Positions 1-64,000 of a DNA stretch of 64,000 bases are shown here, one piece after another; positions within the stretch are counted from its first letter, which is position 1, and each line of letters opens with the position of its first letter. Location of the stretch: the NCBI GenBank assembly GCA_964398365.1, contig CAYNMC010000037.1, positions 7,812-71,811 on the forward strand, read 5' to 3'. Position numbers and translations under genes: made by a program. The stretch is from an uncultured Pseudomonadales bacterium. GTDB taxonomy: Bacteria > Patescibacteriota > Microgenomatia > UBA1400 > CAYNMC01. The notes below the pieces were generated by a model that saw only the letters and a list, made by a program, of their open reading frames with translations, did not search any database and was not told where the DNA came from.

Positions 1-393
1 GGGGACGCCGGTACCGCCAAATTGGATCGCTTCGGCTTTACGGGTAAAAAGAAAATAAACCAGACCGCCCAAACCTAAAGACCCTAAAGTTTTTAAAAAC
101 AATCTTCTATCTTTGTCAACTTTTTCCGGAAGATTTGCCGGAAAAGTCAATACTTTCTTTCTTAGTTTTTGTTTATCAGATACTAAGATATAGCAGAAAA
201 ATCCTCCGATAAGCAAAAATGGGAAGAAAAGGAGAAAAGCATGAAGTAGATCAAAAATAGAAATTGAGAGGATTAGGCCACTGCTAAAAAAGGCTAAAAG
301 GAAAGCAAAGAAGAAGAGGGTCAAAAAGAAGACGAGACGGGAGGCTTTATTTTGATTCTTGAAATTTGAATTCCCTGCTGTATGCCTGAACAT
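1..393 (-). CDS. membrane/secreted protein with the C-terminus beyond the window edge; contains a Tat-signal-like RRLFLK motif
   Basis: The minus-strand frame is open from ATG 393..391 (AAGGAG lies 13 nt upstream) to position 1. The translation is MFRHTAGNSNFKNQNKASRLVFFLTLFFFAFLL..., with two hydrophobic segments followed by DKDRRLFLKTLGSLGLGGLVYFLFTRKAEA. This ORF is not in the supplied track because it is truncated. An alternative TTG start at 150..148 would make the RR motif N-terminal. Confidence 0.5.
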   Translation of the reverse strand, partial: MFRHTAGNSNFKNQNKASRLVFFLTLFFFAFLLAFFSSGLILSISIFDLLHAFLLFFPFLLIGGFFCYILVSDKQKLRKKVLTFPANLPEKVDKDRRLFLKTLGSLGLGGLVYFLFTRKAEAIQFGGTGVP

Positions 394-426
394 AATTTTA
401 TTTAATCTCCTTAAGACTTTGGATTC

Positions 427-500
427 CAGATTTTTGACATTTTCAAGATGATATTTTTGATTTTCGAGGTTATTGACATCATGATTTTTATTTAGTATAG
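427..500. repeat. 74-bp direct repeat, copy 1
   Basis: Base-for-base identical to 1179..1252: cagatttttgacattttcaagatgatatttttgattttcgaggttattgacatcatgatttttatttagtatag. Confidence 0.95.
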
Positions 501-501
501 T
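473..501 (+). promoter_or_regulatory. sigma70-like promoter, TTGACA-17-TATAGT
   Basis: TTGACA at 473..478, a 17-nt spacer, and TATAGT at 496..501, all inside repeat copy 1. Confidence 0.5.
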
Positions 502-507
502 ATAAAG

Positions 508-550
508 TGTTTTACAGTACCGTCCCGATTTAATCGGGGCGGGTTTTTTT
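508..550 (+). ncRNA. candidate ~43-nt small RNA (promoter followed closely by a terminator)
   Basis: The predicted TSS is about 7 nt after the -10 box, and the terminator ends at 550. No ORF is present. This is purely structural inference. Confidence 0.25.
520..550 (+). terminator. intrinsic terminator (10-bp GC-rich stem plus T7)
   Basis: ccgtcccgat (520..529) pairs with atcggggcgg (533..542), with one G-T pair. A T-run follows at 544..550. The hairpin overlaps the stop codon of the convergent NYN ORF. Confidence 0.7.
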
Positions 551-1070
551 ATCTCTGGATTTTAGACTCCACATCTTCCAAAAAGAAATATTTGTTAGCT
601 GTTAACTTTAATTCCCAAGCAATTGTTTTCCTAGATGAGTAAACAATTACCTTTTTCTGAAACTGCTTTTGTAAAACTCTAATTAAGTGAACAAAATCAG
701 AATCACCGGAGAATAAGATTAAAACATCAAAATTATTTACTTCAAGAAGAATATCGATTGCCATCTCCACATCACAATTTGATTTATAGATAACTTTTTC
801 TTGCTTATCTTTGATTATTTTAAGGGGTTTTGTTACCGTTTTCATCCCCATTTCGCGCAAGCGAAGAAGGAACTTTTTAATTTTTTGGTCACTATCTTTG
901 ATGCCGGTATAGTAACGGGTTTCAATTACATCAAAGTTTGCCGAGATTAGCCGAAGTGTCTTTTTCCAACTGATATTCCACCCTAATTGCTTTTGAGTAT
1001 AAAAAATGTTAGCACCATCAATAAAAACTATTGCCTTTGGTTTTTGGTTTTTAGCTTTCGATTTTTCCAT
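549..1070 (-). CDS. NYN/LabA-like domain protein (predicted RNase fold)
   Basis: The 173-aa product reads KAIVFIDGANIFY...ILFSGDSDFVHLIRVL...VIVYSS, which is the typical NYN (DUF88/LabA) pattern. Confidence 0.7.
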   Translation of the reverse strand: MEKSKAKNQKPKAIVFIDGANIFYTQKQLGWNISWKKTLRLISANFDVIETRYYTGIKDSDQKIKKFLLRLREMGMKTVTKPLKIIKDKQEKVIYKSNCDVEMAIDILLEVNNFDVLILFSGDSDFVHLIRVLQKQFQKKVIVYSSRKTIAWELKLTANKYFFLEDVESKIQR

Positions 1071-1178
1071 GCTCTCTATTTTTTACCACACTTCAACTAT
1101 TTTTGTTTCCGACAGAACTATTCTAGAGACATAGTGGAGCCGGAAACTCGTTGTCTGTAGAGGCGAGAATTTGAATTA

Positions 1179-1252
1179 CAGATTTTTGACATTTTCAAGA
1201 TGATATTTTTGATTTTCGAGGTTATTGACATCATGATTTTTATTTAGTATAG
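1179..1252. repeat. 74-bp direct repeat, copy 2
   Basis: Identical to 427..500. Degenerate similarity continues for about 20 bp downstream (taaag..tgtt..acagta). Confidence 0.95.
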
Positions 1253-1253
1253 A
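1225..1253 (+). promoter_or_regulatory. sigma70-like promoter, TTGACA-17-TATAGA
   Basis: TTGACA at 1225..1230, a 17-nt spacer, and TATAGA at 1248..1253, all inside repeat copy 2. Confidence 0.45.
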
Positions 1254-1450
1254 GTTAAAGCGTGTTGCACAGTAGTACCAAGCACTCGGCTTTTTCTGCT
1301 TTTAAACGTTCTTCTCTAAGTCTTTGATAGCTTACGAAATTAGCCGTTATTAAATTTGTAGCAAAATCGCAGACTAAAAGCAATATAAAAAGCGATGAAA
1401 ATAAAAACAAAGGAGGTACTTTTTAATCAAAGTGCGGGATTTCCTGGCGG

Positions 1451-1521
1451 AGCGGGATACCGGAGTCGAACCGGCATCTCCACCTTGGAAGGGTGGCATA
1501 CTGCCATTGTACGAATCCCGC
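1451..1521 (-). tRNA. tRNA-Gly (anticodon TCC)
   Basis: Manual cloverleaf: acceptor GCGGGAT/ATCCCGC, anticodon loop CTTCCAA, T-loop TTCGACT. It lies 1 nt downstream of tRNA-Pro. Confidence 0.9.
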
Positions 1522-1522
1522 G

Positions 1523-1594
1523 TCGGGGAGACAGGAGTCGCACCTGCCGCCTCTCGGTCCCAAACCGAGCGTTCTACTGATGAACTACTCCCCG
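1523..1594 (-). tRNA. tRNA-Pro (anticodon TGG)
   Basis: Acceptor CGGGGAG/CTCCCCG, D-stem GTTC/GAAC, anticodon loop TTTGGGA. The T-loop TGCGACT is slightly atypical. Confidence 0.85.
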
Positions 1595-1606
1595 TCTTTC
1601 TTGAAG

Positions 1607-1692
1607 TGGGCAAGGAGGGAGTTGAACCCTCACTGGGTGTTACCCCAACGGGATTTTAAGTCCCGCGCGTCTGCCAATTCCGCCACTTGCCC
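1607..1692 (-). tRNA. tRNA-Leu (anticodon TAA)
   Basis: Acceptor GGGCAAG/CTTGCCC, anticodon loop CTTAAAA, a long variable arm and T-loop TTCAACT. Confidence 0.9.
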
Positions 1693-1719
1693 GTCTTTTA
1701 AAATTTTAGCAGATTTTTG

Positions 1720-1801
1720 TGCCCTGGGAGAGATTTGAACTCTCACGTCTTGCGACACACGCTCCTGAAGCGTGCCTGTCTGCCAGTTCCAGCACCAGGG
1801 C
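1720..1801 (-). tRNA. tRNA-Leu (anticodon CAG)
   Basis: Acceptor GCCCTGG/CCAGGGC, anticodon loop TTCAGGA, a long variable arm and T-loop TTCAAAT. A TATAGT box lies about 14 nt upstream. Confidence 0.9.
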
Positions 1802-1831
1802 TTTTCTCTTATTTTACTATAAATTAAACGT

Positions 1832-3190
1832 TTAATGGTAGTTTTGAAGTTTTTGGGGAATGATCGTTCGCAGTTTATTTAGACTGCCAAGGTTAGGAGC
1901 AAAATAAAAAAGTGACAGGATTTTGACTTCAAGCATATCTGGATTGGCAAAAATCACCCCGCTTTTGGTTTTTGGCGAATAAAGGTAATCTTTTAAACCT
2001 GATTTGAGATTCGGATAAGTAAACTTTTTGTTTTTGGGCAAGTTTATATCCTCGCTTAAAACAAAAAAGGAACGCAGATAATTTTTACCCAGAAGATTTT
2101 GAGCAGTTTCATGAACGTGAGTGCCGCCGGTACGGCGCAGATTTGTTTCCACCGCATAAACTTGACCGTTTTTAGCGATCACCAAATCCATATCAAAAAA
2201 CCCACGATAGCCTAAATTTGCCAATGCCTCACCGTAAAAAATACCGGCTTTTAAGGCGATTTTAATCAGGGGATGTTGGTTTAATTGGGGGTAAATAAAA
2301 CACCCCTTAAAAGTTTTGCGGTCTTTTTCCAAAAGTTGTTCACAGGCATAAGTTGGCTGCACAGTTTTTTCTTGGCTAATAAAAAACTCCACGCTCGGCG
2401 AGCCGCCCAAAATTTTTTCATTTTGCTCAATAAATTCCTCAACCACCAGCGGCGTTGTTTGCCAAAATTTATCTGTCAGTTGAGTTTTTAAATAATTGAA
2501 AAAAGCTGTTTTATTTTTCGGAACTTGACTGAGAAAAATCATCTTTACGCCCGTACCCTGAGTTCCCCAATTGTGTTTAATCACAAATGATTTGCCATGT
2601 TGCCTAAACCACCAACCGGCGGCCAAAGCCTCTTTTTGATCGCCAACAATAAAACCTTCGGGAATTTTAATTTTTAGCTGATGACCGGCCAGTGCCTGCG
2701 GCCATAAATGCCTGAAACCTCTTTTTGAGTTGTAATAGAGGTTGAGAAAAGTTTCTTGTGGTGCCACCGTTTCCGGCGTGGTAAAAGTTAACCCCTTTTT
2801 TCTTAGACTTTTTACCAACTGATAGAATTCTTCGGTGCTCCGATAAGGAATCAGAGCAATTTTGGGGTTATCTTTAAGGAGTTTAAGAAATTGCTGGTTT
2901 TTAGCCAGGTCGCGACAAAGAGACCAGGACGGCGATTGAGGAAAAAGGTTAAAAACGTTTCGCCATTTCATCAATTGGCAAATTTCCTTTTGATGTGTCT
3001 CTAAAATTGGCCATGAGGTGGCCACCACTTTATCATCAGCGTCATAAAACAAGGTCCGATTAGCCTCAAGCCAGTCGTGCTTAAGCCAATAATCTTTCTG
3101 TCTTTGAGGCATTTTTTCATAAACCTGATAATAAGTTTCCAAAATATTACCGATGAAGACTGCTTTAATTTTCCCCATTTTCATGACCAT
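1832..3190 (-). CDS. ATP-grasp family ligase (possibly PGM1-like peptide ligase)
   Basis: ATP-grasp style motifs: FVIKHNWGTQGTGVKM, VVEEFIEQ and GFFDMDLVIAKNGQVYAVETNLRRTGGTH. The start is ambiguous (ATG at 3223, 3190, 3184 or 3178) and overlaps the end of the upstream gene. Confidence 0.55.
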   Translation of the reverse strand: MVMKMGKIKAVFIGNILETYYQVYEKMPQRQKDYWLKHDWLEANRTLFYDADDKVVATSWPILETHQKEICQLMKWRNVFNLFPQSPSWSLCRDLAKNQQFLKLLKDNPKIALIPYRSTEEFYQLVKSLRKKGLTFTTPETVAPQETFLNLYYNSKRGFRHLWPQALAGHQLKIKIPEGFIVGDQKEALAAGWWFRQHGKSFVIKHNWGTQGTGVKMIFLSQVPKNKTAFFNYLKTQLTDKFWQTTPLVVEEFIEQNEKILGGSPSVEFFISQEKTVQPTYACEQLLEKDRKTFKGCFIYPQLNQHPLIKIALKAGIFYGEALANLGYRGFFDMDLVIAKNGQVYAVETNLRRTGGTHVHETAQNLLGKNYLRSFFVLSEDINLPKNKKFTYPNLKSGLKDYLYSPKTKSGVIFANPDMLEVKILSLFYFAPNLGSLNKLRTIIPQKLQNYH

Positions 3191-4241
3191 TGGTAACTGG
3201 AAGGAGTTTTTTGCCGGCGGCATCCCTCACGGTGTTTAAAAGTAGGCGTTTAAGAATATCAAGAAAAGAAAGACCATAAAGATCTAAAATGTAAGCCAAA
3301 GCGCAATCAGTTTCTTTGGGTCCAAAAGCAGGATTCATATTGCAATCCAAAAAAAAGTAACGCCCTGAAGAATCCAAGCGGACGTCAAACTTTGCGTAGT
3401 CAGCCATTTTGGTAATTTCAAATGCCCGCTTAACGTATTCATTCAAAAGCGGATCGCGATATTTTTGGTAGTGAAAAACTTCGTTTGCCCTTTTTAACCA
3501 CTGATCTTCAAAAGTTGAAAAAATATACTTCTCGCCGCTTTTATGAAAAACTTTTTCAGCCAAATAAACCTTTTTATTCAAGCCCTCCAAAAGAATCGCC
3601 GTAATTTCCCGTCCAACAATAAATTCTTCCACAATAACCGGTTGTTCATAAGTTTTAATCAAAAAATTTAAGCGTTGCCGCAGATGTTTTTCACTTTCCG
3701 AAACCGCATTTTGGGTAATCTCCACCGCGCCATGGATTTCATTAAGTTTGGAAATTAAGGGAAATCTTAAGGTAGGATCCAAGGGATCGTTTGGATTATT
3801 GAACATTTGATAATTGGGAACAGGCACGCCATTTTGTTGCAAGAGTTTTTTGATGAGAAATTTATTGGTGTCCAAAGCTTTGCCCAAAATACCCGCACCG
3901 GTATAAGGAATTTCCAAAAGTTCCAAAGTGGCAGGAATGGTTGCCGAAAGATATTCATTACCTTTTACCGAGTCAACTAAATTTAAAACCACTTCCGGAC
4001 GATCTTGACGCAGTTCTTGAGTTAAGCGGGCATTACCTGGATAAAGTTTGGTTTTAACACCTAATTTTTCTAAATAGTGGCTAATGATCATTGCGTCACG
4101 ATCGGCATCTTTTTCGGTAAGATATTGGGCTTCGGTGGGAAAATATTCGCGTTTAACTTCACTGTAAATAATGCCTGCCTTTTTAGGCAAATTGAATTCA
4201 TTCTTCCTTGGAGGAGGTTTTTCGTTTTTGTCTTCTTCCAT
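3165..4241 (-). CDS. D-alanine--D-alanine ligase-like ATP-grasp protein (non-canonical Ddl family)
   Basis: 358 aa with LNLVDSVKGNEYL...IPYTGAG...DTNKFLIKKLLQQNGVPVP...VIVEEFIVGREIT...DVRLDSSGRYFFLDCNMNP. Confidence 0.6.
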   Translation of the reverse strand: MEEDKNEKPPPRKNEFNLPKKAGIIYSEVKREYFPTEAQYLTEKDADRDAMIISHYLEKLGVKTKLYPGNARLTQELRQDRPEVVLNLVDSVKGNEYLSATIPATLELLEIPYTGAGILGKALDTNKFLIKKLLQQNGVPVPNYQMFNNPNDPLDPTLRFPLISKLNEIHGAVEITQNAVSESEKHLRQRLNFLIKTYEQPVIVEEFIVGREITAILLEGLNKKVYLAEKVFHKSGEKYIFSTFEDQWLKRANEVFHYQKYRDPLLNEYVKRAFEITKMADYAKFDVRLDSSGRYFFLDCNMNPAFGPKETDCALAYILDLYGLSFLDILKRLLLNTVRDAAGKKLLPVTNGHENGEN

Positions 4242-4251
4242 TTTTATTTTA

Positions 4252-4280
4252 CATTATTAATAATTTTTGTTAATTGTCAA
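4252..4280 (-). promoter_or_regulatory. promoter TTGACA-17-ATAATG, placed 10 nt before the ATG at 4241
   Basis: On the minus strand, TTGACA is at 4280..4275 and ATAATG at 4257..4252. This implies a leader of about 3 nt. Confidence 0.4.
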
Positions 4281-4304
4281 CTACAAAAACCAAGCATTTA
4301 GGTT

Positions 4305-4310
4305 TATAAT
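4305..4310 (+). promoter_or_regulatory. -10 box TATAAT, 6 nt upstream of the ATG at 4317 (leaderless geometry)
   Basis: The sequence reads tttTATAATaaactgATG, with no Shine-Dalgarno sequence. Confidence 0.4.
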
Positions 4311-4316
4311 AAACTG

Positions 4317-5159
4317 ATGATTTGGTTTTTAAACGGCCGTTATCTTCCCGCCCAAAAAGCGAAAATTCCCATAAACGATCTTGCCGTTTTACGGGGTTTT
4401 GGAGTTTTTGATTTTTTGGTAACCTATAATTACCAACCCTTTTTGCTAACTGAGCATTTAAGGCGTTTATATCGTTCTGCTCGTTTGCTTCAACTAAAAA
4501 TTCCCTACTCGCAAAACCAGCTGAAGAATTTTATTGCCCAAGCTATCAAAAAAAATCATTGGCCAAGCTTGACTTTGCGGATTGTGGTTACCGGTGGTAT
4601 TTCCCAAAGCAACATCTTTCCTGAAGGCAAAACGAGTGTGGCGGTGCTGGCAGAAAAGCGGATTCCCTACCCCAAAACATGTTATAAAAAGGGGGTTAAG
4701 ATCAAAACTTATGAATATCAGCGTTTTTTGCCCGAAGCCAAACACCTTGATTATCTTGCGGCGGTGGTGACCAAAAGCAAGGCTGTCAAAAAAGGATTTT
4801 TAGAAGTTCTCTATACTTGGCAGGGGAAAATTTTAGAGTGTACCACTTCAAATTTCTATCTGGTTAAAAATAAGGTTCTCGTAACTCCTCAGACTGATAT
4901 TCTTCAGGGGATTACCAAAAAAGTGATTTTGAGTTTGGCAAAAAAGATGATGAAAGTTGAGGAACGACCGGTTTTGGTGAACGAATTAAAAACGGCAGAC
5001 GAGGCATTAATCTCCGCTTCAGATAAAGAAATTATGCCCGTGGTTCAGATTAATAATTTAAAAGTAAATGGGGGGAAACCGGGGCCTTATACGCGAAAGC
5101 TGATGGCAGCCTTTCATGTTTATACTCAAAACTTTAGTCAAAGAGTGTCCCCGGAGTGA
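4317..5159 (+). CDS. class IV (branched-chain / D-amino-acid) aminotransferase
   Basis: 280 aa with NDLAVLRGFGVFDF...EHLRRLYRSA and a fold-type IV PLP pattern. The last 14 nt overlap tRNA-Arg on the opposite strand. Confidence 0.75.
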   Translation: MIWFLNGRYLPAQKAKIPINDLAVLRGFGVFDFLVTYNYQPFLLTEHLRRLYRSARLLQLKIPYSQNQLKNFIAQAIKKNHWPSLTLRIVVTGGISQSNIFPEGKTSVAVLAEKRIPYPKTCYKKGVKIKTYEYQRFLPEAKHLDYLAAVVTKSKAVKKGFLEVLYTWQGKILECTTSNFYLVKNKVLVTPQTDILQGITKKVILSLAKKMMKVEERPVLVNELKTADEALISASDKEIMPVVQINNLKVNGGKPGPYTRKLMAAFHVYTQNFSQRVSPE

Positions 5160-5219
5160 TTTGAACACTCGACCTACTGCTTAGAAGGCAGTCGCTCTAT
5201 CCAACTGAGCTACGGGGAC
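5146..5219 (-). tRNA. tRNA-Arg (anticodon TCT)
   Basis: Acceptor GTCCCCG/CGGGGAC, anticodon loop CTTCTAA and T-loop TTCAAAT. Confidence 0.9.
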
Positions 5220-5237
5220 AAAATTGGCTTCAAAATT

Positions 5238-5246
5238 ATTATACCA
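5238..5246 (-). promoter_or_regulatory. extended -10 box TGGTATAAT upstream of tRNA-Arg(TCT)
   Basis: The minus strand reads ggaagTGGTATAATaattttgaagccaatttt and then the tRNA 5' end. Confidence 0.45.
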
Positions 5247-5251
5247 CTTCC

Positions 5252-6643
5252 TCAGGCTAAAATTGAACGGTTTTGTTTTTTGAAAAAGGCCAATTCTTCA
5301 CTAAAGATTTTAAGCAAGGGTTGCTTTAATTCGTAAGTTAAAGTCTGTGGCGGATGAACACTAAAAAAATTTTCCAGCAGTTCCTGTTTTCTTTTTTGAG
5401 CCTCTTTTAAATAACGACGCTCGAATTCTTTCATGAGACTGCCTTTAACTCCCCTTTTATAAGCCAAGTAAAAAGCTAAAAGTTGTTCGTCGCGGCCGAC
5501 GCCTGAAGCATCATAACTACCACTTTCGTCGGTTTTTGCTCCAAATAAACTAAAAAGCTCTTTTTTTCTTTGCTGAAGCATATTTTGGGTAAAACCGACG
5601 CGACGCGGATCAATGCCTAAAGCCTTCATAAAAATATAGATGCGGGCACACTTAGAACAAACCGCACACCAACGCCGGGTCTTTGAGGGAACTTCATCAA
5701 AAAAACAGGAAGCTTGATATTTGCCGATATGAGGATAACGGTGATGAAGAATCTGCATAATGGCAATTTCATGCAAGGGTTCTACCAAGGAGGCAAAAAT
5801 ACTGTTACAACCCAAAACTTTCATGGCAGCGTTAGTGCTTAACAACCACTGATGATTTTGTTCAAAAACAGGATTAATAAAATAACCTTCTTTATTGGTA
5901 AAAATTTGGTTGCAGCTTTGTTCATGGGACCAAAAAAGGTATTTGGCGCGATGGGCAAAAAGATAAGGTATTAAAAGCAAGGTATATTGAGTAAGTAAAA
6001 GATCCCAACCCCACCAAGGACCGCTTTCATCAGTTTCGCGAAGCCAACCGCTATTAACAGGAAAAAAAGTCACCTCTTCTTTAAAATTCCTAAAAAAACG
6101 TTCGCTTAAAATTTTTTTATAGCGATTTTCATATGGTGAGCGCGGTTCTCTAAAAAAAATGAGTATCGGTTTAATCCCAAGTTCAAGACTTAAAGCAAAG
6201 GAAAGAAGGCTGTCTTTACCAAAAGTGAAGGGAATTAAACTTTTACGATGGTTGTGATGGTTAATGTTTTTAAAGTGTTCATAACGCGGCCGACGCGTGA
6301 AGCTGATACCCTGATTGGCATTAAAAAAGAGCTGAAGATATTTGGTTGCTGAACCATCAAAAATTGCATCTTCGACTAAACTATAAAGTGTACCCTTAAA
6401 AAGCAAGGGTTCCAAAATCGGCGGCGGAAAATGATAAACCAGTTTTTGATATTGAAAATCTTTGAAAGAAAGATGAAGAGTAAAGCTATAAGTGACGGCA
6501 TCAGCAAAAGTTTGATGGTAAACAACAGGAAACCTTTTCCAAACTTTCACAGGATAATTAATTTCATACCTTCTTTTGTTAAAAGCGATGATCAACCCCT
6601 GAGGTGAAAGATAACGGCGGATATGCAAAACATGATTTTTCAT
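5252..6643 (-). CDS. uncharacterised protein with a degenerate PP-loop (FTFGKDS) and a CxxCxKC motif
   Basis: 463 aa. SLIPFTFGKDSLLSFALSLELG resembles the SGGxDS ATP-pyrophosphatase loop, and RRWCAVCSKCARIY is a Cys cluster. The gene lies 29 nt downstream of elp3 on the same strand. Confidence 0.4.
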   Translation of the reverse strand: MKNHVLHIRRYLSPQGLIIAFNKRRYEINYPVKVWKRFPVVYHQTFADAVTYSFTLHLSFKDFQYQKLVYHFPPPILEPLLFKGTLYSLVEDAIFDGSATKYLQLFFNANQGISFTRRPRYEHFKNINHHNHRKSLIPFTFGKDSLLSFALSLELGIKPILIFFREPRSPYENRYKKILSERFFRNFKEEVTFFPVNSGWLRETDESGPWWGWDLLLTQYTLLLIPYLFAHRAKYLFWSHEQSCNQIFTNKEGYFINPVFEQNHQWLLSTNAAMKVLGCNSIFASLVEPLHEIAIMQILHHRYPHIGKYQASCFFDEVPSKTRRWCAVCSKCARIYIFMKALGIDPRRVGFTQNMLQQRKKELFSLFGAKTDESGSYDASGVGRDEQLLAFYLAYKRGVKGSLMKEFERRYLKEAQKRKQELLENFFSVHPPQTLTYELKQPLLKIFSEELAFFKKQNRSILA

Positions 6644-6672
6644 TTTAGTTTTTAATCTTGAAATAATTTTTA

Positions 6673-8232
6673 TTAAATGTCAACCCTTTTTACCATATAA
6701 GTATCTCTTAACTGATAAGCCAATTGCCGATAATAATTTCTGGTACCGACAGCGGCAATCACTGCCAATTTTTTAAAACCTTTTTGAGCGGCAATTTTTT
6801 CCGCAATACTGATTAACTTTTTCCCTAAACCTTGGTGTTGGATATCCTTTTCCTTTTTACTGATAGCTAAAGCTTGACCAAAAGTATGGACTTCGCGGAT
6901 GATGGCTCGTTGACCGACTAGTCGCAACCGGAGTAAGGCATAAAGCCGATTTTGTTCATCAACATACTGCAAAAAGTACTCTTCTCCCCCACTCGCTTGA
7001 TATTGGCTAATTTTTAATTTTAAGCTTTCCCTTTGAATTTTTAATTTTGAATTTTTAATTTCTCGACAACGGATACATTGACACGCTGTTTTTAAAACCT
7101 GTCTGATATTGGAAATTTTGGTGCCGGCGGCAATATTGGCTACCGGAATGTCGCGACCTAAACGGTTAATTCTTACCCACTCCGGCACGATTTTTTTAAT
7201 TTTGCTCAGTAAACTGATTAATTCTTCATCAGGGTAAGGTTTAAACTTACCTTGTTGGTACCAGCGATAAAGTTCGCTTTGATAGGTAACCACACAGGGA
7301 TAAATTTTAATCATGTCTGGTTTAAAGCGGCTGTCGGTAAAAATGGTTTTAAACATAGCTAAATCTTTTTCAGGATTACTGCCGGGAAGATTAGGCATAA
7401 GATGGTAGCAGATTTTAAAACCGGCATCTTTTAATAATTTGGTGGCTTTAATCGTGGCGGAGACCTTATGACCGCGTTTGATTTTTTTCAAAACATCATC
7501 ATAGATTGACTGAACTCCCAGTTCCACTCGCGTACAGCCTAATTTCCTCATGAGCTTAATTTCCTTTTCATTAATATAGTCAGGTCTCGTTTCTAGGGTG
7601 ATGCCGACAATGCGATACTTAGCCAGTTCATTTCGTCTTTGTTCACTTCTTAAATTTTTGAATTTTAATTTTTCATTTTGATCTTTAATTTTTACTTTTT
7701 GATTTTTAGGGTTTTGGTTGCAAGTAGCGAAGCACTGAGTAATAAACTCAATTTTGTAGTCCCGCGGCAGAACAGACCAGGTTCCGCCCATGACAATAAG
7801 TTCCACTTTTTCGGGTTGATGACCAATGGCTTCATATTGTTTAAGCCGGTAGCGGACTTGGGCGTAAGCATCAAAATTTAAGGCCTGAGCGCGGAGGACC
7901 GCCGGTTCATCACCAAGATAACTTTTGGGCAGATTTTTTTGGTCGGGACAATAAATGCACCTTCCCGGACAGGGATAAGGTTTGGTTAAGACTGCCACCG
8001 GTGAAACACCGGACAAAGTTCTTATTTTTTTTAAACGTAATAAATCTTCAAAAACTTTGTTGGGTTTTAATTTTTTTTTCTTAAGAAGTTCTTGATAAAC
8101 CCTGAAGAGATCAGAATTCCGCAAGAGGGGTTGCCGGCTGGTTTTAGCCCACGAACGCTTTAAGGCCATTAACTTGGCAGCATTAAAGTCAGCCTCTTTA
8201 ATAAAATCAAGAAGCAAGTTTGCTAAGTTCAT
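6673..8232 (-). CDS. elp3: Elp3-type radical SAM / GNAT enzyme (tRNA U34 carboxymethylation family)
   Basis: 519 aa. It has the radical-SAM motif PCPGRCIYCP (Cx4Cx2C), the core GITLETRPDYI...RVELGVQS, and a C-terminal GNAT motif QHQGLGKKLI. Confidence 0.8.
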   Translation of the reverse strand: MNLANLLLDFIKEADFNAAKLMALKRSWAKTSRQPLLRNSDLFRVYQELLKKKKLKPNKVFEDLLRLKKIRTLSGVSPVAVLTKPYPCPGRCIYCPDQKNLPKSYLGDEPAVLRAQALNFDAYAQVRYRLKQYEAIGHQPEKVELIVMGGTWSVLPRDYKIEFITQCFATCNQNPKNQKVKIKDQNEKLKFKNLRSEQRRNELAKYRIVGITLETRPDYINEKEIKLMRKLGCTRVELGVQSIYDDVLKKIKRGHKVSATIKATKLLKDAGFKICYHLMPNLPGSNPEKDLAMFKTIFTDSRFKPDMIKIYPCVVTYQSELYRWYQQGKFKPYPDEELISLLSKIKKIVPEWVRINRLGRDIPVANIAAGTKISNIRQVLKTACQCIRCREIKNSKLKIQRESLKLKISQYQASGGEEYFLQYVDEQNRLYALLRLRLVGQRAIIREVHTFGQALAISKKEKDIQHQGLGKKLISIAEKIAAQKGFKKLAVIAAVGTRNYYRQLAYQLRDTYMVKRVDI

Positions 8233-8331
8233 AACTTATAAACCTTCTTGCCCTAACTCAAGGATGGTAGTTAGGCGATTTTGAGTATAATAGTCTTGGG
8301 AGAAACTCATCTTTTAATTATACCTGATTTT

Positions 8332-8949
8332 ATGTCTCGAGTCGCTAAAATTTATGATCAAATCAGCCGTGATTATGCCTTAAAACGCCACCGGCCTGAT
8401 GAAAAAATGAAACTGGGAGCCAAATATCTTTATCCAGGTATGCGGATTTTAGATCTGGGTTGCGGTCCTGGCCGATTTTATGAATTGATGCCGGCGGCTT
8501 GTCAATATATCGGTTTGGATTTTTCTAGAGGTTTACTTGCCATTGCCCGCCGCGATTATCCTCAGGCAAGCTTTGTTTACGGTGATATGAGTGATGAAAA
8601 AGTTTGGCGCAAATTAGGCCAATTTGATGCCATTTTCAGTTTTGCTTCGTTCCATCATCTTTTGAACCAATTGGTTCAAATAAAAACCTTAAAGCTTTGT
8701 TATCAACACCTCAAAGATAAGGGTTTATTGATGATTGTAGTCTGGAATTTACTCAATGATAAGAAAAAAAGAATCATCAAGCCTTGGAAACTTTCAGATG
8801 GCCAAAAAGTTATCAAAACCTTTTACCGCTCTTATTACGCTTTTACTCCGGAAGAATTAAGAAATTTAACCCTGAAAAGTGGCTTTCAGGTTAAAAAAAT
8901 TTTTTTTCTTAATCATCAAAAAGAATTAGCCTTAATTGCCCAGCGTTAA
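8332..8949 (+). CDS. class I SAM-dependent methyltransferase, Trm9/ALKBH8-like
   Basis: Motif I is ILDLGCGPGRF. The N-terminal VAKIYDQISRDYALKRHRP, then IIKPW, and the C-terminal FYRSYYAFTPEEL resemble Trm9 signatures recalled from memory. The ATG at 8332 is preferred over the TTG at 8281 given in the track. Confidence 0.55.
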   Translation: MSRVAKIYDQISRDYALKRHRPDEKMKLGAKYLYPGMRILDLGCGPGRFYELMPAACQYIGLDFSRGLLAIARRDYPQASFVYGDMSDEKVWRKLGQFDAIFSFASFHHLLNQLVQIKTLKLCYQHLKDKGLLMIVVWNLLNDKKKRIIKPWKLSDGQKVIKTFYRSYYAFTPEELRNLTLKSGFQVKKIFFLNHQKELALIAQR

Positions 8950-8953
8950 ACTC

Positions 8954-9283
8954 TCAACCTTTATATCGTTTATAAAGCAGGGGGTATTCGGTTTTCATAG
9001 TCTGGTAAATATTTGTCGCCAAGTTTAAAGATTCATCAATAAATTTTTCCGGCACACCAGTTTGCTTGATATCTTTGATGATTCTTTTAATATTACTGTT
9101 GGTTTTTAAATGGGCCACGTCCTCAGTTTTTACCAAAACGTCTATTGCCTGCCAAGGTAACTGACGTAAACGCATCCGGTTGATAAGAGGCTGATTGATG
9201 CAGTATTTATTGACCAAGTCATCAATCGGTTTTCTTAAACGTTCCAAAATTTTAATATCGTTTTCTTCTAGATTTTGACTCAT
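8954..9283 (-). CDS. hypothetical protein (109 aa)
   Basis: This is a clean ORF with no recognisable motif. TATAAT lies 6 nt upstream of its ATG. Confidence 0.5.
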   Translation of the reverse strand: MSQNLEENDIKILERLRKPIDDLVNKYCINQPLINRMRLRQLPWQAIDVLVKTEDVAHLKTNSNIKRIIKDIKQTGVPEKFIDESLNLATNIYQTMKTEYPLLYKRYKG

Positions 9284-9289
9284 GAAAAT

Positions 9290-9297
9290 ATTATAAT
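9290..9297. promoter_or_regulatory. palindromic ATTATAAT giving a TATAAT -10 box on both strands
   Basis: The minus-strand TATAAT (9295..9290) is 6 nt from the ATG at 9283. The plus-strand TATAAT (9292..9297) is 28 nt from tRNA-His. Confidence 0.4.
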
Positions 9298-9325
9298 AAA
9301 AAAGTTTATTTCAGAAAAGCTAGCC

Positions 9326-9398
9326 GGTGATCGTAGCTCAATGGTAGAGCGCTAGCCTGTGGAGCTAGAAGTTGCGGGTTCGACTCCCGTCGATCACC
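9326..9398 (+). tRNA. tRNA-His (anticodon GTG) with an encoded G-1
   Basis: The extra 5' G at 9326 pairs with C73. The anticodon loop is CTGTGGA and the T-loop is TTCGACT. A T-run follows. Confidence 0.9.
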
Positions 9399-9414
9399 CT
9401 CTTTTTTAAGCCAA

Positions 9415-10737
9415 TTAACGCTTAAAACTGTTTTTTCTGGCAAAAAAGAGACGGAAGATAATTTTAAAATTGGCGATAAAAATCAAAATCAGCATTGTCA
9501 AAATTATTTGCCTGCTGATAGCTCCTAAAGCCAAAATTAAAAGTCTTAAGTCCCGCCTGATATTAAGAAGTGGCCATTTTATTTTTTTTCTGGTGGCAAC
9601 TTTAATTTCCCGGGAGCTAAAAATATCAAGTAGACTGGCAGCCACGGCAAAAAACCCAAGAATTAAAGCAAGCGGTTCCTGTTTAAGCTTCCAGTAACCA
9701 TAAACCATACCAAAAATAAGGATAATTTCTACATAGCGGTCAAGCACCGTATCAAAAAAAGCGCCCCAGCGGCTTTGTTGAAATTTAAGTCTGGCAATTT
9801 CACCGTCGCAACCATCTAAAATTGAAAGGAACTGAATTGCCAAACCGCCAAATAAAAGCCAAGGATAAGTTCCCTTGAATAAAAACCAGCAAACTGAAAG
9901 GCTTAAAATTAAAGTGACAAGGCTGACAAAATTTGGACTGATGGGGGTTTTTACTAATAATTTAGTGATAAAAGCCGAAATTTTTCGATTTAATTTTTGG
10001 GAAATAACGCCATCTTGGGGCTTTGTAAGACTCTGCAGCAGTTTTTTCTCGGCAAACTTAAAGTCTTCATAGGTATCGCAGTCAGCCCAAAAGTTTTCAC
10101 CAATATCAAAGGCTTTAAGTTTATTTTCCTTAACAAGAATCCTCATGGCATCGCTTAATGAATATTTATTTTTTCTGGTGGCTTTAATAAGGGCCTTAAA
10201 AAGAAAAGGAGAGCAGATAAACATGCCGGTGTCAAAACCATTGTATGGCGAAATCTTCTTCCCAAGAGAAATAACTCGGCCGGCCTTGACAAAAACTTTG
10301 GTGGCTTCCTGAGGATTTTCCATGGTTTTGATTTTTTTATCAACCGCCAGTACTGATTCGTGGGTTTTAAGCGGTACTTGCTGGAGACGTTTGAGAGTGT
10401 CTGGGGCAAAAAGATGGTCAGCCATCAAAAGTACAAAAGTTTTTTTAAAAAATTCTTTGGCCTTTAGCACCGAGACACCATTACCTTTTCGCCAATTTTT
10501 ATTTTCTAGATAAGTAAGGGAAACTCCATATTTTTTACCGTCCTTTAATAAAGCTTTAATTTGGTTGCCTTGGTAACCGATAACGATGACAAAACTACGA
10601 ATGCCCGCTTCTTTAGCAGCTAAAATAATCCGTTCAATAATTGTTAAACCCAATAAAGAAAGCAAACATTTGGGTTTTCCTTGAGCATATTTTTGGATTC
10701 TGGTGCCGTCGCCGGCCGCAATAATCAGGGCTTTCAT
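9415..10737 (-). CDS. bifunctional sugar/alcohol-phosphate nucleotidyltransferase and CDP-alcohol phosphatidyltransferase (IPCT/DIPPS-like fusion)
   Basis: The N-terminus MKALIIAAGDGTRI is an NTP-transferase signature. The C-terminal membrane domain has DGEIARLKFQQSRWGAFFDTVLD, which fits DGx2ARx8Gx3Dx3D exactly. Confidence 0.75.
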   Translation of the reverse strand: MKALIIAAGDGTRIQKYAQGKPKCLLSLLGLTIIERIILAAKEAGIRSFVIVIGYQGNQIKALLKDGKKYGVSLTYLENKNWRKGNGVSVLKAKEFFKKTFVLLMADHLFAPDTLKRLQQVPLKTHESVLAVDKKIKTMENPQEATKVFVKAGRVISLGKKISPYNGFDTGMFICSPFLFKALIKATRKNKYSLSDAMRILVKENKLKAFDIGENFWADCDTYEDFKFAEKKLLQSLTKPQDGVISQKLNRKISAFITKLLVKTPISPNFVSLVTLILSLSVCWFLFKGTYPWLLFGGLAIQFLSILDGCDGEIARLKFQQSRWGAFFDTVLDRYVEIILIFGMVYGYWKLKQEPLALILGFFAVAASLLDIFSSREIKVATRKKIKWPLLNIRRDLRLLILALGAISRQIILTMLILIFIANFKIIFRLFFARKNSFKR

Positions 10738-10883
10738 TTTATCTTAAAATCTTTAAATCTTTACCACTTAAAAATTTGCTGAAGAAAAAAGGCAGGAAGC
10801 TTATTTAAATTATAGCATTTTTAATGTGCGACAGCTTCTTTTCGTTGTTTTCTTGCTAATTTTGAAGTAAAATTAGCCAAAGG

Positions 10884-10959
10884 GCGTCCGTAGCTCAACG
10901 GAGAGAGCGTCTGTCTTCGGAACAGAAGGTTGCGTGTTCGAATCACGCCGGACGCACCA
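10884..10959 (+). tRNA. tRNA-Arg (anticodon TCG), CCA encoded
   Basis: Acceptor GCGTCCG/CGGACGC, anticodon loop CTTCGGA, T-loop TTCGAAT and an ACCA tail. Confidence 0.9.
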
Positions 10960-10997
10960 AGAGAGGAATTTTGGGGAGAAGTTAAGCAGTTAAAAAA

Positions 10998-11073
10998 GGG
11001 TCCGTAGCTCAGTTGGTAGAGCACCTGCCTCTTAAGCAGGGTGTCGAGGGTTCGAATCCCTCCGGACTCACCA
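10998..11073 (+). tRNA. tRNA-Lys (anticodon CTT), CCA encoded
   Basis: Acceptor GGGTCCG/CGGACTC, anticodon loop CTCTTAA and T-loop TTCGAAT. Confidence 0.9.
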
Positions 11074-11801
11074 TTTGAAAAATTTCAAGTTCGCAGGGAA
11101 AGAGACTCAACACAACCCTGATTATTACAAACGCCGCAGTCACCCTCGGCAAAAGCAATTATTCTAGAGCGGAAATCGCTTGGGTTTTGAACATATCATA
11201 TAACATGAATAAGTTACGATACATTTGAGACTATATTTTATCTATCCAAGGATGCCTTAGAAGATTAACAGAGTGATTGAACCCTATCAAAAGAACATTA
11301 CAGGAAGATTTTATTGATCCTAATCTTTATCTTATCCATCAGCCTAAATTATTTAATGACAAGCTGGCAAAACATATCTGCTAACCTATAATATAATTCT
11401 GGAAAGACCGCATCATGCTTTAGAAGAAAAGCTAGCTGGGAAATATTTAGTTGCCAACGCATACAGGCAAAGGAACATTAGCTAAGCTGTTTGGTAATGA
11501 GGTTCAAGTAGATAGAGTAAAAGAGTTTACTAGCAAATCCTTGTTTTCAGGCAAAATGGCACTATTTAATTTTTGGTTAGAACTAAAAGATTTAATAAAT
11601 TTGTTAATCCCACTAGACCAAAATTACTCGGAAATAGTGGCTAAGCTTGATAATAAACTTAGTTCTTAGAATATGTCTAAAAGCAAAGGGCGGCAATGAT
11701 GGTGCACCGGAAAAATAAACAGAGAATAAGATAAACGAAAAGCTGGGGGCCAAAAAGAGCAATTAAACCATCCGCCTGACAGAGCTTATTTTAAGTAGGC
11801 T
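11074..11801. other. stretch of about 730 bp without an intact gene; possibly a degraded insertion next to tRNA-Lys
   Basis: Only short, stop-interrupted, protein-like fragments are present. Examples are ...SRAEIAWVLNISYNMNKLRYI (HTH-like), LNPIKRTLQEDFIDPNLYLIHQPKLFNDKLAKHIC, and the 72-aa ORF at 11451..11669. Confidence 0.35.
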
Positions 11802-12572
11802 TCAATAAAAAAAGGGAACCACAGCTGGTTTGGGCCAAAACTCATTACCTTTGGCTTTAAAGATCGTGCCCGGCAACATAAAAATGTCTTTTTCTTCCGC
11901 AACCTGTTTGCTTTTACTAGGTTTTTCAATGACCGTTTGATTGCAGTTAAAATATTCGGTAAGGGAAATGTCTCCGCTGCCATTGAGATACTCCTCTTTC
12001 TTTAAGAGATAGTCTTCTTCGTCAAACCAGAGATAATGACTAAGAAGATTTCTGCCCGGAAACTGGATATGTTTATCAATGATTTCATATTGGAGACAAA
12101 ATTTTTCCTCACACAGGTCCCTTTTAAGAAAGCGCACCTCTAAGAAATTGTTTTTGGGATCAGCCAACAGTTTTAAATAATTTCTAAAATCGAGTGCTGA
12201 TAAAAGACGGACTGGAGCATGAGAACTTTGCCACCATTGATTGTCCCGAAAATCCAAAATATAAATCTCTTTACCTAATTTAAGCCAAGCAGAAAGCGAG
12301 GCCGGCCTTTCTAAAGCCAAAGAGTCTGGGTCAAGAAGCGTAAGCTGCCAACCGTCATCTACCAATTTAAAATTTGTCTGGCCTGACTTTTTCCCTTTTT
12401 CGTAAAGATAAGAGTAAGCCGTAAACGATTGACATTCAAGATTTTTCTGAATAAATTTCTGCCAGTTTTTATCTTGGAAAATTGTCGTCTGTTGAGAATT
12501 TTTACCTAAAAAGTAAGCCGTTAAAGCTGTCAGAAAAAAAATGGGAAGAAAAATTTTTAGGGAAATTTTCAT
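11802..12572 (-). CDS. hypothetical secreted protein
   Basis: 256 aa with an N-terminal signal/anchor MKISLKIFLPIFFLTALTAYFLG. No recognisable catalytic motif. Confidence 0.55.
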   Translation of the reverse strand: MKISLKIFLPIFFLTALTAYFLGKNSQQTTIFQDKNWQKFIQKNLECQSFTAYSYLYEKGKKSGQTNFKLVDDGWQLTLLDPDSLALERPASLSAWLKLGKEIYILDFRDNQWWQSSHAPVRLLSALDFRNYLKLLADPKNNFLEVRFLKRDLCEEKFCLQYEIIDKHIQFPGRNLLSHYLWFDEEDYLLKKEEYLNGSGDISLTEYFNCNQTVIEKPSKSKQVAEEKDIFMLPGTIFKAKGNEFWPKPAVVPFFY

Positions 12573-12579
12573 CTAGTTT

Positions 12580-12608
12580 ATCTTATCAGTCTTCATTTTA
12601 GGAAACAA
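12580..12608 (-). promoter_or_regulatory. promoter TTGTTT-17-TAAGAT, 7 nt upstream of the ATG at 12572
   Basis: On the minus strand, the -35 box is at 12608..12603 and the -10 box at 12585..12580, followed by aaactagATG. Confidence 0.4.
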
Positions 12609-12611
12609 GTA

Positions 12612-12640
12612 TTGTTAAAATTCTAATTTTTCAGTAAACT
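12612..12640 (+). promoter_or_regulatory. promoter TTGTTA-17-TAAACT, 12 nt upstream of the ATG at 12653
   Basis: Read directly from the sequence. There is no Shine-Dalgarno sequence between the -10 box and the ATG. Confidence 0.35.
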
Positions 12641-12652
12641 TCAGTTAGTTTT

Positions 12653-13783
12653 ATGTCAAACCTTATGGTTAACGGCCTGAGTCATTTAAGATATTTTTGG
12701 CAGGACTTCTACCCTTTTCTGATCGCCTATTTTCTTTTTTTAATTGCCACTTTTTATAGCTTTCGTTTATTAAGAAAAATGACAGCTTCAACTCTTAAAA
12801 ACTTACTTTTTAATTTTTTTATTTTTTTATTTTTACTGGTTAATCTTTTTTATGCCTTGGAGATTTATTATCGCTATATTTTTGATGCCACCGATAATAT
12901 CTTTCAAATAAAAACCACGCAACGCTGGAAAGACCGCCATGTAGTCATCAACGCTTTTGGTTTTCGCAATGACCATTTTTTTGAAGATAAGGCTGCCAAC
13001 GAAATAAGAATTATGGTTTTGGGTGATTCTTATACGTGGGGATACGGCATAAAAAATCAAGCCGACCGATGGTCTGACCTTTTGGGCCAACAACTCAACC
13101 AAGACTGCCGCAATTTTGGCAAAACTGTTAAAATTTATAATCTGGCTTTGCCGGGCATGAGCAGCCGCGACGAGGCCAAACTCATTAAGGATTATCTTTT
13201 AAAATATAAGATTGATGCGGTAGTGATTGCTTATTATCTGGATGATGGTGGTTCCGAATTGACTGCTCGCCATATCCAGCCCTGCTACAACCGGATTTTT
13301 GCTTACCGCTACGTGCCGGTTTTAAGAGAAGCATTGAATGCCTCTTATGCCTTAGAATATTTATACGTTCGTTTTTATCACCGCTTTGTTTTTCCTACCT
13401 TTGGTGAGGTCTGCTGGACCCTAAACTATGAGCAGCAATATTACGATCCGGAATTATGGGTGCGTCATTTGTTAAGGCTTCAAGAAATAATTAATTACAC
13501 CAGAGAAAATCAAGTGACCTTGGCAGTTTTTTTGCTTCCTTATTTGAAGTTTATTGGGCCGGCGTATCCAGCCACCAGTATTCATCAGCGTTTAGTAAAC
13601 TTTTTTGAAGCAAATAAAGTGGCCGTGCTGGATTTATTACCGATTTTTTCCAATTATAAACCAAAAGAATTGATGGTCAGCCAATTTGATTATCATGCAA
13701 ATGAATTGGCTCATCGACTTGCTTTTAAAAGTCTTTACCTTAAAATTAAAGATATTAAACCTTTTAGTTGTCATGAAAAATGA
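12653..13783 (+). CDS. membrane-anchored SGNH/GDSL hydrolase
   Basis: N-terminal transmembrane segments are followed by IRIMVLGDSYTWGYG (GDS block I) and a later DYHAN (block V-like). Confidence 0.7.
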   Translation: MSNLMVNGLSHLRYFWQDFYPFLIAYFLFLIATFYSFRLLRKMTASTLKNLLFNFFIFLFLLVNLFYALEIYYRYIFDATDNIFQIKTTQRWKDRHVVINAFGFRNDHFFEDKAANEIRIMVLGDSYTWGYGIKNQADRWSDLLGQQLNQDCRNFGKTVKIYNLALPGMSSRDEAKLIKDYLLKYKIDAVVIAYYLDDGGSELTARHIQPCYNRIFAYRYVPVLREALNASYALEYLYVRFYHRFVFPTFGEVCWTLNYEQQYYDPELWVRHLLRLQEIINYTRENQVTLAVFLLPYLKFIGPAYPATSIHQRLVNFFEANKVAVLDLLPIFSNYKPKELMVSQFDYHANELAHRLAFKSLYLKIKDIKPFSCHEK

Positions 13784-14268
13784 TTATTTTGGGAATTGAT
13801 CCCGGTACTGCGGAAACAGGCTTGGGGGTGATCGAAGTTGTTGATGGTAAAATCAAACTTCTTCACCATGCCTGCATTAAAACCAAAATTGCCGACACTA
13901 AACCGGCAAGACTGGAGTTTATTTTTGAGGAAGTTGGCAAAACGGTTGACCAGTTTGGCGCAGAAATTTTGGCAATTGAGCAGCTTTTTTTTAATACCAA
14001 TGCCAAAAGCTCTTCCGCGGTTGGTCAGGCGATGGGGGCGGTAATGCTGGCGGCGGCAAAAAGAAAAATTCCGGTGGTTGAATATTCGCCTTTGGCAATT
14101 AAAAAAAATCTCACCGGCTACGGCTGGGCCAAAAAGCCACAATTACAGGCAGCGGTAAGAAAAATTCTTAAAATCCGCAAAATTCCCCGCCCCCAGCATG
14201 CGGCCGATGCCTTGGCGGTAGCTATCTGCCATTATCTTTGTCATGATCAAGCCTTTAGGTCAAAATAA
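13780..14268 (+). CDS. ruvC: crossover junction endodeoxyribonuclease RuvC
   Basis: MIILGIDPGTAETGLGVIE...LAIEQLFFNTN...HAADALAVAICH. Confidence 0.9.
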   Translation: MIILGIDPGTAETGLGVIEVVDGKIKLLHHACIKTKIADTKPARLEFIFEEVGKTVDQFGAEILAIEQLFFNTNAKSSSAVGQAMGAVMLAAAKRKIPVVEYSPLAIKKNLTGYGWAKKPQLQAAVRKILKIRKIPRPQHAADALAVAICHYLCHDQAFRSK

Positions 14269-14270
14269 AA

Positions 14271-15398
14271 ATGAGGTGTTTTAAAGCGCTAATTTTAATT
14301 TATTTGCTTTGTTTGTTTATTTTAAAGAATGAAGCTTGTGCCGTGCTGGACCCATTGGCGGTTCCCAATAACAAGGTAGGCGTCCATATTTTGGATCCCA
14401 ACGAGGTGGAAAAGGTAGCTGATTTGGTTAACGGCAATGGTGGCGACTGGGGTTATGTCACCGTGCCGTTACGGGATGATGATAAGGATCGCCTCAAATG
14501 GCAAAGATTTATGGATAATTGTCAAAGGCTTCATCTTATTCCCCTAATTCGTTTGGCGACAGTGATGACGACAATTGGCTGGGAAGAACCTAATCTCTAC
14601 CAATCTTTGGATTTTGCTAATTTTTTAGCTGATTTGAACTGGCCAACCCAAAATCGTTATGTGATTATTTATAACGAGCCAAACCATGCTCAAGAATGGG
14701 GCGGTCGGTTAGATCCGGCTGGTTATGCAAAAATTTTAAAATATTCCAGTCAAATTTTTAAAAGCCGCAGTGAAGATTTTTTTATTTTACCCGCTGGTTT
14801 GGATGCCGCCGCTCCCAATGAGAGAAACTGTTTAAATCTTTATAACTTTATTGAAGAAATGGTCAGAGCAGAACCGGACGTCTTTGAGTTTATTGACGGC
14901 TGGACCAGTCATGCCTATCCCAATCCTGGTTTTGCCGGCAGCCCGCAGGCCAGCCACGTCTCCAGTCTTGTGGGCTATCGCTATGAGCGAAATTTTCTTA
15001 AAAATTTTACCTCTAAAAATCTACCGATATTTATTACAGAAACTGGGTGGGATGAAAAGCGTTTATCTGAAGCAAAGGTAGCCAACTATTATCAAACTGC
15101 TTTTGCCGAGATTTGGCAGGAAAAAGAAATCGTAAGCGTTACTCCGTTTGTGCTTTTTGCCGCAGACGGACCTTTTAAGGCTTTTTCCTTGCTTCAAGCA
15201 GACATGCAACCAAAAATGGCTTACGAAGTGATTAAAAATATCGCCAAAGAAAAAGGGCAACCGCAGTTGACAGCGGAAAAACGTTTGGCCCAAACTTTAG
15301 GCGTTAGGCTGGTTACGGAATCTGCCTCTCAAGAAGTTTCTCTCAAATTACCTAAAGAAAAATGGCAAGCAATTTTGAAATGGCTAAAATTTAATTAA
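14271..15398 (+). CDS. secreted clan GH-A-like glycoside hydrolase
   Basis: A signal peptide is followed by IIYNEPNH (NEP acid/base motif) and IFITETGW (nucleophile Glu motif). Confidence 0.5.
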   Translation: MRCFKALILIYLLCLFILKNEACAVLDPLAVPNNKVGVHILDPNEVEKVADLVNGNGGDWGYVTVPLRDDDKDRLKWQRFMDNCQRLHLIPLIRLATVMTTIGWEEPNLYQSLDFANFLADLNWPTQNRYVIIYNEPNHAQEWGGRLDPAGYAKILKYSSQIFKSRSEDFFILPAGLDAAAPNERNCLNLYNFIEEMVRAEPDVFEFIDGWTSHAYPNPGFAGSPQASHVSSLVGYRYERNFLKNFTSKNLPIFITETGWDEKRLSEAKVANYYQTAFAEIWQEKEIVSVTPFVLFAADGPFKAFSLLQADMQPKMAYEVIKNIAKEKGQPQLTAEKRLAQTLGVRLVTESASQEVSLKLPKEKWQAILKWLKFN

Positions 15399-15782
15399 AT
15401 GAAATTAGTAATTGATAAAAAACTCCAGCAGCAGATTAAAGAAATTGTCGTGAGGAGCCGGCTGTCGCATATTGATCCCCGAAGGATTATTTGTTTTCGC
15501 AGCTTTGAAGCTAAATCCCGGGCCTATGCCCGCATTTGGGCTTTGCCCCGCATTTGGCAAATAGCCTTAAATCTTAAAGCCCATTACTGCCTTGAAGTTT
15601 TAAGTGAGCATTTTTCTCGTCTTTCAACCAGCGAACAAGTAAAGGTTTTAATTCATGAACTTCTTCACATTCCGAAAAATTTTTCTGGGGCGCTCTTGCC
15701 TCACCGTCGTCGGCAGAAAGGGGGAATTAACCAACAACACATCGAAAAAATTTTTAAACGCTATCAAGAGGCATGCTGTTGA
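15399..15782 (+). CDS. predicted small metallopeptidase (HExxH)
   Basis: 127 aa with ARIWALPRIWQIAL...VLIHELLHIPKNFSG, resembling the archaeal-type predicted metallopeptidase family. Confidence 0.55.
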   Translation: MKLVIDKKLQQQIKEIVVRSRLSHIDPRRIICFRSFEAKSRAYARIWALPRIWQIALNLKAHYCLEVLSEHFSRLSTSEQVKVLIHELLHIPKNFSGALLPHRRRQKGGINQQHIEKIFKRYQEACC

Positions 15783-16462
15783 TTCACGGAGATAATCTTT
15801 TGGCTTCGCGAAATTATCTTTTTCAGCTTTTGCGCAAAAGCAAAGAGCAAAAAGAAGAAGTACTTGTCCTTGACGGGGAAACCGTTAAACTTGAAGACTT
15901 AAAGCAAGCTTTAGAAACGCGCTCGCTTTTTGGCCAAGCAAAACTGGTAATCGTGGAAAATTTGCTTTCCCGCAAACCAGCTACGCTTAAAGAAAAGTTT
16001 ATAAATTATTTTTCTAGTCTAAAACCCTCTTCGTCTTTGATTTTATGGGAAGAAAAAATTATCCCGGCATCGCTTTTGAAAAAAATAGGAACTTTATTTA
16101 CCGTTAAACTTTTTAAAATTCCCCCCTTGATTTTTCAGTTTCTTGACGCGCTTTGTCCGGGCAACCAAAGCATGATGCTCCAAAAACTTCATCAACTTAA
16201 ATCAGAACCGCCGGAATTAATTTTTTACCTGCTGGTTCGACGTATGAGTCAATTGATTCTTGGTCGGAGTCTTGGGCAAAGCGCTTTTGTTGGTTTGGCA
16301 CCTTGGCAGCGGGCAAAGTTATTGGCACAAAGTCAAAAATTTAAACTTGAGCAATTAACCAGTTTTTATCAAAAATTACTAAGCGTCGAGAAAAGGGTAA
16401 AAACAGGACAAACTTTAAGAAGTTTGCTTTGCCATCTTGATTTTTTGCTTGCAGAACTATAA
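15773..16462 (+). CDS. holA: DNA polymerase III delta subunit-like
   Basis: LIHGDNLLASRNYLFQLL...LKQALETRSLFGQAKLVIVENLL matches the HolA N-terminal pattern. At 229 aa it is short. Confidence 0.55.
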   Translation: MLLIHGDNLLASRNYLFQLLRKSKEQKEEVLVLDGETVKLEDLKQALETRSLFGQAKLVIVENLLSRKPATLKEKFINYFSSLKPSSSLILWEEKIIPASLLKKIGTLFTVKLFKIPPLIFQFLDALCPGNQSMMLQKLHQLKSEPPELIFYLLVRRMSQLILGRSLGQSAFVGLAPWQRAKLLAQSQKFKLEQLTSFYQKLLSVEKRVKTGQTLRSLLCHLDFLLAEL

Positions 16463-16495
16463 GATTAATGCTGTAAAGGTAATTTGAAGAAATTT

Positions 16496-17914
16496 ATGTT
16501 TAAGCTTTCTTTTAATATCTTTCGGGGTTATGATATTAGGGGTAAGGTACCGGAAGAGCTCAACGAAACAGCCGTTCGTTTAATTGCCAAGGCTTACCTG
16601 ACCTTTCTTTATCGCCGTCAAATTAACGAAGTGGTTTTAATGCATGACAATCGTTTATCCTCTCCCAGTTTTAAAGAAAATGTTTTGGATGAGCTGGCAA
16701 AAGGTGGGGTTAAAGTTATTGATAACGGCCTAGGATTATCCCAAATGATGTATTTTTCCCAGTATCACAATCTTTGCAAAGGCGGCGTGATGATTACGGC
16801 CTCTCATAATCCCAAAGAATATAACGGCGTGAAGCTTGCCAGCGGTTTTTCTGACACCTTAGTTACCGAAGAAATAGCAGAGTTGAAAAGTATCATCAAA
16901 AATCAGGTTTTTAAACGTTATCCGCGTTTAGGAACGCAACAAAAACAAAACCTCTTCCCCTTTTATCTTAAAGATTTAAAAAAAAGGATTGAGCTGAAGA
17001 AAAAATTTAAACTGGTTGTTGATGCTTGTAATGGGCCAGCCGGCAAATTTTTACCGCAAATTTTTCGGGAATTTAACTGCGAAGTGATTGAACAAAACTG
17101 TCGCTTGGATGGCAATTTTCCTTCGGGAACAGCCGATCCTACCGAAAAAATGGTAATGGAAAGGTTGGCCAAAAGAGTAATCGCAGAAAAAGCAGATTTG
17201 GGTTTTGCTTACGATACTGACGGCGATCGTTTGGGAATCGTTGATGAGCATGGACGTTTCGTCTGGAACGATGTTTTGGTGGCAATTTTTGCCAAAGATA
17301 TTCTAAGTTTTATGAAGGGTGCCAAAATTATTTTCAATACCTTATGTTCAAAGATTGTGCCGGAAACCATCGAAAGCGCCGGCGGCAAACCCATAATCTG
17401 GCTTACCGGTCACTCTTTCATTAAAGCCAAACTCAAGGAAGAAAGAGCACCCTTTGGCGGTGAGCTCTCCGGTCACTTCTTTTTTATGGATAACTTCTTT
17501 GGTCATGACGACGGTGCTTATACTTCCCTGCGTCTGCTTCAATTTTTGGCGCGTCGTCAAATTTCTTTGGCTCAGGCAATTGATGAGCTGCCGAAATATT
17601 ACTCCAGTCCGGAAATTAAACTTGGCCTGCCAGACGAGATTAAATTTAAATTTATTGACACCAAAATTGCCGCCGATTTAAGAAAACTCTTTGGCAAAAC
17701 CGCAAAATATTTAACCATTGACGGTATTCGCGCCGATACGCCGACAGAAATGGCCATTATCCGGGCCAGTCAAAACGGTCCTTACATGACAATTAAATTT
17801 GAAGCCAAAACCAAGGCTAAATATGAAAATTTAAGAAAGGCTATTAAGGCAATTCTTCATCGGCATCCGGAAATTGATTTCAGTTACGGGGTAAATACCC
17901 AAGAAATTGCCTAA
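16496..17914 (+). CDS. phosphomannomutase/phosphoglucomutase (alpha-D-phosphohexomutase)
   Basis: The active-site loop is ITASHNPKEYNGVK, the metal loop is GFAYDTDGDRLGIVD, and GGELSGH is present. The ATG at 16496 lies inside the track ORF that begins with TTG at 16484. Confidence 0.85.
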   Translation: MFKLSFNIFRGYDIRGKVPEELNETAVRLIAKAYLTFLYRRQINEVVLMHDNRLSSPSFKENVLDELAKGGVKVIDNGLGLSQMMYFSQYHNLCKGGVMITASHNPKEYNGVKLASGFSDTLVTEEIAELKSIIKNQVFKRYPRLGTQQKQNLFPFYLKDLKKRIELKKKFKLVVDACNGPAGKFLPQIFREFNCEVIEQNCRLDGNFPSGTADPTEKMVMERLAKRVIAEKADLGFAYDTDGDRLGIVDEHGRFVWNDVLVAIFAKDILSFMKGAKIIFNTLCSKIVPETIESAGGKPIIWLTGHSFIKAKLKEERAPFGGELSGHFFFMDNFFGHDDGAYTSLRLLQFLARRQISLAQAIDELPKYYSSPEIKLGLPDEIKFKFIDTKIAADLRKLFGKTAKYLTIDGIRADTPTEMAIIRASQNGPYMTIKFEAKTKAKYENLRKAIKAILHRHPEIDFSYGVNTQEIA

Positions 17915-18025
17915 ATATTAAAACTTAGCTTAAAACTTATTTTAAAACTTCATGCTAATTATTTTGGCGTTTGTCAGTTGCAGTAAGCAATTTCAATCAA
18001 CTAAAAAAAATTTAATTGAAACAGA

Positions 18026-18054
18026 TTGCTTGATGAAAAGCAATTGTTTAAAAT
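18026..18054 (+). promoter_or_regulatory. promoter TTGCTT-17-TAAAAT, 6 nt upstream of the ATG at 18061 (leaderless geometry)
   Basis: TTGCTT at 18026..18031, a 17-nt spacer, TAAAAT at 18049..18054, then gaaaccATG. Confidence 0.45.
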
Positions 18055-18060
18055 GAAACC

Positions 18061-19131
18061 ATGAATCAACTTGATAATCCCAACTTGCTTAAAAAACTAG
18101 ATAAAAGTCAACTTTTGGCTTCGGTCCAACAACTTGGCTTACAATGTCAGCAAACCTACCAGGAGCTAAAAAAAATTAAGTTACCATCCTCTTATCGAAA
18201 AGTGGACAAAATCGTCGTCAACGGCATGGGTGGTTCCCGTTTGGGCGCCAGAGTGGCCGAGCGGCTTTTTGCCGATAAACTTAAGCTTCCCCTTATCCCT
18301 CTTGGCAATTATCAGCTCCCGGCTTATGTTGACGAAAAAACTTTACTCATCCTCTCCAGTTATTCCGGTAATACCGAAGAAATCTTGGCGGCTTATACCG
18401 AAGCAAAAAAAAGAAAAGCTAAAATTATGATTTTAGCTCAAGGCGGTGAATTGGCTAAAATTGGCCAGGAAAACCACTATCCTGGTTATTTCAGCTTTCA
18501 GCCTAAATACAATCGTTGTGGTCAACCAAGAATGAGTTTAGGTTATCAAATTTTAGGGCAAATCCTTTTGCTCGCTGCCCTCAGACTGCTGCCGGTTTCC
18601 GAGAAAGAAATAAAAGAGTTGATTTCATTCCTTAAAGAAGTCGTAAAAAGATATGATTTTTCAGTCAGTTTTAAACAAAATTTTGCCAAACAATTAGCCC
18701 AAAAATTTTATGGCCGAATTCCCGTGCTGATTGGAGCCGAATTCGTGGTGGGTGCCCTTCATGCCTGGCGCAATCAGCTAAACGAAAACGCCAAAAATCT
18801 CGCTTATTATTTTGAAATTCCTGAACTTAATCATCATTTATTAGAAGGTTTAAGTTTTCCTAAAACCAACCCCCAAAATTTATTTTTTATTTTTTTGGAG
18901 AGCGACCTTTATCATCCTCGCAATCAAAAAAGAATCACGATTACCCAAAAAGTCCTCACAAAGTTAACTTTAAAGTACGAAAAAGTGAAATTAAGCGGTA
19001 AAAATCGCCTCAATCAGGCTTTTGAAACAATTCAGCTGGGCAGTTTTGTGAGTTTTTATTTAGCAATGCTTAACCAACTGGATCCCAGTCCCATTCCTTG
19101 GGTTGATTTTTTTAAAAAGGAACTCGCTTAA
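18061..19131 (+). CDS. bifunctional phosphoglucose/phosphomannose isomerase (SIS domain, archaeal type)
   Basis: VVNGMGGSRLGARV...LILSSYSGNTEE, with a length and layout typical of PGI/PMI. Confidence 0.7.
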   Translation: MNQLDNPNLLKKLDKSQLLASVQQLGLQCQQTYQELKKIKLPSSYRKVDKIVVNGMGGSRLGARVAERLFADKLKLPLIPLGNYQLPAYVDEKTLLILSSYSGNTEEILAAYTEAKKRKAKIMILAQGGELAKIGQENHYPGYFSFQPKYNRCGQPRMSLGYQILGQILLLAALRLLPVSEKEIKELISFLKEVVKRYDFSVSFKQNFAKQLAQKFYGRIPVLIGAEFVVGALHAWRNQLNENAKNLAYYFEIPELNHHLLEGLSFPKTNPQNLFFIFLESDLYHPRNQKRITITQKVLTKLTLKYEKVKLSGKNRLNQAFETIQLGSFVSFYLAMLNQLDPSPIPWVDFFKKELA

Positions 19132-19140
19132 ATTTTAATC

Positions 19141-21420
19141 ATGTTAAAGTATAAATTTATTAAAAATTTTCAAGAAATTAACAAAGATGATCTTCCAAGT
19201 GTAGGCGGTAAAGGTGCAAACTTAGGCGAGTTGACCGGTTGTGGTCTCCCAGTACCGCCGGGTTTTGTCTTGACCGCTCAAGCCTATTTTTATTTCCTTA
19301 AGGTTAACCAGCTTAAAGAAAAAATTGCGCAAATTTTAAAGCTAGCGGATAAGAACGACCCCAATTCTTTTCAAAGAGTTTCCCGAGCCGTTCAAAAATT
19401 GATTTTGGCCGCGCCCGTACCCAAGACGATTGCCAAAGAAGTTTTTATCGCCTACGAACAATTGGTTGGTCTTTTTAATAAAACCCCGGTGGCTGTGCGT
19501 TCTTCGGCCACGGCAGAAGATCTGCCAGGAGCTTCTTTTGCCGGCCAGCAAGCCAGTTATTTAAATGTGGTCGGTGAGGCGACTCTCCTTCAGAAAATGA
19601 AACATTGTTGGGCTTCACTTTTTACGCCGCGGGCTATTTTTTATCGCCAAGAGAAAGGTTTTAATCACCTTAAAACCGGTTTGGCCGTGATTGTTCAAAA
19701 GATGATTGAAGCTGAAGTTTCCGGCGTGATGTTTACCGCTGATCCCCTGAATCAGCAAAAACGGCTTTTGGTAATTGAAGCTATTTGGGGATTAGGCGAA
19801 TTTCTGGTTCAGGGAACAGTAACACCTGATCATTATGAAGTAGATAGGCTGACTTTAAAAATTAAAAAGAAAGTGATTGCGAAACAGTCAATAAAATTAG
19901 CAAAAAAAGCCCAGCAGACTCTTGAGGTTAAAGTGCCGGCTAAAGAACAAGAAAAACAAAAACTTCCTGACAAATTAATTCTTGAATTGAGTCGTTTGGG
20001 AAAAAAAGTTCACCAGCATTATTTTTTCCCCCAGGATATTGAATGGGCCGTAAGCAGAGGTAAAATTTATCTTCTTCAAGCTAGACCAATCACCACCTTG
20101 GTGAACCCAAAAATTCCCCCCAAAGAAGTAGTCCCAAAAACTCAACTTAAACTGCTGGTTAAAGGCGATCCGGCTTCACCGGGTATTGGCACAGGTTACG
20201 CCAGAATTATTAGTTCTGTAAAAGAGATCGGCAAACTTAAACGCGGTGAAGTTTTGGTAACCGAAATGACGACGCCGGATTTTGTGCCGGCCATGAAAAA
20301 AGTGGCCGCCATCGTTACGGATCGCGGCGGTCAAACTTCACATGCGGCAATTGTTTCCCGCGAGTTAGGTTTGCCGTGTGTCGTCGGTACAAACAAAGGA
20401 ACCAAAGTGCTTAAAACTGGCCAGGTAGTAACGGTTAACGGGAAAACAGGCGAGGTCTTTGCCGGCGGCTTTCTTAACGCTCAGGCTGGTTTTGCCAATA
20501 ATTTTTCTTATTCGCTGCCAAAAACTGGCTCCTTTCAGACGCGCACCAAACTTTATGTGAATCTAGCTGAGCCTGAACTGGCAGAAAAAGTAGCCGCTGA
20601 AGATGTTGACGGCGTGGGTTTACTGCGGGCAGAGTTTATGATTGCCGCCATTGGCACTCATCCCCGCAAGCTCATCGATGAAGGCCAAAGTCAAGTTTTT
20701 ATTGACCGGCTTACTGAAGGTTTAACTAAGTTTTGTAAGGCTTTTTATCCGCGCCCGGTAGTTTATCGGACAACTGATTTTAAGACTTCGGAATATGCCA
20801 ATCTTAAGGGAGGCAAAGCCTACGAACCCAAAGAAGCGAATCCCCTGCTTGGCTATCGAGGAGCTTTTCGTTATGTTGCCGATGAACAAGTTTTTGCCTT
20901 GGAGCTTAAAGCCATAAAATTTGTACGACACAAACTCAAATTAGATAATTTATGGTTGATGATTCCTTTTGTAAGAACGGTCAAGGAATTGAGTAAAGTT
21001 AAACAGATTATTAAAAAACACGGCTTAGAAAGAAACCATAATTTTAAACTTTGGATGATGGTTGAAATTCCGTCAAACGTAATTTTACTCGATGATTTTT
21101 TAGCGGTAGGCATTGACGGCGTTTCGATTGGCAGCAATGATTTAACCATGCTTATTTTGGGGCTGGATAGAGACAATGAAACGGTGGCTGCCGAATTTGA
21201 CGAAAGAAATGAGGCAGTTTTGTGGGCTTTAGAAAAAGTGATTAAAGGTTGTCAAAAACACCGAGTTTCAAGTTCTATTTGTGGCCAGGCTCCAAGTCAA
21301 TATCCGGATCTGGTAAAAAAATTAATTAATTGGGGAATTACCAGCATTTCGGTAAATCCCGACGTGCTTAGCTATGGAAGAAAAATGATTTACGAAGCTG
21401 AGAAAAATCTGTTTAAATAA
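19141..21420 (+). CDS. ppsA: phosphoenolpyruvate synthase (pyruvate, water dikinase)
   Basis: VGGKGANLGEL, the phospho-His domain GGQTSHAAIVSRELGLPCVVG, and a C-terminal PEP-utilising TIM domain. Confidence 0.9.
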   Translation: MLKYKFIKNFQEINKDDLPSVGGKGANLGELTGCGLPVPPGFVLTAQAYFYFLKVNQLKEKIAQILKLADKNDPNSFQRVSRAVQKLILAAPVPKTIAKEVFIAYEQLVGLFNKTPVAVRSSATAEDLPGASFAGQQASYLNVVGEATLLQKMKHCWASLFTPRAIFYRQEKGFNHLKTGLAVIVQKMIEAEVSGVMFTADPLNQQKRLLVIEAIWGLGEFLVQGTVTPDHYEVDRLTLKIKKKVIAKQSIKLAKKAQQTLEVKVPAKEQEKQKLPDKLILELSRLGKKVHQHYFFPQDIEWAVSRGKIYLLQARPITTLVNPKIPPKEVVPKTQLKLLVKGDPASPGIGTGYARIISSVKEIGKLKRGEVLVTEMTTPDFVPAMKKVAAIVTDRGGQTSHAAIVSRELGLPCVVGTNKGTKVLKTGQVVTVNGKTGEVFAGGFLNAQAGFANNFSYSLPKTGSFQTRTKLYVNLAEPELAEKVAAEDVDGVGLLRAEFMIAAIGTHPRKLIDEGQSQVFIDRLTEGLTKFCKAFYPRPVVYRTTDFKTSEYANLKGGKAYEPKEANPLLGYRGAFRYVADEQVFALELKAIKFVRHKLKLDNLWLMIPFVRTVKELSKVKQIIKKHGLERNHNFKLWMMVEIPSNVILLDDFLAVGIDGVSIGSNDLTMLILGLDRDNETVAAEFDERNEAVLWALEKVIKGCQKHRVSSSICGQAPSQYPDLVKKLINWGITSISVNPDVLSYGRKMIYEAEKNLFK

Positions 21421-21422
21421 AG

Positions 21423-22694
21423 ATGGCACAAATTAAACACATTACCGCTCGGGAGATTCTTGATAGTCGTGGTTTTCCGACCTTAGAAACCACGGTTTAT
21501 CTTGAGGGTGGTTATTGGGGTACGGCTTCGGTGCCTTCGGGTTCTTCTTTGGGTGGTTACGAAGCCGTGGAATTAAGAGATAAGGATATGGAGCGTTTCA
21601 AGGGTATGGGAGTTTTAAAAGCCATCGACATTATCCAGAAAACCATCACTCCTGCCCTAATCGGTCAGGAAGCCAGCTTTCAAGGTAAAATTGACGAAAT
21701 TCTTTTAAGTCTGGATGGTACAGAAAAAAAAGAAAAGTTAGGTGCCAATACCTTAATTTCCGTCTCCACCGCAGTTTTAAAGGCCAGTGCCCAATCTTTT
21801 AATCTTCCTGTCTATGCTTACTTATGGCAAAAATATAAATTAATTAAGCAACCCCTCAGATTGCCTACCCCTTGTTTTAATTTGATCAACGGCGGTAAAC
21901 ATGGCATTGGTAATTTAGATTTTCAAGAGTATCATCTGGTGCCCACCTCTCGTTTTAGTTTTAAACAGGCATTAGAAGTCGGCGTGGAGGTTTATCAGGC
22001 GCTTAAGAAAACTTTAATTTTTAGGAATTTGGTTCACTCGGTGGGTGACGATGGTGGTTTTACCCCCAACCTTTTTACCAATCTTGATGCCGTGGAAATT
22101 ATCAGAGAGGCGATTGCAGATACACGTTATAAATTTAATATTGACGTTTTTTTAGGTTTGGACGTTGCGGCCAATCAGTTTTATCAGGGAGGCAAATATT
22201 TTATTAAAGATCGCGCCCAAGCTTTTTCTCCTGAAGAATTTTTTAATTATTATCAGGACTTAACGCGCCAATATCATACTTTGCTTTTAGAAGATCCCTT
22301 TTTTGAAGACGACTGGGAAAGCTGGCAAAACATTACCGAATTGTTGGGCAAGAAAACCGTGATTGTTGGCGATGATCTTTTATGCACCAACCTTAAACGC
22401 CTGCAAAAAGCTATTAAGTTGAAAGCCTGCAATGGCGTGATTATCAAACCTTTACAGGTGGGCACGATTACGGAAATGATGGCCGTAGTTAAGGCTGCCA
22501 AAGATGCATCTTGGCAGTTGATAGTTTCCCAACGCGGCAGTGAAACCAACGATGATTTTATTGCTGATTTAGCCATGGGTATCGGTGCCCAGTTTACAAA
22601 ATTTGGTGCGCCGGCTAGAGGCGAACGAGTAAGTAAATATAATCGACTTTTAGCGATTGAAGCAGAAATTCAACGCAGACCACCACAATTATGA
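21423..22694 (+). CDS. eno: enolase
   Basis: ITAREILDSRGFPTLETTVYLEGG...SQRGSETNDDFIADLA. Confidence 0.95.
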   Translation: MAQIKHITAREILDSRGFPTLETTVYLEGGYWGTASVPSGSSLGGYEAVELRDKDMERFKGMGVLKAIDIIQKTITPALIGQEASFQGKIDEILLSLDGTEKKEKLGANTLISVSTAVLKASAQSFNLPVYAYLWQKYKLIKQPLRLPTPCFNLINGGKHGIGNLDFQEYHLVPTSRFSFKQALEVGVEVYQALKKTLIFRNLVHSVGDDGGFTPNLFTNLDAVEIIREAIADTRYKFNIDVFLGLDVAANQFYQGGKYFIKDRAQAFSPEEFFNYYQDLTRQYHTLLLEDPFFEDDWESWQNITELLGKKTVIVGDDLLCTNLKRLQKAIKLKACNGVIIKPLQVGTITEMMAVVKAAKDASWQLIVSQRGSETNDDFIADLAMGIGAQFTKFGAPARGERVSKYNRLLAIEAEIQRRPPQL

Positions 22695-24328
22695 ATCAGT
22701 CTTCCCCTTTATTGGTATTGCTTGTTTTGGATGGTTGGGGAATAGCTCCTGCTGGGCCCGGGAATGCGATTGCCTTGGCACATAAACCCAATCTCGATTA
22801 TTTTTGGCAGAAATATCCCCATACCCAGCTGGCAGCCGCCGGTGAGGCGGTTGGTTTGCCCAAAGGCTGTGAGGGAAATTCTGAAACAGGTCACCTCAAT
22901 TTAGGAGCAGGGAGAATTGTTTATCAAGATTTACCCCGAATTAATTTAGCCATTGCCGATGGCTCCTTTTTTGAAAATCCTGCCTTTCTTAAAGTCTGTA
23001 ACCATGTTAAAAAGCAAGGAACGACTCTACATTTATTGGGATTGATTGGCGCCGGCGGCGTTCATGCTAACAATGAGCATCTTTTTGCGCTTTTGCAATT
23101 GGCAAAAATTCAGGGTTTAAAAAACGTTATTTTGCACCTCTTTACTGACGGTCGTGACTCACCACCAACCTCTGCCCTGATTTATATTCATGAAGTTTTA
23201 AAGAAAATAGAGGAATTTAAAGTCGGCCAAATTGGTACCCTCATGGGTCGTTACTGGGCAATGGACAGAGATAACCGCTGGAGTCGCACCGAAAAAGCCT
23301 ATCTTGCCTTAACCGAAGGCAAGGGTCATTTTGCTTATTCGGCTGAAGAAGGTTTACAGCGCGCCTACGAAGGCGGCGAAACTGACGAGTTTATTTCGCC
23401 GATTGTGATTGTTGACCAAAGTAAAATTCCGGTAGGTTTGGTAAAAAATAATGACGGCGTGATCTTTTATAATTTCCGGGTTGACCGGCCGCGCCAGTTA
23501 ACCAAAGCTTTCGTTTTAAAAAATTTTGCCGCCGAGGCCTCTAAAAGAGCCTTTGATCCTTATTTTGAAAAATATTTGGGACCGGAAGCGCGCAAACAAT
23601 GGCAAATCCAAGAGCCGGTTTTTCAACGCCGCCTTTTCCTACCGGATCTCTTTTTTGTGACGATGACCGAATATGAAAAAAATTTGCCAGTCAAAGCAGT
23701 TGCCTTTCCGCCTCAAAAATTAAACCTTCCTTTGGCCGAGGTATTTTCAGAAAAGGGCTTAAGCCAGCTCCATCTTGCCGAAACCGAAAAAGAACGCTTT
23801 GTCACCTACTATTTTAACGGTTTTCATGACCAACCTTTTCCCAAAGAAGAATGGCTGACGGTACCTTCTCAACTGGTAGTCACTTATGATTTAAAACCAG
23901 AAATGTCGGCTCGCGAACTCACCCAAGTAGCCCTCGAAAAAATCAAAAGTCAAAGTTATAATTTTATTTTGATTAACTTTGCCAATCCGGATATGGTGGC
24001 TCATACGGCTAAGCTTTCTGCCTGTATTAAAGCCATTGAGGTGGTTGATGAATGTGTAGGTAAAATTGTTGAAGCGGTGCTGGCGTTAAAGGGCACTGTT
24101 ATCATTACCGCAGATCACGGCAATGCCGAGGAACTGCTTAATCAACTTTCAGGCGAAATAGACACCCAGCATTCAGCCAATAACGTTCCCTTTATTTTGA
24201 TTAACAACTTAGCAGAAACCTACCCCTTAAATCTTCCCAAAGGTATTTTAGGCGATGTTGCGCCCACAATTTTAAAAATTTTGCGTATTCCCAAACCAGC
24301 AGTTATGACAGCCCAAAGTCTTGTATAA
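22691..24328 (+). CDS. gpmI: 2,3-bisphosphoglycerate-independent phosphoglycerate mutase
   Basis: LLVLDGWGIAP...NSETGHLNLGAGR...TADHGNAE. Confidence 0.9.
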   Translation: MNQSSPLLVLLVLDGWGIAPAGPGNAIALAHKPNLDYFWQKYPHTQLAAAGEAVGLPKGCEGNSETGHLNLGAGRIVYQDLPRINLAIADGSFFENPAFLKVCNHVKKQGTTLHLLGLIGAGGVHANNEHLFALLQLAKIQGLKNVILHLFTDGRDSPPTSALIYIHEVLKKIEEFKVGQIGTLMGRYWAMDRDNRWSRTEKAYLALTEGKGHFAYSAEEGLQRAYEGGETDEFISPIVIVDQSKIPVGLVKNNDGVIFYNFRVDRPRQLTKAFVLKNFAAEASKRAFDPYFEKYLGPEARKQWQIQEPVFQRRLFLPDLFFVTMTEYEKNLPVKAVAFPPQKLNLPLAEVFSEKGLSQLHLAETEKERFVTYYFNGFHDQPFPKEEWLTVPSQLVVTYDLKPEMSARELTQVALEKIKSQSYNFILINFANPDMVAHTAKLSACIKAIEVVDECVGKIVEAVLALKGTVIITADHGNAEELLNQLSGEIDTQHSANNVPFILINNLAETYPLNLPKGILGDVAPTILKILRIPKPAVMTAQSLV

Positions 24329-24347
24329 TAAGAAAAGATAAAAAATT

Positions 24348-25271
24348 ATGAAAATTTTGGTCATCGGCAGTGCTACCATTGATTTAATTTTTAGAGGTTC
24401 GATTTTCCGTCAACGCCGACTCAAAAATCGTTTATCTTTAGCCTATGGGGGTAAATATACTGTGGAAGAGCTTTATCAATTTTTTGGCGGTGGTGCCGCC
24501 AATGCCAGTATTTCTTTGAAAAGACAAGGACACGAAGTTTGGTTGTGGGCTAAAATCGCCACTGATACTTTTGGCAAGATGATTTATCAAAATCTGCACC
24601 AAGAAAAGGTAAACCTCGAACTGGTTGATCGCCAACTTGAAAAAAGTCCTCTTTCAGCAATTCTTTTGGATGAAGAAGGTTACCGCACGATTATTAATTA
24701 TCGTTCTTCAGCCGATCAGCTTAATTTTACAAAGAAGGTGGCAAAAATGCTAGGAAATTTTGACTGGTTGGCTTTGTTTAGTCTGCCTTATTGGCCAAAG
24801 AAAGAAAAACTGGCGGTTTTGCGGCGGGCTAAGGCATCAGGCCTTAAAATTTTTCTTTCTTTACACGGCAATGAATATCGTAAAGGTTTAAAGTGGCTGA
24901 AAGATTATTTTTCTTTATGTGATATCCTTGATTTAAACATTTATGAATTAGCAACGGTCTTAAAGAAAAAACCGGAAGTAATTGAGCCAGCCAAGGAAAA
25001 TTTTGCAAAAATTTTAGGGATCCCCATCGTCTTGGTGACCCATGATCAAAAAGGCAGTTACTTTTATTCACCAACCCTCTCTTTCTGGCAGAGTCCACTT
25101 AAGGCTAAAAGAGTCGATACTACCGGAGCAGGTGATGCTTTCTCGGCAGGTTTTTTAGGCAAATATTTAAAAACCGGTAATCCTAAAAAAGCAATGGCCT
25201 TTGCCGCTCAAAATGCCAAAGCGGAAATTGAGGTTTTGGGCGCGCAAACGGGTTTACTTTATGATCAATAA
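24348..25271 (+). CDS. PfkB-family carbohydrate kinase
   Basis: GGGAANASISL and the C-terminal DTTGAGDAFSAGFL. The substrate cannot be assigned from the sequence. Confidence 0.75.
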   Translation: MKILVIGSATIDLIFRGSIFRQRRLKNRLSLAYGGKYTVEELYQFFGGGAANASISLKRQGHEVWLWAKIATDTFGKMIYQNLHQEKVNLELVDRQLEKSPLSAILLDEEGYRTIINYRSSADQLNFTKKVAKMLGNFDWLALFSLPYWPKKEKLAVLRRAKASGLKIFLSLHGNEYRKGLKWLKDYFSLCDILDLNIYELATVLKKKPEVIEPAKENFAKILGIPIVLVTHDQKGSYFYSPTLSFWQSPLKAKRVDTTGAGDAFSAGFLGKYLKTGNPKKAMAFAAQNAKAEIEVLGAQTGLLYDQ

Positions 25272-27054
25272 GAAAAATAAAATTGTAAGGGATTTACCTT
25301 TCAAACCCAATTTAGTTGATTACGAGCAAACTTATAAAAAATTTAAATGGACAGAAGCGAAAAAAGCAATTGATTATTTTGCCGACGGCAGCCTAAATGC
25401 TGCCTATGTGGCGGTAGACAAAAATGCGGCAAACTTTCGAAAAAACAAAATTGCCCTTTATTGGGAATCAGAAACCGGTGAAAAAGAAAAATATACTTTT
25501 TTACAGCTTTCTTTAATTTCTAATCAGGTAGCCAATCTGTTAAAAAAACTAGGGATTAAAAGAAAAGAAAGAGTTTTTATTTTCCTAACCAGAGTTCCAG
25601 AACTTTATTTTTCCTTTTTAGGAATTCTCAAGACTGGAGCTATTGCCGGCACTCTTTTTGCGGCTTTCGGCCCCCAAGCCTTAAAGGATAGACTGCAAAA
25701 TTCCGCTGCCAAAATTTTAATTACCGACCCTCAGCTTTATCCGCGAATTTTAAAAATCCAAAAAGCCTTACCGTCCTTAAAAAAAATTATTTTAATTGAT
25801 GCTTGGAATCGGAAAAACTTTGTAAAAGGTCAAAAATTAATCATTAAAAAAAGCCAACCAAAGACTTTGTGGTTTTATGAGAATTTAAGCAAAGAAGCAG
25901 TTAAGTTTAAAATTGCCCGCACGAGAGAAACCGAGGAAGCTTTTATGCTCTACACTTCGGGGACTACTGGCAAACCCAAAGGCGTAGTTCATTTACACCG
26001 CGCGGTGATTCATGAATGTTTTACGGCAAAATGGGTCTTAGATTTAAAAGACGAAGATGTTTACTGGTGTACGGCTGATCCCGGTTGGGTTACCGGCATC
26101 GCCTATGAAATTTTAGGCTCTTGGGCAGCTGGAGCTTCGACCCTTGTTTATGAAGGACGTTTTGAACCCGCTCGTTGGTATCAATTGATTAACGATTATC
26201 GGGTGAACGTCTGGTATACGGCGCCAACCGCCATTAGGATGTTGGCAGCGGCTGGGTTTGAACTGGTGAAAAAATATGATTTTTCTTGCTTGCGTCACCT
26301 TGCTTCGGTAGGTGAACCTTTAAATCCGGAAGCGGTTTTGTGGGGATTAAAAGCCTTTGGTATTCCCTTTTACGATAATTACTGGCAAACGGAAACCGGG
26401 GGGATTGTCATTGCCAACTATCCTTGTTTACCGATCAAACCGGGTTCCATGGGTAAACCTGTGCCAGGTATCAAAGCCGCCATCGTTGATTCTCAGGGTA
26501 AAAGACTATCTTGCGGCAAAATTGGCAATCTTGCCTTAAAACCCGGCTGGCCAGCAATGATGGCTAAAATTTGGCAACGGCCCAAAAAATACCAAAGTTA
26601 TTTTAAAAACGGCTGGTATTTTACCGGTGATTTGGCTTTTGAAGATAAAGAAGGTTACTTCTGGTTTGTGGGTCGGGCTGACGATGTTATCAAAACCGCA
26701 GGCGAAAGAGTTGGCCCTTTTGAGGTTGAATCTGCGCTGATTGCTTATCCGGGTGTCATTGAGGCTGCGGTAATCGGCAAACCGGATCCTTTGCGAGGCG
26801 AGATTATTAAAGCTTTTGTGGTTTTGGATAAACAACAGAAGGAATTGATTAAAAGTAAACAGGGGAAAGAAAATTTAGCGCTTCGTTTGCAGCAGTTTGT
26901 GAAAAAGGAATTAGCGGGACATGCTTACCCGCGCGAAATAGAATTTGTGGAGAAACTACCCAAAACGCGTTCAGGTAAAATCTTAAGAAGAGTGCTGAAA
27001 GCTCAAGAGTTAGGTTTGCCTGTAGGTGACTTATCAACCTTAGAAGAATATTAG
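25261..27054 (+). CDS. AMP-forming acetyl-/acyl-CoA synthetase
   Basis: YTSGTTGKPKGV, YWQTETGG and a C-terminal PKTRSGKILRR. The ATG at 25261 overlaps the kinase stop codon (ATGATCAATAA). The track start at 25201 is probably too far upstream. Confidence 0.85.
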   Translation: MINKKNKIVRDLPFKPNLVDYEQTYKKFKWTEAKKAIDYFADGSLNAAYVAVDKNAANFRKNKIALYWESETGEKEKYTFLQLSLISNQVANLLKKLGIKRKERVFIFLTRVPELYFSFLGILKTGAIAGTLFAAFGPQALKDRLQNSAAKILITDPQLYPRILKIQKALPSLKKIILIDAWNRKNFVKGQKLIIKKSQPKTLWFYENLSKEAVKFKIARTRETEEAFMLYTSGTTGKPKGVVHLHRAVIHECFTAKWVLDLKDEDVYWCTADPGWVTGIAYEILGSWAAGASTLVYEGRFEPARWYQLINDYRVNVWYTAPTAIRMLAAAGFELVKKYDFSCLRHLASVGEPLNPEAVLWGLKAFGIPFYDNYWQTETGGIVIANYPCLPIKPGSMGKPVPGIKAAIVDSQGKRLSCGKIGNLALKPGWPAMMAKIWQRPKKYQSYFKNGWYFTGDLAFEDKEGYFWFVGRADDVIKTAGERVGPFEVESALIAYPGVIEAAVIGKPDPLRGEIIKAFVVLDKQQKELIKSKQGKENLALRLQQFVKKELAGHAYPREIEFVEKLPKTRSGKILRRVLKAQELGLPVGDLSTLEEY

Positions 27055-27057
27055 TTT

Positions 27058-28779
27058 ATGAAAGATTCAATCAACATCAAAATTGCCGGTAAAGCCGGCG
27101 AAGGCATCAAATCAGTAGGTTTGATCCTTTCAAAAACCTTAATGAAAGCGGGTTTTTGGACCTTTGACTATATCGAGTATCCTTCGCTTATTCGTGGTGG
27201 TCACAATACTTATCAGGTTCATGCTGCCGGTAAACCAGTGTATTCTCAGGTAAAAAACCTTGATTTATTGATTGCTTTAGATGAAGAAAGCCTTCGCTGT
27301 CATCAGCCGGAATTAACCAACACCTCACTGGTTATTTATGATTCGGAAAAAATTAAACTCGAATTTTTAGGAAAACTTACGGGTGTTTATCTAGCCATTC
27401 CCCTGCAGCAGTTAACCAAGGAAAGCGGCGGTCTGCCTGTCATGGCCAATAATACCGCTTTGGGGGCCGTTATTTTTCTTTTGGGAATCGAGCTTCAAAT
27501 TCTCAAAGAGGTTATTGCGCAAATTTTTGCTGATAAAGAACCAAGGGTTATTCAAGAAAATCAAAAAGTAGTTGAAGCAGGTTTTGCCTTTGCTCAAGAG
27601 AAATTTTCTGATAAAAAAATAGCTTTGGTTCAACCCCAAATCAAGGAGGCAAAAATTTTAATTTCAGGCAATGAAGCGGTTGCCTTAGGGGCTATCAGCG
27701 CCGGCATGAAGTTTTATGCCGCCTATCCGATGACACCCACTACGAGCATTCTTCATTATTTAGCGAGTAAAGCCAAAGCTTATCAGTTGCTGGTAAAACA
27801 CGCCGAAGATGAAATCTCTGTCATCAACATGGCAGTGGGAGCGGCTTTTGCGGGCGTAAGAAGCATGGTGGCGACTTCTGGTGGCGGTTTTTGTCTCATG
27901 ACCGAAACTTTAGGTATGAGCGGGATGATGGAGTTGCCCATTGTGGTGGTTGAAGGCATGCGAAGTGGTCCTTCCACTGGCATGCCGACATGGAGTGATC
28001 AAGCTGATTTGAAGTTTGTGATTAACGCCTCTCATGGAGAATTTCCCCGTTTGGTTTTGAGCCCCGGTGATATTGAGGAATGTTTTTATTTAACGCGTCA
28101 GGCTTTTTATTTCAGCGAAAAATACCAATTACCGGTCATTATTTTAATTGATAAATATCTGGCAGAAAGTTTAACCACGATCAAGGCACCAGCCGGCGTT
28201 TGGCAAAATTCAAGATATTCGTTTGCAAACCAACCGATAGGCAAAAACTTCAAGCGTTATTTAAACAGCGAAAACGGTATTTCTTTTCGTTCTTTACCAG
28301 GTTGGCCTGATGGCGAACATCTCGCTAACAGCTACGAACATGATGAATCTGGTTTTGCTACCGAAACAATCGAGATGCGAAAATTAATGGTCGAGAAGAG
28401 ATTAAGGAAATTTGAAACTTTGCGTCAGGAAACTGAGGATTTAAAACCCTTTCAGACTGGCAATGGTAAAAAAATTGGCCTGATATCTTGGGGCAGCAAC
28501 AAAGGACCAATTTTGGAAGCCCTGGCAAATCTTAAAGAAAAAGCCTCCGAAATTAACTTTTTAAATCTTAATCTGCTTTGGCCTTTCCCCAAAAAGGCGC
28601 TTGCGGAATTTACCAAAGACAAGGAGATTTTGCTTGTTTTAGAGGTCAACGCTACCGGCCAACTCGTTAGCCTCATAAGAGAACAACTCGGCCTTGAAAT
28701 TAAGCATAACTTTTTGAAATATGACGGCCGGCCGTTTTATCCCGAAGAAATTGTTGATTATTTGCATAAATTCTTATGA
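27058..28779 (+). CDS. 2-oxoacid:ferredoxin oxidoreductase alpha subunit (gamma-alpha fusion)
   Basis: The N-terminal IKIAGKAGEGIKSVG is a gamma-type domain. It is followed by the alpha domain GNEAVALGAISAGMKFYAAYPMTP. Confidence 0.8.
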   Translation: MKDSINIKIAGKAGEGIKSVGLILSKTLMKAGFWTFDYIEYPSLIRGGHNTYQVHAAGKPVYSQVKNLDLLIALDEESLRCHQPELTNTSLVIYDSEKIKLEFLGKLTGVYLAIPLQQLTKESGGLPVMANNTALGAVIFLLGIELQILKEVIAQIFADKEPRVIQENQKVVEAGFAFAQEKFSDKKIALVQPQIKEAKILISGNEAVALGAISAGMKFYAAYPMTPTTSILHYLASKAKAYQLLVKHAEDEISVINMAVGAAFAGVRSMVATSGGGFCLMTETLGMSGMMELPIVVVEGMRSGPSTGMPTWSDQADLKFVINASHGEFPRLVLSPGDIEECFYLTRQAFYFSEKYQLPVIILIDKYLAESLTTIKAPAGVWQNSRYSFANQPIGKNFKRYLNSENGISFRSLPGWPDGEHLANSYEHDESGFATETIEMRKLMVEKRLRKFETLRQETEDLKPFQTGNGKKIGLISWGSNKGPILEALANLKEKASEINFLNLNLLWPFPKKALAEFTKDKEILLVLEVNATGQLVSLIREQLGLEIKHNFLKYDGRPFYPEEIVDYLHKFL

Positions 28780-29627
28780 TTAATCCTAACGTTTACGAAA
28801 CCGCTATTTCACCTACTTTTTGTCCCGGCTGTGGTAACTGGGGCATTAGTCAAGCCTTAAAAGAAGCCTTAGGCGAACTTCAGTTAGCACCTCACGAAGT
28901 GGTAATTACTTACGATGTGGGTTGTAATGCCAATATGGCAGATTTTATTAAAACTTATGCTTTTCATGGTTTACATGGTCGTTCTGTCCCCGCCGCAGCA
29001 GGTATAAAACTGGCTAATCACCACTTAACCGTTTTAGCGCTCATTGGCGATGGCGGTTTTTATGGGGAAGGAGCTAGTCACTTTCTTTCTTTAATGAGAG
29101 GCAATCATGATTTGACGGTTTTAGTTCATGACAACGAACGCTATAGTTTAACCACTGGTCAGTTCTCCCCGACGACGCCTAAAAGAACGATCACTCCTTC
29201 TACTCCGGAAGGTTCAATTGAGGAAGCGCTTAACCCTTTAGCTTTGGCCTTAATGAACCACGCCACCTTTGTGGCGCGAGGCTTTGCTGGTGACATTCCC
29301 CACTTAAAGAATCTAATTATCAAAGGCATTCAACATGTAGGTTTTTCTTTAATTGAAATTTTACAGCCTTGTGTTATTTGGAACCGACAAAAAACTTATG
29401 ACTGGTATCGAGAAAAAATTTATCAGCTAGAACCCTCCTATCAACCAAATGAACGCTTAAATGCCCTCAAAAAAGCTTTAGAAACGACAAAACTTCCTGT
29501 GGGAATTTTTTATCAAGAAAAAAAGAAAGCTTATCATGAAGAAGTGGCTGCATTAAGGGAAAAACCTTTAAGCCAACAAACCATTGCCACGATCGATATT
29601 GGCGAATTATTAAAAGATTTTAGTTAA
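28776..29627 (+). CDS. 2-oxoacid:ferredoxin oxidoreductase beta subunit (TPP-binding)
   Basis: FCPGCGNWG...IGDGGFYGEG... It overlaps the alpha gene by 4 nt. Confidence 0.8.
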   Translation: MINPNVYETAISPTFCPGCGNWGISQALKEALGELQLAPHEVVITYDVGCNANMADFIKTYAFHGLHGRSVPAAAGIKLANHHLTVLALIGDGGFYGEGASHFLSLMRGNHDLTVLVHDNERYSLTTGQFSPTTPKRTITPSTPEGSIEEALNPLALALMNHATFVARGFAGDIPHLKNLIIKGIQHVGFSLIEILQPCVIWNRQKTYDWYREKIYQLEPSYQPNERLNALKKALETTKLPVGIFYQEKKKAYHEEVAALREKPLSQQTIATIDIGELLKDFS

Positions 29628-29641
29628 AACTTGGCAAGAAG

Positions 29642-30307
29642 ATGTTTCTCGTCAATTTCCTATTTAAAATTTTGACCTCATTGATTATTTTTATTATTAA
29701 CCATTTAAGCTATGGCGGGATTGTGATTGCCATGGCAATCGAATCTGCTTGTATTCCCTTGCCTTCAGAAATTATTATGCCTTTTTCCGGATTTTTGGTG
29801 GCCAAAGGCGTTTTTAATTTTTGGCTAACGGTTTTAAGTGGCGCCATTGGTTGTTTGTTAGGCTCGCTTTTAGCCTTTTTTGTTGGTTTTTATAAAGGTG
29901 AGAAGTTTGTGCGTTTTCTTATCAAAAGGTATGGAAAATATGTGCTTGTTTTTGAGTACGAGCTTGATGAAGCTAAAGAATGGTTTGCCAAACACGGCGA
30001 ATTGATTGCTTTTACTTCCCGTCTTTTACCCGTGATTCGTACCTTTATTTCTTTGCCTGCGGGCATTTCCGGTATGAACTGGAAAACTTTCAGTCTTTAT
30101 ACCTTTATCGGTTCTTTCATTTGGTCGGCAATCTTGGCTTATTTAGGTAAAGTCTTGGGAGATAACTGGCAAAAGCTTGGTAATTATTTCCACAAATTTG
30201 ACGCTTTGATTTTGGTGTTTTTTGTGGCCTTAGCAGTTTTTTATATTTACCACAAGCTTAAAAAACACCATCGCTATCAATTAAAAAATAAAAGTGGCCG
30301 TGGCTAA
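29642..30307 (+). CDS. DedA family membrane protein
   Basis: YGGIVIAMAIESACIPLPSEIIMPFSGFL...RLLPVIRTFISLPAG. Confidence 0.8.
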   Translation: MFLVNFLFKILTSLIIFIINHLSYGGIVIAMAIESACIPLPSEIIMPFSGFLVAKGVFNFWLTVLSGAIGCLLGSLLAFFVGFYKGEKFVRFLIKRYGKYVLVFEYELDEAKEWFAKHGELIAFTSRLLPVIRTFISLPAGISGMNWKTFSLYTFIGSFIWSAILAYLGKVLGDNWQKLGNYFHKFDALILVFFVALAVFYIYHKLKKHHRYQLKNKSGRG

Positions 30308-30928
30308 TTAAAAATACTTTCTAATTACTCCCCTAACCTTGCCTTGAATGGTAACGTTGGTAGCAAAAATAGGTGCCATTTTTGAATTAGCCGGTTCAAG
30401 TCTCACCCGCGTTTCTTCTTTAAAAAAACGCTTTAAAGTGGCCAAGCCGTTATCAAGAAGAGCCACCACAATGTCGCCGTTTTGAATTTCCGGATTTTCC
30501 TCAATCACCACGTAATCACCGTCCAAAATGCCTTCCTCAATTAGACTATCTCCCTTAACCTGTAAAACATATGAACGTCTTCCTTCAGTTAAAAAATTGG
30601 GAGCCACCTGAAGAGTAACGCCTGCTTGAGGATAGGGATCAATTGGTTGACCGGCAGCAATATAACCCAAAACCGGCAAATCAACAGCCCCTCTCCAAGA
30701 AGCATAATTTTTATGAAGGAGCCGGATATTTTTCACTCCCCCTCGCTGATTCTTCTTTAAAATTCCCTTGGCAACCAATTTTTGAATATGCTCGTGAACG
30801 GTCGCCAAAGAAGAAAGACCCACGGCATCGGCTACCTCCCGCAAGGTTGGTGCATAACCATTTTTTTGGATAAATTGGGTAATAAAATCAAGAATTACCC
30901 GCTGGCGTTTATAAAGAGTTACTGGCAT
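30308..30928 (-). CDS. lexA: LexA repressor (S24 peptidase)
   Basis: An N-terminal winged HTH (GYAPTLREVADAVGLSS), the cleavage-site region GYIAAGQP, and the Ser/Lys domain VKGDSLIEEGILDGDYVVI...LKRF. Confidence 0.85.
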   Translation of the reverse strand: MPVTLYKRQRVILDFITQFIQKNGYAPTLREVADAVGLSSLATVHEHIQKLVAKGILKKNQRGGVKNIRLLHKNYASWRGAVDLPVLGYIAAGQPIDPYPQAGVTLQVAPNFLTEGRRSYVLQVKGDSLIEEGILDGDYVVIEENPEIQNGDIVVALLDNGLATLKRFFKEETRVRLEPANSKMAPIFATNVTIQGKVRGVIRKYF

Positions 30929-31014
30929 TATTTGGTTATTTTAAATTTATAATTTGTTTTTAGTTTGGCAAAATTTTGGTTATTTTGTCAACTAGAATTT
31001 AATATAACAAAATG

Positions 31015-31020
31015 TATAAT
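31015..31020 (+). promoter_or_regulatory. -10 box TATAAT, 6 nt upstream of the ATG at 31027 (leaderless geometry)
   Basis: The sequence reads aatgTATAATtaaattATG, with no Shine-Dalgarno sequence. Confidence 0.4.
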
Positions 31021-31026
31021 TAAATT

Positions 31027-32844
31027 ATGTTTAGGAGTTTTTGGCGATTTTTTAATTTTTTTCTTCTTTTTTATTTTTTTTTGCCCACCAAAATTTTAGC
31101 CGCCCCTGAATTTGCCACAAGTTATTATTCTCAATACCAGGTCAATAAAGATGCCTCAGTTTCGGTTGAGCATGAAATTCGCCTCAGAAATCTTCTAGCT
31201 AACCTCTATGTGAGTGAATATAGCATTACCCTTGGTTCCAATCGCTTGGCAGAAATTTGGGTAAGTGACAATTTTGGGAGGCTTGAACACACCGTTGAAA
31301 CTGGTCCCAATTACACTAAAATTTTAGTGAAGTTTAAAGAAAAAGTTGTTGGTAAAAATAAAGAAAATCGACTTAAAATTTCCTATAAAACTTGGGATTT
31401 TGCTTTTCTTAATGGACAAGTTCTAGAAATAGGGATTCCTTCAGTTTTAAAGAAAGAGGATTTGGAAGATTATCAAGTTAATTTAGTGATTCCTCTTGCC
31501 TTTGGCCCGCCTTCTTTTATTCAACCCAAACCCAATTTTGAAAAACAGATAGGCGAAAACAAACTTTATTTTTTTAATAAAGAAAGCTTGTTGAAGTTTA
31601 GCGGCATTTCTGCCGCCTTTGGTGACCTCCAAATTTTTAATTTCAAGTTAACCTATCACCTTGATAATCCCACAAATTTAATGGCAAGCATGGAAATAGC
31701 GCTGCCGCCAGATACGGCCTTCCAGCATGTTTTTTATGAATATCTTAATCCTGCTCCCTTTGCTGTCCGGGTGGATGAGGATGGTAATTGGCTGGCTAGC
31801 TTCAAGTTAAAACCCAAAGAAAAATTGATCATTAATGCTTCCGGCTCGGCCGAACTTTATTTAAGAGAAAAAACCGAACTGATCGAACCGGCACTTTCAG
31901 CAACCCAAAAAGCCAAGTATCTAAGGCCACAAAAATATTGGGAAGTAGATAATCCGGAGATTAAAGATTTAGCGGAAAAACTTAAAACTCCTCAAGCAAT
32001 TTATGATTATTTAGTGAAAAATTTAATTTATGATTATGGCCGCCTGGAAAAAAATTCTTATGAACGCCTAGGAGCTCTCCAAGCTTTACAAAATAAAAGT
32101 TCATTGCTTTGTTTGGAATTTAGCGACCTTTTTGTTACTCTTTCCCGAGCTGCCGGCATTCCCGCCAGAGCCCTCGAAGGTTACAGTTATACCAGCAATC
32201 CACGCTTAAGACCGCTCTCTTTAAATCAAGACATTCTTCATGCTTGGGCCGAATATTATGATGAGCGTAAAAACCTATGGTTGCCGGTTGATCCCACTTG
32301 GGGAAATACTACCGGCGGTTTGGATTTTTTCAGCAAACTTGATCTTAATCATTTTGTTTTTGTTCGTCACGGACTAAAAAGTTATCTCCCGCTTGCTGCC
32401 GGTTCTTATACTTTTAGCGACGAGCCTGAAAAAAAGCAAAAAAATGTCTTTATTGAATTTGGCCAAAAAAAGAAGCATTTAATCAAAGCAGAAATTAGTG
32501 CTCAGTTACCAGAATTTATTTTAGGGGGGTTGATTTTTAAAGAAAAAATTTATCTTAAAAATACCGGTGAAGCTGCTTTTCACAAGGAGAAATTAAGCCT
32601 GAGAATCAATCAACAATTAAAAGAGATTAACCTTGAAGTTTTGCCTCCTTGGGGTACTTATCAGATACCTTTGACTTTTAAAACTGACTGGTTAAAAACT
32701 CAAACTTATCTTATCCATGTTAATTTTAATCAGCAGGAAAAAATTTATCAAATTAAGTCTTTACCCTTTTATCAATTTTTCTGGCAAAAAATTCGCTTTT
32801 TAAAATTAAGGGATTTGTTAAAATTAATTAAGTTAACTGAGTGA
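31027..32844 (+). CDS. secreted transglutaminase-like (Cys-His-Asp) domain protein
   Basis: A signal peptide, then the core LLCLEFSDLFVTLSRAAGIPAR...HAWAEYYD...WLPVDPTWG. Confidence 0.7.
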   Translation: MFRSFWRFFNFFLLFYFFLPTKILAAPEFATSYYSQYQVNKDASVSVEHEIRLRNLLANLYVSEYSITLGSNRLAEIWVSDNFGRLEHTVETGPNYTKILVKFKEKVVGKNKENRLKISYKTWDFAFLNGQVLEIGIPSVLKKEDLEDYQVNLVIPLAFGPPSFIQPKPNFEKQIGENKLYFFNKESLLKFSGISAAFGDLQIFNFKLTYHLDNPTNLMASMEIALPPDTAFQHVFYEYLNPAPFAVRVDEDGNWLASFKLKPKEKLIINASGSAELYLREKTELIEPALSATQKAKYLRPQKYWEVDNPEIKDLAEKLKTPQAIYDYLVKNLIYDYGRLEKNSYERLGALQALQNKSSLLCLEFSDLFVTLSRAAGIPARALEGYSYTSNPRLRPLSLNQDILHAWAEYYDERKNLWLPVDPTWGNTTGGLDFFSKLDLNHFVFVRHGLKSYLPLAAGSYTFSDEPEKKQKNVFIEFGQKKKHLIKAEISAQLPEFILGGLIFKEKIYLKNTGEAAFHKEKLSLRINQQLKEINLEVLPPWGTYQIPLTFKTDWLKTQTYLIHVNFNQQEKIYQIKSLPFYQFFWQKIRFLKLRDLLKLIKLTE

Positions 32845-33254
32845 CCATTATGAAAGATTTTTTAAGGGCGATTTTTGTCAATGGTGTTACCTTAACCCTC
32901 ACTGCCCAAATCTTTCCGGGTTTATCTTATAGTCATGATTTAAAAATTTTATTTTTTACCTCTTTAACTTTCACCCTAATTAACCTTTGTTTGCAACCTC
33001 TTGTCAAGCTTTTGCTTTTACCAATTAACCTCTTAACCCTGGGAATGTTTCGTTGGCTGACAGGGGTCATTTGTTTATTTCTCTTGACAATTTTAGTGCC
33101 TGAAGTAAAAATCCGTTCCTTTACCATGCCGGCATTTTCTCAGGGAGGTTTTGCCACTCCCCAGTTTTATTTCAGCACCCTCATGTCTTTAATCACCGCC
33201 TCTTTTTTGATTTCTTTAATCTCAACTTCTATTAACTGGTTAATTAAAAAATAA
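32841..33254 (+). CDS. small four-TM membrane protein (phage-holin-4/YvlD-like)
   Basis: 137 aa and very hydrophobic, with LLLPINLLTLGMFRWL. The start is GTG at 32841 or ATG at 32850. Confidence 0.4.
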   Translation: MTIMKDFLRAIFVNGVTLTLTAQIFPGLSYSHDLKILFFTSLTFTLINLCLQPLVKLLLLPINLLTLGMFRWLTGVICLFLLTILVPEVKIRSFTMPAFSQGGFATPQFYFSTLMSLITASFLISLISTSINWLIKK

Positions 33255-34586
33255 CTTTTTCCTTTTAATCGTTAAAGACTGGGGGTGGGAGAGAAAAATT
33301 ACCGGTGAATCTTCTAATAAAAATCTTTGAAAATCAAAATATTTTTCTTTGCGTTCCTGTTTGTCAGTTAAACGCCTGCTGTCTTCAAGGATTTTATCCA
33401 CCTTGGGGCTCTTATAACCGGTGAGATTAGTTTCTTGGGTTGAATGCCAAAAACTATATTGATCAGGGTCGGGAGGAATTTGGCTGATAATTAATAAGGT
33501 CTGGAAGTCAAAAGAGATTGTATCGATTAATTTTATTTCTGTCTCGATGCCTAAAATTTCCTGCCAGTTTTTTTTGATTGCTTCTGCCAGTCCCAAAAAA
33601 TTTTCGGTAGTATCAAGAGTAAGTTTCAATTTTTCTACTTCCATTTCCTTTTTGAATTTTTCAAAAAGATTTTTGGCCTGCTCCGGATTGGTTTTGTATG
33701 GTTTAACGTTAGCATTAAAAGCCCAGGAGTGAGGATTTAATGGTCCTATTGCCCGACTTTCGCCTTCAAGTTTGGGAGTGGCATAAGCCAAGGCCTGTCT
33801 TAAATTTTTGTTACCTAAAAATTTATCTCTTAGATTTAAAAAAATGCCAATATACTGATCATAATTTAGTTGCGACTTAATCAATAAATATTTTTCCCAC
33901 TCTGACGTAAAGGGATTCTGATAAAGGTTCCACAATTCATCAACTTCGCCTAATTGAAAAGCTAAAAAGGCTGCAGTTTGATCAGGATAAAATTTAAAGA
34001 GCAAGTTTTTATCAGGACCAACCAAAAGCATTTTCCTAATAAAAGAACCATATTTGTTAATTTTTTTAATTTGATACTGACCCGCCCCGATATAATCCTT
34101 TTTAAAAATAGGTGTAGAAAGTAAGGTAGGAAATGGAGTAAAAGTTTCCTCTAAGCTAAATTTAAGCGTCTTTGAGTTTATAATCTCCATTTTAACACCA
34201 GGCAAATCATATTTAATCTCTTCTGCCTTAATCTCTTTACCATCCTGCCAATAAATATCATCGGCAAGATAAAAGAAATAAGTTTTACCGTCCGGGGTGG
34301 TTTCCCAACGGGAAGCCAAGGAAGGTAAAGGACTGCCATCTTCATCAATTCTTACCAAACCGTTGCTGGCCAGCAATAAAATTGAAGAAGGTAAATCCTC
34401 AAATTGGTAATTACCCACAAGGCCAATTTTCTGGGTGGTTTTTGGGCGCGGTAAATAAGGAAAAATCTTTAAAATCACCAAAAAGAAAATAACGCCACCC
34501 ACTAAGCTTAAAAAAATTGCTTTTTTTTCGCGTTTTAAAAAGACGAAAACAATTAAAAACAAAAGCTTTATTTTTTTAAAAAACAT
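33240..34586 (-). CDS. family-5 (peptide/nickel type) solute-binding protein with an N-terminal anchor
   Basis: SLASRWETTPDGKTYFFYLADDIYWQDGKEIKAEEIKY is typical of SBP_bac_5. Confidence 0.65.
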   Translation of the reverse strand: MFFKKIKLLFLIVFVFLKREKKAIFLSLVGGVIFFLVILKIFPYLPRPKTTQKIGLVGNYQFEDLPSSILLLASNGLVRIDEDGSPLPSLASRWETTPDGKTYFFYLADDIYWQDGKEIKAEEIKYDLPGVKMEIINSKTLKFSLEETFTPFPTLLSTPIFKKDYIGAGQYQIKKINKYGSFIRKMLLVGPDKNLLFKFYPDQTAAFLAFQLGEVDELWNLYQNPFTSEWEKYLLIKSQLNYDQYIGIFLNLRDKFLGNKNLRQALAYATPKLEGESRAIGPLNPHSWAFNANVKPYKTNPEQAKNLFEKFKKEMEVEKLKLTLDTTENFLGLAEAIKKNWQEILGIETEIKLIDTISFDFQTLLIISQIPPDPDQYSFWHSTQETNLTGYKSPKVDKILEDSRRLTDKQERKEKYFDFQRFLLEDSPVIFLSHPQSLTIKRKKLFFN

Positions 34587-34598
34587 TTTTTCGTTTTT

Positions 34599-34814
34599 TT
34601 AACTGATAAAGCTTAAAATTGAAATTGCAAAAAAAAGAAGGGTTAAAACAATTGTCAAGATAAAAAACACTTTCTCAACCCCTCTTTTAGTATGGTAAAA
34701 AGTGGCTTCTGTCCCCCAGGCTCGGCCTAAACCTGTTCCCTTTGCTTGTAATAAAATCACCGTTATCAACAGCAAAGAAATAATAATTTGCGCTAAAGTA
34801 ATTAAATTTTTCAT
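34599..34814 (-). CDS. secG: preprotein translocase subunit SecG
   Basis: 71 aa with two transmembrane segments and ILLQAKGTGLGRAWG. Confidence 0.8.
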   Translation of the reverse strand: MKNLITLAQIIISLLLITVILLQAKGTGLGRAWGTEATFYHTKRGVEKVFFILTIVLTLLFFAISILSFIS

Positions 34815-34888
34815 GGTGACCCCGACGGGAATCGAACCCGTGTTTGTACCTTGAAAGGGTACTGTCCTAACCGTTAGACGACGGGGTC
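34814..34888 (-). tRNA. tRNA-Glu (anticodon TTC), CCA encoded
   Basis: Acceptor GACCCCG/CGGGGTC, anticodon loop CTTTCAA and T-loop TTCGATT. The discriminator is at 34817. The final A of the CCA (34814) is the A of the secG ATG. Confidence 0.9.
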
Positions 34889-34902
34889 TTAAAGGGTTTA
34901 TC

Positions 34903-34978
34903 TGGTGAGTCCGGAGGGATTCGAACCCTCGACACCCTGCTTAAAAGGCAGGTGCTCTACCAACTGAGCTACGGACCC
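34903..34978 (-). tRNA. tRNA-Lys (anticodon TTT), CCA encoded
   Basis: By eye it has the same sequence as tRNA-Lys(CTT) at 10998 except at position 34. The anticodon loop is CTTTTAA. Confidence 0.9.
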
Positions 34979-35009
34979 TTTTAACTTATTTATTTTAATC
35001 TAAAGTGCC

Positions 35010-35017
35010 ATTATAAT
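35010..35017. promoter_or_regulatory. second palindromic ATTATAAT between divergent units
   Basis: It lies between tRNA-Lys(TTT) on the minus strand and the membrane-protein gene on the plus strand. Confidence 0.35.
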
Positions 35018-35036
35018 CAATTTTAATTTGAGCTTT

Positions 35037-36707
35037 ATGAAAATAGACAAATTAGCCTACCTTTTGATCTTATTTTTTTCTCTTCTTGCTTTAATGCCGC
35101 TCTTTCAACCAGGTTTTATGGGTTACGATTTTATCTATCAAGGAGCGCGTTTGGCTGCCTTTTACCAAAACCTCAAGGAAGGTGTGATTTTGCCTCGCTG
35201 GGCCGGCGGACCAATGAATGCCGGTTATGGTCATCCGGTGCTGATTTTTCTTTATCCATTTGTCTTTTACTTAGCTTCTTTTTGGCACTTTCTTGGTTTT
35301 TCGCTGGTTGCCTCTCTCAAAATCATTTTGGCTTTGGCTTATTTTTTTTCCGGAATTTTTGCTTATCTTTTCTTTAAAAACCTCAGTGATAAAAAAACTG
35401 CCTTAGCACTGAGTTTGTTCTATCTTTTTATTCCTTATCGTTTTCTCAATCTTTATGGTCGAGCGGCACTGGGTGAACATTTGGCAACTACTTTTTTGCC
35501 TTTGATTTTTTTGGCTATCTGGAAAAATTTTCAAGCACCAAAAACTAAAAATATTTTATTTTTGGCTTTGGCTACTGCTTTGACGATTTTGAGTCACAAT
35601 TTAATTTTCCTTTTAGCAAGCCCTTTAATTTTTATTTTTATTATTTATCTTTATCTTCAAACTAAAAATAAAGCTAGACTAATTTTTCACCTTCTTCCCG
35701 GCTTTCTTTTAGGATTTTCTCTTTCTGCCTTTTTTTGGTTTCCTTTAGTCTTCGAACGCAAATATCTTCGTTACGATGAAATTGCCAATCCGGATTACTT
35801 TTGGCACAATGGCATTTTACCTTTTCATCAAATTTTCTTCCCTCCTGAATATCAACTTTTTCATTTTTCCGAAAAGCCATTTGGCGCCTTAATTTACCCC
35901 ACGCTTGCCCCCACTCAATGGTTTTTATTTTTACTAATCCCCTTTTTAATTTATAAATTTTACAAAAACCGCCTCTTTGTTGTTTTTCTTTTAGCTCTCT
36001 TTTTTTATTTTCTCACGGGCGCTTTTTTAGCCACAAAATTGATGTTTTGGCTAATCTTGACACTACCCGCCCTGGCTTTAGTCCAGCAAGCCTGTCGTTT
36101 TCTCAATCTGCCACTTTTTGCTTCACCTTTTCTTTTGTGGTTAACGACTAAAGCGATTAAGCCTTCTCGTCGTTATCTATTTTTAAGTCTTTTTACCCTT
36201 TTTAACTTTTTACTCAATCTTCCTTATTTTTGGAATCTGAAAATTCCCCGCCAATTTAAAGACGATCATTATTTTTTTAACGAATATTCTCTCACTGCCG
36301 ACACTGGCCAGATTACCCCTCGTTGGGGATTGATAAATTATTTTGTTCCAGCGCCTCAGAAAGTTCAGCTGGTTGCTGGCGGCATAGACAAAATCGAGAT
36401 TGAAAAATGGCACTCTCAAGAACATGTTTATAAGTTAGTTCTCCGTGAGCCAAGTCAAATTGCCGACAATACCCTTTATTTCCCCGGCTGGACAGTTTAT
36501 GTGGATGGGAAAAAAGCACCACTTAACTTCCAAGACATGAATTGGAGAGGTATCATTACTTATCCCGTCCCCGCCGGTACTCATCAAATTAAAGTGAAAT
36601 TTGAAGAAACACGGCTCAGGTTAATCGGAGATTGTTTATCGCTTTCTTCGCTTCTGCTGATCATTCTTATCACTACTTATAAAACTTATAAAAAACTTAT
36701 AAAGTAA
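35037..36707 (+). CDS. large polytopic membrane protein (PTPS-related / GT-C-like family)
   Basis: There are more than 10 hydrophobic segments. The N-terminal GYDFIYQGARLAAFYQNLKEGVILPRWAGGPMNAGYGHPVLIFLYP resembles the PTPS-related membrane protein family. The start is ATG at 35037 or TTG at 35028. Confidence 0.45.
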   Translation: MKIDKLAYLLILFFSLLALMPLFQPGFMGYDFIYQGARLAAFYQNLKEGVILPRWAGGPMNAGYGHPVLIFLYPFVFYLASFWHFLGFSLVASLKIILALAYFFSGIFAYLFFKNLSDKKTALALSLFYLFIPYRFLNLYGRAALGEHLATTFLPLIFLAIWKNFQAPKTKNILFLALATALTILSHNLIFLLASPLIFIFIIYLYLQTKNKARLIFHLLPGFLLGFSLSAFFWFPLVFERKYLRYDEIANPDYFWHNGILPFHQIFFPPEYQLFHFSEKPFGALIYPTLAPTQWFLFLLIPFLIYKFYKNRLFVVFLLALFFYFLTGAFLATKLMFWLILTLPALALVQQACRFLNLPLFASPFLLWLTTKAIKPSRRYLFLSLFTLFNFLLNLPYFWNLKIPRQFKDDHYFFNEYSLTADTGQITPRWGLINYFVPAPQKVQLVAGGIDKIEIEKWHSQEHVYKLVLREPSQIADNTLYFPGWTVYVDGKKAPLNFQDMNWRGIITYPVPAGTHQIKVKFEETRLRLIGDCLSLSSLLLIILITTYKTYKKLIK

Positions 36708-37065
36708 TATTCTGATAATGCTTCAGGTAAACTAATTTTTCCGTTTCTTTTTCAAACATCACCGCCACCACATCAATTCTCGCTGAAGCTGGCAATTCAG
36801 GATGAAGCAGTTGAAAATATTGACTGGTTCTAATAAGGCGGCGGATTTTGTAGGCGGTAATTGCTTCTTCCGGCTTGCCAAATTCTTCACCTATCCGGGT
36901 TTTGACCTCAACAAACACCAAAGTGTCACCGTCTTGAAAAATTAAATCAATTTCGCCAAATTGAGAACGGAAATTTTTAACCAGAAAACGGTAGCCTAAC
37001 TTAAGCAGTTTTTGCTGCGCTAACTGTTCTCCCCTTCTTCCTAATTTCTGTTTCTGACTCAACAT
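36697..37065 (-). CDS. yraN: YraN family endonuclease (UPF0102)
   Basis: GRRGEQLAQQKLLKLGYRFLVKNFRSQFGEIDLIFQDGDTLVFVEVKTR. It overlaps the rplS 3' end by 65 nt. Confidence 0.8.
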   Translation of the reverse strand: MLSQKQKLGRRGEQLAQQKLLKLGYRFLVKNFRSQFGEIDLIFQDGDTLVFVEVKTRIGEEFGKPEEAITAYKIRRLIRTSQYFQLLHPELPASARIDVVAVMFEKETEKLVYLKHYQNITL

Positions 37066-37396
37066 AGCTTTTTTCTTTAATTTTCAAAGCCCTCTTTCCT
37101 TCTCTTTTTCTTAGGTAATAAAGTTTAGCGCGCCTTACTTTGCCCTTTTTCTTGACGATAATCTTCACAATTGAAGGACAAAGAACTGGCCAAATTCTCT
37201 CCACACCAATATTGCCAGCACCCAGTTTTCTTACCGTAAAACTTTTATTAGCTTCTTCTGCGCCTTTGATGGCAATTACCGTACCGTTGAAAATTTGGAT
37301 TTTTTCCTTATCCCCCTCTTTAATTTTATAATGAACAGCGAGGATATCACCGACGTTAAATACGTAATCATTTAAGTTGAGCTTATTGGCCATCAT
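37001..37396 (-). CDS. rplS: 50S ribosomal protein L19
   Basis: VGDILAVHYKIKEGDKEKIQIFNGTVIAIKG...FTVRKLGAGNIGVERIWP...VRRAKLYYLR. Confidence 0.9.
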   Translation of the reverse strand: MMANKLNLNDYVFNVGDILAVHYKIKEGDKEKIQIFNGTVIAIKGAEEANKSFTVRKLGAGNIGVERIWPVLCPSIVKIIVKKKGKVRRAKLYYLRKREGKRALKIKEKSYVESETEIRKKGRTVSAAKTA

Positions 37397-37427
37397 AAAC
37401 GAATCTTAACAAAAACAATCCCAGATT

Positions 37428-39080
37428 TCAAATTTTTCCGGCAGCTTTCAAAAATTCTACAAAAATAGGGTGAGGAGCAAACGGCTTAGACTGATATTCC
37501 GGATGAAATTGTGTGCCTATAAAAAATGGATGTAACGTTTTGGGTAGTTCAATTGCTTCTACCAACTTGCCGTCGGGAGAAATACCAGAAAATCTCATGC
37601 CTTTACTTTCTAAAAGTTGACGATATTTCAGGTTAAATTCATAACGATGTCGGTGCCGCTCATAAATGATATCCCCAGAAAAGGGTTTTTTTGTCAACTG
37701 ACTATTTTTTTTATAAGTTTGCCAAAGAAAACTTTCCTTTTCAAGCCTGCAAGGCCAAACACCCAAGCGAATGGTACCCCCGTATTGTCTTTTAGCAAGA
37801 TAATTTTTTTGATCAGGCATAATATGAATTACCGGGTGCTTGGTTTTGGGATTAACTTCCGTCGAATTGGCATCTTTTAGACCGCAAACATGGCGGGCAA
37901 ATTCGATAATCGCCATCTGCATGCCAAAACATAAACCAAGATAAGGAATCTTTCTTTCGCGACTAAACTGAACGGCTTTAATTTTTCCTTCGACCCCTCG
38001 CGATCCCCAACCTTGAGGCACAATAATCCCGTCGGCTTCTTCTAAACCTTTAAAACCTTCCTTCTCACCCCTTTCACTGTCGTACCATAAAATTTGCACT
38101 TTTAAATTATTAAACCACGCTGCATGTTTAATCGCCTCAATAACAGAAATATAAGAATCTTCCAGTGAAAAATCGCCACTGGCATAATATTTCGCCACAA
38201 TGGCAATTTTAATTACTCTTTTTATGTTTTTTACTTTATCAATTAATTTCTGCCAATCAGTTAAATTTGGTTTTTTTAAAGGTAATTGGAGTTTCTTAAA
38301 AATTAACTGACTAAGTCCTTGTTTTTCCAAAATTAGAGGCGATTGATAGACATTATCTAAATCAGGACTAGAAATAATCGCTTGCGGTGGTAAGCCAGCC
38401 GCGAGGGCAATTTTTTTCTTGCGAATATTATCTACGGCTTTTTCGGAACGACAAATTATAAGATCCGGGCGAATACCAATACTGTTAAGCGACATAATTG
38501 ATTGTTGTATAGGCTTAGTTTTCATTTCACCAATATGCCGCGGTATAGGTAAATAACCAAGATGAAGAAAACAAACGGCCGCAGGTTGCTGAGCGGAAAG
38601 CATTCTCGCGGTTTCTAGAAAAACAATATTTTGATACTCGCCTACGGTACCGCCCAGTTCTACGACTAAAAAATCACAACTTTTAGCTACCTTTTTGAAC
38701 CGTTGAAGAATCTCATCTGATAAAAAGGGGAAAGCTTCAACGCATTTACCATGGTAGGCCAAGCTTCTTTCTTTTCTGAGTACTTCCCAATAAATTTTAC
38801 CGTTGGTAAGATAGTTATCTTCGGTGAGATTTTCTTCTAAAAATCTTTCATAATGACCAACATCTTGATCACATTCTTCTCCATCTTTGGTAACAAAAAT
38901 CTCGCCATGTTCAAAGGGATTCATCGTTCCCGCGTCAATATTAAGATACATGTCACATTTAAGTGGGGCTACTCTAAAACCTGCTCTTTTCAAAATTAAC
39001 GCCACCGAGGCAGTCACAATACCCTTTCCTAAACCAGAAAGTACTCCGCCGGTTACAAAAATATATTTAGTTAAAGCCAT
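37428..39080 (-). CDS. pyrG: CTP synthase
   Basis: KYIFVTGGVLSGLGKGI..., a glutaminase domain GLCFGMQ, and HRHRYE. Confidence 0.95.
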   Translation of the reverse strand: MALTKYIFVTGGVLSGLGKGIVTASVALILKRAGFRVAPLKCDMYLNIDAGTMNPFEHGEIFVTKDGEECDQDVGHYERFLEENLTEDNYLTNGKIYWEVLRKERSLAYHGKCVEAFPFLSDEILQRFKKVAKSCDFLVVELGGTVGEYQNIVFLETARMLSAQQPAAVCFLHLGYLPIPRHIGEMKTKPIQQSIMSLNSIGIRPDLIICRSEKAVDNIRKKKIALAAGLPPQAIISSPDLDNVYQSPLILEKQGLSQLIFKKLQLPLKKPNLTDWQKLIDKVKNIKRVIKIAIVAKYYASGDFSLEDSYISVIEAIKHAAWFNNLKVQILWYDSERGEKEGFKGLEEADGIIVPQGWGSRGVEGKIKAVQFSRERKIPYLGLCFGMQMAIIEFARHVCGLKDANSTEVNPKTKHPVIHIMPDQKNYLAKRQYGGTIRLGVWPCRLEKESFLWQTYKKNSQLTKKPFSGDIIYERHRHRYEFNLKYRQLLESKGMRFSGISPDGKLVEAIELPKTLHPFFIGTQFHPEYQSKPFAPHPIFVEFLKAAGKI

Positions 39081-39967
39081 TTTTTTATCCCTTCAACGAA
39101 GATTGGCGCTAAAGATAAAACGGTAAGCTTTTTTTCTGATTTTTGCTGCGGTGCAATACTATCAGTAACGATTACTTTATCAACCGAACTTTTGCTTAAA
39201 GCCGTAATCGCTTCTTTAAGATAAAGATGATGGGTAGCAAAAAAATAAACCGCTCTCGCGCCTTCCGCTTTAAGCGTCCGGGCGACGCTCACGACTGTCC
39301 GGCCGGTATTAATAAGATCGTCAAAAATCAAACAGGTTTTACCTTTAACTGGGGAAGAAATGCCATGAATAGTTAATTCGCCGGTGGCCCGATCCCGTTC
39401 TTTATCAATCGCTATCTGCTCAAGCTTTAAATCTTGAGCAAAAAGACGCGAACGTTTCATCGCACCAAAATCAGGACTGACAACCACGGCATTATTTTTG
39501 ATTTCTTTTTTAATATAATCAACAAAAAGTTGGCGGGCTGAATAATGCATCACCGGTATTTCAAAAAACCCGGCAACACTATCATTGTGTAAATCCACGG
39601 TGAAAATACGCGCCACGCCGCTGGCAGAAATCATTCGGCTAATAACTTTGGCGGCAATTGGTTCACCAGTGCGAAAAACTTTATCTTGCAAAGAGTAAGC
39701 CAGCCACGGTATAATGGCAAAGATTTTAGCGGCGCCAGCCCGTACCAAACCGTCAATGATCAGTAGTAATTCAATAATCATGCTGTTGGGAAAAGGTGAA
39801 AAACTTTGCACCACGACGCAATCCTGACCATTAACATCTTCTTTAATCCAAACACGAGCTTCACCATTGGGAAATTTAGAGAGTTCTAAATTGCCCATTT
39901 TTATCTTTAATATTTTGGCAATTTTTTTGGCTAAAGGTTGATTTGACGAACCACTAAAAATTTTCAT
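39071..39967 (-). CDS. prs: ribose-phosphate pyrophosphokinase
   Basis: MKIFSGSSNQPLAKKIA...VVSPDFGAMKR...IFDDLINTGRT. Confidence 0.9.
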   Translation of the reverse strand: MKIFSGSSNQPLAKKIAKILKIKMGNLELSKFPNGEARVWIKEDVNGQDCVVVQSFSPFPNSMIIELLLIIDGLVRAGAAKIFAIIPWLAYSLQDKVFRTGEPIAAKVISRMISASGVARIFTVDLHNDSVAGFFEIPVMHYSARQLFVDYIKKEIKNNAVVVSPDFGAMKRSRLFAQDLKLEQIAIDKERDRATGELTIHGISSPVKGKTCLIFDDLINTGRTVVSVARTLKAEGARAVYFFATHHLYLKEAITALSKSSVDKVIVTDSIAPQQKSEKKLTVLSLAPIFVEGIKKWL

Positions 39968-40573
39968 TTAAACCCTTGTTTTCTTCAGAAATTCTAAGAC
40001 CTCTTGATATTTTTTAAAACTGATTTTCCCTTTTTTCCACAAAATCTCTAAGACTTTGGTGAGGTAAAAAACCGCATGTACTTGATAACCTTTGGCTGCT
40101 AATTTTTCAGCACCACCTTGTTCTCTATCAATTAAAATTACCACATCTTTCACTTTTAATCCCGAAGCCACCAATGGCTTAATTACCATTAGTTTACTCT
40201 CACCTGTAGTAATAATATCATCAATGACAACCACTTGTTCACCCTTTTTATATTCCCCTTGAACCAATTTGCTCACACCATAGCCTTGAGCTTCTTTACG
40301 CGTATAAACGAGAGGCTGCTGGTAAATTACACTGATGACACTGGCAATAGGTAAAGCAGCATAAGGGACCGCCGCTAGACGGTCAAAGCTTAATTTTTTG
40401 ATGAGTGTCCAATAAGCCGCAGCACATTTCCTCATTAAAGAAGGATAAGAAACCAATTTTCTAAGATCAATATAAATAGGGGAAATAATACCTGATTTGA
40501 GTTTAAAAGAACCAAGCTCAATACATTTATTTTTAAAAAGAGCTAAAAGTAGTTTTTCTGATTTTGAACCCAT
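39968..40573 (-). CDS. pyrE: orotate phosphoribosyltransferase
   Basis: FKLKSGIISPIYIDLR...VVVIDDIITTGES. Confidence 0.85.
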   Translation of the reverse strand: MGSKSEKLLLALFKNKCIELGSFKLKSGIISPIYIDLRKLVSYPSLMRKCAAAYWTLIKKLSFDRLAAVPYAALPIASVISVIYQQPLVYTRKEAQGYGVSKLVQGEYKKGEQVVVIDDIITTGESKLMVIKPLVASGLKVKDVVILIDREQGGAEKLAAKGYQVHAVFYLTKVLEILWKKGKISFKKYQEVLEFLKKTRV

Positions 40574-40582
40574 CTCTTTTTC

Positions 40583-41416
40583 TTAACAATATTTATTAAT
40601 TAAATTTTTTAGGGCTTGAGTTTTTTCTCTCGCTTGCTGAGCAAAATCTTTGGCACTTGAAGCAAAAATAATGCTGCGGCTAGCATTTATAATCATTCCT
40701 CTTCCATTACTATCTTTTCCTGCTTTAACGGTGATGGCTACTTCACCTCCTTGGGCACCAATACCGGGAATCAAGAGCGGCATCTGGCCGGCAATTTTTC
40801 TAACCGCTGCCAATTCTTTGGGGTAAGTAGCACCCACAACCAAGGCACAATTTTTATTTTTATCCCAATATTTGACCACACGATGGGCAACAATCTTATA
40901 GAGAGGAAGCCGACCAAACTCCTGGTCGTTCACGATTAAATCCTGAAATTCAGCCGCCCCGGGATTAGAAGTTCGGCATAAAACGATAACCCCTTTATCT
41001 TTTCTGGTCAAAAAGGGCCTTAACGCCTCCTCTCCTAGATAAGGATGAACCGTAAGGGCATCAAATTTAAAATAATCAAAAATGGCCTTAACATAACCCA
41101 GGTTGGTATTATCAATATCTGCCCTTTTGGCATCAGCAATAATCAGGATCGAGGGATCTTTTTTCTTAATATAAATCACGGTTTTCCTTAAAACCTCCAT
41201 ACCTTTGGGACCTTCCGCTTCATAAAAAGCAAGGTTTGGCTTATAAGCGCAGACCAAATCATAAGTAGCCTCAACAATTGCCTGATTAAAAGCAAAAATC
41301 GGTTCAGCTTTTTTTAAAAGGTGTTTAGGTAGCTTGCTTATATCACTGTCTAAACCCACACAAACGCAGGAATGCTTTTTGGTAATGATCTCGTCTACTT
41401 TTTTTTGAAAATTCAT
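40583..41416 (-). CDS. pyrF: orotidine 5'-phosphate decarboxylase, type 2
   Basis: VCVGLDSD...YKPNLAFYE...IADAKRADIDNT...PGIGAQGG...NASRSI. Confidence 0.85.
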   Translation of the reverse strand: MNFQKKVDEIITKKHSCVCVGLDSDISKLPKHLLKKAEPIFAFNQAIVEATYDLVCAYKPNLAFYEAEGPKGMEVLRKTVIYIKKKDPSILIIADAKRADIDNTNLGYVKAIFDYFKFDALTVHPYLGEEALRPFLTRKDKGVIVLCRTSNPGAAEFQDLIVNDQEFGRLPLYKIVAHRVVKYWDKNKNCALVVGATYPKELAAVRKIAGQMPLLIPGIGAQGGEVAITVKAGKDSNGRGMIINASRSIIFASSAKDFAQQAREKTQALKNLINKYC

Positions 41417-41940
41417 GTTTTATTTTCGTTAATTTTACTCACTGCCAATTCCAAGAAAATTAGAGTGCAAAGTTCAAAGAGAGATTTAGTTGGGGATCTT
41501 TCCGGCACACCAATAAGTTCTCTCAATTGATACTGGTTACCCAGTCGCCTAGGAATTTTTGCCGGAATTAAAACTAAAAGGTGAGAAATTTTAGCCAAGG
41601 GGGAATCAGCGGTGCCGCTAAGGCTCAAAATTCTCGCTCCCAAAACTCTCGCAATTTTTACGGCGCTTAAAACGTCGCCAGTTTCTCCAGAACCAGAGAT
41701 GGCTATGAGTAAATCATTGGCGTTAATTTTTGGCGTAATTGTCTCGCCGATAACAAAAGTTGTTTTTGACAATCTCACTAAACGCATGGCCAAATATTTA
41801 GCTACTAAACCGGACCTGCCAGCACCCACTACATAAATACGTTTAGCTTTTTTAATTTCGTTGATAAAAAGCTCAAGATCCCTTTCGCGGATATTCACCA
41901 AAACTCTTTTGAGTTCCTTTAAAATTTCTCTAAATAACAT
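41413..41940 (-). CDS. hxlB: 6-phospho-3-hexuloisomerase (SIS domain)
   Basis: RIYVVGAGRSGLVAKYLAMRLVRL...IGETITPKINANDLLIAISGSGETG is the typical PHI pattern at 175 aa. Confidence 0.75.
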   Translation of the reverse strand: MLFREILKELKRVLVNIRERDLELFINEIKKAKRIYVVGAGRSGLVAKYLAMRLVRLSKTTFVIGETITPKINANDLLIAISGSGETGDVLSAVKIARVLGARILSLSGTADSPLAKISHLLVLIPAKIPRRLGNQYQLRELIGVPERSPTKSLFELCTLIFLELAVSKINENKT

Positions 41941-41946
41941 CTTTAA

Positions 41947-42675
41947 TTAAGCTGGCCAGTAGTCAAAAACCGGCCCATCTTTACAAATCCGCTGACCGCC
42001 ACGACTACAAGAACCACATACACCGAAACCGCATTTTATCAGTGCCTCTAAGCTCAATTGATATTTTATTTTAAACTTATCGCATAATTGAGCGATTTTT
42101 GCAAGCATCATTTCTGAACCACAACTGTAAACGCAACTGACTTTATTTTTGGCTAGTATGTCGGCTAATAAATCGGTGATAAAACCTTTAAACCCCAAAG
42201 AACCATCATCAGTACTTACTTTTATTTTTAAACCTAAAGCCTTAAACTTTCGCCTAAAAAGTAATTCTTTTTTCGTCTTAGCACCGAGAAGCACCCTTGA
42301 AGCCTTTTTACCCTTAAGTTTTTTGGCTAAAAAATATAAAGGCACCGCCCCGCAACCTCCAGCCACGAGTATTTTTTTACCTTTTACTTCCTGAAAAACT
42401 CCGTCACCAAAGGGACCTCGATACCAAATTTTATCACCCGGCTTAAGTTTTTGATTGATCGTCCTTGTAAACTTGCCCACTTCCCGAACCGTAAAGGTTA
42501 AAGGATTATTATCAGTTAAAGAAAAAGGTTTTTCCGCTACGCCTGGCAACCACACCATGATAAACTGACCGGGTAAGGCTTCAATTTTTTGTTTAGTAAT
42601 AAAGGTTTTGGTTTCAAAATTTTCTTGAATAACCCGTTTAACTACAACTGCTTTTGGTAAACTTATCTTGTTCAT
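41947..42675 (-). CDS. pyrK: dihydroorotate dehydrogenase electron-transfer subunit
   Basis: An FAD/NAD-binding fold plus the C-terminal 2Fe-2S motif CGFGVCGSCS. Confidence 0.85.
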   Translation of the reverse strand: MNKISLPKAVVVKRVIQENFETKTFITKQKIEALPGQFIMVWLPGVAEKPFSLTDNNPLTFTVREVGKFTRTINQKLKPGDKIWYRGPFGDGVFQEVKGKKILVAGGCGAVPLYFLAKKLKGKKASRVLLGAKTKKELLFRRKFKALGLKIKVSTDDGSLGFKGFITDLLADILAKNKVSCVYSCGSEMMLAKIAQLCDKFKIKYQLSLEALIKCGFGVCGSCSRGGQRICKDGPVFDYWPA

Positions 42676-43600
42676 AGGCTAACCCCCTAAATTCTTTTAA
42701 AGATTGATATTGATGTTCTGCCATAAATTTTTTTATTTCCCCAGTTAAGTGAGTAAAAACTTCTATTCCTCTTAAATAAACGGCTGAACCTACACCAACA
42801 GCTGTTGCGCCGGCCATAATCATCTCGACAGCATTTTCTCCATAAGTAACACCGCCTATACCGATGATGGGAATTTTAACTACTCGGGCAATTTCGTAAA
42901 CACAACGGACAGCCACCGGTTTAATCGCCGGACCAGAGATCCCGCCTACTTTATTACTCAAAATCGGCTTGGCAGCTTCAAGATCAATGATCATCCCCGG
43001 TCCAACCGTATTAATTGCCGAGATGGCATCGGCACCAGCCTTCTCAACCTCCAAGGCAACCTGATTAAGGTGAGGTGTCATATGGGTCAATTTGGCAATG
43101 ATCGGAATTTTTTTGACTCTTTTTTTGACCTCCAAAACTGCCATGGCCGCCAAAAGAGGATCGATACCAAAGGGTTTACCAAACTCATCATCATTATTGG
43201 GACAAGAAAGGTTTAACTCAATAAAGTCTGGTTTTGCCTGGCTGATTTGTTCAGCAGTTTTACCGATATCCTCGATCGTGGGGCCAAAGATACTGGCAAT
43301 AATAAGCACTTGTGAGTCTTTTAATAACTTTTTCAACTTGATGATTTTTGCGGCTTCTTTTTTCACCCCCTCGTTGGTTAAACCGACGGCATTAATCAAC
43401 CCCTTTTCCCAAGCCAAAACCGTGGGATTTTCATGACCTTGACGGGCTTCAAGAGAACAAGACTTAGTCGTCACTGCCCCCAATCCTGTTTTGGCTACCC
43501 TTGCCAACAATTCTGGCTCAGTACCTAAAATACCTGAAGCTAAGATTAAAGGGTTTTTTAATTTTTTACCGCAAAGGTTAACGGAAAGATCCAACTTCAT
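42638..43600 (-). CDS. pyrD: dihydroorotate dehydrogenase catalytic subunit (class 1B)
   Basis: NPLILASGILG...LNLSCPN...GGISGPAIKP...IGIGGV. Confidence 0.9.
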   Translation of the reverse strand: MKLDLSVNLCGKKLKNPLILASGILGTEPELLARVAKTGLGAVTTKSCSLEARQGHENPTVLAWEKGLINAVGLTNEGVKKEAAKIIKLKKLLKDSQVLIIASIFGPTIEDIGKTAEQISQAKPDFIELNLSCPNNDDEFGKPFGIDPLLAAMAVLEVKKRVKKIPIIAKLTHMTPHLNQVALEVEKAGADAISAINTVGPGMIIDLEAAKPILSNKVGGISGPAIKPVAVRCVYEIARVVKIPIIGIGGVTYGENAVEMIMAGATAVGVGSAVYLRGIEVFTHLTGEIKKFMAEHQYQSLKEFRGLAYEQDKFTKSSCS

Positions 43601-44655
43601 AATAATTTTCCTGAACCTTTTTTGGCCAAAATTTGACCATTTTCAAAAACTTTTTTACCTCTTATAAAAACGCTGATTAATTTACCCTTCATTAACCAAC
43701 CAGCAAAAGGTGACCAACCACATTTAGTTTTTAATGCTTTAATTTTTAGTCGCCAACTTCTTGTCAAATCTACTTCTATCCAAGAATTTTTATCAATTTT
43801 AATACCAAAAAGTTCTGCGGGTTTATAACACATCAGTTCTTTTAATCTTTTTAGGCTTAATTTTTTCTTATTTACCGCTGTCAACATTAAAGGTAAAGCT
43901 GTTTCCAAACCAGGTATACCATTGGGTGGTTCTTTTGATTTTTTCTCCTCCACGGTATGCGGTGCATGATCGGTTGCCAAGATATCAATCGTACCGTCAT
44001 TCACTGCCTGCCAAAGTGCTTGCTGATCTTTTTTGGTGGCTAGTGGTGGCCGCATCTTAGCAAAATTCCCTAAAGATTTTTCGTCTTTATTAGTCAAAAA
44101 GAGATAATGAGGTGCGGTTTCGCAGGTAATTCTTACTCCTCTTTTTCGTGCCTGTTTTACTAACTCAAGCTCACTTGCTTGATTAAGATGACAAACATGA
44201 AGCCATTTTTGATAAAGCCAAGCAAAAGTAATTGCCTTGGCCAAGGTTGAGTCTTCAGCATGAACCATGATCGGTTTCTCTTTAGGCCAAAAACGAAAAT
44301 GATTTCTCAGTACCTCTAAGTTTTCGATTAATAAAGGACCTGTCGTCTGGTTCATAAAAATCTTTAAACCATAAGTTTTTTTTGAGGCCTTTTTGTGACT
44401 ACCCCAATTATTTTGGTCGGCCCCAAAATGAAAGCCGACATCACAGACAATTTTTTTGGCGGCTAATCGCCTTTTTTCAGCCAATGCAGTCAAGGAAGTC
44501 GTCGGTTGAGAATTGTTGGGCATATCGATCACCTTCACATAACCGCCGGCCAAAGCCGCGCTGGTGCCGCTGTAAAAATCTTCTTTATAAATGGCTCCCG
44601 GTTCTCTTAGATGCACATGACAATCAATTAAACCGGGCAAACGCAAAAGCTTCAT
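43597..44655 (-). CDS. pyrC: dihydroorotase (short form, 352 aa)
   Basis: LPGLIDCHVHLREPG...ATDHAPH. Confidence 0.85.
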   Translation of the reverse strand: MKLLRLPGLIDCHVHLREPGAIYKEDFYSGTSAALAGGYVKVIDMPNNSQPTTSLTALAEKRRLAAKKIVCDVGFHFGADQNNWGSHKKASKKTYGLKIFMNQTTGPLLIENLEVLRNHFRFWPKEKPIMVHAEDSTLAKAITFAWLYQKWLHVCHLNQASELELVKQARKRGVRITCETAPHYLFLTNKDEKSLGNFAKMRPPLATKKDQQALWQAVNDGTIDILATDHAPHTVEEKKSKEPPNGIPGLETALPLMLTAVNKKKLSLKRLKELMCYKPAELFGIKIDKNSWIEVDLTRSWRLKIKALKTKCGWSPFAGWLMKGKLISVFIRGKKVFENGQILAKKGSGKLL

Positions 44656-45620
44656 CTGTCTAATAAAATTAATCTTAATAAAGCCATTCTAGTATATAAG
44701 CCGTTTCTCATTTGCGAAAAATAAACAGCTCGAGGATCATTATCTATTTCCTCGGCAATTTCACCCACTCGAGGAAGTGGATGCATAATAATCATTTTCT
44801 TTTTGCTTTTTTGCAGAATCCTTTGGTTAATAATAAAGCTATTTTTTAATTGCTGATAAAGCCTCAGTTTACCTTTCTGTTCAAACCATTCTTTCTGAAC
44901 GCGAGTCACATACAAAACATCGGTTGAAGATAAACATTCCTCTAGATTTTCTGTCTGGTGAATTTTTACCTGTTTGTTTTTAAGCCACTGACTTTCTAAA
45001 TTTGGCAGTTTCAAAACTTTTGGCGCCACGAAATTCATGGTTAAATTTTTGGCATAATAAGTCAAAAGTTTGGCTAGGGATTTTACCGTTCTGCCATATT
45101 TCATATCGCCTACAAAAGTAATATTTAAACCTTGCAAATTTGAGAAGTGCTGAATTAAGGTATAAAGATCTAAAACGGCTTGGGTGGGATGTTCTTTGGT
45201 GCCGGAACCGGCATTAATTATGGGAATCGAAGCATATTTGGCAGCAATCTCACTGGCATCATCAGCCGGGTGTCGTAAAATAAGTAAATCGGCTGCCGTG
45301 GTTTGTTCGACAGTTCTGACGGTATCGGGTAAACTTTCACCTTTAACCGCCGAAGAATAAGCCTGCATTCCATGAATAGGAATAACTTTGGCACCCAGAT
45401 GAAGGCCGGCAGCCAAAAAAGAAGTATAGGTCCTGGTAGATGGTTGGTAAAAAAGTTCCACTAAACAAAAAGTTTTCAAATCTTTAATTATTCTTCTTTT
45501 TTCAATTTTTTCTTTCATTTGATCAGCTAGAGTAAAAATTTTATCCAATTCTCTTTTATGGCTAAATTGTTCGACGGAAATAAAATCTTTATGATAAAAA
45601 TTATTATTCAATTTCTGCAT
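44652..45620 (-). CDS. pyrB: aspartate carbamoyltransferase catalytic subunit
   Basis: STRTYTSF...HPTQAVLD...HPLPRV. No pyrI gene is adjacent. Confidence 0.9.
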   Translation of the reverse strand: MQKLNNNFYHKDFISVEQFSHKRELDKIFTLADQMKEKIEKRRIIKDLKTFCLVELFYQPSTRTYTSFLAAGLHLGAKVIPIHGMQAYSSAVKGESLPDTVRTVEQTTAADLLILRHPADDASEIAAKYASIPIINAGSGTKEHPTQAVLDLYTLIQHFSNLQGLNITFVGDMKYGRTVKSLAKLLTYYAKNLTMNFVAPKVLKLPNLESQWLKNKQVKIHQTENLEECLSSTDVLYVTRVQKEWFEQKGKLRLYQQLKNSFIINQRILQKSKKKMIIMHPLPRVGEIAEEIDNDPRAVYFSQMRNGLYTRMALLRLILLDR

Positions 45621-46458
45621 TGTTATCTAAATGATTAATCTCTTCTTTTATTTTTTTTGCCACGGCCGCTGGCTTTTTGGCAAAAATCACCATGCGCGAA
45701 GCGTTAACTAAAATATTATTTTTTTCTTTATTAATGATGGGCCTTAAATCCTTTACTTTACCTCCCTGCGGTCCTAAACCGGCTATTAAAATCAAACTCT
45801 CGTTTCCCGCAATTTGCCTAATTCTTTTTAAGTCTAAAGGATAGGTTAAAGGTCCCTCACAAAAAACATTACCGTTTTTATTCCAGTGATTGACAACTAA
45901 ATCAGTCACATATTCATAAAGTTTCATTTTTTGCTTTCGCTGCTTAATTACCAAATCTTGAATCTCACCGGCGCTCGGATTAGAATCTTTACACAAAACA
46001 AAAACGCCCTTGTCCCGGTATTTAAGATAAGGTTCTATCGTATCAAAACCAAACCAGGGAGTTACTGTTAAAGCATCAAAATTAAATTCTTCAAAAATCT
46101 CCCGCGCGGCTAACTTGCCACTTCTTTGCATCTCGCTGCGCTTACAATCAGCGATTAAAGGAATTTCAGGATAATTTTTCTTAAGGTAGAAAGTCGTCTC
46201 AGCTAAGGCTTTTAAACCTGATAAGCCATAACCGGCATAAAAGACTAAATTTAATTTAAAAGCAGCAGCAAACTCCGCGGTATCCTGAACAATTGAGCGG
46301 TTAAATAAAAAAATTCCCTCCCGGGGACCATATCTTTTAAATTTTAAAGGAAGTTTAGCAAAGTCAGAATCTAAGCCGACACATAACAAGGAGTTAATTT
46401 TTTCAATTCTCCTTCTAATTTTTTCTTTAAAGGTCAGTGTGTCGATAATGTTCTTCAC
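45604..46458 (-). CDS. second, diverged OMP-decarboxylase-family paralog (type-2 PyrF-like)
   Basis: LCVGLDSD...FKLNLVFYA...IADCKRSEMQRS (canonical DxKxxD becomes DxKxxE)...AGLGPQGG...NASRMV. The GTG start overlaps the upstream gene by 32 nt. Confidence 0.7.
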   Translation of the reverse strand: MKNIIDTLTFKEKIRRRIEKINSLLCVGLDSDFAKLPLKFKRYGPREGIFLFNRSIVQDTAEFAAAFKLNLVFYAGYGLSGLKALAETTFYLKKNYPEIPLIADCKRSEMQRSGKLAAREIFEEFNFDALTVTPWFGFDTIEPYLKYRDKGVFVLCKDSNPSAGEIQDLVIKQRKQKMKLYEYVTDLVVNHWNKNGNVFCEGPLTYPLDLKRIRQIAGNESLILIAGLGPQGGKVKDLRPIINKEKNNILVNASRMVIFAKKPAAVAKKIKEEINHLDNNAEIE

Positions 46459-47242
46459 TAATTGTGTGTCCTAAATTTATTGCTTTTGCTCTTAAATCAG
46501 CCGCGGTGATTCCATTTGCTGGTGGTATATGAATTTCTTCAGGATTAACTTCTATACCTTGCGATGCTATCGCCCTTGTTTTAAGAGGATTATTAGTAAC
46601 TAAGCGTATATTTGTAGCTCCTAATTGTTTTAAAATCTCTCCGGCAACGGAAAAATCACGACATTCTGAAGGCCAGCCGGCTTTTTTATAAGCTCGATCA
46701 GTATCAATTCTCGCGTTAGTTTCCTGATCACGGCGTTGGACAATTTTTCCCTCTCTCCATTCAAACATTTCATTTAATTGAACAACCTTCCCCACCACGC
46801 CATTCCCTCGTCCTTCCTGAGCAAGATAGATAATTACACCACGCCTTTCTTTTTGAATTTGTTCCATTGTTTTCTGAAGTTCTGCTAGGCATTCACAATT
46901 AATGGCGCCAAAGGTTTCGTTGGTTTGACAAGCAGAATGAATTCTTACGAGAATACCCTTTGGCAATGAGTCTTCTATCTTAAAATTGCCAAAAACTAAA
47001 ACTTCATGATAAACCCCGCAAGTTAAATCAACAAAGATAATATAAGTCCAGTCACCCCTCTCGGTAGGTAAAGGAGCCCTAATCAATTCCTTTACCAAAG
47101 GTAAACCCTGAGCCTTTAATTCTTTTTTCCTTCTTGCTATTGTCTGCCATGGCACTAAAATTTTTTCAATTATTTCCTCTGTTTTTTCATCAACCCCCGA
47201 CGGTATTTCTCCAATATTTTTTATTAATTCAGGTAATCCCAT
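46427..47242 (-). CDS. divergent GTP cyclohydrolase II (RibA)-like protein with an N-terminal extension of about 50 aa
   Basis: VRIHSACQTNETFGAINCECLAEL keeps the three zinc Cys. RRGVIIYLAQEGRGNG and ECRDFSVAGEILKQLGATNIRLVTNNPLK are also present. There is an insertion of about 17 aa where RibA has the IRAYALQ segment. Confidence 0.7.
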   Translation of the reverse strand: MGLPELIKNIGEIPSGVDEKTEEIIEKILVPWQTIARRKKELKAQGLPLVKELIRAPLPTERGDWTYIIFVDLTCGVYHEVLVFGNFKIEDSLPKGILVRIHSACQTNETFGAINCECLAELQKTMEQIQKERRGVIIYLAQEGRGNGVVGKVVQLNEMFEWREGKIVQRRDQETNARIDTDRAYKKAGWPSECRDFSVAGEILKQLGATNIRLVTNNPLKTRAIASQGIEVNPEEIHIPPANGITAADLRAKAINLGHTISEEHYRHTDL

Positions 47243-47247
47243 ATTTT

Positions 47248-47274
47248 AAAAAAGAGCCGTCGTCAGCGGCTCTT
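47248..47274 (-). terminator. terminator/attenuator hairpin ending 5 nt before the ATG at 47242
   Basis: The minus strand reads aagagccg-ctgacga-cggctctt followed by more T residues, then aaaatATG. The stem has 8 bp. Confidence 0.6.
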
Positions 47275-47343
47275 CAACTTTGCTTTAAAAGCAAAAACAA
47301 GGATAATCTTAAGGTTTAATTCTTTTTTAGTTTTTTGCTCCAT
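47263..47343 (-). CDS. candidate 26-codon leader ORF (MEQKTKKELNLKIILVFAFKAKLKSR)
   Basis: The ATG follows the U7 run of the upstream hairpin directly. The TGA stop lies in the loop of the downstream terminator hairpin. There is no clear Shine-Dalgarno sequence. Confidence 0.2.
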   Translation of the reverse strand: MEQKTKKELNLKIILVFAFKAKLKSR

Positions 47344-47370
47344 AAAAAAACCCAGCATTTAGGTTCTGGG
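47344..47370 (-). terminator. hairpin plus U7 downstream of carB
   Basis: The minus strand reads cccag-aacctaaatg-ctggg followed by ttttttt. The stem is short at 5 bp. Confidence 0.45.
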
Positions 47371-47375
47371 ATTTT

Positions 47376-47405
47376 ATCCTACCAAAAAGCTTAAAGGTTT
47401 GTCAA
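47376..47405 (-). promoter_or_regulatory. possible promoter TTGACA-18-TAGGAT between the carB stop codon and the first hairpin
   Basis: On the minus strand, TTGACA is at 47405..47400 and TAGGAT at 47381..47376. Confidence 0.3.
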
Positions 47406-47429
47406 GTTCCAAATTTTATCTTTATGAGG

Positions 47430-50400
47430 TCAACGATATTCATCCCAACTTTTAATCTTTAAATCAGTAAGTTTTTTTTGACTCATTGCTTTGGTAAAAG
47501 TGATCGCATTTTCTAGATTGGTAATTAAAGGAATATTAAAATCAACCGCTTTTCGACGAATAAGATAACCTTCATAACTTGCCGATTTTGACGGAAAGGT
47601 AAAATTTCTTTTTCGACTAATGTTGATTACTAGCTCCACTTGCTTATTTTCAATCAGTTCAAGAATTTGAGGTTTTTTTCTCTCTTTAGATTTATAAGCT
47701 TTAATAATTTTTAAGCCATTTTTAATTAAAAAATCAGCGGTACCAGGAGAAGCATAAAGGCAAAATCTTCGAGCAAGCATTTTTGCGCTCTTTAAGAATA
47801 AATTTTTATTCTCTTTACCTCCTAAGCTTAATAAAATTGATTTTTTGGGCAGTTTTATGCCAGCGGCTAAAACAGATTTTAAATAAGCCTCATAAAAATC
47901 TTCACCCAAAGCAGCAATCTCACCAGTAGAAGCCATTTCCACCCTTAAAACAGGATCAGCACCCCGAAGTCTGGTAAAGGAAAACTGGGGAGATTTAATT
48001 CCCAACCACGATAAATTAATCTCCGGATAAACTTTAAGTTTTTTGCCAAGCATGGCGGCAATTGCCAAGTCGACAAAATTAATTTTACTTACTTTCGAAA
48101 CAAAGGGAAAAGAACGGGAAGCTCTTAAATTACATTCAATTACCATAATTTTATTATCTTTAATCAAATACTGAACGTTAAAAGGACCAGTAATCTTTAA
48201 AGCACTGCTGATTTTTTTAGTAATTTCTACCAATCGCTTCTGGAGAGAATTGGTTAAATAGTAAGGGGGAAAAACCAAAGTAGCATCGCCGGAATGAACA
48301 CCGGCATTTTCTATATGTTCAGAAATTGCCTGAATAATAACTTTACCTTTTTGGGCTACTCCATCAACATCAATTTCTTTAGCATTCTCAATAAATTTAC
48401 TTATCACCAGAGGATATTTTCGGGAAACAACCAGACTTCTGAATAAAAATTTTTCTAAATCTGATTTTTGCTGAGCCACAAACATTGCTGTTCCAGATAA
48501 AACATAGGAGGGTCTTACAAGGACTGGAAAACCAATTTTCTGAGTATAAGCAAAGGCTTCTTCTTTGTGACTAAAACTTTGCCATGGAGGTTGAAAAATT
48601 TTCAAAGAATCCAAAAGTTGAGAAAATTTATGGCGATTTTCTGCCTTATCAATTGCGCTTGCTGGTGTTCCCAAAATGGGAATTTTAAGTCTAGTTAACT
48701 CTTTCGCAAGATTATTGGCAATTTGACCACCAAAGGAAAGCACTAAAGCATCCGGTTTTTCCAACTGGCAAATATCAGCAATTTTCTCAAAAGTTAATTC
48801 TTCAAAATAAAGTTTATTGCCAATATCAAAATCGGTAGAAACGGTTTCGGGATTACAGTTAACCATAATCGTTTGCCAACCAGCCTTCAGCAAAGCCCAC
48901 GCTGCATGAACCGCACACCAATCAAATTCCACTGAAGAACCAATACAATAGGGACCAGAACCAAGAATTAAGGCTTTTTTCTGCTTGTTTTTTAAAAAAT
49001 TAAAATCGTGTTTCCCTTGTTGGTAACTTAAATACAAATAATTAGTCTTAGCGGGAAACTCCGCGGCGACCGTGTCTATCTGTTTCACTTTTGCGAGAAT
49101 TTGTTTTTTTTGTCTTATTTTTCTAATCTCACTTTCTTTCCTCTCCCATTTCTGGGCTAAATATTCATCAGAAAAACCCAAAATTTTAGCTTTTTTAAGG
49201 AGCTGAGAGTTAAAAATGCCGATCTTTTTATCAAAATTAACCAACTCCTTAATCTGCTGCAAAAACCAACAATCAATAGCGGTAAGTTTATTAACAATTT
49301 CAATGGTTACTCCTTTACTCAGGGCTGCCGCAAGCGCAAAAAGCCGTTTGGGAGTAGGCTCCTTTAATTCTTTTTTAAGTTCCCTTAAACTTTTGTTTTT
49401 AAACTCACGATAAAAAGAATCCAACAACCCATTTTGGTTGATACCCAGCATTCTGATTGCTTTTTGTAGGGCTTCGGGAAAATTGCGCCCTAAGGCCATC
49501 ACCTCACCCACGCTTTTCATCTCCGTACCTAAATTTTTGCCAACTTCTTTAAATTTTTCTAAATCCCAACGGGGAACTTTAAGGGCCAAATAATCCAATG
49601 CTGGTTCAAAAAAAGCTGTGGTTTTTTTAGTAATTTTATTTTTTAATTCAAAAAGCGAGTAACCCAAAGCAAGTTTCGTCGCCACAAAGGCTAAAGGGTA
49701 ACCGGTAGCCTTAGAAGCTAAAGCAGAAGAACGAGATAAACGAGCATTAACTTCGATAATCCGATAATCAAAAACACGAGGATTAAGGGCAAACTGAATA
49801 TTGCACTCGCCCACGATACCCAAATAACGAATAAGTTTGATGGCCAAATTCCGCAAGGTTTGATATTCAAAATCATTTAAAGTTTGAGAAGGAGCCACCA
49901 CAATACTTTCGCCGGTATGAATTCCCATCGGATCAAAATTCTCCATGTTGCAAATTGTTAAACAATTATCATCCTGATCACGAATAACCTCGTATTCGAT
50001 TTCCTTCCAGCCTCCAAGGTATTCTTCAATTAAAACTTGAGGACTAATTGATAAAGATTTTCTTAACGCTTCTTTAAACTCCTTCCGGTTAGTCACCAGT
50101 TTAGAACCCAAACCTCCCAAGGCAAAACCAGCCCGCAAAATTGCAGGAAAACCAATCTTTTCAATTGCCGGAATGCCTGCTTTTAAATTACTAATGGCAA
50201 TACTTTTTGGTGTCAATAGATTCGCTTTTTTCAGGCAATCTACAAAAAACTGTCTGTCTTCGGTCTTTAGAATTGCTTCGATCGGCGTACCTAAAACCCG
50301 AACTTTAAATTTTTCAAAAACCTTTTCTTTCGCAAGTTGTAAACCGCAGTTTAAAGCCGTTTGGCCACCAAAACCAAGCAATATTCCCTGAGGTCTTTCT

Positions 50401-50657
50401 TTTTTGATAACTTTGGTGACAAAATCAGCCGTTACTGGTAGAAAATAAATTTTATCAGCCAATTTCGCCGAAGTTTGAATAGTAGCAATGTTGGGATTAA
50501 TTAAAATGGTTTCCAAGCCCTCTTCTTTTAATGCCTTTAAGCATTGAGAACCAGAATAATCAAATTCGCCGGCTTCACCAATTTTAATTGCCCCAGAACC
50601 AAGAACTAAAACTTTTTTAATTTTCAAATGGAAATTTCTTCTTACCGAGGAAATCAT
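47430..50657 (-). CDS. carB: carbamoyl-phosphate synthase large subunit
   Basis: 1075 aa with duplicated ATP-grasp halves (KKVLVLGSGAIKIGEAGEFDYSG and KKALILGSGPYCIGSSVEFDW). Confidence 0.95.
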   Translation of the reverse strand: MISSVRRNFHLKIKKVLVLGSGAIKIGEAGEFDYSGSQCLKALKEEGLETILINPNIATIQTSAKLADKIYFLPVTADFVTKVIKKERPQGILLGFGGQTALNCGLQLAKEKVFEKFKVRVLGTPIEAILKTEDRQFFVDCLKKANLLTPKSIAISNLKAGIPAIEKIGFPAILRAGFALGGLGSKLVTNRKEFKEALRKSLSISPQVLIEEYLGGWKEIEYEVIRDQDDNCLTICNMENFDPMGIHTGESIVVAPSQTLNDFEYQTLRNLAIKLIRYLGIVGECNIQFALNPRVFDYRIIEVNARLSRSSALASKATGYPLAFVATKLALGYSLFELKNKITKKTTAFFEPALDYLALKVPRWDLEKFKEVGKNLGTEMKSVGEVMALGRNFPEALQKAIRMLGINQNGLLDSFYREFKNKSLRELKKELKEPTPKRLFALAAALSKGVTIEIVNKLTAIDCWFLQQIKELVNFDKKIGIFNSQLLKKAKILGFSDEYLAQKWERKESEIRKIRQKKQILAKVKQIDTVAAEFPAKTNYLYLSYQQGKHDFNFLKNKQKKALILGSGPYCIGSSVEFDWCAVHAAWALLKAGWQTIMVNCNPETVSTDFDIGNKLYFEELTFEKIADICQLEKPDALVLSFGGQIANNLAKELTRLKIPILGTPASAIDKAENRHKFSQLLDSLKIFQPPWQSFSHKEEAFAYTQKIGFPVLVRPSYVLSGTAMFVAQQKSDLEKFLFRSLVVSRKYPLVISKFIENAKEIDVDGVAQKGKVIIQAISEHIENAGVHSGDATLVFPPYYLTNSLQKRLVEITKKISSALKITGPFNVQYLIKDNKIMVIECNLRASRSFPFVSKVSKINFVDLAIAAMLGKKLKVYPEINLSWLGIKSPQFSFTRLRGADPVLRVEMASTGEIAALGEDFYEAYLKSVLAAGIKLPKKSILLSLGGKENKNLFLKSAKMLARRFCLYASPGTADFLIKNGLKIIKAYKSKERKKPQILELIENKQVELVINISRKRNFTFPSKSASYEGYLIRRKAVDFNIPLITNLENAITFTKAMSQKKLTDLKIKSWDEYR

Positions 50658-51730
50658 TTCTTAGCAAAAAATTCTATTTTTTTTACAAATTCTTGAAACA
50701 CCCAAAGAGTATCGGTGGGACCAGGACAACCTTCAGGATGAAACTGGACTGCCATAAAAGGAAATTTTTGATGGATAATCCCTTCATTGGTACCATCATT
50801 TAAATTAACGAACCATTCCTGCCAGCCTCTTGGCAAACTCTTTTTTTCAACGGCATAACCATGATTTTGACTGGTAATATAGGCACGGCGTTGACCCACC
50901 AATAAAACCGGCTGATTAACAGAACGATGTCCATATTTCATTTTATAAGTTTTGGCACCAGCGGCCAAAGCCAACAATTGATTACCTAAACAAATTCCCA
51001 AAATCGGTAATTTTTTAAACATTAACTTTTGAATAAACTTAATGGTTTTTTTAAGAATTTGCGGATCTCCTGGCCCATTACTGATTACCACCCCATCGAT
51101 CTCACTGTCAATAAAATCGTAATCCCAAGGAACGCGTTTAATTGTTAAGCCTAAACGATAAAGAGCTCTTAGAAGTCCCATTTTGACACCGCAGTCTATC
51201 AGGAGAATTTTTTTATCACCATTTTTATAAATTATTGGCTTCCGACAAGAAGTTTCCCTTACCCAAGAGTTAGTAATTTTCTGCTTTAACTGCTCACCAA
51301 TCAAGCCACAAGTTGAAATTTTACCCATCATTGTTCCTTTTTCTCGCAGTCTTTGGGTTAAACTACGCGTATCAATTTCTGTTAAGCCGGGAATTTTATT
51401 TTCTGCCAAATATTGATCCAATGTCTTTTTGGCTTCTCGATGAGAAAGATCATTAATCAGCGAAGAAACAATTAAACCTCTAACTTGAATTTTTTCTGAC
51501 TCAAAATTTTGAATCATTTGCTTTTTAAACACGGGCAAGGGCACACCATAATTACCAATCAAAGGATAGGTAAAAGTAAGAATTTGGCCAGCGTAAGAAG
51601 GATCTGTGAGGCTTTGAGGATAACCAGTCATGGCGGTATTAAAAACTACTTCTCCTTCAGCCTCACCCACGTAACCAAATAATTTACCCACAAAAACCGT
51701 CCCGTCTTCAAGATACAAAGATCCTTGCAT
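50654..51730 (-). CDS. carA: carbamoyl-phosphate synthase small (glutaminase) subunit
   Basis: GICLGNQLLA...VQFHPE. Confidence 0.95.
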   Translation of the reverse strand: MQGSLYLEDGTVFVGKLFGYVGEAEGEVVFNTAMTGYPQSLTDPSYAGQILTFTYPLIGNYGVPLPVFKKQMIQNFESEKIQVRGLIVSSLINDLSHREAKKTLDQYLAENKIPGLTEIDTRSLTQRLREKGTMMGKISTCGLIGEQLKQKITNSWVRETSCRKPIIYKNGDKKILLIDCGVKMGLLRALYRLGLTIKRVPWDYDFIDSEIDGVVISNGPGDPQILKKTIKFIQKLMFKKLPILGICLGNQLLALAAGAKTYKMKYGHRSVNQPVLLVGQRRAYITSQNHGYAVEKKSLPRGWQEWFVNLNDGTNEGIIHQKFPFMAVQFHPEGCPGPTDTLWVFQEFVKKIEFFAKK

Positions 51731-51745
51731 ATTTTCGCGACGTTG

Positions 51746-54700
51746 TTAAGCCAAAATTTCTTTTATTTTTGTTTTTAATTCAGTTGAATAATCAACTCCA
51801 TAAGGTAGAACTAATCTTTTAATAACTTTATCTTTAATTTTAAACTCAAGGGTCAGTTTATCTTTACCTTTATATTTTTGCAAAAGCTTGCTTAATTCTT
51901 GCAAAATAGGTTTAGGGGTAGCCGCTGGAATTTCTAAAATAAATTCAGAATTTTCTTGAATATTTTCTTCAGCAGCATTTTTAATATCTTCCACTAAAAG
52001 AGAGAGCTTTTCTTCGCGCCAGTCTAAAGTCCCGGTAACCATCACTACCTTATCCTCCCTTAAGAAAGTTTTAGTCTTTTCAAAAACTTTAGGAAAAATC
52101 ACCAAATCAATTTTATCTACGCCGTCTTTAAGGGTGACAAAAGCCATTTCCTGATTATTCCGTTTGGTAAAAACGCGCCTCACCTCCTCAACAATGCCGG
52201 CAATAACAATTCTCTGGCCTTCATCGATTGAGGTCAACTCACCAATTTTATGGGTGGTGCGTTGATTTATTTTTTGCAAAAGAGAAGAAAGAGGATGAGG
52301 GGTAAGATTAAAACCCAAAAGATTCTTTTCCAACATCAAAAGATCAGTTTGAGAAAGTTCCTTAATATCAGGCAAATGATCCTCTAAGTTATTTAGTTTA
52401 TGAGGATTTAAACCTTCAAAAAGTGAAGTTTGACCTTGGAGGCGATTTTTATTTTCTGTTTCAATCCGTTTTCTTATCTCTTCTAAGGCTGAAAGCAAAG
52501 CAGCTCTTTTTCCAAAACTATCCAATGCCCCTACCTGAATTAAAGATTCTAAAACTTTCTTATTAACCTTTTGATTATCAGTACGGGAACATAAATCAGT
52601 TAAAGACTTAAAATCGCCTTTTTGCTGCCTTTTTTCTAAAATTTCCGAAATTGCTGCCTGACCGACATTTTTAATCGCCGACAAACCAAAACGAATTGCT
52701 TTACCATTAAGTGAGTAGGGATGAGGTTCAATGGTAAAACCTATTTGAGAACGATTAATATCTGGCGGATTCACAAAAATTCCCATTCGCCGACATTCTT
52801 CCACTTCTAAAGCAATTTTATCTTTATTATCCGCTTCGGCAGTAAGAAGCGCAGCCATAAATTCGACCGGATAATTGGCTTTCATATAAGCAGTTTGGTA
52901 AGCAATCATCGCATAAGAAGCCGAGTGAGATTTATTAAAACCATAGCCAGCAAATCTTTCAATATAATGCCAAACTTTTTCTGCGGTTTTTTTTGGATAA
53001 CCTTTCTGCTGAGCCCCGGCAATAAACTTTTTTTTCTCTTTTAACATAATCGCTTTTTTCTTTTTGCCAATGGCCCGCCGTAAGACGTCAGCCTCAGCTA
53101 AACTATAGCCTGCCATTTTATTGGCAATCTGTAAACATTGTTCCTGATAAACAGCAATGCCATAAGTTTCCTCTAAAATTTCTTTTAAATCTTGGTGGGG
53201 ATAAACAATCTTATCTTTCTGTTCTTTACCTTTAATAAACTCAGGAATCAGCTCCATCGGTCCGGGTCGATAAAGGGCCACCATGGCAGCAATATCAGAA
53301 AAACGTGCCGGCTTAAGGTTTTTTGCCAACCGTCTCATGCCCGCTGACTCCAATTGAAAAACACCGGCGGTTTCTCCTCTTGAAAGCATTTCATAAACCT
53401 TTTTATCATCTAAAGGAATTTCAGAAATATCAACGGTAAGACCGCGTTCTTGTTTTACAAAATCAATAGCTTTTTGGAGAATTGTAAGATTCCTTAAGCC
53501 TAAAAAATCCATTTTTAAAAGACCAATTGCTTTATCAGAAATGTTAAGGTCAAGCGCATACATATCATATTGGGTAATAATTTTTTCGCCACGCGATTCT
53601 CGTTGAAGCGGCGTATATTCTGTGAGGTCTTTATCGGCAATTACCACACCAGCAGCATGGGTAGAAGCATGACGGGTACAACCCTCAACCTTTTTTGCTA
53701 AATCCAATAATTTTTTAAAGCGGGGCTGGGCATAGATCTCTTGAAGCTCATAGACTGTTGAGAGGGCTTGGTCAATCGTAAAGCCAAAGGGGATAAGTTT
53801 AGCGATTTTATCAGGCTCGGCATAGGGCATACCCAAAACTCTACCAATATCACGGACGCTGCCTCTTGCCTCCATGGTACCAAAGGTAATAATTTGGGCT
53901 ACTTTAGTCTTGCCGTATTTTTGCGTTACATAAGCAATGACTTCATCGCGACGATCTTCAGCAAAATCCAAATCAATATCCGGAGGGGTAGGCCGGTCGG
54001 GATTTAAAAATCGCTCAAAAGGCAAACCATGTTCTAAGGGATTAATGGAGGTAATTCTTAAAATATAAGAAACTACGGAACCGGCGGCGCTACCTCTGCC
54101 GGGTCCTACCCTGATGCCTTGTTCTTTAGCCCAATTAACTAAATCGGCAACAATTAAAAAATAAGTAGCAAAACCCTTTTGACAAATCACAGAAAGTTCA
54201 TAATCAACTCTCTTTTTAATTTCGGCGGAAGGGTTGGGAAATCTTAGAGGCAATCTTTCCCATGTCAATTGCTTCAAATAAGCCTCAGCAGTAACTTTTG
54301 GTGGTAAAGGAAAATGGGGTAAAATCCATTTACCAATAGCAATTTCCAACTGGCAACTTTCCGCAATTTTTAAGGTATTTTTTAAGGCATCAGGGTAGGC
54401 AGAAAAAAGTGCTGCCATTTCTTGACCAGACCTTAAATAAAAAGTTGGCGAATCGAGCATTGATAAACGATTTTCATCAGCAATTGTCTTTTTTGTCTGA
54501 ACGGCTAAAAGCGCATCTTGAGCCTCAGCGTCTTCTTTCTCTACATAATGAATATCATTCGTCGCCACTAAAGGAATTCCTAATTTTCTTGAAAGTTCAA
54601 TAATTTTTTTATTAGCAAAATCTTGTTTGGCTAAACCCTCATGAGCTTGAATTTCCAAATAAAAATCATCAGCAAAAATTTCTAAGAATTTTTTGGCCGC

Positions 54701-55171
54701 TATTTCTGCTTCTTCCTCTTGACGTTTTATAAAAAAAGAGGCTATTTCGCCTTCTAAGCAGGCGCTCGTAGCCAATAAACCTTTTCGATATTTATTTAGC
54801 AGCTCAAAATCGACTCTTGGTTTATAATAAAAGCCTTCAAGATGGGCTTGGGTAACTAATTTCATTAAATTCTTATAACCCACTTCATTTTTGGCTAATA
54901 AAACTAAATGATATTGATCAGCATCAACATGAGCTTGTTTGTCAAAACGAGAACGCTGGGCCATATAAACTTCACAACCAATAATCGGTTTTATACCTTT
55001 TTCTTTACATTCAAGATAAAACGGCACTACACCATACATTACCCCATGATCGGTAAGGGCTAAGGCTTTCATTTTATATTGGAGGGCCTTAGCCACCAAT
55101 TTAGGAATTTTCGCTAAACCATCAAGTAACGAATATTCGGAATGAGTATGTAAGTGAACAAAATCGATCAA
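51746..55171 (-). CDS. dnaE: DNA polymerase III alpha subunit
   Basis: An N-terminal PHP domain (FVHLHTHSEYSLLDG). The 1141-aa product has a pol III alpha layout. Confidence 0.95.
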   Translation of the reverse strand: MIDFVHLHTHSEYSLLDGLAKIPKLVAKALQYKMKALALTDHGVMYGVVPFYLECKEKGIKPIIGCEVYMAQRSRFDKQAHVDADQYHLVLLAKNEVGYKNLMKLVTQAHLEGFYYKPRVDFELLNKYRKGLLATSACLEGEIASFFIKRQEEEAEIAAKKFLEIFADDFYLEIQAHEGLAKQDFANKKIIELSRKLGIPLVATNDIHYVEKEDAEAQDALLAVQTKKTIADENRLSMLDSPTFYLRSGQEMAALFSAYPDALKNTLKIAESCQLEIAIGKWILPHFPLPPKVTAEAYLKQLTWERLPLRFPNPSAEIKKRVDYELSVICQKGFATYFLIVADLVNWAKEQGIRVGPGRGSAAGSVVSYILRITSINPLEHGLPFERFLNPDRPTPPDIDLDFAEDRRDEVIAYVTQKYGKTKVAQIITFGTMEARGSVRDIGRVLGMPYAEPDKIAKLIPFGFTIDQALSTVYELQEIYAQPRFKKLLDLAKKVEGCTRHASTHAAGVVIADKDLTEYTPLQRESRGEKIITQYDMYALDLNISDKAIGLLKMDFLGLRNLTILQKAIDFVKQERGLTVDISEIPLDDKKVYEMLSRGETAGVFQLESAGMRRLAKNLKPARFSDIAAMVALYRPGPMELIPEFIKGKEQKDKIVYPHQDLKEILEETYGIAVYQEQCLQIANKMAGYSLAEADVLRRAIGKKKKAIMLKEKKKFIAGAQQKGYPKKTAEKVWHYIERFAGYGFNKSHSASYAMIAYQTAYMKANYPVEFMAALLTAEADNKDKIALEVEECRRMGIFVNPPDINRSQIGFTIEPHPYSLNGKAIRFGLSAIKNVGQAAISEILEKRQQKGDFKSLTDLCSRTDNQKVNKKVLESLIQVGALDSFGKRAALLSALEEIRKRIETENKNRLQGQTSLFEGLNPHKLNNLEDHLPDIKELSQTDLLMLEKNLLGFNLTPHPLSSLLQKINQRTTHKIGELTSIDEGQRIVIAGIVEEVRRVFTKRNNQEMAFVTLKDGVDKIDLVIFPKVFEKTKTFLREDKVVMVTGTLDWREEKLSLLVEDIKNAAEENIQENSEFILEIPAATPKPILQELSKLLQKYKGKDKLTLEFKIKDKVIKRLVLPYGVDYSTELKTKIKEILA

Positions 55172-56556
55172 GGCTTGCTAACTTCCATTAATTTTTCAAT
55201 CAATTTCTTAATTATTAAAGGATTGCCTTTCCCTTTTAATTCCCTCATCACCTGTCCCACTAAAAATTCAAGAGCTGTTTTTTTACCCCCTTGATAATCA
55301 TTTACGGCCTGAGCATTGTCACTTAAAATTCGTTTGATCAACAATAATAGCACTTTTTGATTGGGTTGATTTTGGTAGGCTTTATGAAGAAGCATCGCCA
55401 CTAACTGAGCTGGTTGAGTCTGCCGAGGATCGATTTTTTTATTAATAATCATGTTGGTAATATCCTTAATCTTTTGTTTTATTTCTGTTAGCTTAACTGT
55501 CTGTCTTTTGCTTTTCGCTTTTTGCAAGATTTTTACACTCTCTTCAAAATACGCTGCCACTTTCTTGTCGTTGGCTAAAATCTTAGCATTTGTTGCTAAC
55601 AACCCATAATCTTTAATAAACCTTTTTATTTTTTCTTCAGGTAATTCAGGTAAAATTCTCTTTAACTTTTCACTTTTAACTTTTAAGTCAATAAACGGTG
55701 GAATATCCGGTTCTGGAAAATAACGATAATCGTGTGACTCTTCTTTCTGCCTCTGGGAGTAAGTTTTTCCGATTTTTTCATCAAAACCTCGAGTTTCCTG
55801 AATGGGTATTTTACCTTTGTCAATAAGCATTTTTTGTCTTTGGATCTCATAATTAATGGCCTTAGCCACAAACCTGAAAGAATTTATATTTTTAACCTCG
55901 ACTTTATATTTTGGTAAAGGTGATGCTTTGGTGGTTAAGGGAGAGGCTAAAGAAATATTAACCTCCAATCTCATTGAACCTTTCTCCATGTCACAATCGG
56001 AAACCTCTAAATAACGAATGATTTGTTGAATTTTCTTCAAATAGCTTACCGCTTCTTCGGGACTGTTAATCTCCGGCTCGCTCACAATCTCTACCAAGGG
56101 CACGCCTGAACGATTAAAATCAATCAGTGTCATTTTCTCACCATTAATAAAAGTATGGACTAATTTGCCGGTATCTTCTTCAAGATGAACACGATTGATC
56201 CGCACGACTTTTGTTTTCTGGTCATCGAGCTCAATTTTGAGTTGACCGTTACGACAAAACGGTAAATCATATTGCGAAATTTGGTAACCTTTAGGTAAGT
56301 CTGGATAAAAATAATTTTTCCGGTCAAATCTTGCTTCATTCTGAATCTCGCAGTTTAAGGCTAAACCAATCAGCAAACACCAATCAATTGCCTTTTGGTT
56401 AGGAACGGGCAAAGCACCGGGTAAACCTAAACAAACCGGACAAGTATGAGTGTTAGGCAGGACTTGAAAATGGTAAGCCGGACAGCCGCAAAACATTTTT
56501 GATTTGGTGCGCAGCTCAACATGAATTTCTAAACCAATAATAGGCAAATATTTCAT
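55168..56556 (-). CDS. gatB: Asp/Glu-tRNA amidotransferase subunit B
   Basis: IGLEIHVEL...KMFCGC...NRSGVPLVEIV. Confidence 0.9.
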   Translation of the reverse strand: MKYLPIIGLEIHVELRTKSKMFCGCPAYHFQVLPNTHTCPVCLGLPGALPVPNQKAIDWCLLIGLALNCEIQNEARFDRKNYFYPDLPKGYQISQYDLPFCRNGQLKIELDDQKTKVVRINRVHLEEDTGKLVHTFINGEKMTLIDFNRSGVPLVEIVSEPEINSPEEAVSYLKKIQQIIRYLEVSDCDMEKGSMRLEVNISLASPLTTKASPLPKYKVEVKNINSFRFVAKAINYEIQRQKMLIDKGKIPIQETRGFDEKIGKTYSQRQKEESHDYRYFPEPDIPPFIDLKVKSEKLKRILPELPEEKIKRFIKDYGLLATNAKILANDKKVAAYFEESVKILQKAKSKRQTVKLTEIKQKIKDITNMIINKKIDPRQTQPAQLVAMLLHKAYQNQPNQKVLLLLIKRILSDNAQAVNDYQGGKKTALEFLVGQVMRELKGKGNPLIIKKLIEKLMEVSKP

Positions 56557-56622
56557 TTTTTCCTTCTACCTTTAATTTCTAAAAACTTAGCTTATCAAAA
56601 ATTAGATTTTATAAATTAGATT

Positions 56623-58047
56623 TTATAATTTTGGTTTTTTCTTATGCCAATCGGTTACCTGTTGATAAAGATAAGCTGTTGGCAAAATTAAATCTTCTTT
56701 TAAAGATGGACCAATAATTTGTAAACCCACAGGCAGACCATCCCTTCCAAAACCACAGGGTAAGCTTATCGCCGGTAAACCAGCCAATGAGGAGGCTTCA
56801 AACAAAATGTCCTGAAGTTCGCCAAACATCGCTGCTTCTTTAGTAGTTCCTAAAGGTAAGGCTACAGAAGGAGTGGCTGGCGCCAATAAAAGCTCTACCT
56901 CTTTAAAAACTCGCTCAAAATCTTTCATAATCAAAGTTCTCACCAGTTGGGCTTTTTTATAATAGGCTTCGTAATAACCAGCCGAAAGGGTGTAAGTACC
57001 AAGCATAATTCTTCTTTTGGCTTCTTCCCCGAAAAAACTTCGATCTTGACCATAACGAATGCCATCAAAACGTGCTAAATTGGAAGAAACCTCGCTTCGT
57101 TGAATAATTGTGTAAACAGCTACTGCATATTTTGGTTCAAGCAAATCTACCCATTTTATCTTCGCTCCTAGTTTTTCAAAAATTTTAATAGCGGAAAGCA
57201 AAGCTTTATTGATTTCTTTTTCCAGCTCTTTTAAAAAATATTGTTTTGGTAAGCCAAGCTTTAAACCATTTAAATTCTTGAACTTTGCTAAGTTAATTTT
57301 CGGTAAAGAAGTCTTTATCGAAGTAGCGTCTTTTAAATCGTAACCAGCGATTATTTGTAAAAGCAAACAGGCATCCTCCACACTCTTGGTTAAGGGTCCA
57401 GGAGAATCAGTCGAAGAACACATAGCAATCAAACCATAACGACTCACTCTGCCATATGTCGGTTTAAGACCGGTAATACCACACCAGGCAGCCGGTTGAC
57501 GAATAGAACCTGCCGTTTCTGAACCGATGGCGCCAATCACCTCATCTGCCGCCACTGCGGCCGCACTCCCGCCAGAAGAACCACCAGGTAAAAAATTAAC
57601 ATTCCAAGGATTACGAGTCGTAAAAAATTGTGAAGTCTCAGTTGAAGAACCATGGGCCCAAGCATCTAAATTGGTCTTTCCTATAATAATCGCTCCTGCT
57701 TCTTTTAATTTTTTCACCACCGTGGCATCATAAGGTGGTTTATAATCGCTTAACACCAAAGAGCCCGCCGTAGTTTTTAAGTCTTTGGTGCAAAAATTAT
57801 CTTTAATTGCCAAGGGGATTCCCAAAAGCGGCTTAGTTTCACTTATTTTTTCATCTTTTGCCAATAACTTATCTACTTCTTTAGCTTTTTTTAAAACCGC
57901 TTCGGCTTCAAGGGTAAGAAAAGCTTTAATTTTCTCATCTACTTTTTGGATGCGTTTTAAACAAGCGTTTACTAATTCTTCTGAAGAAAATTTTTTCTTC
58001 TTTAAACCTGCTTGGGCCTGAACGAGTGTTAATTGATTAAGCGTCAT
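56623..58047 (-). CDS. gatA: Asp/Glu-tRNA amidotransferase subunit A
   Basis: Amidase signature GGSSGGSAAAVAA and ...GSETAGSIRQPA. Confidence 0.9.
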   Translation of the reverse strand: MTLNQLTLVQAQAGLKKKKFSSEELVNACLKRIQKVDEKIKAFLTLEAEAVLKKAKEVDKLLAKDEKISETKPLLGIPLAIKDNFCTKDLKTTAGSLVLSDYKPPYDATVVKKLKEAGAIIIGKTNLDAWAHGSSTETSQFFTTRNPWNVNFLPGGSSGGSAAAVAADEVIGAIGSETAGSIRQPAAWCGITGLKPTYGRVSRYGLIAMCSSTDSPGPLTKSVEDACLLLQIIAGYDLKDATSIKTSLPKINLAKFKNLNGLKLGLPKQYFLKELEKEINKALLSAIKIFEKLGAKIKWVDLLEPKYAVAVYTIIQRSEVSSNLARFDGIRYGQDRSFFGEEAKRRIMLGTYTLSAGYYEAYYKKAQLVRTLIMKDFERVFKEVELLLAPATPSVALPLGTTKEAAMFGELQDILFEASSLAGLPAISLPCGFGRDGLPVGLQIIGPSLKEDLILPTAYLYQQVTDWHKKKPKL

Positions 58048-58340
58048 TTAAAAATACTTTTAACTTTAAAATAACCTTTATAGGCCTTTCGGCTACCACT
58101 TAAGGCTTCCTCTTGGGAAAGAGAAGCTACCACCTCATCCGGTCTGGTAACGTTGGTGCTTCTTATCACTTGAGCGGTAGCTGACTGATTTTCGGTTTTA
58201 AGTTCTTGCAACACCGCCGCATACGCAAGGGCCTCTGACAACTGTTTTTGAAACTTTTTAATTTCGCTGGCCTTCAGTGGTAAATTGGCTAAACGAGCAA
58301 TTTTAAGAATTTCTTTTTCTGGTAAGAGCGCTGAATTCAT
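58044..58340 (-). CDS. gatC: Asp/Glu-tRNA amidotransferase subunit C
   Basis: 98 aa with IARLANLPL... It lies upstream of gatA with a 4-nt overlap. Confidence 0.8.
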   Translation of the reverse strand: MNSALLPEKEILKIARLANLPLKASEIKKFQKQLSEALAYAAVLQELKTENQSATAQVIRSTNVTRPDEVVASLSQEEALSGSRKAYKGYFKVKSIFK

Positions 58341-58353
58341 AAAAGAAAATCTA

Positions 58354-60930
58354 TTATACTTTAATTAAAAATTTTTCTCCTTTGGCCTCAACCCGAACTT
58401 CGCTACCTTCCTTAATTTTACCCTCAATGATAAGTAAAGAAAGTTCGTCGATGAGCTTATTTTGAATAATCCTTTTGAGTGGTCGCGCTCCAAAAAGGGG
58501 GTCCCAGCCTAATTTTGCCAATAACTTCTTTGCCTCCTTAGTCATTTTTAAAACAATTTTTTGTTTACTCAGTTTTTTTAACAATCGGCCAATTTGGATA
58601 TCCACGATTTTTTCCATGGTAGTAAGACTTAAAGGTTCAAATAAAATAATTTCATCAATCCTGTTGATAAACTCTGGTCTGAATGTTTTTTGGATTTCCT
58701 GCCAAATCTCAGTTTTAATTTTATCTTTTTCTTCAGTTAAATTAACTCGACTCTGCCATTTTTCACTTCCCAAATTAGAAGTCATAATGATAATGGTGTT
58801 CTTAAAATTCACGGTTCTCCCTTTACCATCGGTCAAACGACCATCATCCAAAATTTGCAATAAAATATTAAAAATTTGGGGATGAGCCTTTTCAATTTCA
58901 TCAAGTAAAATCACAGAATAAGGCCGGCGTCTAACCTGCTCCGTCAACTGGCCACCTTCCTCATAACCAACATACCCCGGTGGTGCACCAATAAGGCGAG
59001 CTACCGTATGAGGTTCACTATACTCACTCATATCAATTCTTATCAGGGCTTCTTCATCATTAAAAAGAACCCGTGCCAAGGCCTTAGCAAGTTCAGTTTT
59101 TCCCACACCCGTAGGTCCCAGAAAAATAAAAGAACCTATGGGTCGATTTTCTTCACCTAAATTAGCCCGAGAACGCCGGATAGCTTTGGCTACTTCTACC
59201 AAAGCCTCATCTTGTCCCACCACACTCTTTTTTAATTCTTCTTCTAATTTTGCCAATTTTATCGCCTCTGCCTTCAAAAGTCTGGTAGCGGGAATACCTG
59301 TCCAGCGTGAAACCACCAAGGCGATATCCTCTGCGGTTACCTCTTGACGAAGAATCCTTTTTTCTTCGGGAATAGCTTGCCATTTATGCCGCCATTCATT
59401 TAATTCTTTTTCGATTTGGGGAATACGTCCGTATTTTAATTCGGCACCCTTTTCCAACTCTACTTCGCGTTCGGCTCTCTCTAATTCGGCTTTAGCTTTA
59501 TCCAAATCTTCCTGCAATTTATTAATCTGTTGTAAAATTTCTTTTTCTTTTTGCCAAGCAATTCTTAATTCTTTTTCTCTTTCTGCCAGATCAGCCTTTT
59601 CTTTCTTTAATTTTTTTATTTTCTCGGCGGCATTTTTTTCCTTTTTCAAGGCCGCCAATTCAATATCCAATTGAATAATTTTTCTCTTTAATTCATCTAA
59701 AGCCGTTGGCAAACTATCAACTTCAATTTTTAAACCGGCAGCAGCTTCGTCAATTAAGTCAATAGCCTTATCCGGTAAATAACGATCGGTAATATAGCGC
59801 GAAGAGAGAGTCGCCGCCGCAATTAAGGCTTCATCGGTAATCCGAATACCATGATGTAATTCATACTTTTCTTTAAGTCCCCTTAAAATTGCGACGGTTT
59901 CTGCCACTGAGGGTTCATCAACATAAACCGGCTGGAAACGTCTTTCCAAAGCCACGTCTTTTTCGATATACTTCCGATACTCATTTAAGGTAGTAGCACC
60001 AATGGCATGGAGTTCGCCCCGCGCTAAAGCAGGTTTAAGCATGTTGCTGGCATCCATGGCGCCTTCGGCTGCTCCCGCACCAACCAAAGTATGGAGTTCG
60101 TCGATAAACAAAATATAACGACCTTCGCCTTGTTGAAGCCGACGTAAGACTGCTTTTAGACGTTCTTCAAATTCACCACGAAATTTACTGCCGGCTAAAA
60201 GTCTGGCCAAATCTAAAACTAAAACTTCTTTATTTTTAAGAATCTCGGGGACGTCACCGCTGACAATCCGCTGCGCCAAACCTTCTACAATGGCTGTCTT
60301 CCCCACACCTGGATCACCCACTAATACCGGATTATTCTTTGTGCGACGCGACAAAACTTGCATCACCCGACGAATCTCGCTGTCTCGGCCAATCACGGGA
60401 TCGAGCTTACCTTGTTGGGCTAACTTTGTTAAATTGGTACAGTATTTTTCTAAAACTTGATACTTAGCTTCTGGTTCAGGATCACTAATTTTTTCAGAGC
60501 CTCTTATCATTTTTAAATTCTCCCTAAGTTTTGCAAGATTAACACCTGATTCTATTAAAATATTCTGACTCTGACAAGGAGTTAATAAAAAGGCCAAAAA
60601 CAAGTGTTCGCGGGAAACATACTCATCTCCCATTCTTTCGGCTTCTTCGGCAGCGGTTTTTAAAATTTCCTGAAGTGAACGAGAAATTAATGGCTCTCCT
60701 TTCTTTTCAATTTTAGGCAATTTCTCAATTTCTTCCTCAACTTTGGCTGCTAGCTGGGCAATGCCAATGTCTGTTTTTTTTAAAACCTGAACCACCACGC
60801 CTTCTAAGTCGGTCAATAAAGCCAAAAGAAGATGTAAATCACTCACCTCAGCATTTTGTTTTTTGAGGGCTAGGGCATGAGCCGCTGCTAAACTTTCTTG
60901 TGATTTAAGGGTTAATTTATCTAAATTCAT
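58354..60930 (-). CDS. clpB: ATP-dependent chaperone ClpB
   Basis: Two AAA+ modules (GDPGVGKT and GPTGVGKT), a long coiled-coil middle domain, 858 aa. Confidence 0.9.
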
Positions 60931-60939
60931 GGCAAAATC

Positions 60940-61845
60940 TTAACTCATTTTTTCTAAAGCGGCAATTCGTTCTTGAATTGGTGGATGGGTGGCAAAAAGA
61001 TTAGCAAACCAACCAATACCACTATGAAGATTTTTTAAGGGATTAACGATGTAAAGATGGGCAGTAGCTTTATTGGCCGCCTCCAACGGTTCTTTATCGA
61101 CTGAAAGTTTCTTTAAAGCCATAATCAAACCACTTGGTTGCCGCGTAAGCATCACGGCTGAGGCATCTGCCAAGAACTCCCGCCTTCGAGAAATTGCCAA
61201 CTGAATTAATTGGGCAATAAGGGGAGAAAGTAAGGCAAGGATAACGGCAAGAAAGAAAAAAATTGCTTGTAATTGATTACCGCGCCGTTCATTGTTTCTG
61301 CCGCTAAACTGAGTTGCTCTCAAAAACCAATCAGCGATTAAGGTAATCATTCCGACGAGAATCGCTACCACCGACATCAAACGCATATCATAATTTTTTA
61401 TATGAGAAAGTTCGTGGGCAACCACCCCTTCAAGCTCAGTGCGATTTAATTTTTCCAAAAGGCCGGTGGTAGCACAAACTACCGCATGGTTTGGATCACG
61501 ACCAGTAGCAAAGGCGTTCATCGCCGAATCTTTAATTACATAAAGTTTAGGAAAAGGTAAATGTGCTGCCAGACAAAGATTTTCCACAACCGTATAAAAT
61601 TGAAAATCTCTCTGTTTGTTGGCTAACTGGGCACCGGAAAGCGTCAAAATAATCTTATCAGACCACCAGTAGGAAGCAAAACTCGTCAATCCTGAAAGAA
61701 TCAAGGCCCAGCCGATAAATTGATTGCCAAAACCCAAAGCTCGACCCAAAATCCAAGCTACCAAAGTAATAAAGACAACAAAAGCAATCATGATTAACCA
61801 TGATTTACGTTTATTGATAGCAACCGCTTCGTAAACATTCAGCAT
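60940..61845 (-). CDS. htpX: M48 zinc metalloprotease HtpX
   Basis: Transmembrane segments plus HELSHIKNYD. Confidence 0.85.
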   Translation of the reverse strand: MLNVYEAVAINKRKSWLIMIAFVVFITLVAWILGRALGFGNQFIGWALILSGLTSFASYWWSDKIILTLSGAQLANKQRDFQFYTVVENLCLAAHLPFPKLYVIKDSAMNAFATGRDPNHAVVCATTGLLEKLNRTELEGVVAHELSHIKNYDMRLMSVVAILVGMITLIADWFLRATQFSGRNNERRGNQLQAIFFFLAVILALLSPLIAQLIQLAISRRREFLADASAVMLTRQPSGLIMALKKLSVDKEPLEAANKATAHLYIVNPLKNLHSGIGWFANLFATHPPIQERIAALEKMS

Positions 61846-61854
61846 TTTTGAAAA

Positions 61855-62439
61855 CTAATCCAATTTTACCTTTGGTGTAATCATTTCTTCTTGGCTTACA
61901 CTTAAAGCTTCCTCGTTAACTTCCGGCATTTTTAGGCCCGGTAATTGACTAAAACCAAATAATTTAGCAACAAAGCTTGAAGGAATGGTTACTATCATAA
62001 TATTATAATCTGCGGTCAAATCAATTAAAGTCCGCCGACTATACATTACTTTATCAGCAGTATCTCTCAATTCTTCCATGAGTTGACTCGTAGGACCAGC
62101 TGCCTGTAATTGAGGGGTACTTTCCAAAACAGCCCGAATCGGCGTTAGCGCTTGTTGAAGCTGGGCACTTGCGTCAATCAATTTCTGGGCATCTGCGCTT
62201 TTAATCACACTCATTACTGTTTTTCTCGCTTCTGTTAAATCTTTAAAAATAGCTTTTTCGTGCTTTAGATAGCCTTTAACTGATTCAACCAAATTGGGAA
62301 TTAAATCGGCTTGCCGTTTTAATTGATTACCAATTTCTTGAACAGCTGCCCCAATTCTTGTTTTAGTAGTCACAAACTTGTTGTAAGTAACAAAAATATA
62401 CAAAACCAAAACCGCTAAAATAATTAAGATAATTATCAT
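61855..62439 (-). CDS. lemA: LemA family protein
   Basis: An N-terminal transmembrane segment, then YNKFVTTKTRIGAAVQEIGNQLKRQADLIPNLV. Confidence 0.8.
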   Translation of the reverse strand: MIIILIILAVLVLYIFVTYNKFVTTKTRIGAAVQEIGNQLKRQADLIPNLVESVKGYLKHEKAIFKDLTEARKTVMSVIKSADAQKLIDASAQLQQALTPIRAVLESTPQLQAAGPTSQLMEELRDTADKVMYSRRTLIDLTADYNIMIVTIPSSFVAKLFGFSQLPGLKMPEVNEEALSVSQEEMITPKVKLD

Positions 62440-62479
62440 CTTTTTTCACCTCCTTCACTCACCATTTAAGTCTTCCTTT

Positions 62480-64000
62480 TTAAGTCTTTATTTTTAAACT
62501 AAGTTCATTATAACTCAAAGTATTAAGAATGTCAGCCTTGGTGGCCCAACCTCGTCTAGCTGTCCAAACACCATATCTTATCAATTCCATGTCTTCAACA
62601 CTATGACTATCAGTTGTCACCACCAACTTTACTCCTACTTTCACTGCCTCTCTTATTAAAAAATCGGGTAAATCAAGTCTATCTGGCCACGCATTAATTT
62701 CTAGATACTTATGATTTTTTAAACAAAATTCAAAAATTTTCTCCCAATCAAGCTCATAACCCTCTCTTTTTAAAAGCTTTCTTCCGGTCGGATGGCCTAA
62801 AATTTTCACTTTAGGATGATCCAAGGCCCTCAAAACTCTTTGGGTCATTTTTTGTCTATTCAAACGAAAACTACTATGAACAGAAACGATGGCAAAATCT
62901 AACAAATCCAAAGCTTCATCGGAAATTGCTCTTTTTCCGTCCGGTCTAATATCTATTTCTAAAGAATTAAATATGAATATTTTTTTTACTCTATTTTTTC
63001 TTTCCTTTTCTTTAGAGTATAAAAATTGATCTATATATTCTTTTTTCCTTTTAATTAAATCAATAATTTCTGAATTTGAATGAAAGTTAAGGCTGGGATT
63101 ATGTTCACTTAAAGCAAGATATTCATAACCTAACTTTTCTCCTTTTTGATAAATCTCGGCTAACGAAGAAGTTCCTATATCGTGACTGGTCTCAATATTA
63201 AAATCGGAATGAAGATGGAGATCTCCTTTTATTTCTTTTAATTCAACTAATTTTGGCAGCTGGTTCTTTTGGGCTAACTCTATCTCTCCATAATTTTCCC
63301 GTAATTCTGGTGGTATCCAAACCATACCCAAAGCCTGATAAAAACCTTCTTCAGTCTCATAGCTTTGTCTTTGATGACTTTGTTTCTTTTTAATCCCGTG
63401 TTCAGATAAAGACAAACCTTTCTTTAAAGCTATTTCCCTTAAAGCAATATTATGTTGTTTTGAACCGGTGAAATGCTGCAGTAACGAACCAAAAGCCGCT
63501 GGTCTTTCCACCATAAGATCAACTTGAATGTTGCCGGAAAGCAAGGCACGGGCTTTATTCTCGCCAGCTTCAATTATTTTTAACCATTTAGGATAACGAA
63601 TAAACCAGTCAATAACAGCCTTTTTATCTTTGCTCGCCACGGCAATATCAATATCACCCACGGTGGCACAATGACGTCGCAAACTTCCCAAAGTTTCTGC
63701 CTTAATTACTAGAGGTTGAAGTTTAAGATAATTTAAAATTGCCTCTGCTCGACTAAAAGCTACTGGTAAAAGTAAACGTTTCTCGGTTCTGCCATATTCA
63801 CTTAAGGCTTTTAAAATTTTTTGGGCCGACTGTTCCCCAAATCCCGCGATATTTTTCAATTTTCCTGACTTAACCGCTTTTTTTAGTTCTTTTAAAGCTG
63901 TTTCCCTTTTTTTGATTTTTAATTCTTGACAAAGCTTGAAAGCGGTTTTAGGACCGATTCCTGGAATTAATAAAAACTCAAACATCGCCGGCGGTAAACC
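62480..64000 (-). CDS. polX: family X DNA polymerase with a C-terminal PHP domain; N-terminus beyond the window
   Basis: HhH IPGIGPKTAFKL, a pol-beta-like palm (GSLRRHCATVGDIDIAV) and a PHP domain (GDLHLHSDF...SEHNP). The frame stays open (GLPPA) upstream of the Met at 63985 to the window edge. Confidence 0.8.
   Translation of the reverse strand, partial: GLPPAMFEFLLIPGIGPKTAFKLCQELKIKKRETALKELKKAVKSGKLKNIAGFGEQSAQKILKALSEYGRTEKRLLLPVAFSRAEAILNYLKLQPLVIKAETLGSLRRHCATVGDIDIAVASKDKKAVIDWFIRYPKWLKIIEAGENKARALLSGNIQVDLMVERPAAFGSLLQHFTGSKQHNIALREIALKKGLSLSEHGIKKKQSHQRQSYETEEGFYQALGMVWIPPELRENYGEIELAQKNQLPKLVELKEIKGDLHLHSDFNIETSHDIGTSSLAEIYQKGEKLGYEYLALSEHNPSLNFHSNSEIIDLIKRKKEYIDQFLYSKEKERKNRVKKIFIFNSLEIDIRPDGKRAISDEALDLLDFAIVSVHSSFRLNRQKMTQRVLRALDHPKVKILGHPTGRKLLKREGYELDWEKIFEFCLKNHKYLEINAWPDRLDLPDFLIREAVKVGVKLVVTTDSHSVEDMELIRYGVWTARRGWATKADILNTLSYNELSLKIKT

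Follow-up and report, generated by a model that had tools for sequence, protein, structure and literature searches.

A divergent elp3 and trm9-like gene pair as a candidate tRNA U34 modification module in bacteria

To our knowledge, textbook and review accounts place mcm5U, Elongator and Trm9 in eukaryotes and a few archaea, and assign the modification of U34 in bacteria to MnmEG. Trm112 is obligatory for eukaryotic Trm9. Eight residues of ScTrm9 are essential by mutagenesis (R29, D72, H116, W145, W168, R241, Y243 and N271); the D72A, H116A and W145A mutants are inactive, and R241A and Y243A are impaired (PMC4678810). Among archaea, Trm9 has been reported only in Sulfolobales and Halobacteriales (PMC5372719), and it is Trm112-dependent there (PMC5372719; PMC6144793). 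The elp3 and trm9 genes are clustered in Sulfolobus solfataricus (PMC2584109), and Haloferax Trm9 makes mcm5U (PMC6144793). Bacterial Elp3 has been termed rare in the Elp3 literature (PMC6367351). Formation of cm5U34 has been demonstrated for M. infernus Elp3, and tRNA-triggered hydrolysis of acetyl-CoA for DmcElp3 of Dehalococcoides mccartyi (PMC6367351; PMC5372719). A three-Cys Zn motif is conserved across the bacterial and archaeal enzymes (PMC6367351). No mention of a partner methyltransferase for DmcElp3 was found in the literature, and a literature search returned nothing on bacterial Trm9 or on Elp3 in CPR bacteria.

The window, which is the whole 64-kb stretch of DNA that was analysed and probably comes from a CPR bacterium, contains an elp3 gene divergent from a gene for a Trm9-like methyltransferase (Table 1), and both ORFs are located where the first-pass annotation had put them. 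The two genes probably (at an estimated 70% or so) form a two-step Elongator-type U34 module, in which Elp3 would make cm5U34 and the methyltransferase would convert it to mcm5U34. The first-pass annotation had proposed such a module, and the proposal withstood all computational tests run on the sequences. Conservation of the pair over many uncultured bacteria suggests that a tRNA modification pathway in the style of eukaryotes exists in bacteria, of which no description was found.

Table 1. Location of the two genes, the intervening spacer and the predicted functional residues in the window
Feature	Position	Strand	Description and basis
elp3	6673..8232	-	Predicted radical-SAM and GNAT/KAT tRNA U34 carboxymethyl (cm5U) synthase, 519 aa
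Acetyl-CoA-binding GNAT motif QHQGLGKK	6817..6840	-	Elp3 aa 465-472, within the Acetyltransf_1 match
CQCIRC cysteine motif, Elp3 central linker	7066..7083	-	aa 384-389; Zn-binding site of bacterial/archaeal Elp3
Radical-SAM [4Fe-4S] motif CPGRCIYC (Cx3Cx2C)	7948..7971	-	Elp3 aa 88-95; from sequence
Divergent intergenic spacer, 99 bp	8233..8331	.	Presumed shared promoter region; from sequence
Trm9-like class I SAM-dependent methyltransferase, 205 aa	8332..8949	+	Predicted tRNA cm5U34 carboxyl O-methyltransferase (to mcm5U)
R19 = ScTrm9 R29 (positions carboxylate)	8386..8388	+	Profile alignment of 'satR' to 'ANTR'; invariant in profile A1; 42/42 relatives
D63 = ScTrm9 D72 (SAM binding)	8518..8520	+	hhalign; 42/42
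H108-H109 = ScTrm9 H115-H116 (catalytic, orients carboxylate)	8653..8658	+	hhalign; 38/42 and 41/42
W138 = ScTrm9 W145 (proposed to stack on U34)	8743..8745	+	hhalign; 41/42
W152 = ScTrm9 W168	8785..8787	+	hhalign of 'KPW' to 'VPW'; 14/42, indel-rich region
R166-S167-Y168 = ScTrm9 R241-Y242-Y243	8827..8835	+	hhalign; R 41/42; at Y243, Y 15/42 and F 5/42

Identity of the two proteins

ORF 6673..8232 is, by its sequence, a full-length Elp3. The full Elp3 architecture claimed for it earlier is borne out. In NCBIfam it matches TIGR01211 (ELP3) over model positions 36-522 of 522 with 544.9 bits, where the curated cutoff is 350. The Pfam domains are Radical_SAM (PF04055), Radical_SAM_C (PF16199) and Acetyltransf_1 (PF00583), the last of which is the GNAT/KAT match (aa 416-502, with 22.1 bits where the cutoff is 20.7). 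In a PDB search the most similar solved structure is M. infernus Elp3 (6iaz, E 1.4e-118), and D. mccartyi Elp3 (5l7j) matches with E 3e-112. The protein begins with a basic extension of about 65 aa, and K/R make up 17 of its first 70 residues. The cluster motif CPGRCIYC, which aligns to that of M. infernus Elp3 with a one-residue gap, has the canonical radical-SAM spacing and not the Cx4Cx2C given in the first-pass annotation. The description of bacterial Elp3 as sporadic also needs revision, since Elp3 appears from these sequences to be common in Patescibacteria: dozens of proteins at 50-68% identity are among the matches listed, and the organisms named there are all Patescibacteria, a CPR division or 'uncultured bacterium'.

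The mechanical ORF of the methyltransferase starts at TTG 8281, and the public gene call and the homologues use ATG 8332. With this ATG as the start, the divergent spacer is exactly 99 bp, the length originally stated. The protein has the motifs KRHR (aa 18-21), LDLGCGPG (40-47), IIKPW (148-152) and FYRSYYAF (164-171), and all of the motifs quoted for it at first, including LDLGCGPG and IIKPW, are present. Its relatives are labeled merely 'class I SAM-dependent methyltransferase' at NCBI. Matches to Pfam and NCBIfam are generic or sub-threshold only, and the best NCBIfam models, CpaM, Tam, BioC and UbiE, are all far under their cutoffs (37.2 bits against 185 for BioC and 32.1 against 216 for UbiE, with UbiG at 27.9 against 103). 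These two collections are not decisive on a Trm9 identity because neither appears to contain a Trm9-specific model.

A single-sequence phmmer search of the PDB has TylM1-type sugar N-methyltransferases as its top matches, and Trm9 is merely 17th (E 6e-4), after sugar N,N-dimethyltransferases. Profiles and structure were therefore used, and the Trm9 signal is visible only with these. The close-subfamily profile A2 puts Trm9 (5cm2_Z) first in the PDB, with E 8e-14 and 55 bits. For the 39-sequence family profile A1, Trm9 is the best single domain, with 91.3 bits over profile positions 24-220, and the next full-length match has 72 bits. Alignment of the methyltransferase to Trm9 with hhalign covers 154 columns at 98.6% probability (E 1.1e-15). 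The AF2 model (pLDDT 96.6, pTM 0.92) also has Trm9 5cm2_Z at rank 1 in a Foldseek search of the PDB (E 3.8e-16, TM 0.75/0.83 with TMt 0.83, rmsd 3.5 A), followed by a second-ranked structure with E 7.6e-15 and TMt 0.60. The lead of Trm9 over other class I methyltransferases for this predicted fold is thus about 20-fold in E-value, which is modest and not overwhelming. The first-pass annotation had named a grouping with UbiE/UbiG or other small-molecule methyltransferases as a result that would speak against Trm9. The methyltransferase does not group with UbiE/UbiG: their models score 28-32 bits, and Trm9 is the best solved relative by the subfamily profile, by the family profile as a single domain, by hhalign and by fold.

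Seven of the eight essential ScTrm9 residues are found in the window methyltransferase by profile alignment and hhalign. Their conservation was counted by automated alignment in 42 Elp3-adjacent relatives, where the equivalents of R29, D72, H116, W145 and R241 are kept in 41-42 of the 42, and those of W168 and Y243 are variable. The profile and hhalign alignments stop short of the position of N271, which is in the C-terminal hairpin of ScTrm9. N194 of the methyltransferase is in a loop between the last two predicted strands, and its column is not conserved in the relatives.

Conservation and surroundings of the pair

Scanning a genome collection with the single Elp3 protein gave 12 loci, which is too few for statistics. 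A metagenome scan with the methyltransferase alignment as its seed therefore took its place, and the pairing was counted over those family loci whose upstream DNA extends for 1.7 kb or more (n=30). Elp3 adjoins the family methyltransferase in 28 of these 30 loci, and is divergent in 28/28, against 0/38 with Elp3 among the generic methyltransferase loci of the same scan. Conservation of the pair in relatives, a point on which the first-pass reading had turned, therefore holds, and it covers two phyla, as the pair occurs in Patescibacteria and Anaerolineae, including a named Anaerolineae MAG and a named Paceibacterota MAG. The adjacency is not an artefact of one clonal lineage, because the Elp3 scores over the pair loci span 380 to 600 bits. 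When Elp3 was taken as the seed for bacterial loci, the family methyltransferase lay next to it in 4/7 and 4.6 kb away in a fifth. It is absent within 10 kb of nine archaeal Elp3 loci (Bathyarchaeia, Nitrosopumilus and others), and the family members at L003, L044, L050 and L100 are without a nearby Elp3.

The divergent spacers in relatives are 24, 35, 76, 94 and 133 bp, and one further locus has a 2-bp overlap. Elp3 and the methyltransferase are among the tightest conceivable divergent pairs. In the window, a TATAAT box lies about 40 nt upstream of the methyltransferase ATG; a promoter in the spacer is presumed and not seen directly, because a consensus scan of the 99 bp gave no full sigma-70 match. 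The conserved adjacency is a functional link, not proof of chemistry.

All-against-all ORF clustering around 38 pair loci yielded no third conserved gene, just Elp3 and the methyltransferase, and the remaining ORF clusters are antisense ORFs inside one or the other. A gene of 463 aa that lies 29 bp downstream of Elp3 was considered as a possible PP-loop thiolase, and was rejected as part of the module, having no Pfam or PDB relatives and being absent at all other pair loci. The Trm112-like partner that the first-pass annotation had wanted sought did not turn up: no conserved small ORF accompanies the pair in the 38 loci, no Trm112-like ORF was picked up by a crude motif test among the intergenic small ORFs of the window or in the bacterial loci, and none of ten extended members of the methyltransferase family has a Trm112 fusion. 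Elp1, Elp2, Elp4-6 and Kti proteins were likewise not found near the pair. MnmE, MnmG and MnmA were not found among the ORFs of at least 150 aa that were scanned, all but a few, a result for the 64-kb window and not for the whole genome.

The window encodes ten tRNAs, of which seven have U34, the same numbers as first reported. This share is nominally unusual, with a binomial P of 0.011 for a U34 frequency of 30% among tRNAs and 0.055 for one of 40%, but the tRNA genes are clustered and hence non-independent. The grouping of U34 tRNAs near elp3, flagged from the start as a possible coincidence, was rejected as part of the module for the same reason, and because it is not seen in relatives. The related loci have U34 in just 8 of 44 tRNAs, and the tRNA that recurs beside the methyltransferase there is His-GUG or Arg-CCG.

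Proposed pathway and alternative readings

The first step is proposed because Elp3 belongs to a family with biochemically characterised archaeal and bacterial members. The stand-alone Elp3 would bind tRNA, aided by its basic N-terminal extension, and acetyl-CoA would be hydrolysed in the GNAT/KAT domain. The acetyl methyl group would be activated by a 5'-deoxyadenosyl radical from the radical-SAM [4Fe-4S] domain, and the product would be a carboxymethyl at C5 of U34 (cm5U). The second step is proposed because of the profile, fold, catalytic-residue and gene-context evidence. Here the 205-aa Trm9-like methyltransferase would transfer a methyl group from SAM to the carboxylate of cm5U, and the resulting ester would be mcm5U34. 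In line with the proposals for yeast Trm9, the carboxylate would be held in position by R19 and H108/H109, the uracil would be stacked on by W138, and contacts to the side chain would come from R166/Y168. Since they share the 99-bp spacer, the two genes may be co-regulated from divergent promoters, and the divergent arrangement is kept in many Patescibacteria and in Anaerolineae.

A broader reading is tentative and somewhat doubtful. It is that in Patescibacteria and some Chloroflexota a stand-alone, Trm112-independent Trm9-type enzyme would act with Elp3 to form mcm5U34, as a widespread bacterial pathway (about 2,300 protein clusters at 50% identity). Such a pathway might replace MnmEG in reduced genomes, and might be ancestral and not a recent transfer.

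The methyltransferase may be linked to Elp3 and yet carry out a different reaction, acting on another anticodon-loop position, on another side chain made by Elp3 (such as an ncm5-type or a different xm5-type intermediate) or on Elp3 itself. This is the alternative that survives best, and it appears unlikely. It is consistent with the conserved adjacency, which gives a functional link without the chemistry, with the unaligned N271 equivalent and the variation at the W168 and Y243 equivalents, and with the searches for Trm112 beside the pair, elsewhere in the window and as a fusion, which found none. However, the residues proposed to hold the cm5U carboxylate and the uracil (equivalents of R29, H115/H116, W145 and R241) are kept in 38-42 of the 42 Elp3-adjacent relatives, and no PDB entry matches better than Trm9 by structure or by profile.

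It is very unlikely that the methyltransferase lies beside Elp3 by chance and has an unrelated small-molecule or housekeeping role, like enzymes of the UbiE, UbiG, BioC or TylM1 type. The generic Pfam matches, an NCBIfam list headed by CpaM, Tam, BioC and UbiE far under their cutoffs, and the lead of TylM1-type sugar N-methyltransferases in the single-sequence PDB search would fit such an enzyme. Profiles and structure, however, rank Trm9 above every small-molecule methyltransferase, and chance placement does not agree with a divergent Elp3 in 28/30 family loci against 0/38 generic ones, nor with the occurrence of the pair in two phyla. No more probable is a counterpart of the Gram-positive MnmL(YtqA)/MnmM(YtqB) mnm5s2U system in place of an Elongator-type one: a radical-SAM enzyme and a class I methyltransferase work together in both, and TIGR01212 (MnmL/YtqA) is the second-best NCBIfam match of the radical-SAM protein at 89.6 bits, but this reaches half of the cutoff (180) and is confined to aa 201-382, whereas TIGR01211 reaches 545 bits at full length, including a GNAT domain that is absent from MnmL, and no MnmM-type family is among the Pfam and NCBIfam matches of the methyltransferase.

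In Patescibacteria, a large and conserved Trm9-like family thus goes together with Elp3. Several questions become directly testable, namely the final U34 modification in Elp3-carrying bacteria, Trm9 chemistry without Trm112, and the evolution of the Elongator pathway. The family also provides a small, probably stand-alone Trm9 homologue for structural biology, and a basis to rename thousands of 'class I SAM-dependent methyltransferase' entries.

Comparison with known systems

The eukaryotic pathway to mcm5U34 consists of Elongator and Trm9-Trm112 or ALKBH8-TRMT112, and the same two catalytic activities are predicted for the window pair. The window Elp3 has the radical-SAM, KAT and linker domains, and the methyltransferase has equivalents of R29, D72, H115/H116, W145, W168, R241 and Y243. 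Unlike the eukaryotic genes, those in the window are a divergent bacterial pair, with none of Elp1, Elp2, Elp4-6, Kti or Trm112 found nearby. Compared with YlTrm9, the window methyltransferase is shorter (205 aa) and about 21-25% identical.

The MnmE-MnmG pathway to (c)mnm5U34, with MnmC or MnmM/MnmL, has the same target, C5 of U34, and the same role in decoding NNA/NNG codons. Its enzymes are unrelated, and the chemistry is a GTPase/FAD/folate-dependent aminomethylation, whereas the Elp3 route is a radical-SAM/acetyl-CoA carboxymethylation. None of the genes of this pathway, including MnmC and MnmM/MnmL, is among the window ORFs checked.

DmcElp3, also bacterial and stand-alone, agrees with the window Elp3 in its domain architecture and in the Zn-binding cysteines of the linker. 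It is without the basic N-terminal extension (PMC6367351), and its alignment begins at query residue 68. That extension is common to the window Elp3 and M. infernus Elp3. In the archaeal systems with Elp3 and Trm9 (Haloferax HVO_1032 with Trm112, and the S. solfataricus cluster), Elp3 is likewise without other Elongator subunits. The window differs from these in that its host is bacterial.

Gene context of the Elp3-methyltransferase pair

Gene context is the strongest evidence linking the window's Elp3 with the Trm9-like methyltransferase. Metagenome contigs were scanned with the methyltransferase alignment, and each locus was scored for Elp3 and with an HMM of the family (homologues of the window's methyltransferase), with at least 150 bits taken as a family member and less than 150 bits as a generic methyltransferase. 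Because the scan pattern is a generic SAM motif only, unrelated methyltransferases were also returned, and these could be used as an internal control. The scan yielded 42 family loci, 30 of them with at least 1.7 kb of upstream DNA, and at 28 of these 30 Elp3 lies immediately upstream, always divergent; the Elp3 gene start is still visible at five of the 12 loci with short upstream sequence. Elp3 was found at none of the 38 generic loci from the same scan, 21 of which have room upstream. The divergent arrangement reported in the first-pass annotation is therefore kept in relatives, and the same counts argue against adjacency by coincidence, which is very improbable.

Seven bacterial Elp3 loci, excluding the window, were compared starting from Elp3. 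A family methyltransferase is adjacent and divergent at four (L004, L103, L104 and L106) and 4.6 kb away at L015, and none was found within 4-10 kb at L005 and L105. The pair is present in MAGs named Candidatus Paceibacterota and Anaerolineae bacterium (spacer 94 bp in the latter), and across pair loci the Elp3 scores to the window protein span about 380 to 600 bits, indicating that more than one clonal lineage is represented. When all ORFs at 38 pair loci were clustered, no third conserved gene emerged. At nine archaeal Elp3 loci (Bathyarchaeia, Nitrosopumilus and others) a family member is missing within 10 kb, which fits the narrow distribution reported for archaeal Trm9 (PMC5372719).

The methyltransferase family is large: when 1.84 billion cluster representatives were searched exhaustively by HMM, 2,348 proteins came out at E <= 1e-30. 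At L003, L044, L050 and L100 the family member has no Elp3 close by. The L100 member (5001..6700; GCA_030429505.1, 1.02-Mb contig) has 'RTYRR' replacing 'RYYH' and no Elp3 within 5 kb. A gene for a class V aminotransferase (cysteine desulfurase-like) begins where this one stops, the two overlapping at that point. This member may come from a diverged subfamily whose role differs, or have a tie to thiolation. In three family proteins (P0243, P0245 and P0267) the methyltransferase fold is interrupted midway, after motif I, by a DUF559 (Vsr-like endonuclease) domain, which looks like a mobile-domain insertion. In the 429-aa member P0260, a C-terminal GNAT acetyltransferase domain is fused to the Trm9-like methyltransferase.

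Identity of the two proteins

The window Elp3 scores 544.9 bits on the NCBIfam model TIGR01211 'Elp3' (curated cutoff 350; model positions 36-522 of 522), and its nearest PDB relatives are the Elp3 proteins of Methanocaldococcus infernus (6iaz, E 1.4e-118) and D. mccartyi (5l7j, 3e-112), followed by eukaryotic Elp3. Together with the three domains and all expected motifs, this bears out the Elp3 identity and reading frame proposed earlier. The cluster motif had been described as Cx4Cx2C, but CPGRCIYC is the canonical Cx3Cx2C, as in the CPR Elp3 proteins of L001 and L015; in the archaeal M. infernus structure there is one residue more (Cx4Cx2C). The window protein has an N-terminal extension rich in lysine and arginine (17 within residues 1-70), unlike D. 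mccartyi Elp3 (DmcElp3), for which the alignment starts only at query residue 68. In archaeal Elp3 the N-terminal extension matters for tRNA binding (PMC6367351). The Elp3 of L001, a relative with 48% identity, is annotated as a radical-SAM ORF of 402 aa and a GNAT ORF of 116 aa; the gene could truly be split, or the division could come from a frameshift, a stop codon or an assembly error.

The mechanical methyltransferase ORF opens at TTG 8281, but the public gene call and the homologues use the ATG at 8332, and with this start the divergent spacer is exactly 99 bp, as first described. Curated libraries cannot decide the likeness to Trm9: Pfam gives generic Methyltransf_23/25/11 and nothing more specific, and the NCBIfam scores for CpaM, Tam, BioC, UbiE and UbiG are all far under their cutoffs. 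A single-sequence PDB search is led by sugar N,N-dimethyltransferases, with Yarrowia lipolytica Trm9 (5cm2_Z) 17th at E 6e-4. The more sensitive profile, hhalign and fold tests all point to Trm9, in line with the initial proposal. A profile built from just the eight nearest homologues (48% identity or more) places 5cm2_Z first (8e-14, 55 bits), and hhalign of this alignment to the same chain gives 98.6% probability (E 1.1e-15, 154 columns). With a 39-sequence family profile, Trm9 has the top single-domain score (91.3 bits, profile positions 24-220) and the second-best full-length match has 72 bits; a nominally higher match, to a phosphoethanolamine methyltransferase, is the sum of two domains with 51 and 38 bits. 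The AlphaFold2 model (pLDDT 96.6, pTM 0.92) finds Trm9 as its best match among 350,542 PDB chains in Foldseek (E 3.8e-16, TM 0.75/0.83, rmsd 3.5 A), ahead of a second place at E 7.6e-15 and target-normalised TM 0.60. This predicted-fold lead is modest, as is to be expected for class I methyltransferases, and its direction matches the other tests.

Mutagenesis of yeast Trm9 (ScTrm9) showed that R29, D72, H116, W145, W168, R241, Y243 and N271 are required and that H115 contributes (PMC4678810). The patches KRHRP, IIKPW and YRSYY, earlier described as Trm9-like, coincide with those bearing the equivalents of these residues. Among 42 other Elp3-adjacent family members in an automated alignment, the R29 and D72 equivalents are present in all, those of H116, W145 and R241 in 41 each, and that of H115 in 38. 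The W168 equivalent is seen in 14, in a stretch with many indels over which the automated alignment cannot be relied on, and the Y243 position has Y in 15 and F in 5. N271 falls outside the aligned region; by model position alone, window N194 lies in the corresponding hairpin loop.

Features of the window and related loci
Feature	Position	Strand	Description
elp3	6673..8232	-	519 aa; Radical_SAM, Radical_SAM_C, GNAT
CPGRCIYC	Elp3 aa 88-95; 7948..7971	-	radical-SAM cluster motif
CQCIRC	Elp3 aa 384-389	-	linker cysteines
QHQGLGKK	Elp3 aa 465-472	-	acetyl-CoA motif
Trm9-like methyltransferase	8332..8949	+	205 aa
R19, D63			align with ScTrm9 R29, D72
H108, H109			align with ScTrm9 H115, H116
W138, W152			align with ScTrm9 W145, W168
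R166, Y168			align with ScTrm9 R241, Y243
tRNA-His(GUG)	9327..9399	+	after methyltransferase
tRNA-His(GUG), two closest relatives	L001 2398..2473; L002 3809..3883		after methyltransferase
tRNA-Arg(CCG), eleven CPR loci	L018, L019, L021, L026, L029-L033, L035, L015		after methyltransferase
Four tRNA genes	1449..1801	-	Gly-UCC, Pro-UGG, Leu-UAA, Leu-CAG; 353 bp
Two-ORF Elp3	L001 44..1650	-	
Ddl-like ATP-grasp ligase	3165..4241		
Class IV aminotransferase	4317..5159		D-amino-acid type
463-aa ORF	5252..6643	-	29 bp downstream of Elp3
IPCT/DIPP-like fusion	9415..10737	-	
PhageMetallopep-domain ORF	15399..15782	+	small
LexA-type repressor	30308..30928	-	

Host lineage, tRNAs and other genes

The window has a GC content of 38% and no rRNA. 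Where organism names are given on the listed Elp3 homologues, they are Patescibacteria, CPR division or 'uncultured bacterium'. Judged by these names, Elp3 is ordinary in Patescibacteria/CPR, not sporadic as first supposed, and so ordinary for the window's lineage, since the host is probably of this group. Prediction confirmed ten tRNAs, seven with U34, but the clustering of U34 tRNAs is not recurrent (8 of 44 tRNAs at related loci). At many loci a tRNA gene lies directly 3' of the methyltransferase, a linkage that is probably positional because neither His-GUG nor Arg-CCG has U34. In the four-tRNA cluster the Gly and Pro genes abut with zero spacer (1521/1522), implying processing from one precursor.

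The 463-aa ORF may be co-transcribed with Elp3, given their close spacing on one strand. Neither Pfam nor PDB gave a relative for this ORF; one stretch weakly resembles MurL (UDP-MurNAc-L-Ala-L-Glu epimerase; 22.7 bits), and the ORF has no counterpart at the other Elp3-methyltransferase loci. Its aminotransferase and Ddl-like neighbours suggest that the region may be a peptidoglycan D-amino-acid cluster. In another gene a nucleotidyltransferase is fused to a CDP-alcohol phosphatidyltransferase, similar to the bifunctional IPCT/DIPP synthase of archaea and thermophiles that serves in making di-myo-inositol-phosphate. The fusion matches NF041135 from end to end with 252 bits, under the model's cutoff of 580, and is unusual in a CPR-like genome. 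The PhageMetallopep-domain ORF is flanked by RuvC-like and DNA polymerase III delta-like genes, and the LexA-type repressor lies farther along. The rest of the window includes genes for glycolysis, PFOR, pyrimidine biosynthesis, GatA/GatB and ClpB.

Proposed pathway and known systems

The pair probably constitutes a two-step U34 pathway, a reading to which we give a probability of about 0.7. Judged by family membership, Elp3 would make cm5U34 by radical-SAM/acetyl-CoA chemistry, a route established for archaeal Elp3, as is tRNA-triggered acetyl-CoA hydrolysis for DmcElp3 (PMC6367351, PMC5372719). The Trm9-like enzyme would then methyl-esterify cm5U to mcm5U, as its profile, fold, residues and context suggest. 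The main rival keeps the link to Elp3 and assigns the methyltransferase some other methylation, which appears unlikely; an MnmL/MnmM-type system has only a slight chance of being correct. None of MnmE, MnmG and MnmA is among the ORFs scanned in the 64-kb window, about a tenth at most of a genome of ~1 Mb. No Trm112 turned up either, whether as a neighbour of the pair, as one of the small ORFs in the window or as a fusion in extended family members.

A review reports no detectable homologue of Trm112-dependent methyltransferases in bacteria (PMC5372719), Elp3 papers (PMC6367351 among these) mention no partner methyltransferase, and a literature search for bacterial Trm9 found nothing. Some family members are already labelled 'TRM9' by JGI automatic annotation; the NCBI label is generic methyltransferase. 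The Elp3-Trm9 pathway itself is known in eukaryotes and Haloferax (PMC6144793), and an elp3-trm9 gene cluster was noted earlier in Sulfolobus (PMC2584109). Since bacterial Trm9 was not found in the literature, the pair appears to be a new, bacterial branch of the Elp3-Trm9 module, and if active without Trm112 this branch would count as a real variant of it.

Follow-up and report, generated by a model that had tools for sequence, protein, structure and literature searches.

A GTP cyclohydrolase II (GCHII)-like gene and the gene for a type-2 OMP decarboxylase (OMPDC) paralog, here called PyrF2, form an overlapping pair within the pyrimidine genes of the window, by which we mean the whole 64,000-nucleotide stretch of DNA that was analyzed. 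Judged from their sequences, the two proteins represent subfamilies apart from RibA and canonical PyrF. We tentatively propose, with somewhat less than even confidence, that the pair encodes consecutive enzymes of an undescribed URC-like pyrimidine-nucleotide route that is found almost only in CPR/Patescibacteria. The window copy belongs to the pyrimidine operon of a bacterium with a very small genome that we read as CPR, and the joint occurrence of the two genes in many related bacteria points away from riboflavin (vitamin B2) synthesis and from a redundant pyrF.

The gene pair within the pyrimidine gene string

The pair occupies positions 45604-47242, between carB and pyrB on the same strand (Table 1), and all the motifs that the sequence-only reading had described were recovered in ORFs and alignments. 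The 32-nt overlap of the GCHII-like gene with the GTG start of PyrF2, also described there, was confirmed by reading the sequence, and this GTG is the earliest start codon available in the PyrF2 frame. The overlap suggests translational coupling. The canonical pyrF with a DAKRAD motif, said to lie 5 kb downstream, was found in the same gene string.

Table 1. Features of the pyrimidine gene string in the window, in order of transcription
Feature	Position	Strand	Basis and remarks
carA	50654-51730	(-)	Upstream of the pair; ORF and family search
carB	47430-50657	(-)	Directly upstream of the pair; named from ORF translation only
carB-to-pair spacer	47243-47429	(-)	187 nt; promoter-like site and two hairpins
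GCHII-like gene	46427-47242	(-)	271 aa, ATG start; ORF, PF00925 127.8 bits
GCHII-like/PyrF2 overlap	46427-46458	(-)	32 nt, 3' end of GCHII-like gene over PyrF2 GTG start; sequence read
PyrF2 (type-2 OMPDC paralog)	45604-46458	(-)	284 aa, GTG start; ORF, TIGR02127 181 bits
pyrB	44652-45620	(-)	Directly downstream of the pair; above NCBIfam cut-off
pyrC	43597-44655	(-)	Best models all dihydroorotase; TIGR00857 277.3, just under cut-off of 279.05
pyrD	42638-43600	(-)	Above NCBIfam cut-off
pyrK	41947-42675	(-)	Above NCBIfam cut-off
SIS-domain protein, 6-phospho-3-hexuloisomerase (PHI)-like	41413-41940	(-)	Between pyrK and pyrF; TIGR03127 150 bits, cut-off 160
Canonical type-2 pyrF	40583-41416	(-)	DAKRADI, VVGAT, PGIGAQGG; TIGR02127 252.6 bits
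pyrE	39968-40573	(-)	Distal part of gene string; ORF and family search
prs	39071-39967	(-)	Distal part of gene string; ORF and family search
pyrG	37428-39080	(-)	Distal part of gene string; named from ORF translation only

The pair had also been placed at the head of the pyr operon. This needs qualification: carA and carB precede it on the same strand, but the spacer between carB and the pair contains a sigma-70-like site (47405 to 47376, 10 of 12 matches) and two hairpins. The first (47370-47351) is followed by U7; the second, GC-rich hairpin (approximately 47275-47251) is followed by U6 and ends 9 nt before the ATG of the GCHII-like gene. The fold of the spacer has a z-score of -2.3. The hairpins are probably a terminator or attenuator and, given these elements and the promoter-like site, the pair may head a transcription unit of its own.

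A GCHII-family protein that lacks the RibA tyrosine

The GCHII-like protein matched PF00925 far above chance (E=4e-37, 127.8 bits). The zinc motif of RibA is CX2GX7CXC (PMC10366380). As claimed, the protein carries the RibA zinc triad in HSAC (102-105) and NCEC (115-118); C105, C116 and C118 keep the RibA spacing, with G replaced by N (C105-x2-N-x7-C116-x-C118). The alignment likewise located EGRG at 143-146, RDF at 195-197 and LVTNNP at 214-219, as well as K221. In an alignment that included 2BZ0, R195 of the RDF motif fell in the column of E. coli RibA Arg128, the residue that touches the alpha-phosphate and has been proposed to act as the nucleophile when pyrophosphate is released.

Three departures from RibA had been noticed, and each stood up to alignment. 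The N-terminal extension, put at about 50 aa, measures about 47 aa (residue 51 aligns with E. coli RibA residue 4) and is predicted to be helical; the insertion of about 17 aa is 16-18 aa long at approximately 157-174 and is modeled as a beta-hairpin; and the RibA tyrosine segment has no equivalent, Leu156 occupying the column of E. coli Tyr105. Tyrosine at this column was found in 0/30 CPR sequences vs 13/13 RibA sequences, and it is present in UrcA. In RibA, Tyr105 reportedly hydrogen-bonds the zinc water and is required to open the ring and release formate.

The protein scored below all curated RibA cut-offs (NF001591, 118.4 vs 148; TIGR00505, 107.7 vs 205.85), and identities of 50-64% within its own clade compare with at most 36% to RibA. 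The clade of the window type adjoins the RibA clade in a rough neighbor-joining (NJ) tree. The AF2 model (pLDDT 90.8) had its best PDB matches in RibA, followed by UTP cyclohydrolase (Foldseek). On alignment and predicted structure, the window enzyme is nearer to RibA, which acts on GTP, than to UrcA.

A misplaced ribA, one of the possibilities raised initially, was not supported. In addition to the low RibA scores and the loss of Tyr105 in 30/30 CPR sequences, tblastn with E. coli RibB, RibD, RibH, RibC and RibF (provisional query sequences) gave no match in the window, in line with the earlier statement that it holds no other riboflavin genes, and none in 29 related loci. Riboflavin genes were also absent from the Pfam neighbor lists of related loci, and ten more ORFs of the window, scanned with Pfam, gave no match to a riboflavin or HPS family.

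PyrF2 is a constrained OMPDC subfamily

PyrF2 shares 40% identity with the canonical PyrF of the window and 40-44% with type-2 PyrF. It matched TIGR02127 above the cut-off (E=2e-53, 181.3 bits vs 110.6; the canonical copy scored 252.6), and at E <= 0.01 it matched pyrF models only, with no HPS or KGPDC model among them. Its AF2 model (pLDDT 91.2) is a TIM barrel whose top Foldseek PDB matches are type-2 OMPDCs.

The reported motifs were located by alignment at 104-109 (DCKRSE), 227-233 (GLGPQGG) and 252-255 (NASR). The canonical DxKxxD motif (Asp70, Lys72 and Asp75' in M. thermoautotrophicum numbering) is altered in PyrF2, whose signature residues are D104-x-K106-x-S108-E109-M110, T133-P-W135-F136, D158-S159-N160, E201, A226, Q231 and R255. 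We compared 122 PyrF2-type sequences with 124 canonical type-2 OMPDCs. E109 was present in 122/122 PyrF2-type sequences vs D in 124/124 canonical ones, and E201 in 122/122 vs V in 117/124, with an acid at that position in 0/124 canonical enzymes. Similarly, D158 (119/122) replaces T (109/124), W135 (122/122) replaces Y (111/124) and A226 (107/122) replaces P (119/124), while D30, K68, D104, K106, S159, Q231 and R255 are common to both groups. In the top 150 representatives (50% identity), DxKxxE was accompanied by PWFG and/or DSN motifs, and all other recognizable motifs were DxKxxD. The PyrF2-type sequences form a discrete subfamily almost confined to CPR/Patescibacteria; relatives of PyrF2 are named OMP decarboxylase in databases.

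By alignment and the published M. thermoautotrophicum numbering, E109 corresponds to the D75' position and E201 to Val155 of the hydrophobic pocket beside the substrate carboxylate, which is not kept in PyrF2. Both D158, which comes after beta5, and E201, at the C-terminal end of beta6, are on the predicted catalytic face of the barrel in the AF2 model. The phosphate gripper and the base-edge contacts are kept (Q231, R255 and S159 as equivalents of Gln185, Arg203 and Ser127). As far as these correspondences tell, PyrF2 retains the catalytic Asp and Lys residues along with those that grip the phosphate, contact the ribose and recognize O2 and N3, and its CO2 pocket has been converted to one with two invariant acids.

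The pairing recurs across CPR lineages

Conservation of the pair across relatives, left by the sequence-only reading as a point to check, was borne out in many CPR lineages. Because loci were fetched by PyrF2 patterns only, the presence of a partner was not selected for. A GCHII-family gene lay within the same fetched locus in 27 of 32 PyrF2-type loci; in 15 loci it immediately preceded PyrF2 in the same orientation, at distances of -32 to +30 nt, comparable to the overlap in the window. Three further loci agree. All of the aligned GCHII partners (22/22) kept [HD]-S-x-C...C-x-C and the equivalents of Arg128 and Lys154, and by these residues they look active yet not like RibA. One CPR partner type (L006, L008, L010 and L018) groups weakly with a UrcA fragment in the NJ tree. 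A single GCHII-HAD fusion was seen, in L009. Canonical pyrF was present no more than 10 kb away in the fetched sequence of 8 PyrF2 loci, and canonical pyrD, pyrE or pyrF within 10 kb in 8 loci.

The GCHII partners are very divergent (median identity 23% vs 46% for PyrF2), and their co-divergence with PyrF2 is weak (r = 0.18, Mantel p ~0.01). Among non-duplicate metagenome loci with at least 700 nt downstream, a GCHII-like gene of the window type was adjoined by PyrF2 in only about 3 of 22. PyrF2 is almost always beside some GCHII-family gene, whereas the window-type GCHII-like gene is often without an adjacent PyrF2, which means that the partnership need not be an obligate one.

We consider it very improbable that the locus is nothing more than an ordinary divergent ribA next to a redundant OMP decarboxylase isozyme, brought together by accident in a compact genome. 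PyrF2 does pass the pyrF model (181 vs 110.6) and its relatives bear the OMP decarboxylase name in databases, D to E is a conservative change, and the match of the GCHII-like protein to PF00925 is good. However, at least 27 loci, spread over many CPR lineages, have the pairing, and the substitutions are invariant and subfamily-specific, the pocket acid being found in no canonical enzyme (0/124). Canonical pyrF accompanies PyrF2 within 10 kb in 8 loci, Tyr105 is missing throughout (30/30), riboflavin genes were not found nearby, and all the RibA cut-offs were missed.

The identity of the partner also bears on whether PyrF2 could replace 3-hexulose-6-phosphate synthase (HPS), a member of the OMPDC suprafamily, and work with the PHI-like SIS protein to supply ribulose-5-phosphate for PRPP. 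This had been raised on first inspection, and the PHI-like gene (150 bits vs a cut-off of 160) and prs do share the gene string, with no HPS among the window ORFs scanned. We give the idea almost no credence: the PHI-like gene was found only in the window, without a homolog in the 28 other loci compared, and the conserved partner of PyrF2 is a GCHII-family gene. PyrF2 itself is a close derivative of type-2 PyrF (40-44% identical) with a nucleotide-type phosphate and ribose site, and it matches neither an HPS nor a KGPDC model.

Neighboring genes and a proposed pathway

The neighborhoods of related loci contain enzymes of pyrimidine activation. A bona fide uridine kinase gene (Udk; NF004018, 273 bits) adjoins a GCHII-like or PyrF2 gene in a related locus, and PRK/Udk-family matches occurred in 6 of the PyrF2 loci. 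UMP kinase genes lie beside GCHII-like or PyrF2 genes in L001 (294 bits), L053 (162 bits) and L023 (168 bits), dTMP kinase genes were found in 5 loci, and prs is directly downstream in L032. We noticed neither a guanylate nor an adenylate kinase among the examined neighbors. The next commonest neighbors were PfkB (13/32 PyrF2 loci) and HAD (7/32) genes.

The sequence-only reading had suggested a ring-opening or salvage step with yeast URC1 as precedent. The conserved pairing, the distinct subfamilies and the pyrimidine kinase and salvage neighbors favor this suggestion; the substrate and the reactions we infer as follows. The GCHII-like enzyme would take a pyrimidine nucleoside triphosphate, most likely UTP formed via uridine kinase and UMP kinase, and release pyrophosphate through its conserved Arg. 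The zinc-bound water would then open the base at the bond beside the glycosidic nitrogen, yielding a ring-opened 5-phosphoribosyl-ureido compound. The reaction may end with this first hydrolysis, since the enzyme has no counterpart of the Tyr employed by RibA and UrcA. PyrF2 would bind the monophosphate product and complete its breakdown. In the version that we prefer, it would cleave the labile N-ribosyl bond to give ribose-5-phosphate for PRPP synthetase and a urea or acyl-urea fragment, which would make it the functional counterpart of yeast URC4; alternatively, it could decarboxylate the ring-opened intermediate. PyrF2 may be the first type-2 OMPDC offshoot with a different reaction, C-N cleavage or another, on the ring-opened 5-phosphoribosyl-ureido product of a Tyr-less GCHII-family nucleoside triphosphate cyclohydrolase. 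On this reading, which we regard as possible though rather unlikely, the pair would constitute a hitherto unknown pathway, restricted almost entirely to CPR/Patescibacteria, that opens the pyrimidine-nucleotide ring and recovers ribose phosphate.

Several observations weigh against a URC-like route. Breakdown of UTP inside an operon for UMP biosynthesis looks futile, and the full Asp/Lys set of PyrF2 is no less suited to a decarboxylase than to a C-N lyase. The frequent absence of an adjacent PyrF2 from window-type GCHII-like genes and the divergence of the partners, weakly tracked by PyrF2, also count against it. No gene handling urea or malonic semialdehyde was recognized near the pair, nor was a urea amidolyase or URC8 homolog seen there, and neighbors of unknown function had no match to URC4 (DUF1688).

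Adenosine deaminase, PNP and GuaA genes in some loci, together with the proximity of the window enzyme to RibA rather than UrcA, count against the URC-like route as well. If the substrate were a purine, the GCHII-like enzyme would act on GTP and, because it lacks Tyr105, would probably go no further than the formamido product, like GTP cyclohydrolase III; PyrF2 would act on that N-ribosylamine 5'-phosphate and could either cleave it to ribose-5-phosphate and an aminopyrimidine or take it through an Amadori-type step on the way to a pterin- or flavin-like compound. A Streptomyces coelicolor GCHII paralog with Met for this Tyr reportedly stops at the ring-opened formamido product, making only that compound, which offers a possible precedent. 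The closest characterized relatives in sequence and fold are RibA enzymes, and the window-type clade adjoins theirs in the rough NJ tree. Two new acids in PyrF2 would suit an amino-rich base, and FolD, DHFR, SHMT, adenosine deaminase or GuaA genes are neighbors in a few loci. However, the kinases in these neighborhoods are pyrimidine-specific (Udk, PyrH and Tmk), no annotated locus has an adjacent folate, pterin, queuosine or riboflavin pathway gene, and PyrF2 keeps the readers of uracil O2 and N3/O4 (Q231 and S159). We judge a purine substrate unlikely.

The futile-cycle objection would be removed if the pair served to destroy a non-canonical or modified pyrimidine nucleotide that a symbiont scavenges as host RNA or DNA is turned over. 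Nucleotides of the pseudouridine, 5-substituted or deoxy-uridine type, for example, would be kept out of the pools and their ribose phosphate recovered. NUDIX, HD-domain, dNK/TK, Tmk, ThyA, dCMP deaminase and RNR genes adjoin the pair in several loci; the PfkB (13/32) and HAD (7/32) neighbors are nucleoside kinase-like and nucleotidase-like, respectively, and the fusion in L009 joins GCHII to HAD. E. coli RibA is said to hydrolyze 8-oxo-dGTP, a possible analogy, and the change of D75' to E affects the position of the OMPDC 2'-OH contact (alignment and published M. thermoautotrophicum numbering). We nonetheless think such a clearing role quite unlikely, since no result points to a specific substrate, and strong conservation and a place in a core biosynthetic operon suggest mainstream flux.

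Comparison with known systems

The nearest characterized relative of the GCHII-like enzyme is RibA (EC 3.5.4.25; PDB 2BZ0), which the model resembles in fold (TMt 0.85) with 27-31% identity over the core. The zinc Cys triad and its spacing, the Arg128 and Lys154 equivalents and the EGRG loop are shared. Unlike RibA, the GCHII-like protein has Leu for Tyr105, the N-terminal helix of about 47 aa, the beta-hairpin of about 17 aa and sub-cut-off scores, and its gene is linked to an OMPDC paralog and pyrimidine genes rather than riboflavin genes. The S. coelicolor paralog has lost the catalytic Tyr as the CPR enzymes have, but belongs to a different clade and bears on them by analogy only. Archaeal GTP cyclohydrolase III also forms a ring-opened formamido compound, and we know of no OMPDC partner reported for either enzyme.

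KGPDC and HPS are a precedent for adaptation of the OMPDC barrel to other chemistry on phosphorylated sugars. Those enzymes are short and Mg-dependent; PyrF2, unlike them, is a recent type-2 PyrF offshoot with a nucleotide-type site.

UrcA is a GCHII homolog that hydrolyzes UTP in two steps in uracil breakdown (PMC9499338). In yeast, URC4 degrades ribosylurea to urea (PMC7530994), and the pathway requires that uridine or uracil be converted to the nucleotide (PMC7530994, PMC9499338). The window model matched two UrcA structures, PDB 7EEV and 7EJ3, with a Foldseek probability of 1.00 (TMq 0.58-0.59). Unlike the two-domain UrcA of about 420 aa, the GCHII-like protein is a single domain of 271 aa; it scored 36.6 against a cut-off of 403 with the PRK07198 model NF005536, matched the 7EJ3 sequence only at E = 1e-4, and is missing the Tyr that UrcA keeps. 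In the proposed roles, the pair would resemble the URC system in coupling a GCHII-family opener of pyrimidine nucleoside triphosphates to an enzyme acting on the ribosyl-ureido product. Both are linked to uridine or uracil activation, here through Udk and UMP kinases in related loci and the placement of the window pair inside the pyr string. The second enzyme differs, having an OMPDC fold instead of that of URC4 (DUF1688).

PyrF2 is closest to type-2 PyrF (TIGR02127; PDB 3QW3 and 2ZA1), with which it shares the barrel (TMq 0.82-0.85) and whose model cut-off it passes. It differs in the substitutions D75' to E, V155 to E, T to D before the base-binding Ser, P180 to A and Y to W, and also in its company: a canonical pyrF is present as well, and PyrF2 is coupled to a gene of the GCHII family.

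Gene organization around the pair

The window, whose composition (GC content ~38%) and nearest relatives (labelled Cerribacteria, Levybacteria, Gottesmanbacteria, Roizmanbacteria and similar) point to an origin in the CPR/Patescibacteria, probably in the Microgenomates group, carries a tight minus-strand string in the order dnaE, carA, carB, a spacer, the GTP cyclohydrolase II (GCHII)-like gene, the gene for the type-2 OMP decarboxylase (OMPDC) paralog PyrF2, pyrB, pyrC, pyrD, pyrK, a SIS/PHI-like gene, pyrF, pyrE, prs and pyrG. The sequence-only reading had put the pair at the head of the pyr operon. This does not hold literally, as carA and carB precede it on the same strand, but the pair may head its own transcription unit because the spacer holds a promoter-like site and two hairpins with U runs. 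The site matches sigma-70 at 10 of 12 positions, a score that no site in the 19 kb scanned exceeded and that five, this one included, reached. Hairpin 1, with U7, lies directly 3' of it; hairpin 2, strong, GC and followed by U6, ends 9 nt 5' of the GCHII-like ATG; and a 26-codon ORF (MEQKTKKELNLK...) spans the stretch between them. The spacer, which matched no Rfam family, resembles a terminator or an attenuator responsive to UTP.

Coordinates of features in the window, in the two proteins (residues) and in related loci (Lnnn; locus positions)
Feature	Location	Strand	Remark
carA	50654-51730	-	
carB	47430-50657	-	
carB-pair spacer	47243-47429	-	187 nt
Promoter-like site	47405->47376		TTGACA-18-TAGGAT, extended TG
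GCHII-like gene	46427-47242	-	271 aa
GCHII-like/PyrF2 overlap	46427-46458		32 nt, read from the sequence
PyrF2	45604-46458	-	284 aa, GTG start
SIS/PHI-like gene	41413-41940	-	between pyrK and pyrF
Canonical pyrF	40583-41416	-	DAKRADI
GCHII-like motifs	102-105; 115-118; 143-146; 195-197; 214-219		HSAC; NCEC; EGRG; RDF; LVTNNP
PyrF2 motifs	104-109; 227-233; 252-255		DCKRSE; GLGPQGG; NASR
PyrF2-type genes, non-CPR bins	L024 10037-10882; L027 6630-7199		
Partners with second Cys motif	L006 1901-3148; L018 8736-10010		
Partner fused to HAD-like DxDxT domain	L009 8267-9970		
Separate HAD-like gene	L030 9620-10411		Roizmanbacteria
286-aa protein	L030 7131-7991		also L007, L008, L026
423-aa protein	L036 4517-5788		also L037-L040
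291-aa protein	L001 10855-11730		
~111-aa CxxC protein	L036 3293-3628	-	
~111-aa CxxC protein	L001 9540-9902; L002 8748-9077		
Archaeal-type UMP kinases	L053 4274-4978; L023 1129-1830; L034 4708-5517		
carAB-less pyr clusters	L028 12315-15983; L007 14776-17460		
Lone GCHII-like gene with adjoining gene-free stretch	L004 4372-10000		Levybacteria

The SIS/PHI-like gene overlaps pyrF by 4 nt, and its product scores 150 bits against a cut-off of 160 for 6-phospho-3-hexuloisomerase (PHI). It bears on the earlier suggestion that PyrF2 is a surrogate 3-hexulose-6-phosphate synthase (HPS), which would call for such a partner. The PHI-like gene does not accompany PyrF2 elsewhere, its product having no homolog in 28 related loci; no HPS model matched PyrF2, and no HPS gene was found in the window ORFs scanned. 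We regard this reading as extremely improbable.

PyrF2 represents a distinct OMPDC subfamily

An SEM/AEM-type DxKxxE motif was present in 115 of the best 120 hits to PyrF2 (DCKRSEM in 86), and these hits were 43-63% identical to PyrF2, as against 40% for the window's own canonical PyrF. A profile search over 1.84 billion representatives separated the two kinds clearly: among the top 150, DxKxxE co-occurs with PWFG and/or DSN signature motifs, and the other recognisable motifs are all DxKxxD.

Diagnostic positions were obtained from an alignment of 122 PyrF2-subfamily members with 124 canonical type-2 enzymes. E109 (122/122) replaces an Asp that is present in 124/124 canonical enzymes, and E201 (122/122) stands where these have Val (117/124) and no acid. 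Likewise, D158 (119/122) replaces Thr (109/124), W135 (122/122) replaces Tyr (111/124), A226 (107/122) replaces Pro (119/124), S108 (119/122) replaces Gly or Ala, and T133 (119/122) replaces Asn, His or Ser. Common to both groups are D30, K68, D104, K106, S159, N160, Q231 and R255. When positions are mapped through alignment onto M. thermoautotrophicum OMPDC numbering, E109 takes the place of Asp75', the partner-subunit residue at the ribose 2'-OH, and E201 that of Val155 in the hydrophobic pocket beside the substrate carboxylate; D158 comes just before the Ser that recognises N3 and O4. The PyrF2 model (pLDDT 91.2) puts D158 and E201 on the catalytic face, where beta5 and beta6, respectively, have their C-terminal ends. 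The phosphate, ribose and acid-base machinery is thus kept, while two acids remodel the part of the pocket for C5, C6 and the carboxylate. PDB titles among the structure matches name mutants at I96, F100, T159, V182 and Y206.

PyrF2 is thus a sharply defined subfamily distinct from canonical PyrF. It still passes the pyrF model (181 bits against 110.6), and an automated pipeline would name it pyrF.

PyrF2-type genes were also seen on two contigs binned as Oscillospiraceae/Clostridiales, one copy looking decayed (L027; AGCKRSEM, truncated). Mis-binning or horizontal transfer from CPR could account for them, and neither of these Firmicutes-labelled bins gives usable PyrF2 context.

The GCHII-like protein differs from orthodox RibA

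All motifs listed in the sequence-only reading were found in both proteins, and the three departures of the GCHII-like protein from RibA also stood: an N-terminal extension of ~47 aa (previously ~50), an insertion of 16-18 aa (previously ~17), and the lack of an equivalent of the RibA tyrosine segment, Leu occupying the Tyr105 column. In the AlphaFold model (pLDDT 90.8), the extension forms a long helix (residues 19-44) and the insertion a beta-hairpin (160-169). The model matches the RibA structures of E. coli and H. pylori best and the UTP cyclohydrolase structures 7EEV/7EJ3 next; for both proteins of the pair, prediction and fold search gave the fold that was expected. The protein matches PF00925 with 127.8 bits but falls below every curated RibA/RibBA cut-off (e.g., 118.4 against 148 and 107.7 against 205.85). 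A search of 5.8 billion proteins retrieved ~93 relatives with identities of 50-64%, every one that carries a name coming from CPR, then a gap, below which RibA appeared only at 36% identity or less. This window-type clade keeps the zinc triad, the Arg128 equivalent, the EGRG loop and TNNP..K, and has an invariant Leu at the Tyr105 column and a conserved inserted segment, GMFGWxDGKIEQ. A rough neighbour-joining tree built on catalytic cores puts RibA in one clade and the window type in its own clade beside it. The GCHII-like protein is therefore not an orthodox RibA and belongs to a distinct subfamily.

An ordinary ribA accompanied by a spare pyrF, which is what automated naming would return, is very improbable as an explanation of the pair. 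As noted earlier from the sequence, no riboflavin genes were found in the window: tblastn with E. coli RibB, RibD, RibH, RibC and RibF, a local test confined to the window and 29 related loci, gave no hit in either. We also compared RibA and UrcA residues (e.g., the N118 column) for base specificity, and abandoned this because the position varies among the partner types described below.

The pairing is conserved, with diverse partners

Twenty-four loci were obtained from a one-genome-per-species scan with PyrF2-specific peptide patterns, and three more from contig look-ups. The pair proved to be conserved: among all the loci assembled, a GCHII-family gene (the partner) was also present in 27 of 32 with a PyrF2-type gene. 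The five exceptions comprise two loci cut at or near a contig end (L014 and L023), the two doubtful non-CPR bins, and one with a truncated PyrF2 (L026). The partner sits immediately upstream of PyrF2 on the same strand in 15 loci, where the spacing is between -32 and +30 nt and the overlaps measure 4, 4, 20, 29 and 32 nt, suggesting that the pairing is often translationally coupled. In the Roizmanbacteria type, the partner instead heads a convergent GCHII-HAD-PfkB operon; a complete Roizmanbacteria genome with the pair is CP065004.1.

The partners fall into at least seven sequence types of 256 to 567 aa, including the window type, a type closer to RibA, forms with a degenerate second GCHII-like domain, types with N-terminal ~300-aa domains without known family, and one HAD-like-domain fusion. 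Median core identity is 23% among partners versus 46% among PyrF2 proteins. The zinc triad and the Arg128 and Lys154 equivalents are nevertheless kept in 22 of 22 aligned partners, and none of these carries a Tyr in the Y105 column. Between PyrF2 and partner catalytic cores, pairwise identities were only weakly correlated (r = 0.18, Mantel p ~0.01), and we do not use this as evidence of co-evolution because the signal probably comes from close relatives.

The reverse linkage is weaker. On contigs found with window-type GCHII patterns and having at least 700 nt of downstream sequence, PyrF2 follows the window-type gene in only ~3 of 22 non-duplicate metagenome loci. Otherwise there follows a 423-aa protein with a small HAD and a PfkB kinase, an archaeal-type UMP kinase, or nothing recognisable. 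The 423-aa protein, then a small HAD and convergent PfkB, occurs in five loci, and an unrelated 291-aa protein follows the gene in another; both may be non-homologous replacements of PyrF2.

Several further features were observed at these loci. In one partner type, a degenerate second Cys motif (CPGGYFDLDCGCG) in the N-terminal half suggests a tandem GCHII-like duplication. The HAD-like DxDxT domain fused to one partner is a separate gene in Roizmanbacteria, and Roizmanbacteria-type loci have a conserved 286-aa protein directly upstream of PyrF2, in the usual GCHII slot. A conserved zinc-ribbon-like protein of ~111 aa with two CxxC pairs (LYQKDGPGILKRLYxDRI) has homologs in 14 loci. Its gene usually lies immediately 5' of a window-type GCHII-like gene and is transcribed divergently from it; the window lacks this gene. 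The protein matches no Pfam or NCBIfam family and could be a regulator or partner. One lone window-type gene lies beside ~4 kb without called genes, probably an rRNA gene with an intron, followed by a LAGLIDADG endonuclease ORF.

The neighbourhood is that of pyrimidine and nucleoside salvage

Canonical pyrD, pyrK, pyrE or pyrF lies within 10 kb of the pair in eight loci. A bona fide uridine kinase is encoded near the pair (273 bits against a cut-off of 180), and UMP kinases stand beside module genes (294, 168 and 162 bits). The archaeal-type enzymes among them score 168 and 162 bits against a cut-off of 158, with a weaker third at 70.7, and L001 has a bacterial-type PyrH. A dTMP kinase is directly upstream in several loci, and PRPP synthetase, also part of the window's gene string, is directly downstream in L032. 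The short PfkB kinase found in 13 of 32 PyrF2 loci is matched best in the PDB, though weakly (E = 1.5e-8), by the M. jannaschii sugar kinase MJ0406, a nucleoside kinase. Other neighbours are phosphoribosyltransferases, PNP/UDP phosphorylase, nucleoside hydrolase, adenosine deaminase and a cytosine-deaminase-like amidohydrolase. These genes give the pair a neighbourhood of pyrimidine metabolism and nucleoside salvage.

In the loci annotated, the pair has no adjacent gene from the riboflavin, folate, pterin, queuosine or thiamine pathways. Routes to imidazole (CAIR/AIR) or pterin products were considered too and dropped, since the genes next to the pair include none of thiamine, purine or folate synthesis. 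A GTP-based version of the pair's route would suit an enzyme closer to RibA than to UrcA, the UTP cyclohydrolase of the GCHII family; no purine-specific NMP kinase was noticed among the neighbours, and we consider this version unlikely. HAD-type phosphatases recur beside the pair, one of them being the DxDxT protein that L009 has as a fusion with its GCHII gene. Sanitation of modified pyrimidine nucleotides is a further reading, which we hold to be quite unlikely.

Archaeal-type UMP kinases directly adjoin GCHII-like or PyrF2 genes on three CPR contigs. Some CPR pyr clusters have no carAB nearby and carry an argininosuccinate-synthase-like/MGS-like fusion and a DDAH/arginine-deiminase-like protein, and in such clusters a PRK06886-type cytosine-deaminase-like amidohydrolase adjoins uridine kinase; they may have an alternative source of the carbamoyl unit or another pyrimidine salvage branch.

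A possible URC-like route

By our informal estimate, the two proteins probably work in a common pathway, which is not that of riboflavin synthesis and goes beyond simple decarboxylation of OMP. To our knowledge, UrcA is the one non-RibA GCHII-family member with a known function. GCHII-family enzymes take an NTP, release PPi via a conserved Arg and open the base next to the glycosidic nitrogen with a zinc-activated water (PMC10366380). UrcA carries out this chemistry on UTP through two hydrolyses (PMC9499338; titles of PDB 7EEV/7EJ3), and in the yeast uracil-catabolism (URC) pathway URC4 degrades the resulting ribosylurea (PMC7530994).

We propose a URC-like route because GCHII-type opening would yield a 5'-monophosphate with N-H at the former glycosidic nitrogen, bearing a ureido group if the substrate is UTP, and PyrF2 keeps exactly the OMPDC residues for 5'-phosphate, ribose, O2 and N3, with acids replacing the rest of the base pocket. 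Uridine and UMP kinases would supply UTP; the GCHII-like enzyme would open it, perhaps performing the first hydrolysis alone without the Tyr; and PyrF2 would complete the breakdown, preferably releasing ribose-5-phosphate for PRPP synthetase, or alternatively by a decarboxylation. We hold this specific model tentatively, at somewhat less than even confidence, and see a real, though less than even, chance that the reaction of the OMPDC-fold enzyme is new to its lineage. Against the URC-like model, it looks futile to break down UTP from within an operon that makes UMP, no gene was recognised for handling urea or the C3 fragment, and the window-type GCHII gene often has no adjacent PyrF2. The neighbours c14 (286 aa), X291, k3 (423 aa), u336 and u404 had no Pfam or NCBIfam match, and none was recognisable as URC4/DUF1688. 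The window enzyme is, moreover, less close to UrcA than to RibA.

The literature searched contained no link between a GCHII homolog and an OMPDC paralog and no description of the DxKxSEM subfamily. OMP decarboxylase is a textbook case of extreme catalytic proficiency, and the PyrF2 subfamily, with the catalytic Asp and Lys kept and a strictly conserved Glu in the CO2 pocket, is a natural probe of active-site retuning. Current annotation pipelines give such proteins the names "GTP cyclohydrolase II" and "OMP decarboxylase", so that CPR/Patescibacteria may be over-credited in metabolic reconstructions with the first riboflavin step and a duplicated pyrF. If the URC-like route is true, it bears on how they balance scavenged nucleotides and ribose phosphate, and a pathway known mainly from yeasts extends to ultra-small symbiotic bacteria. 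Both the GCHII-like protein and PyrF2 belong to known superfamilies, and the logic of the pair resembles that of the URC pathway.
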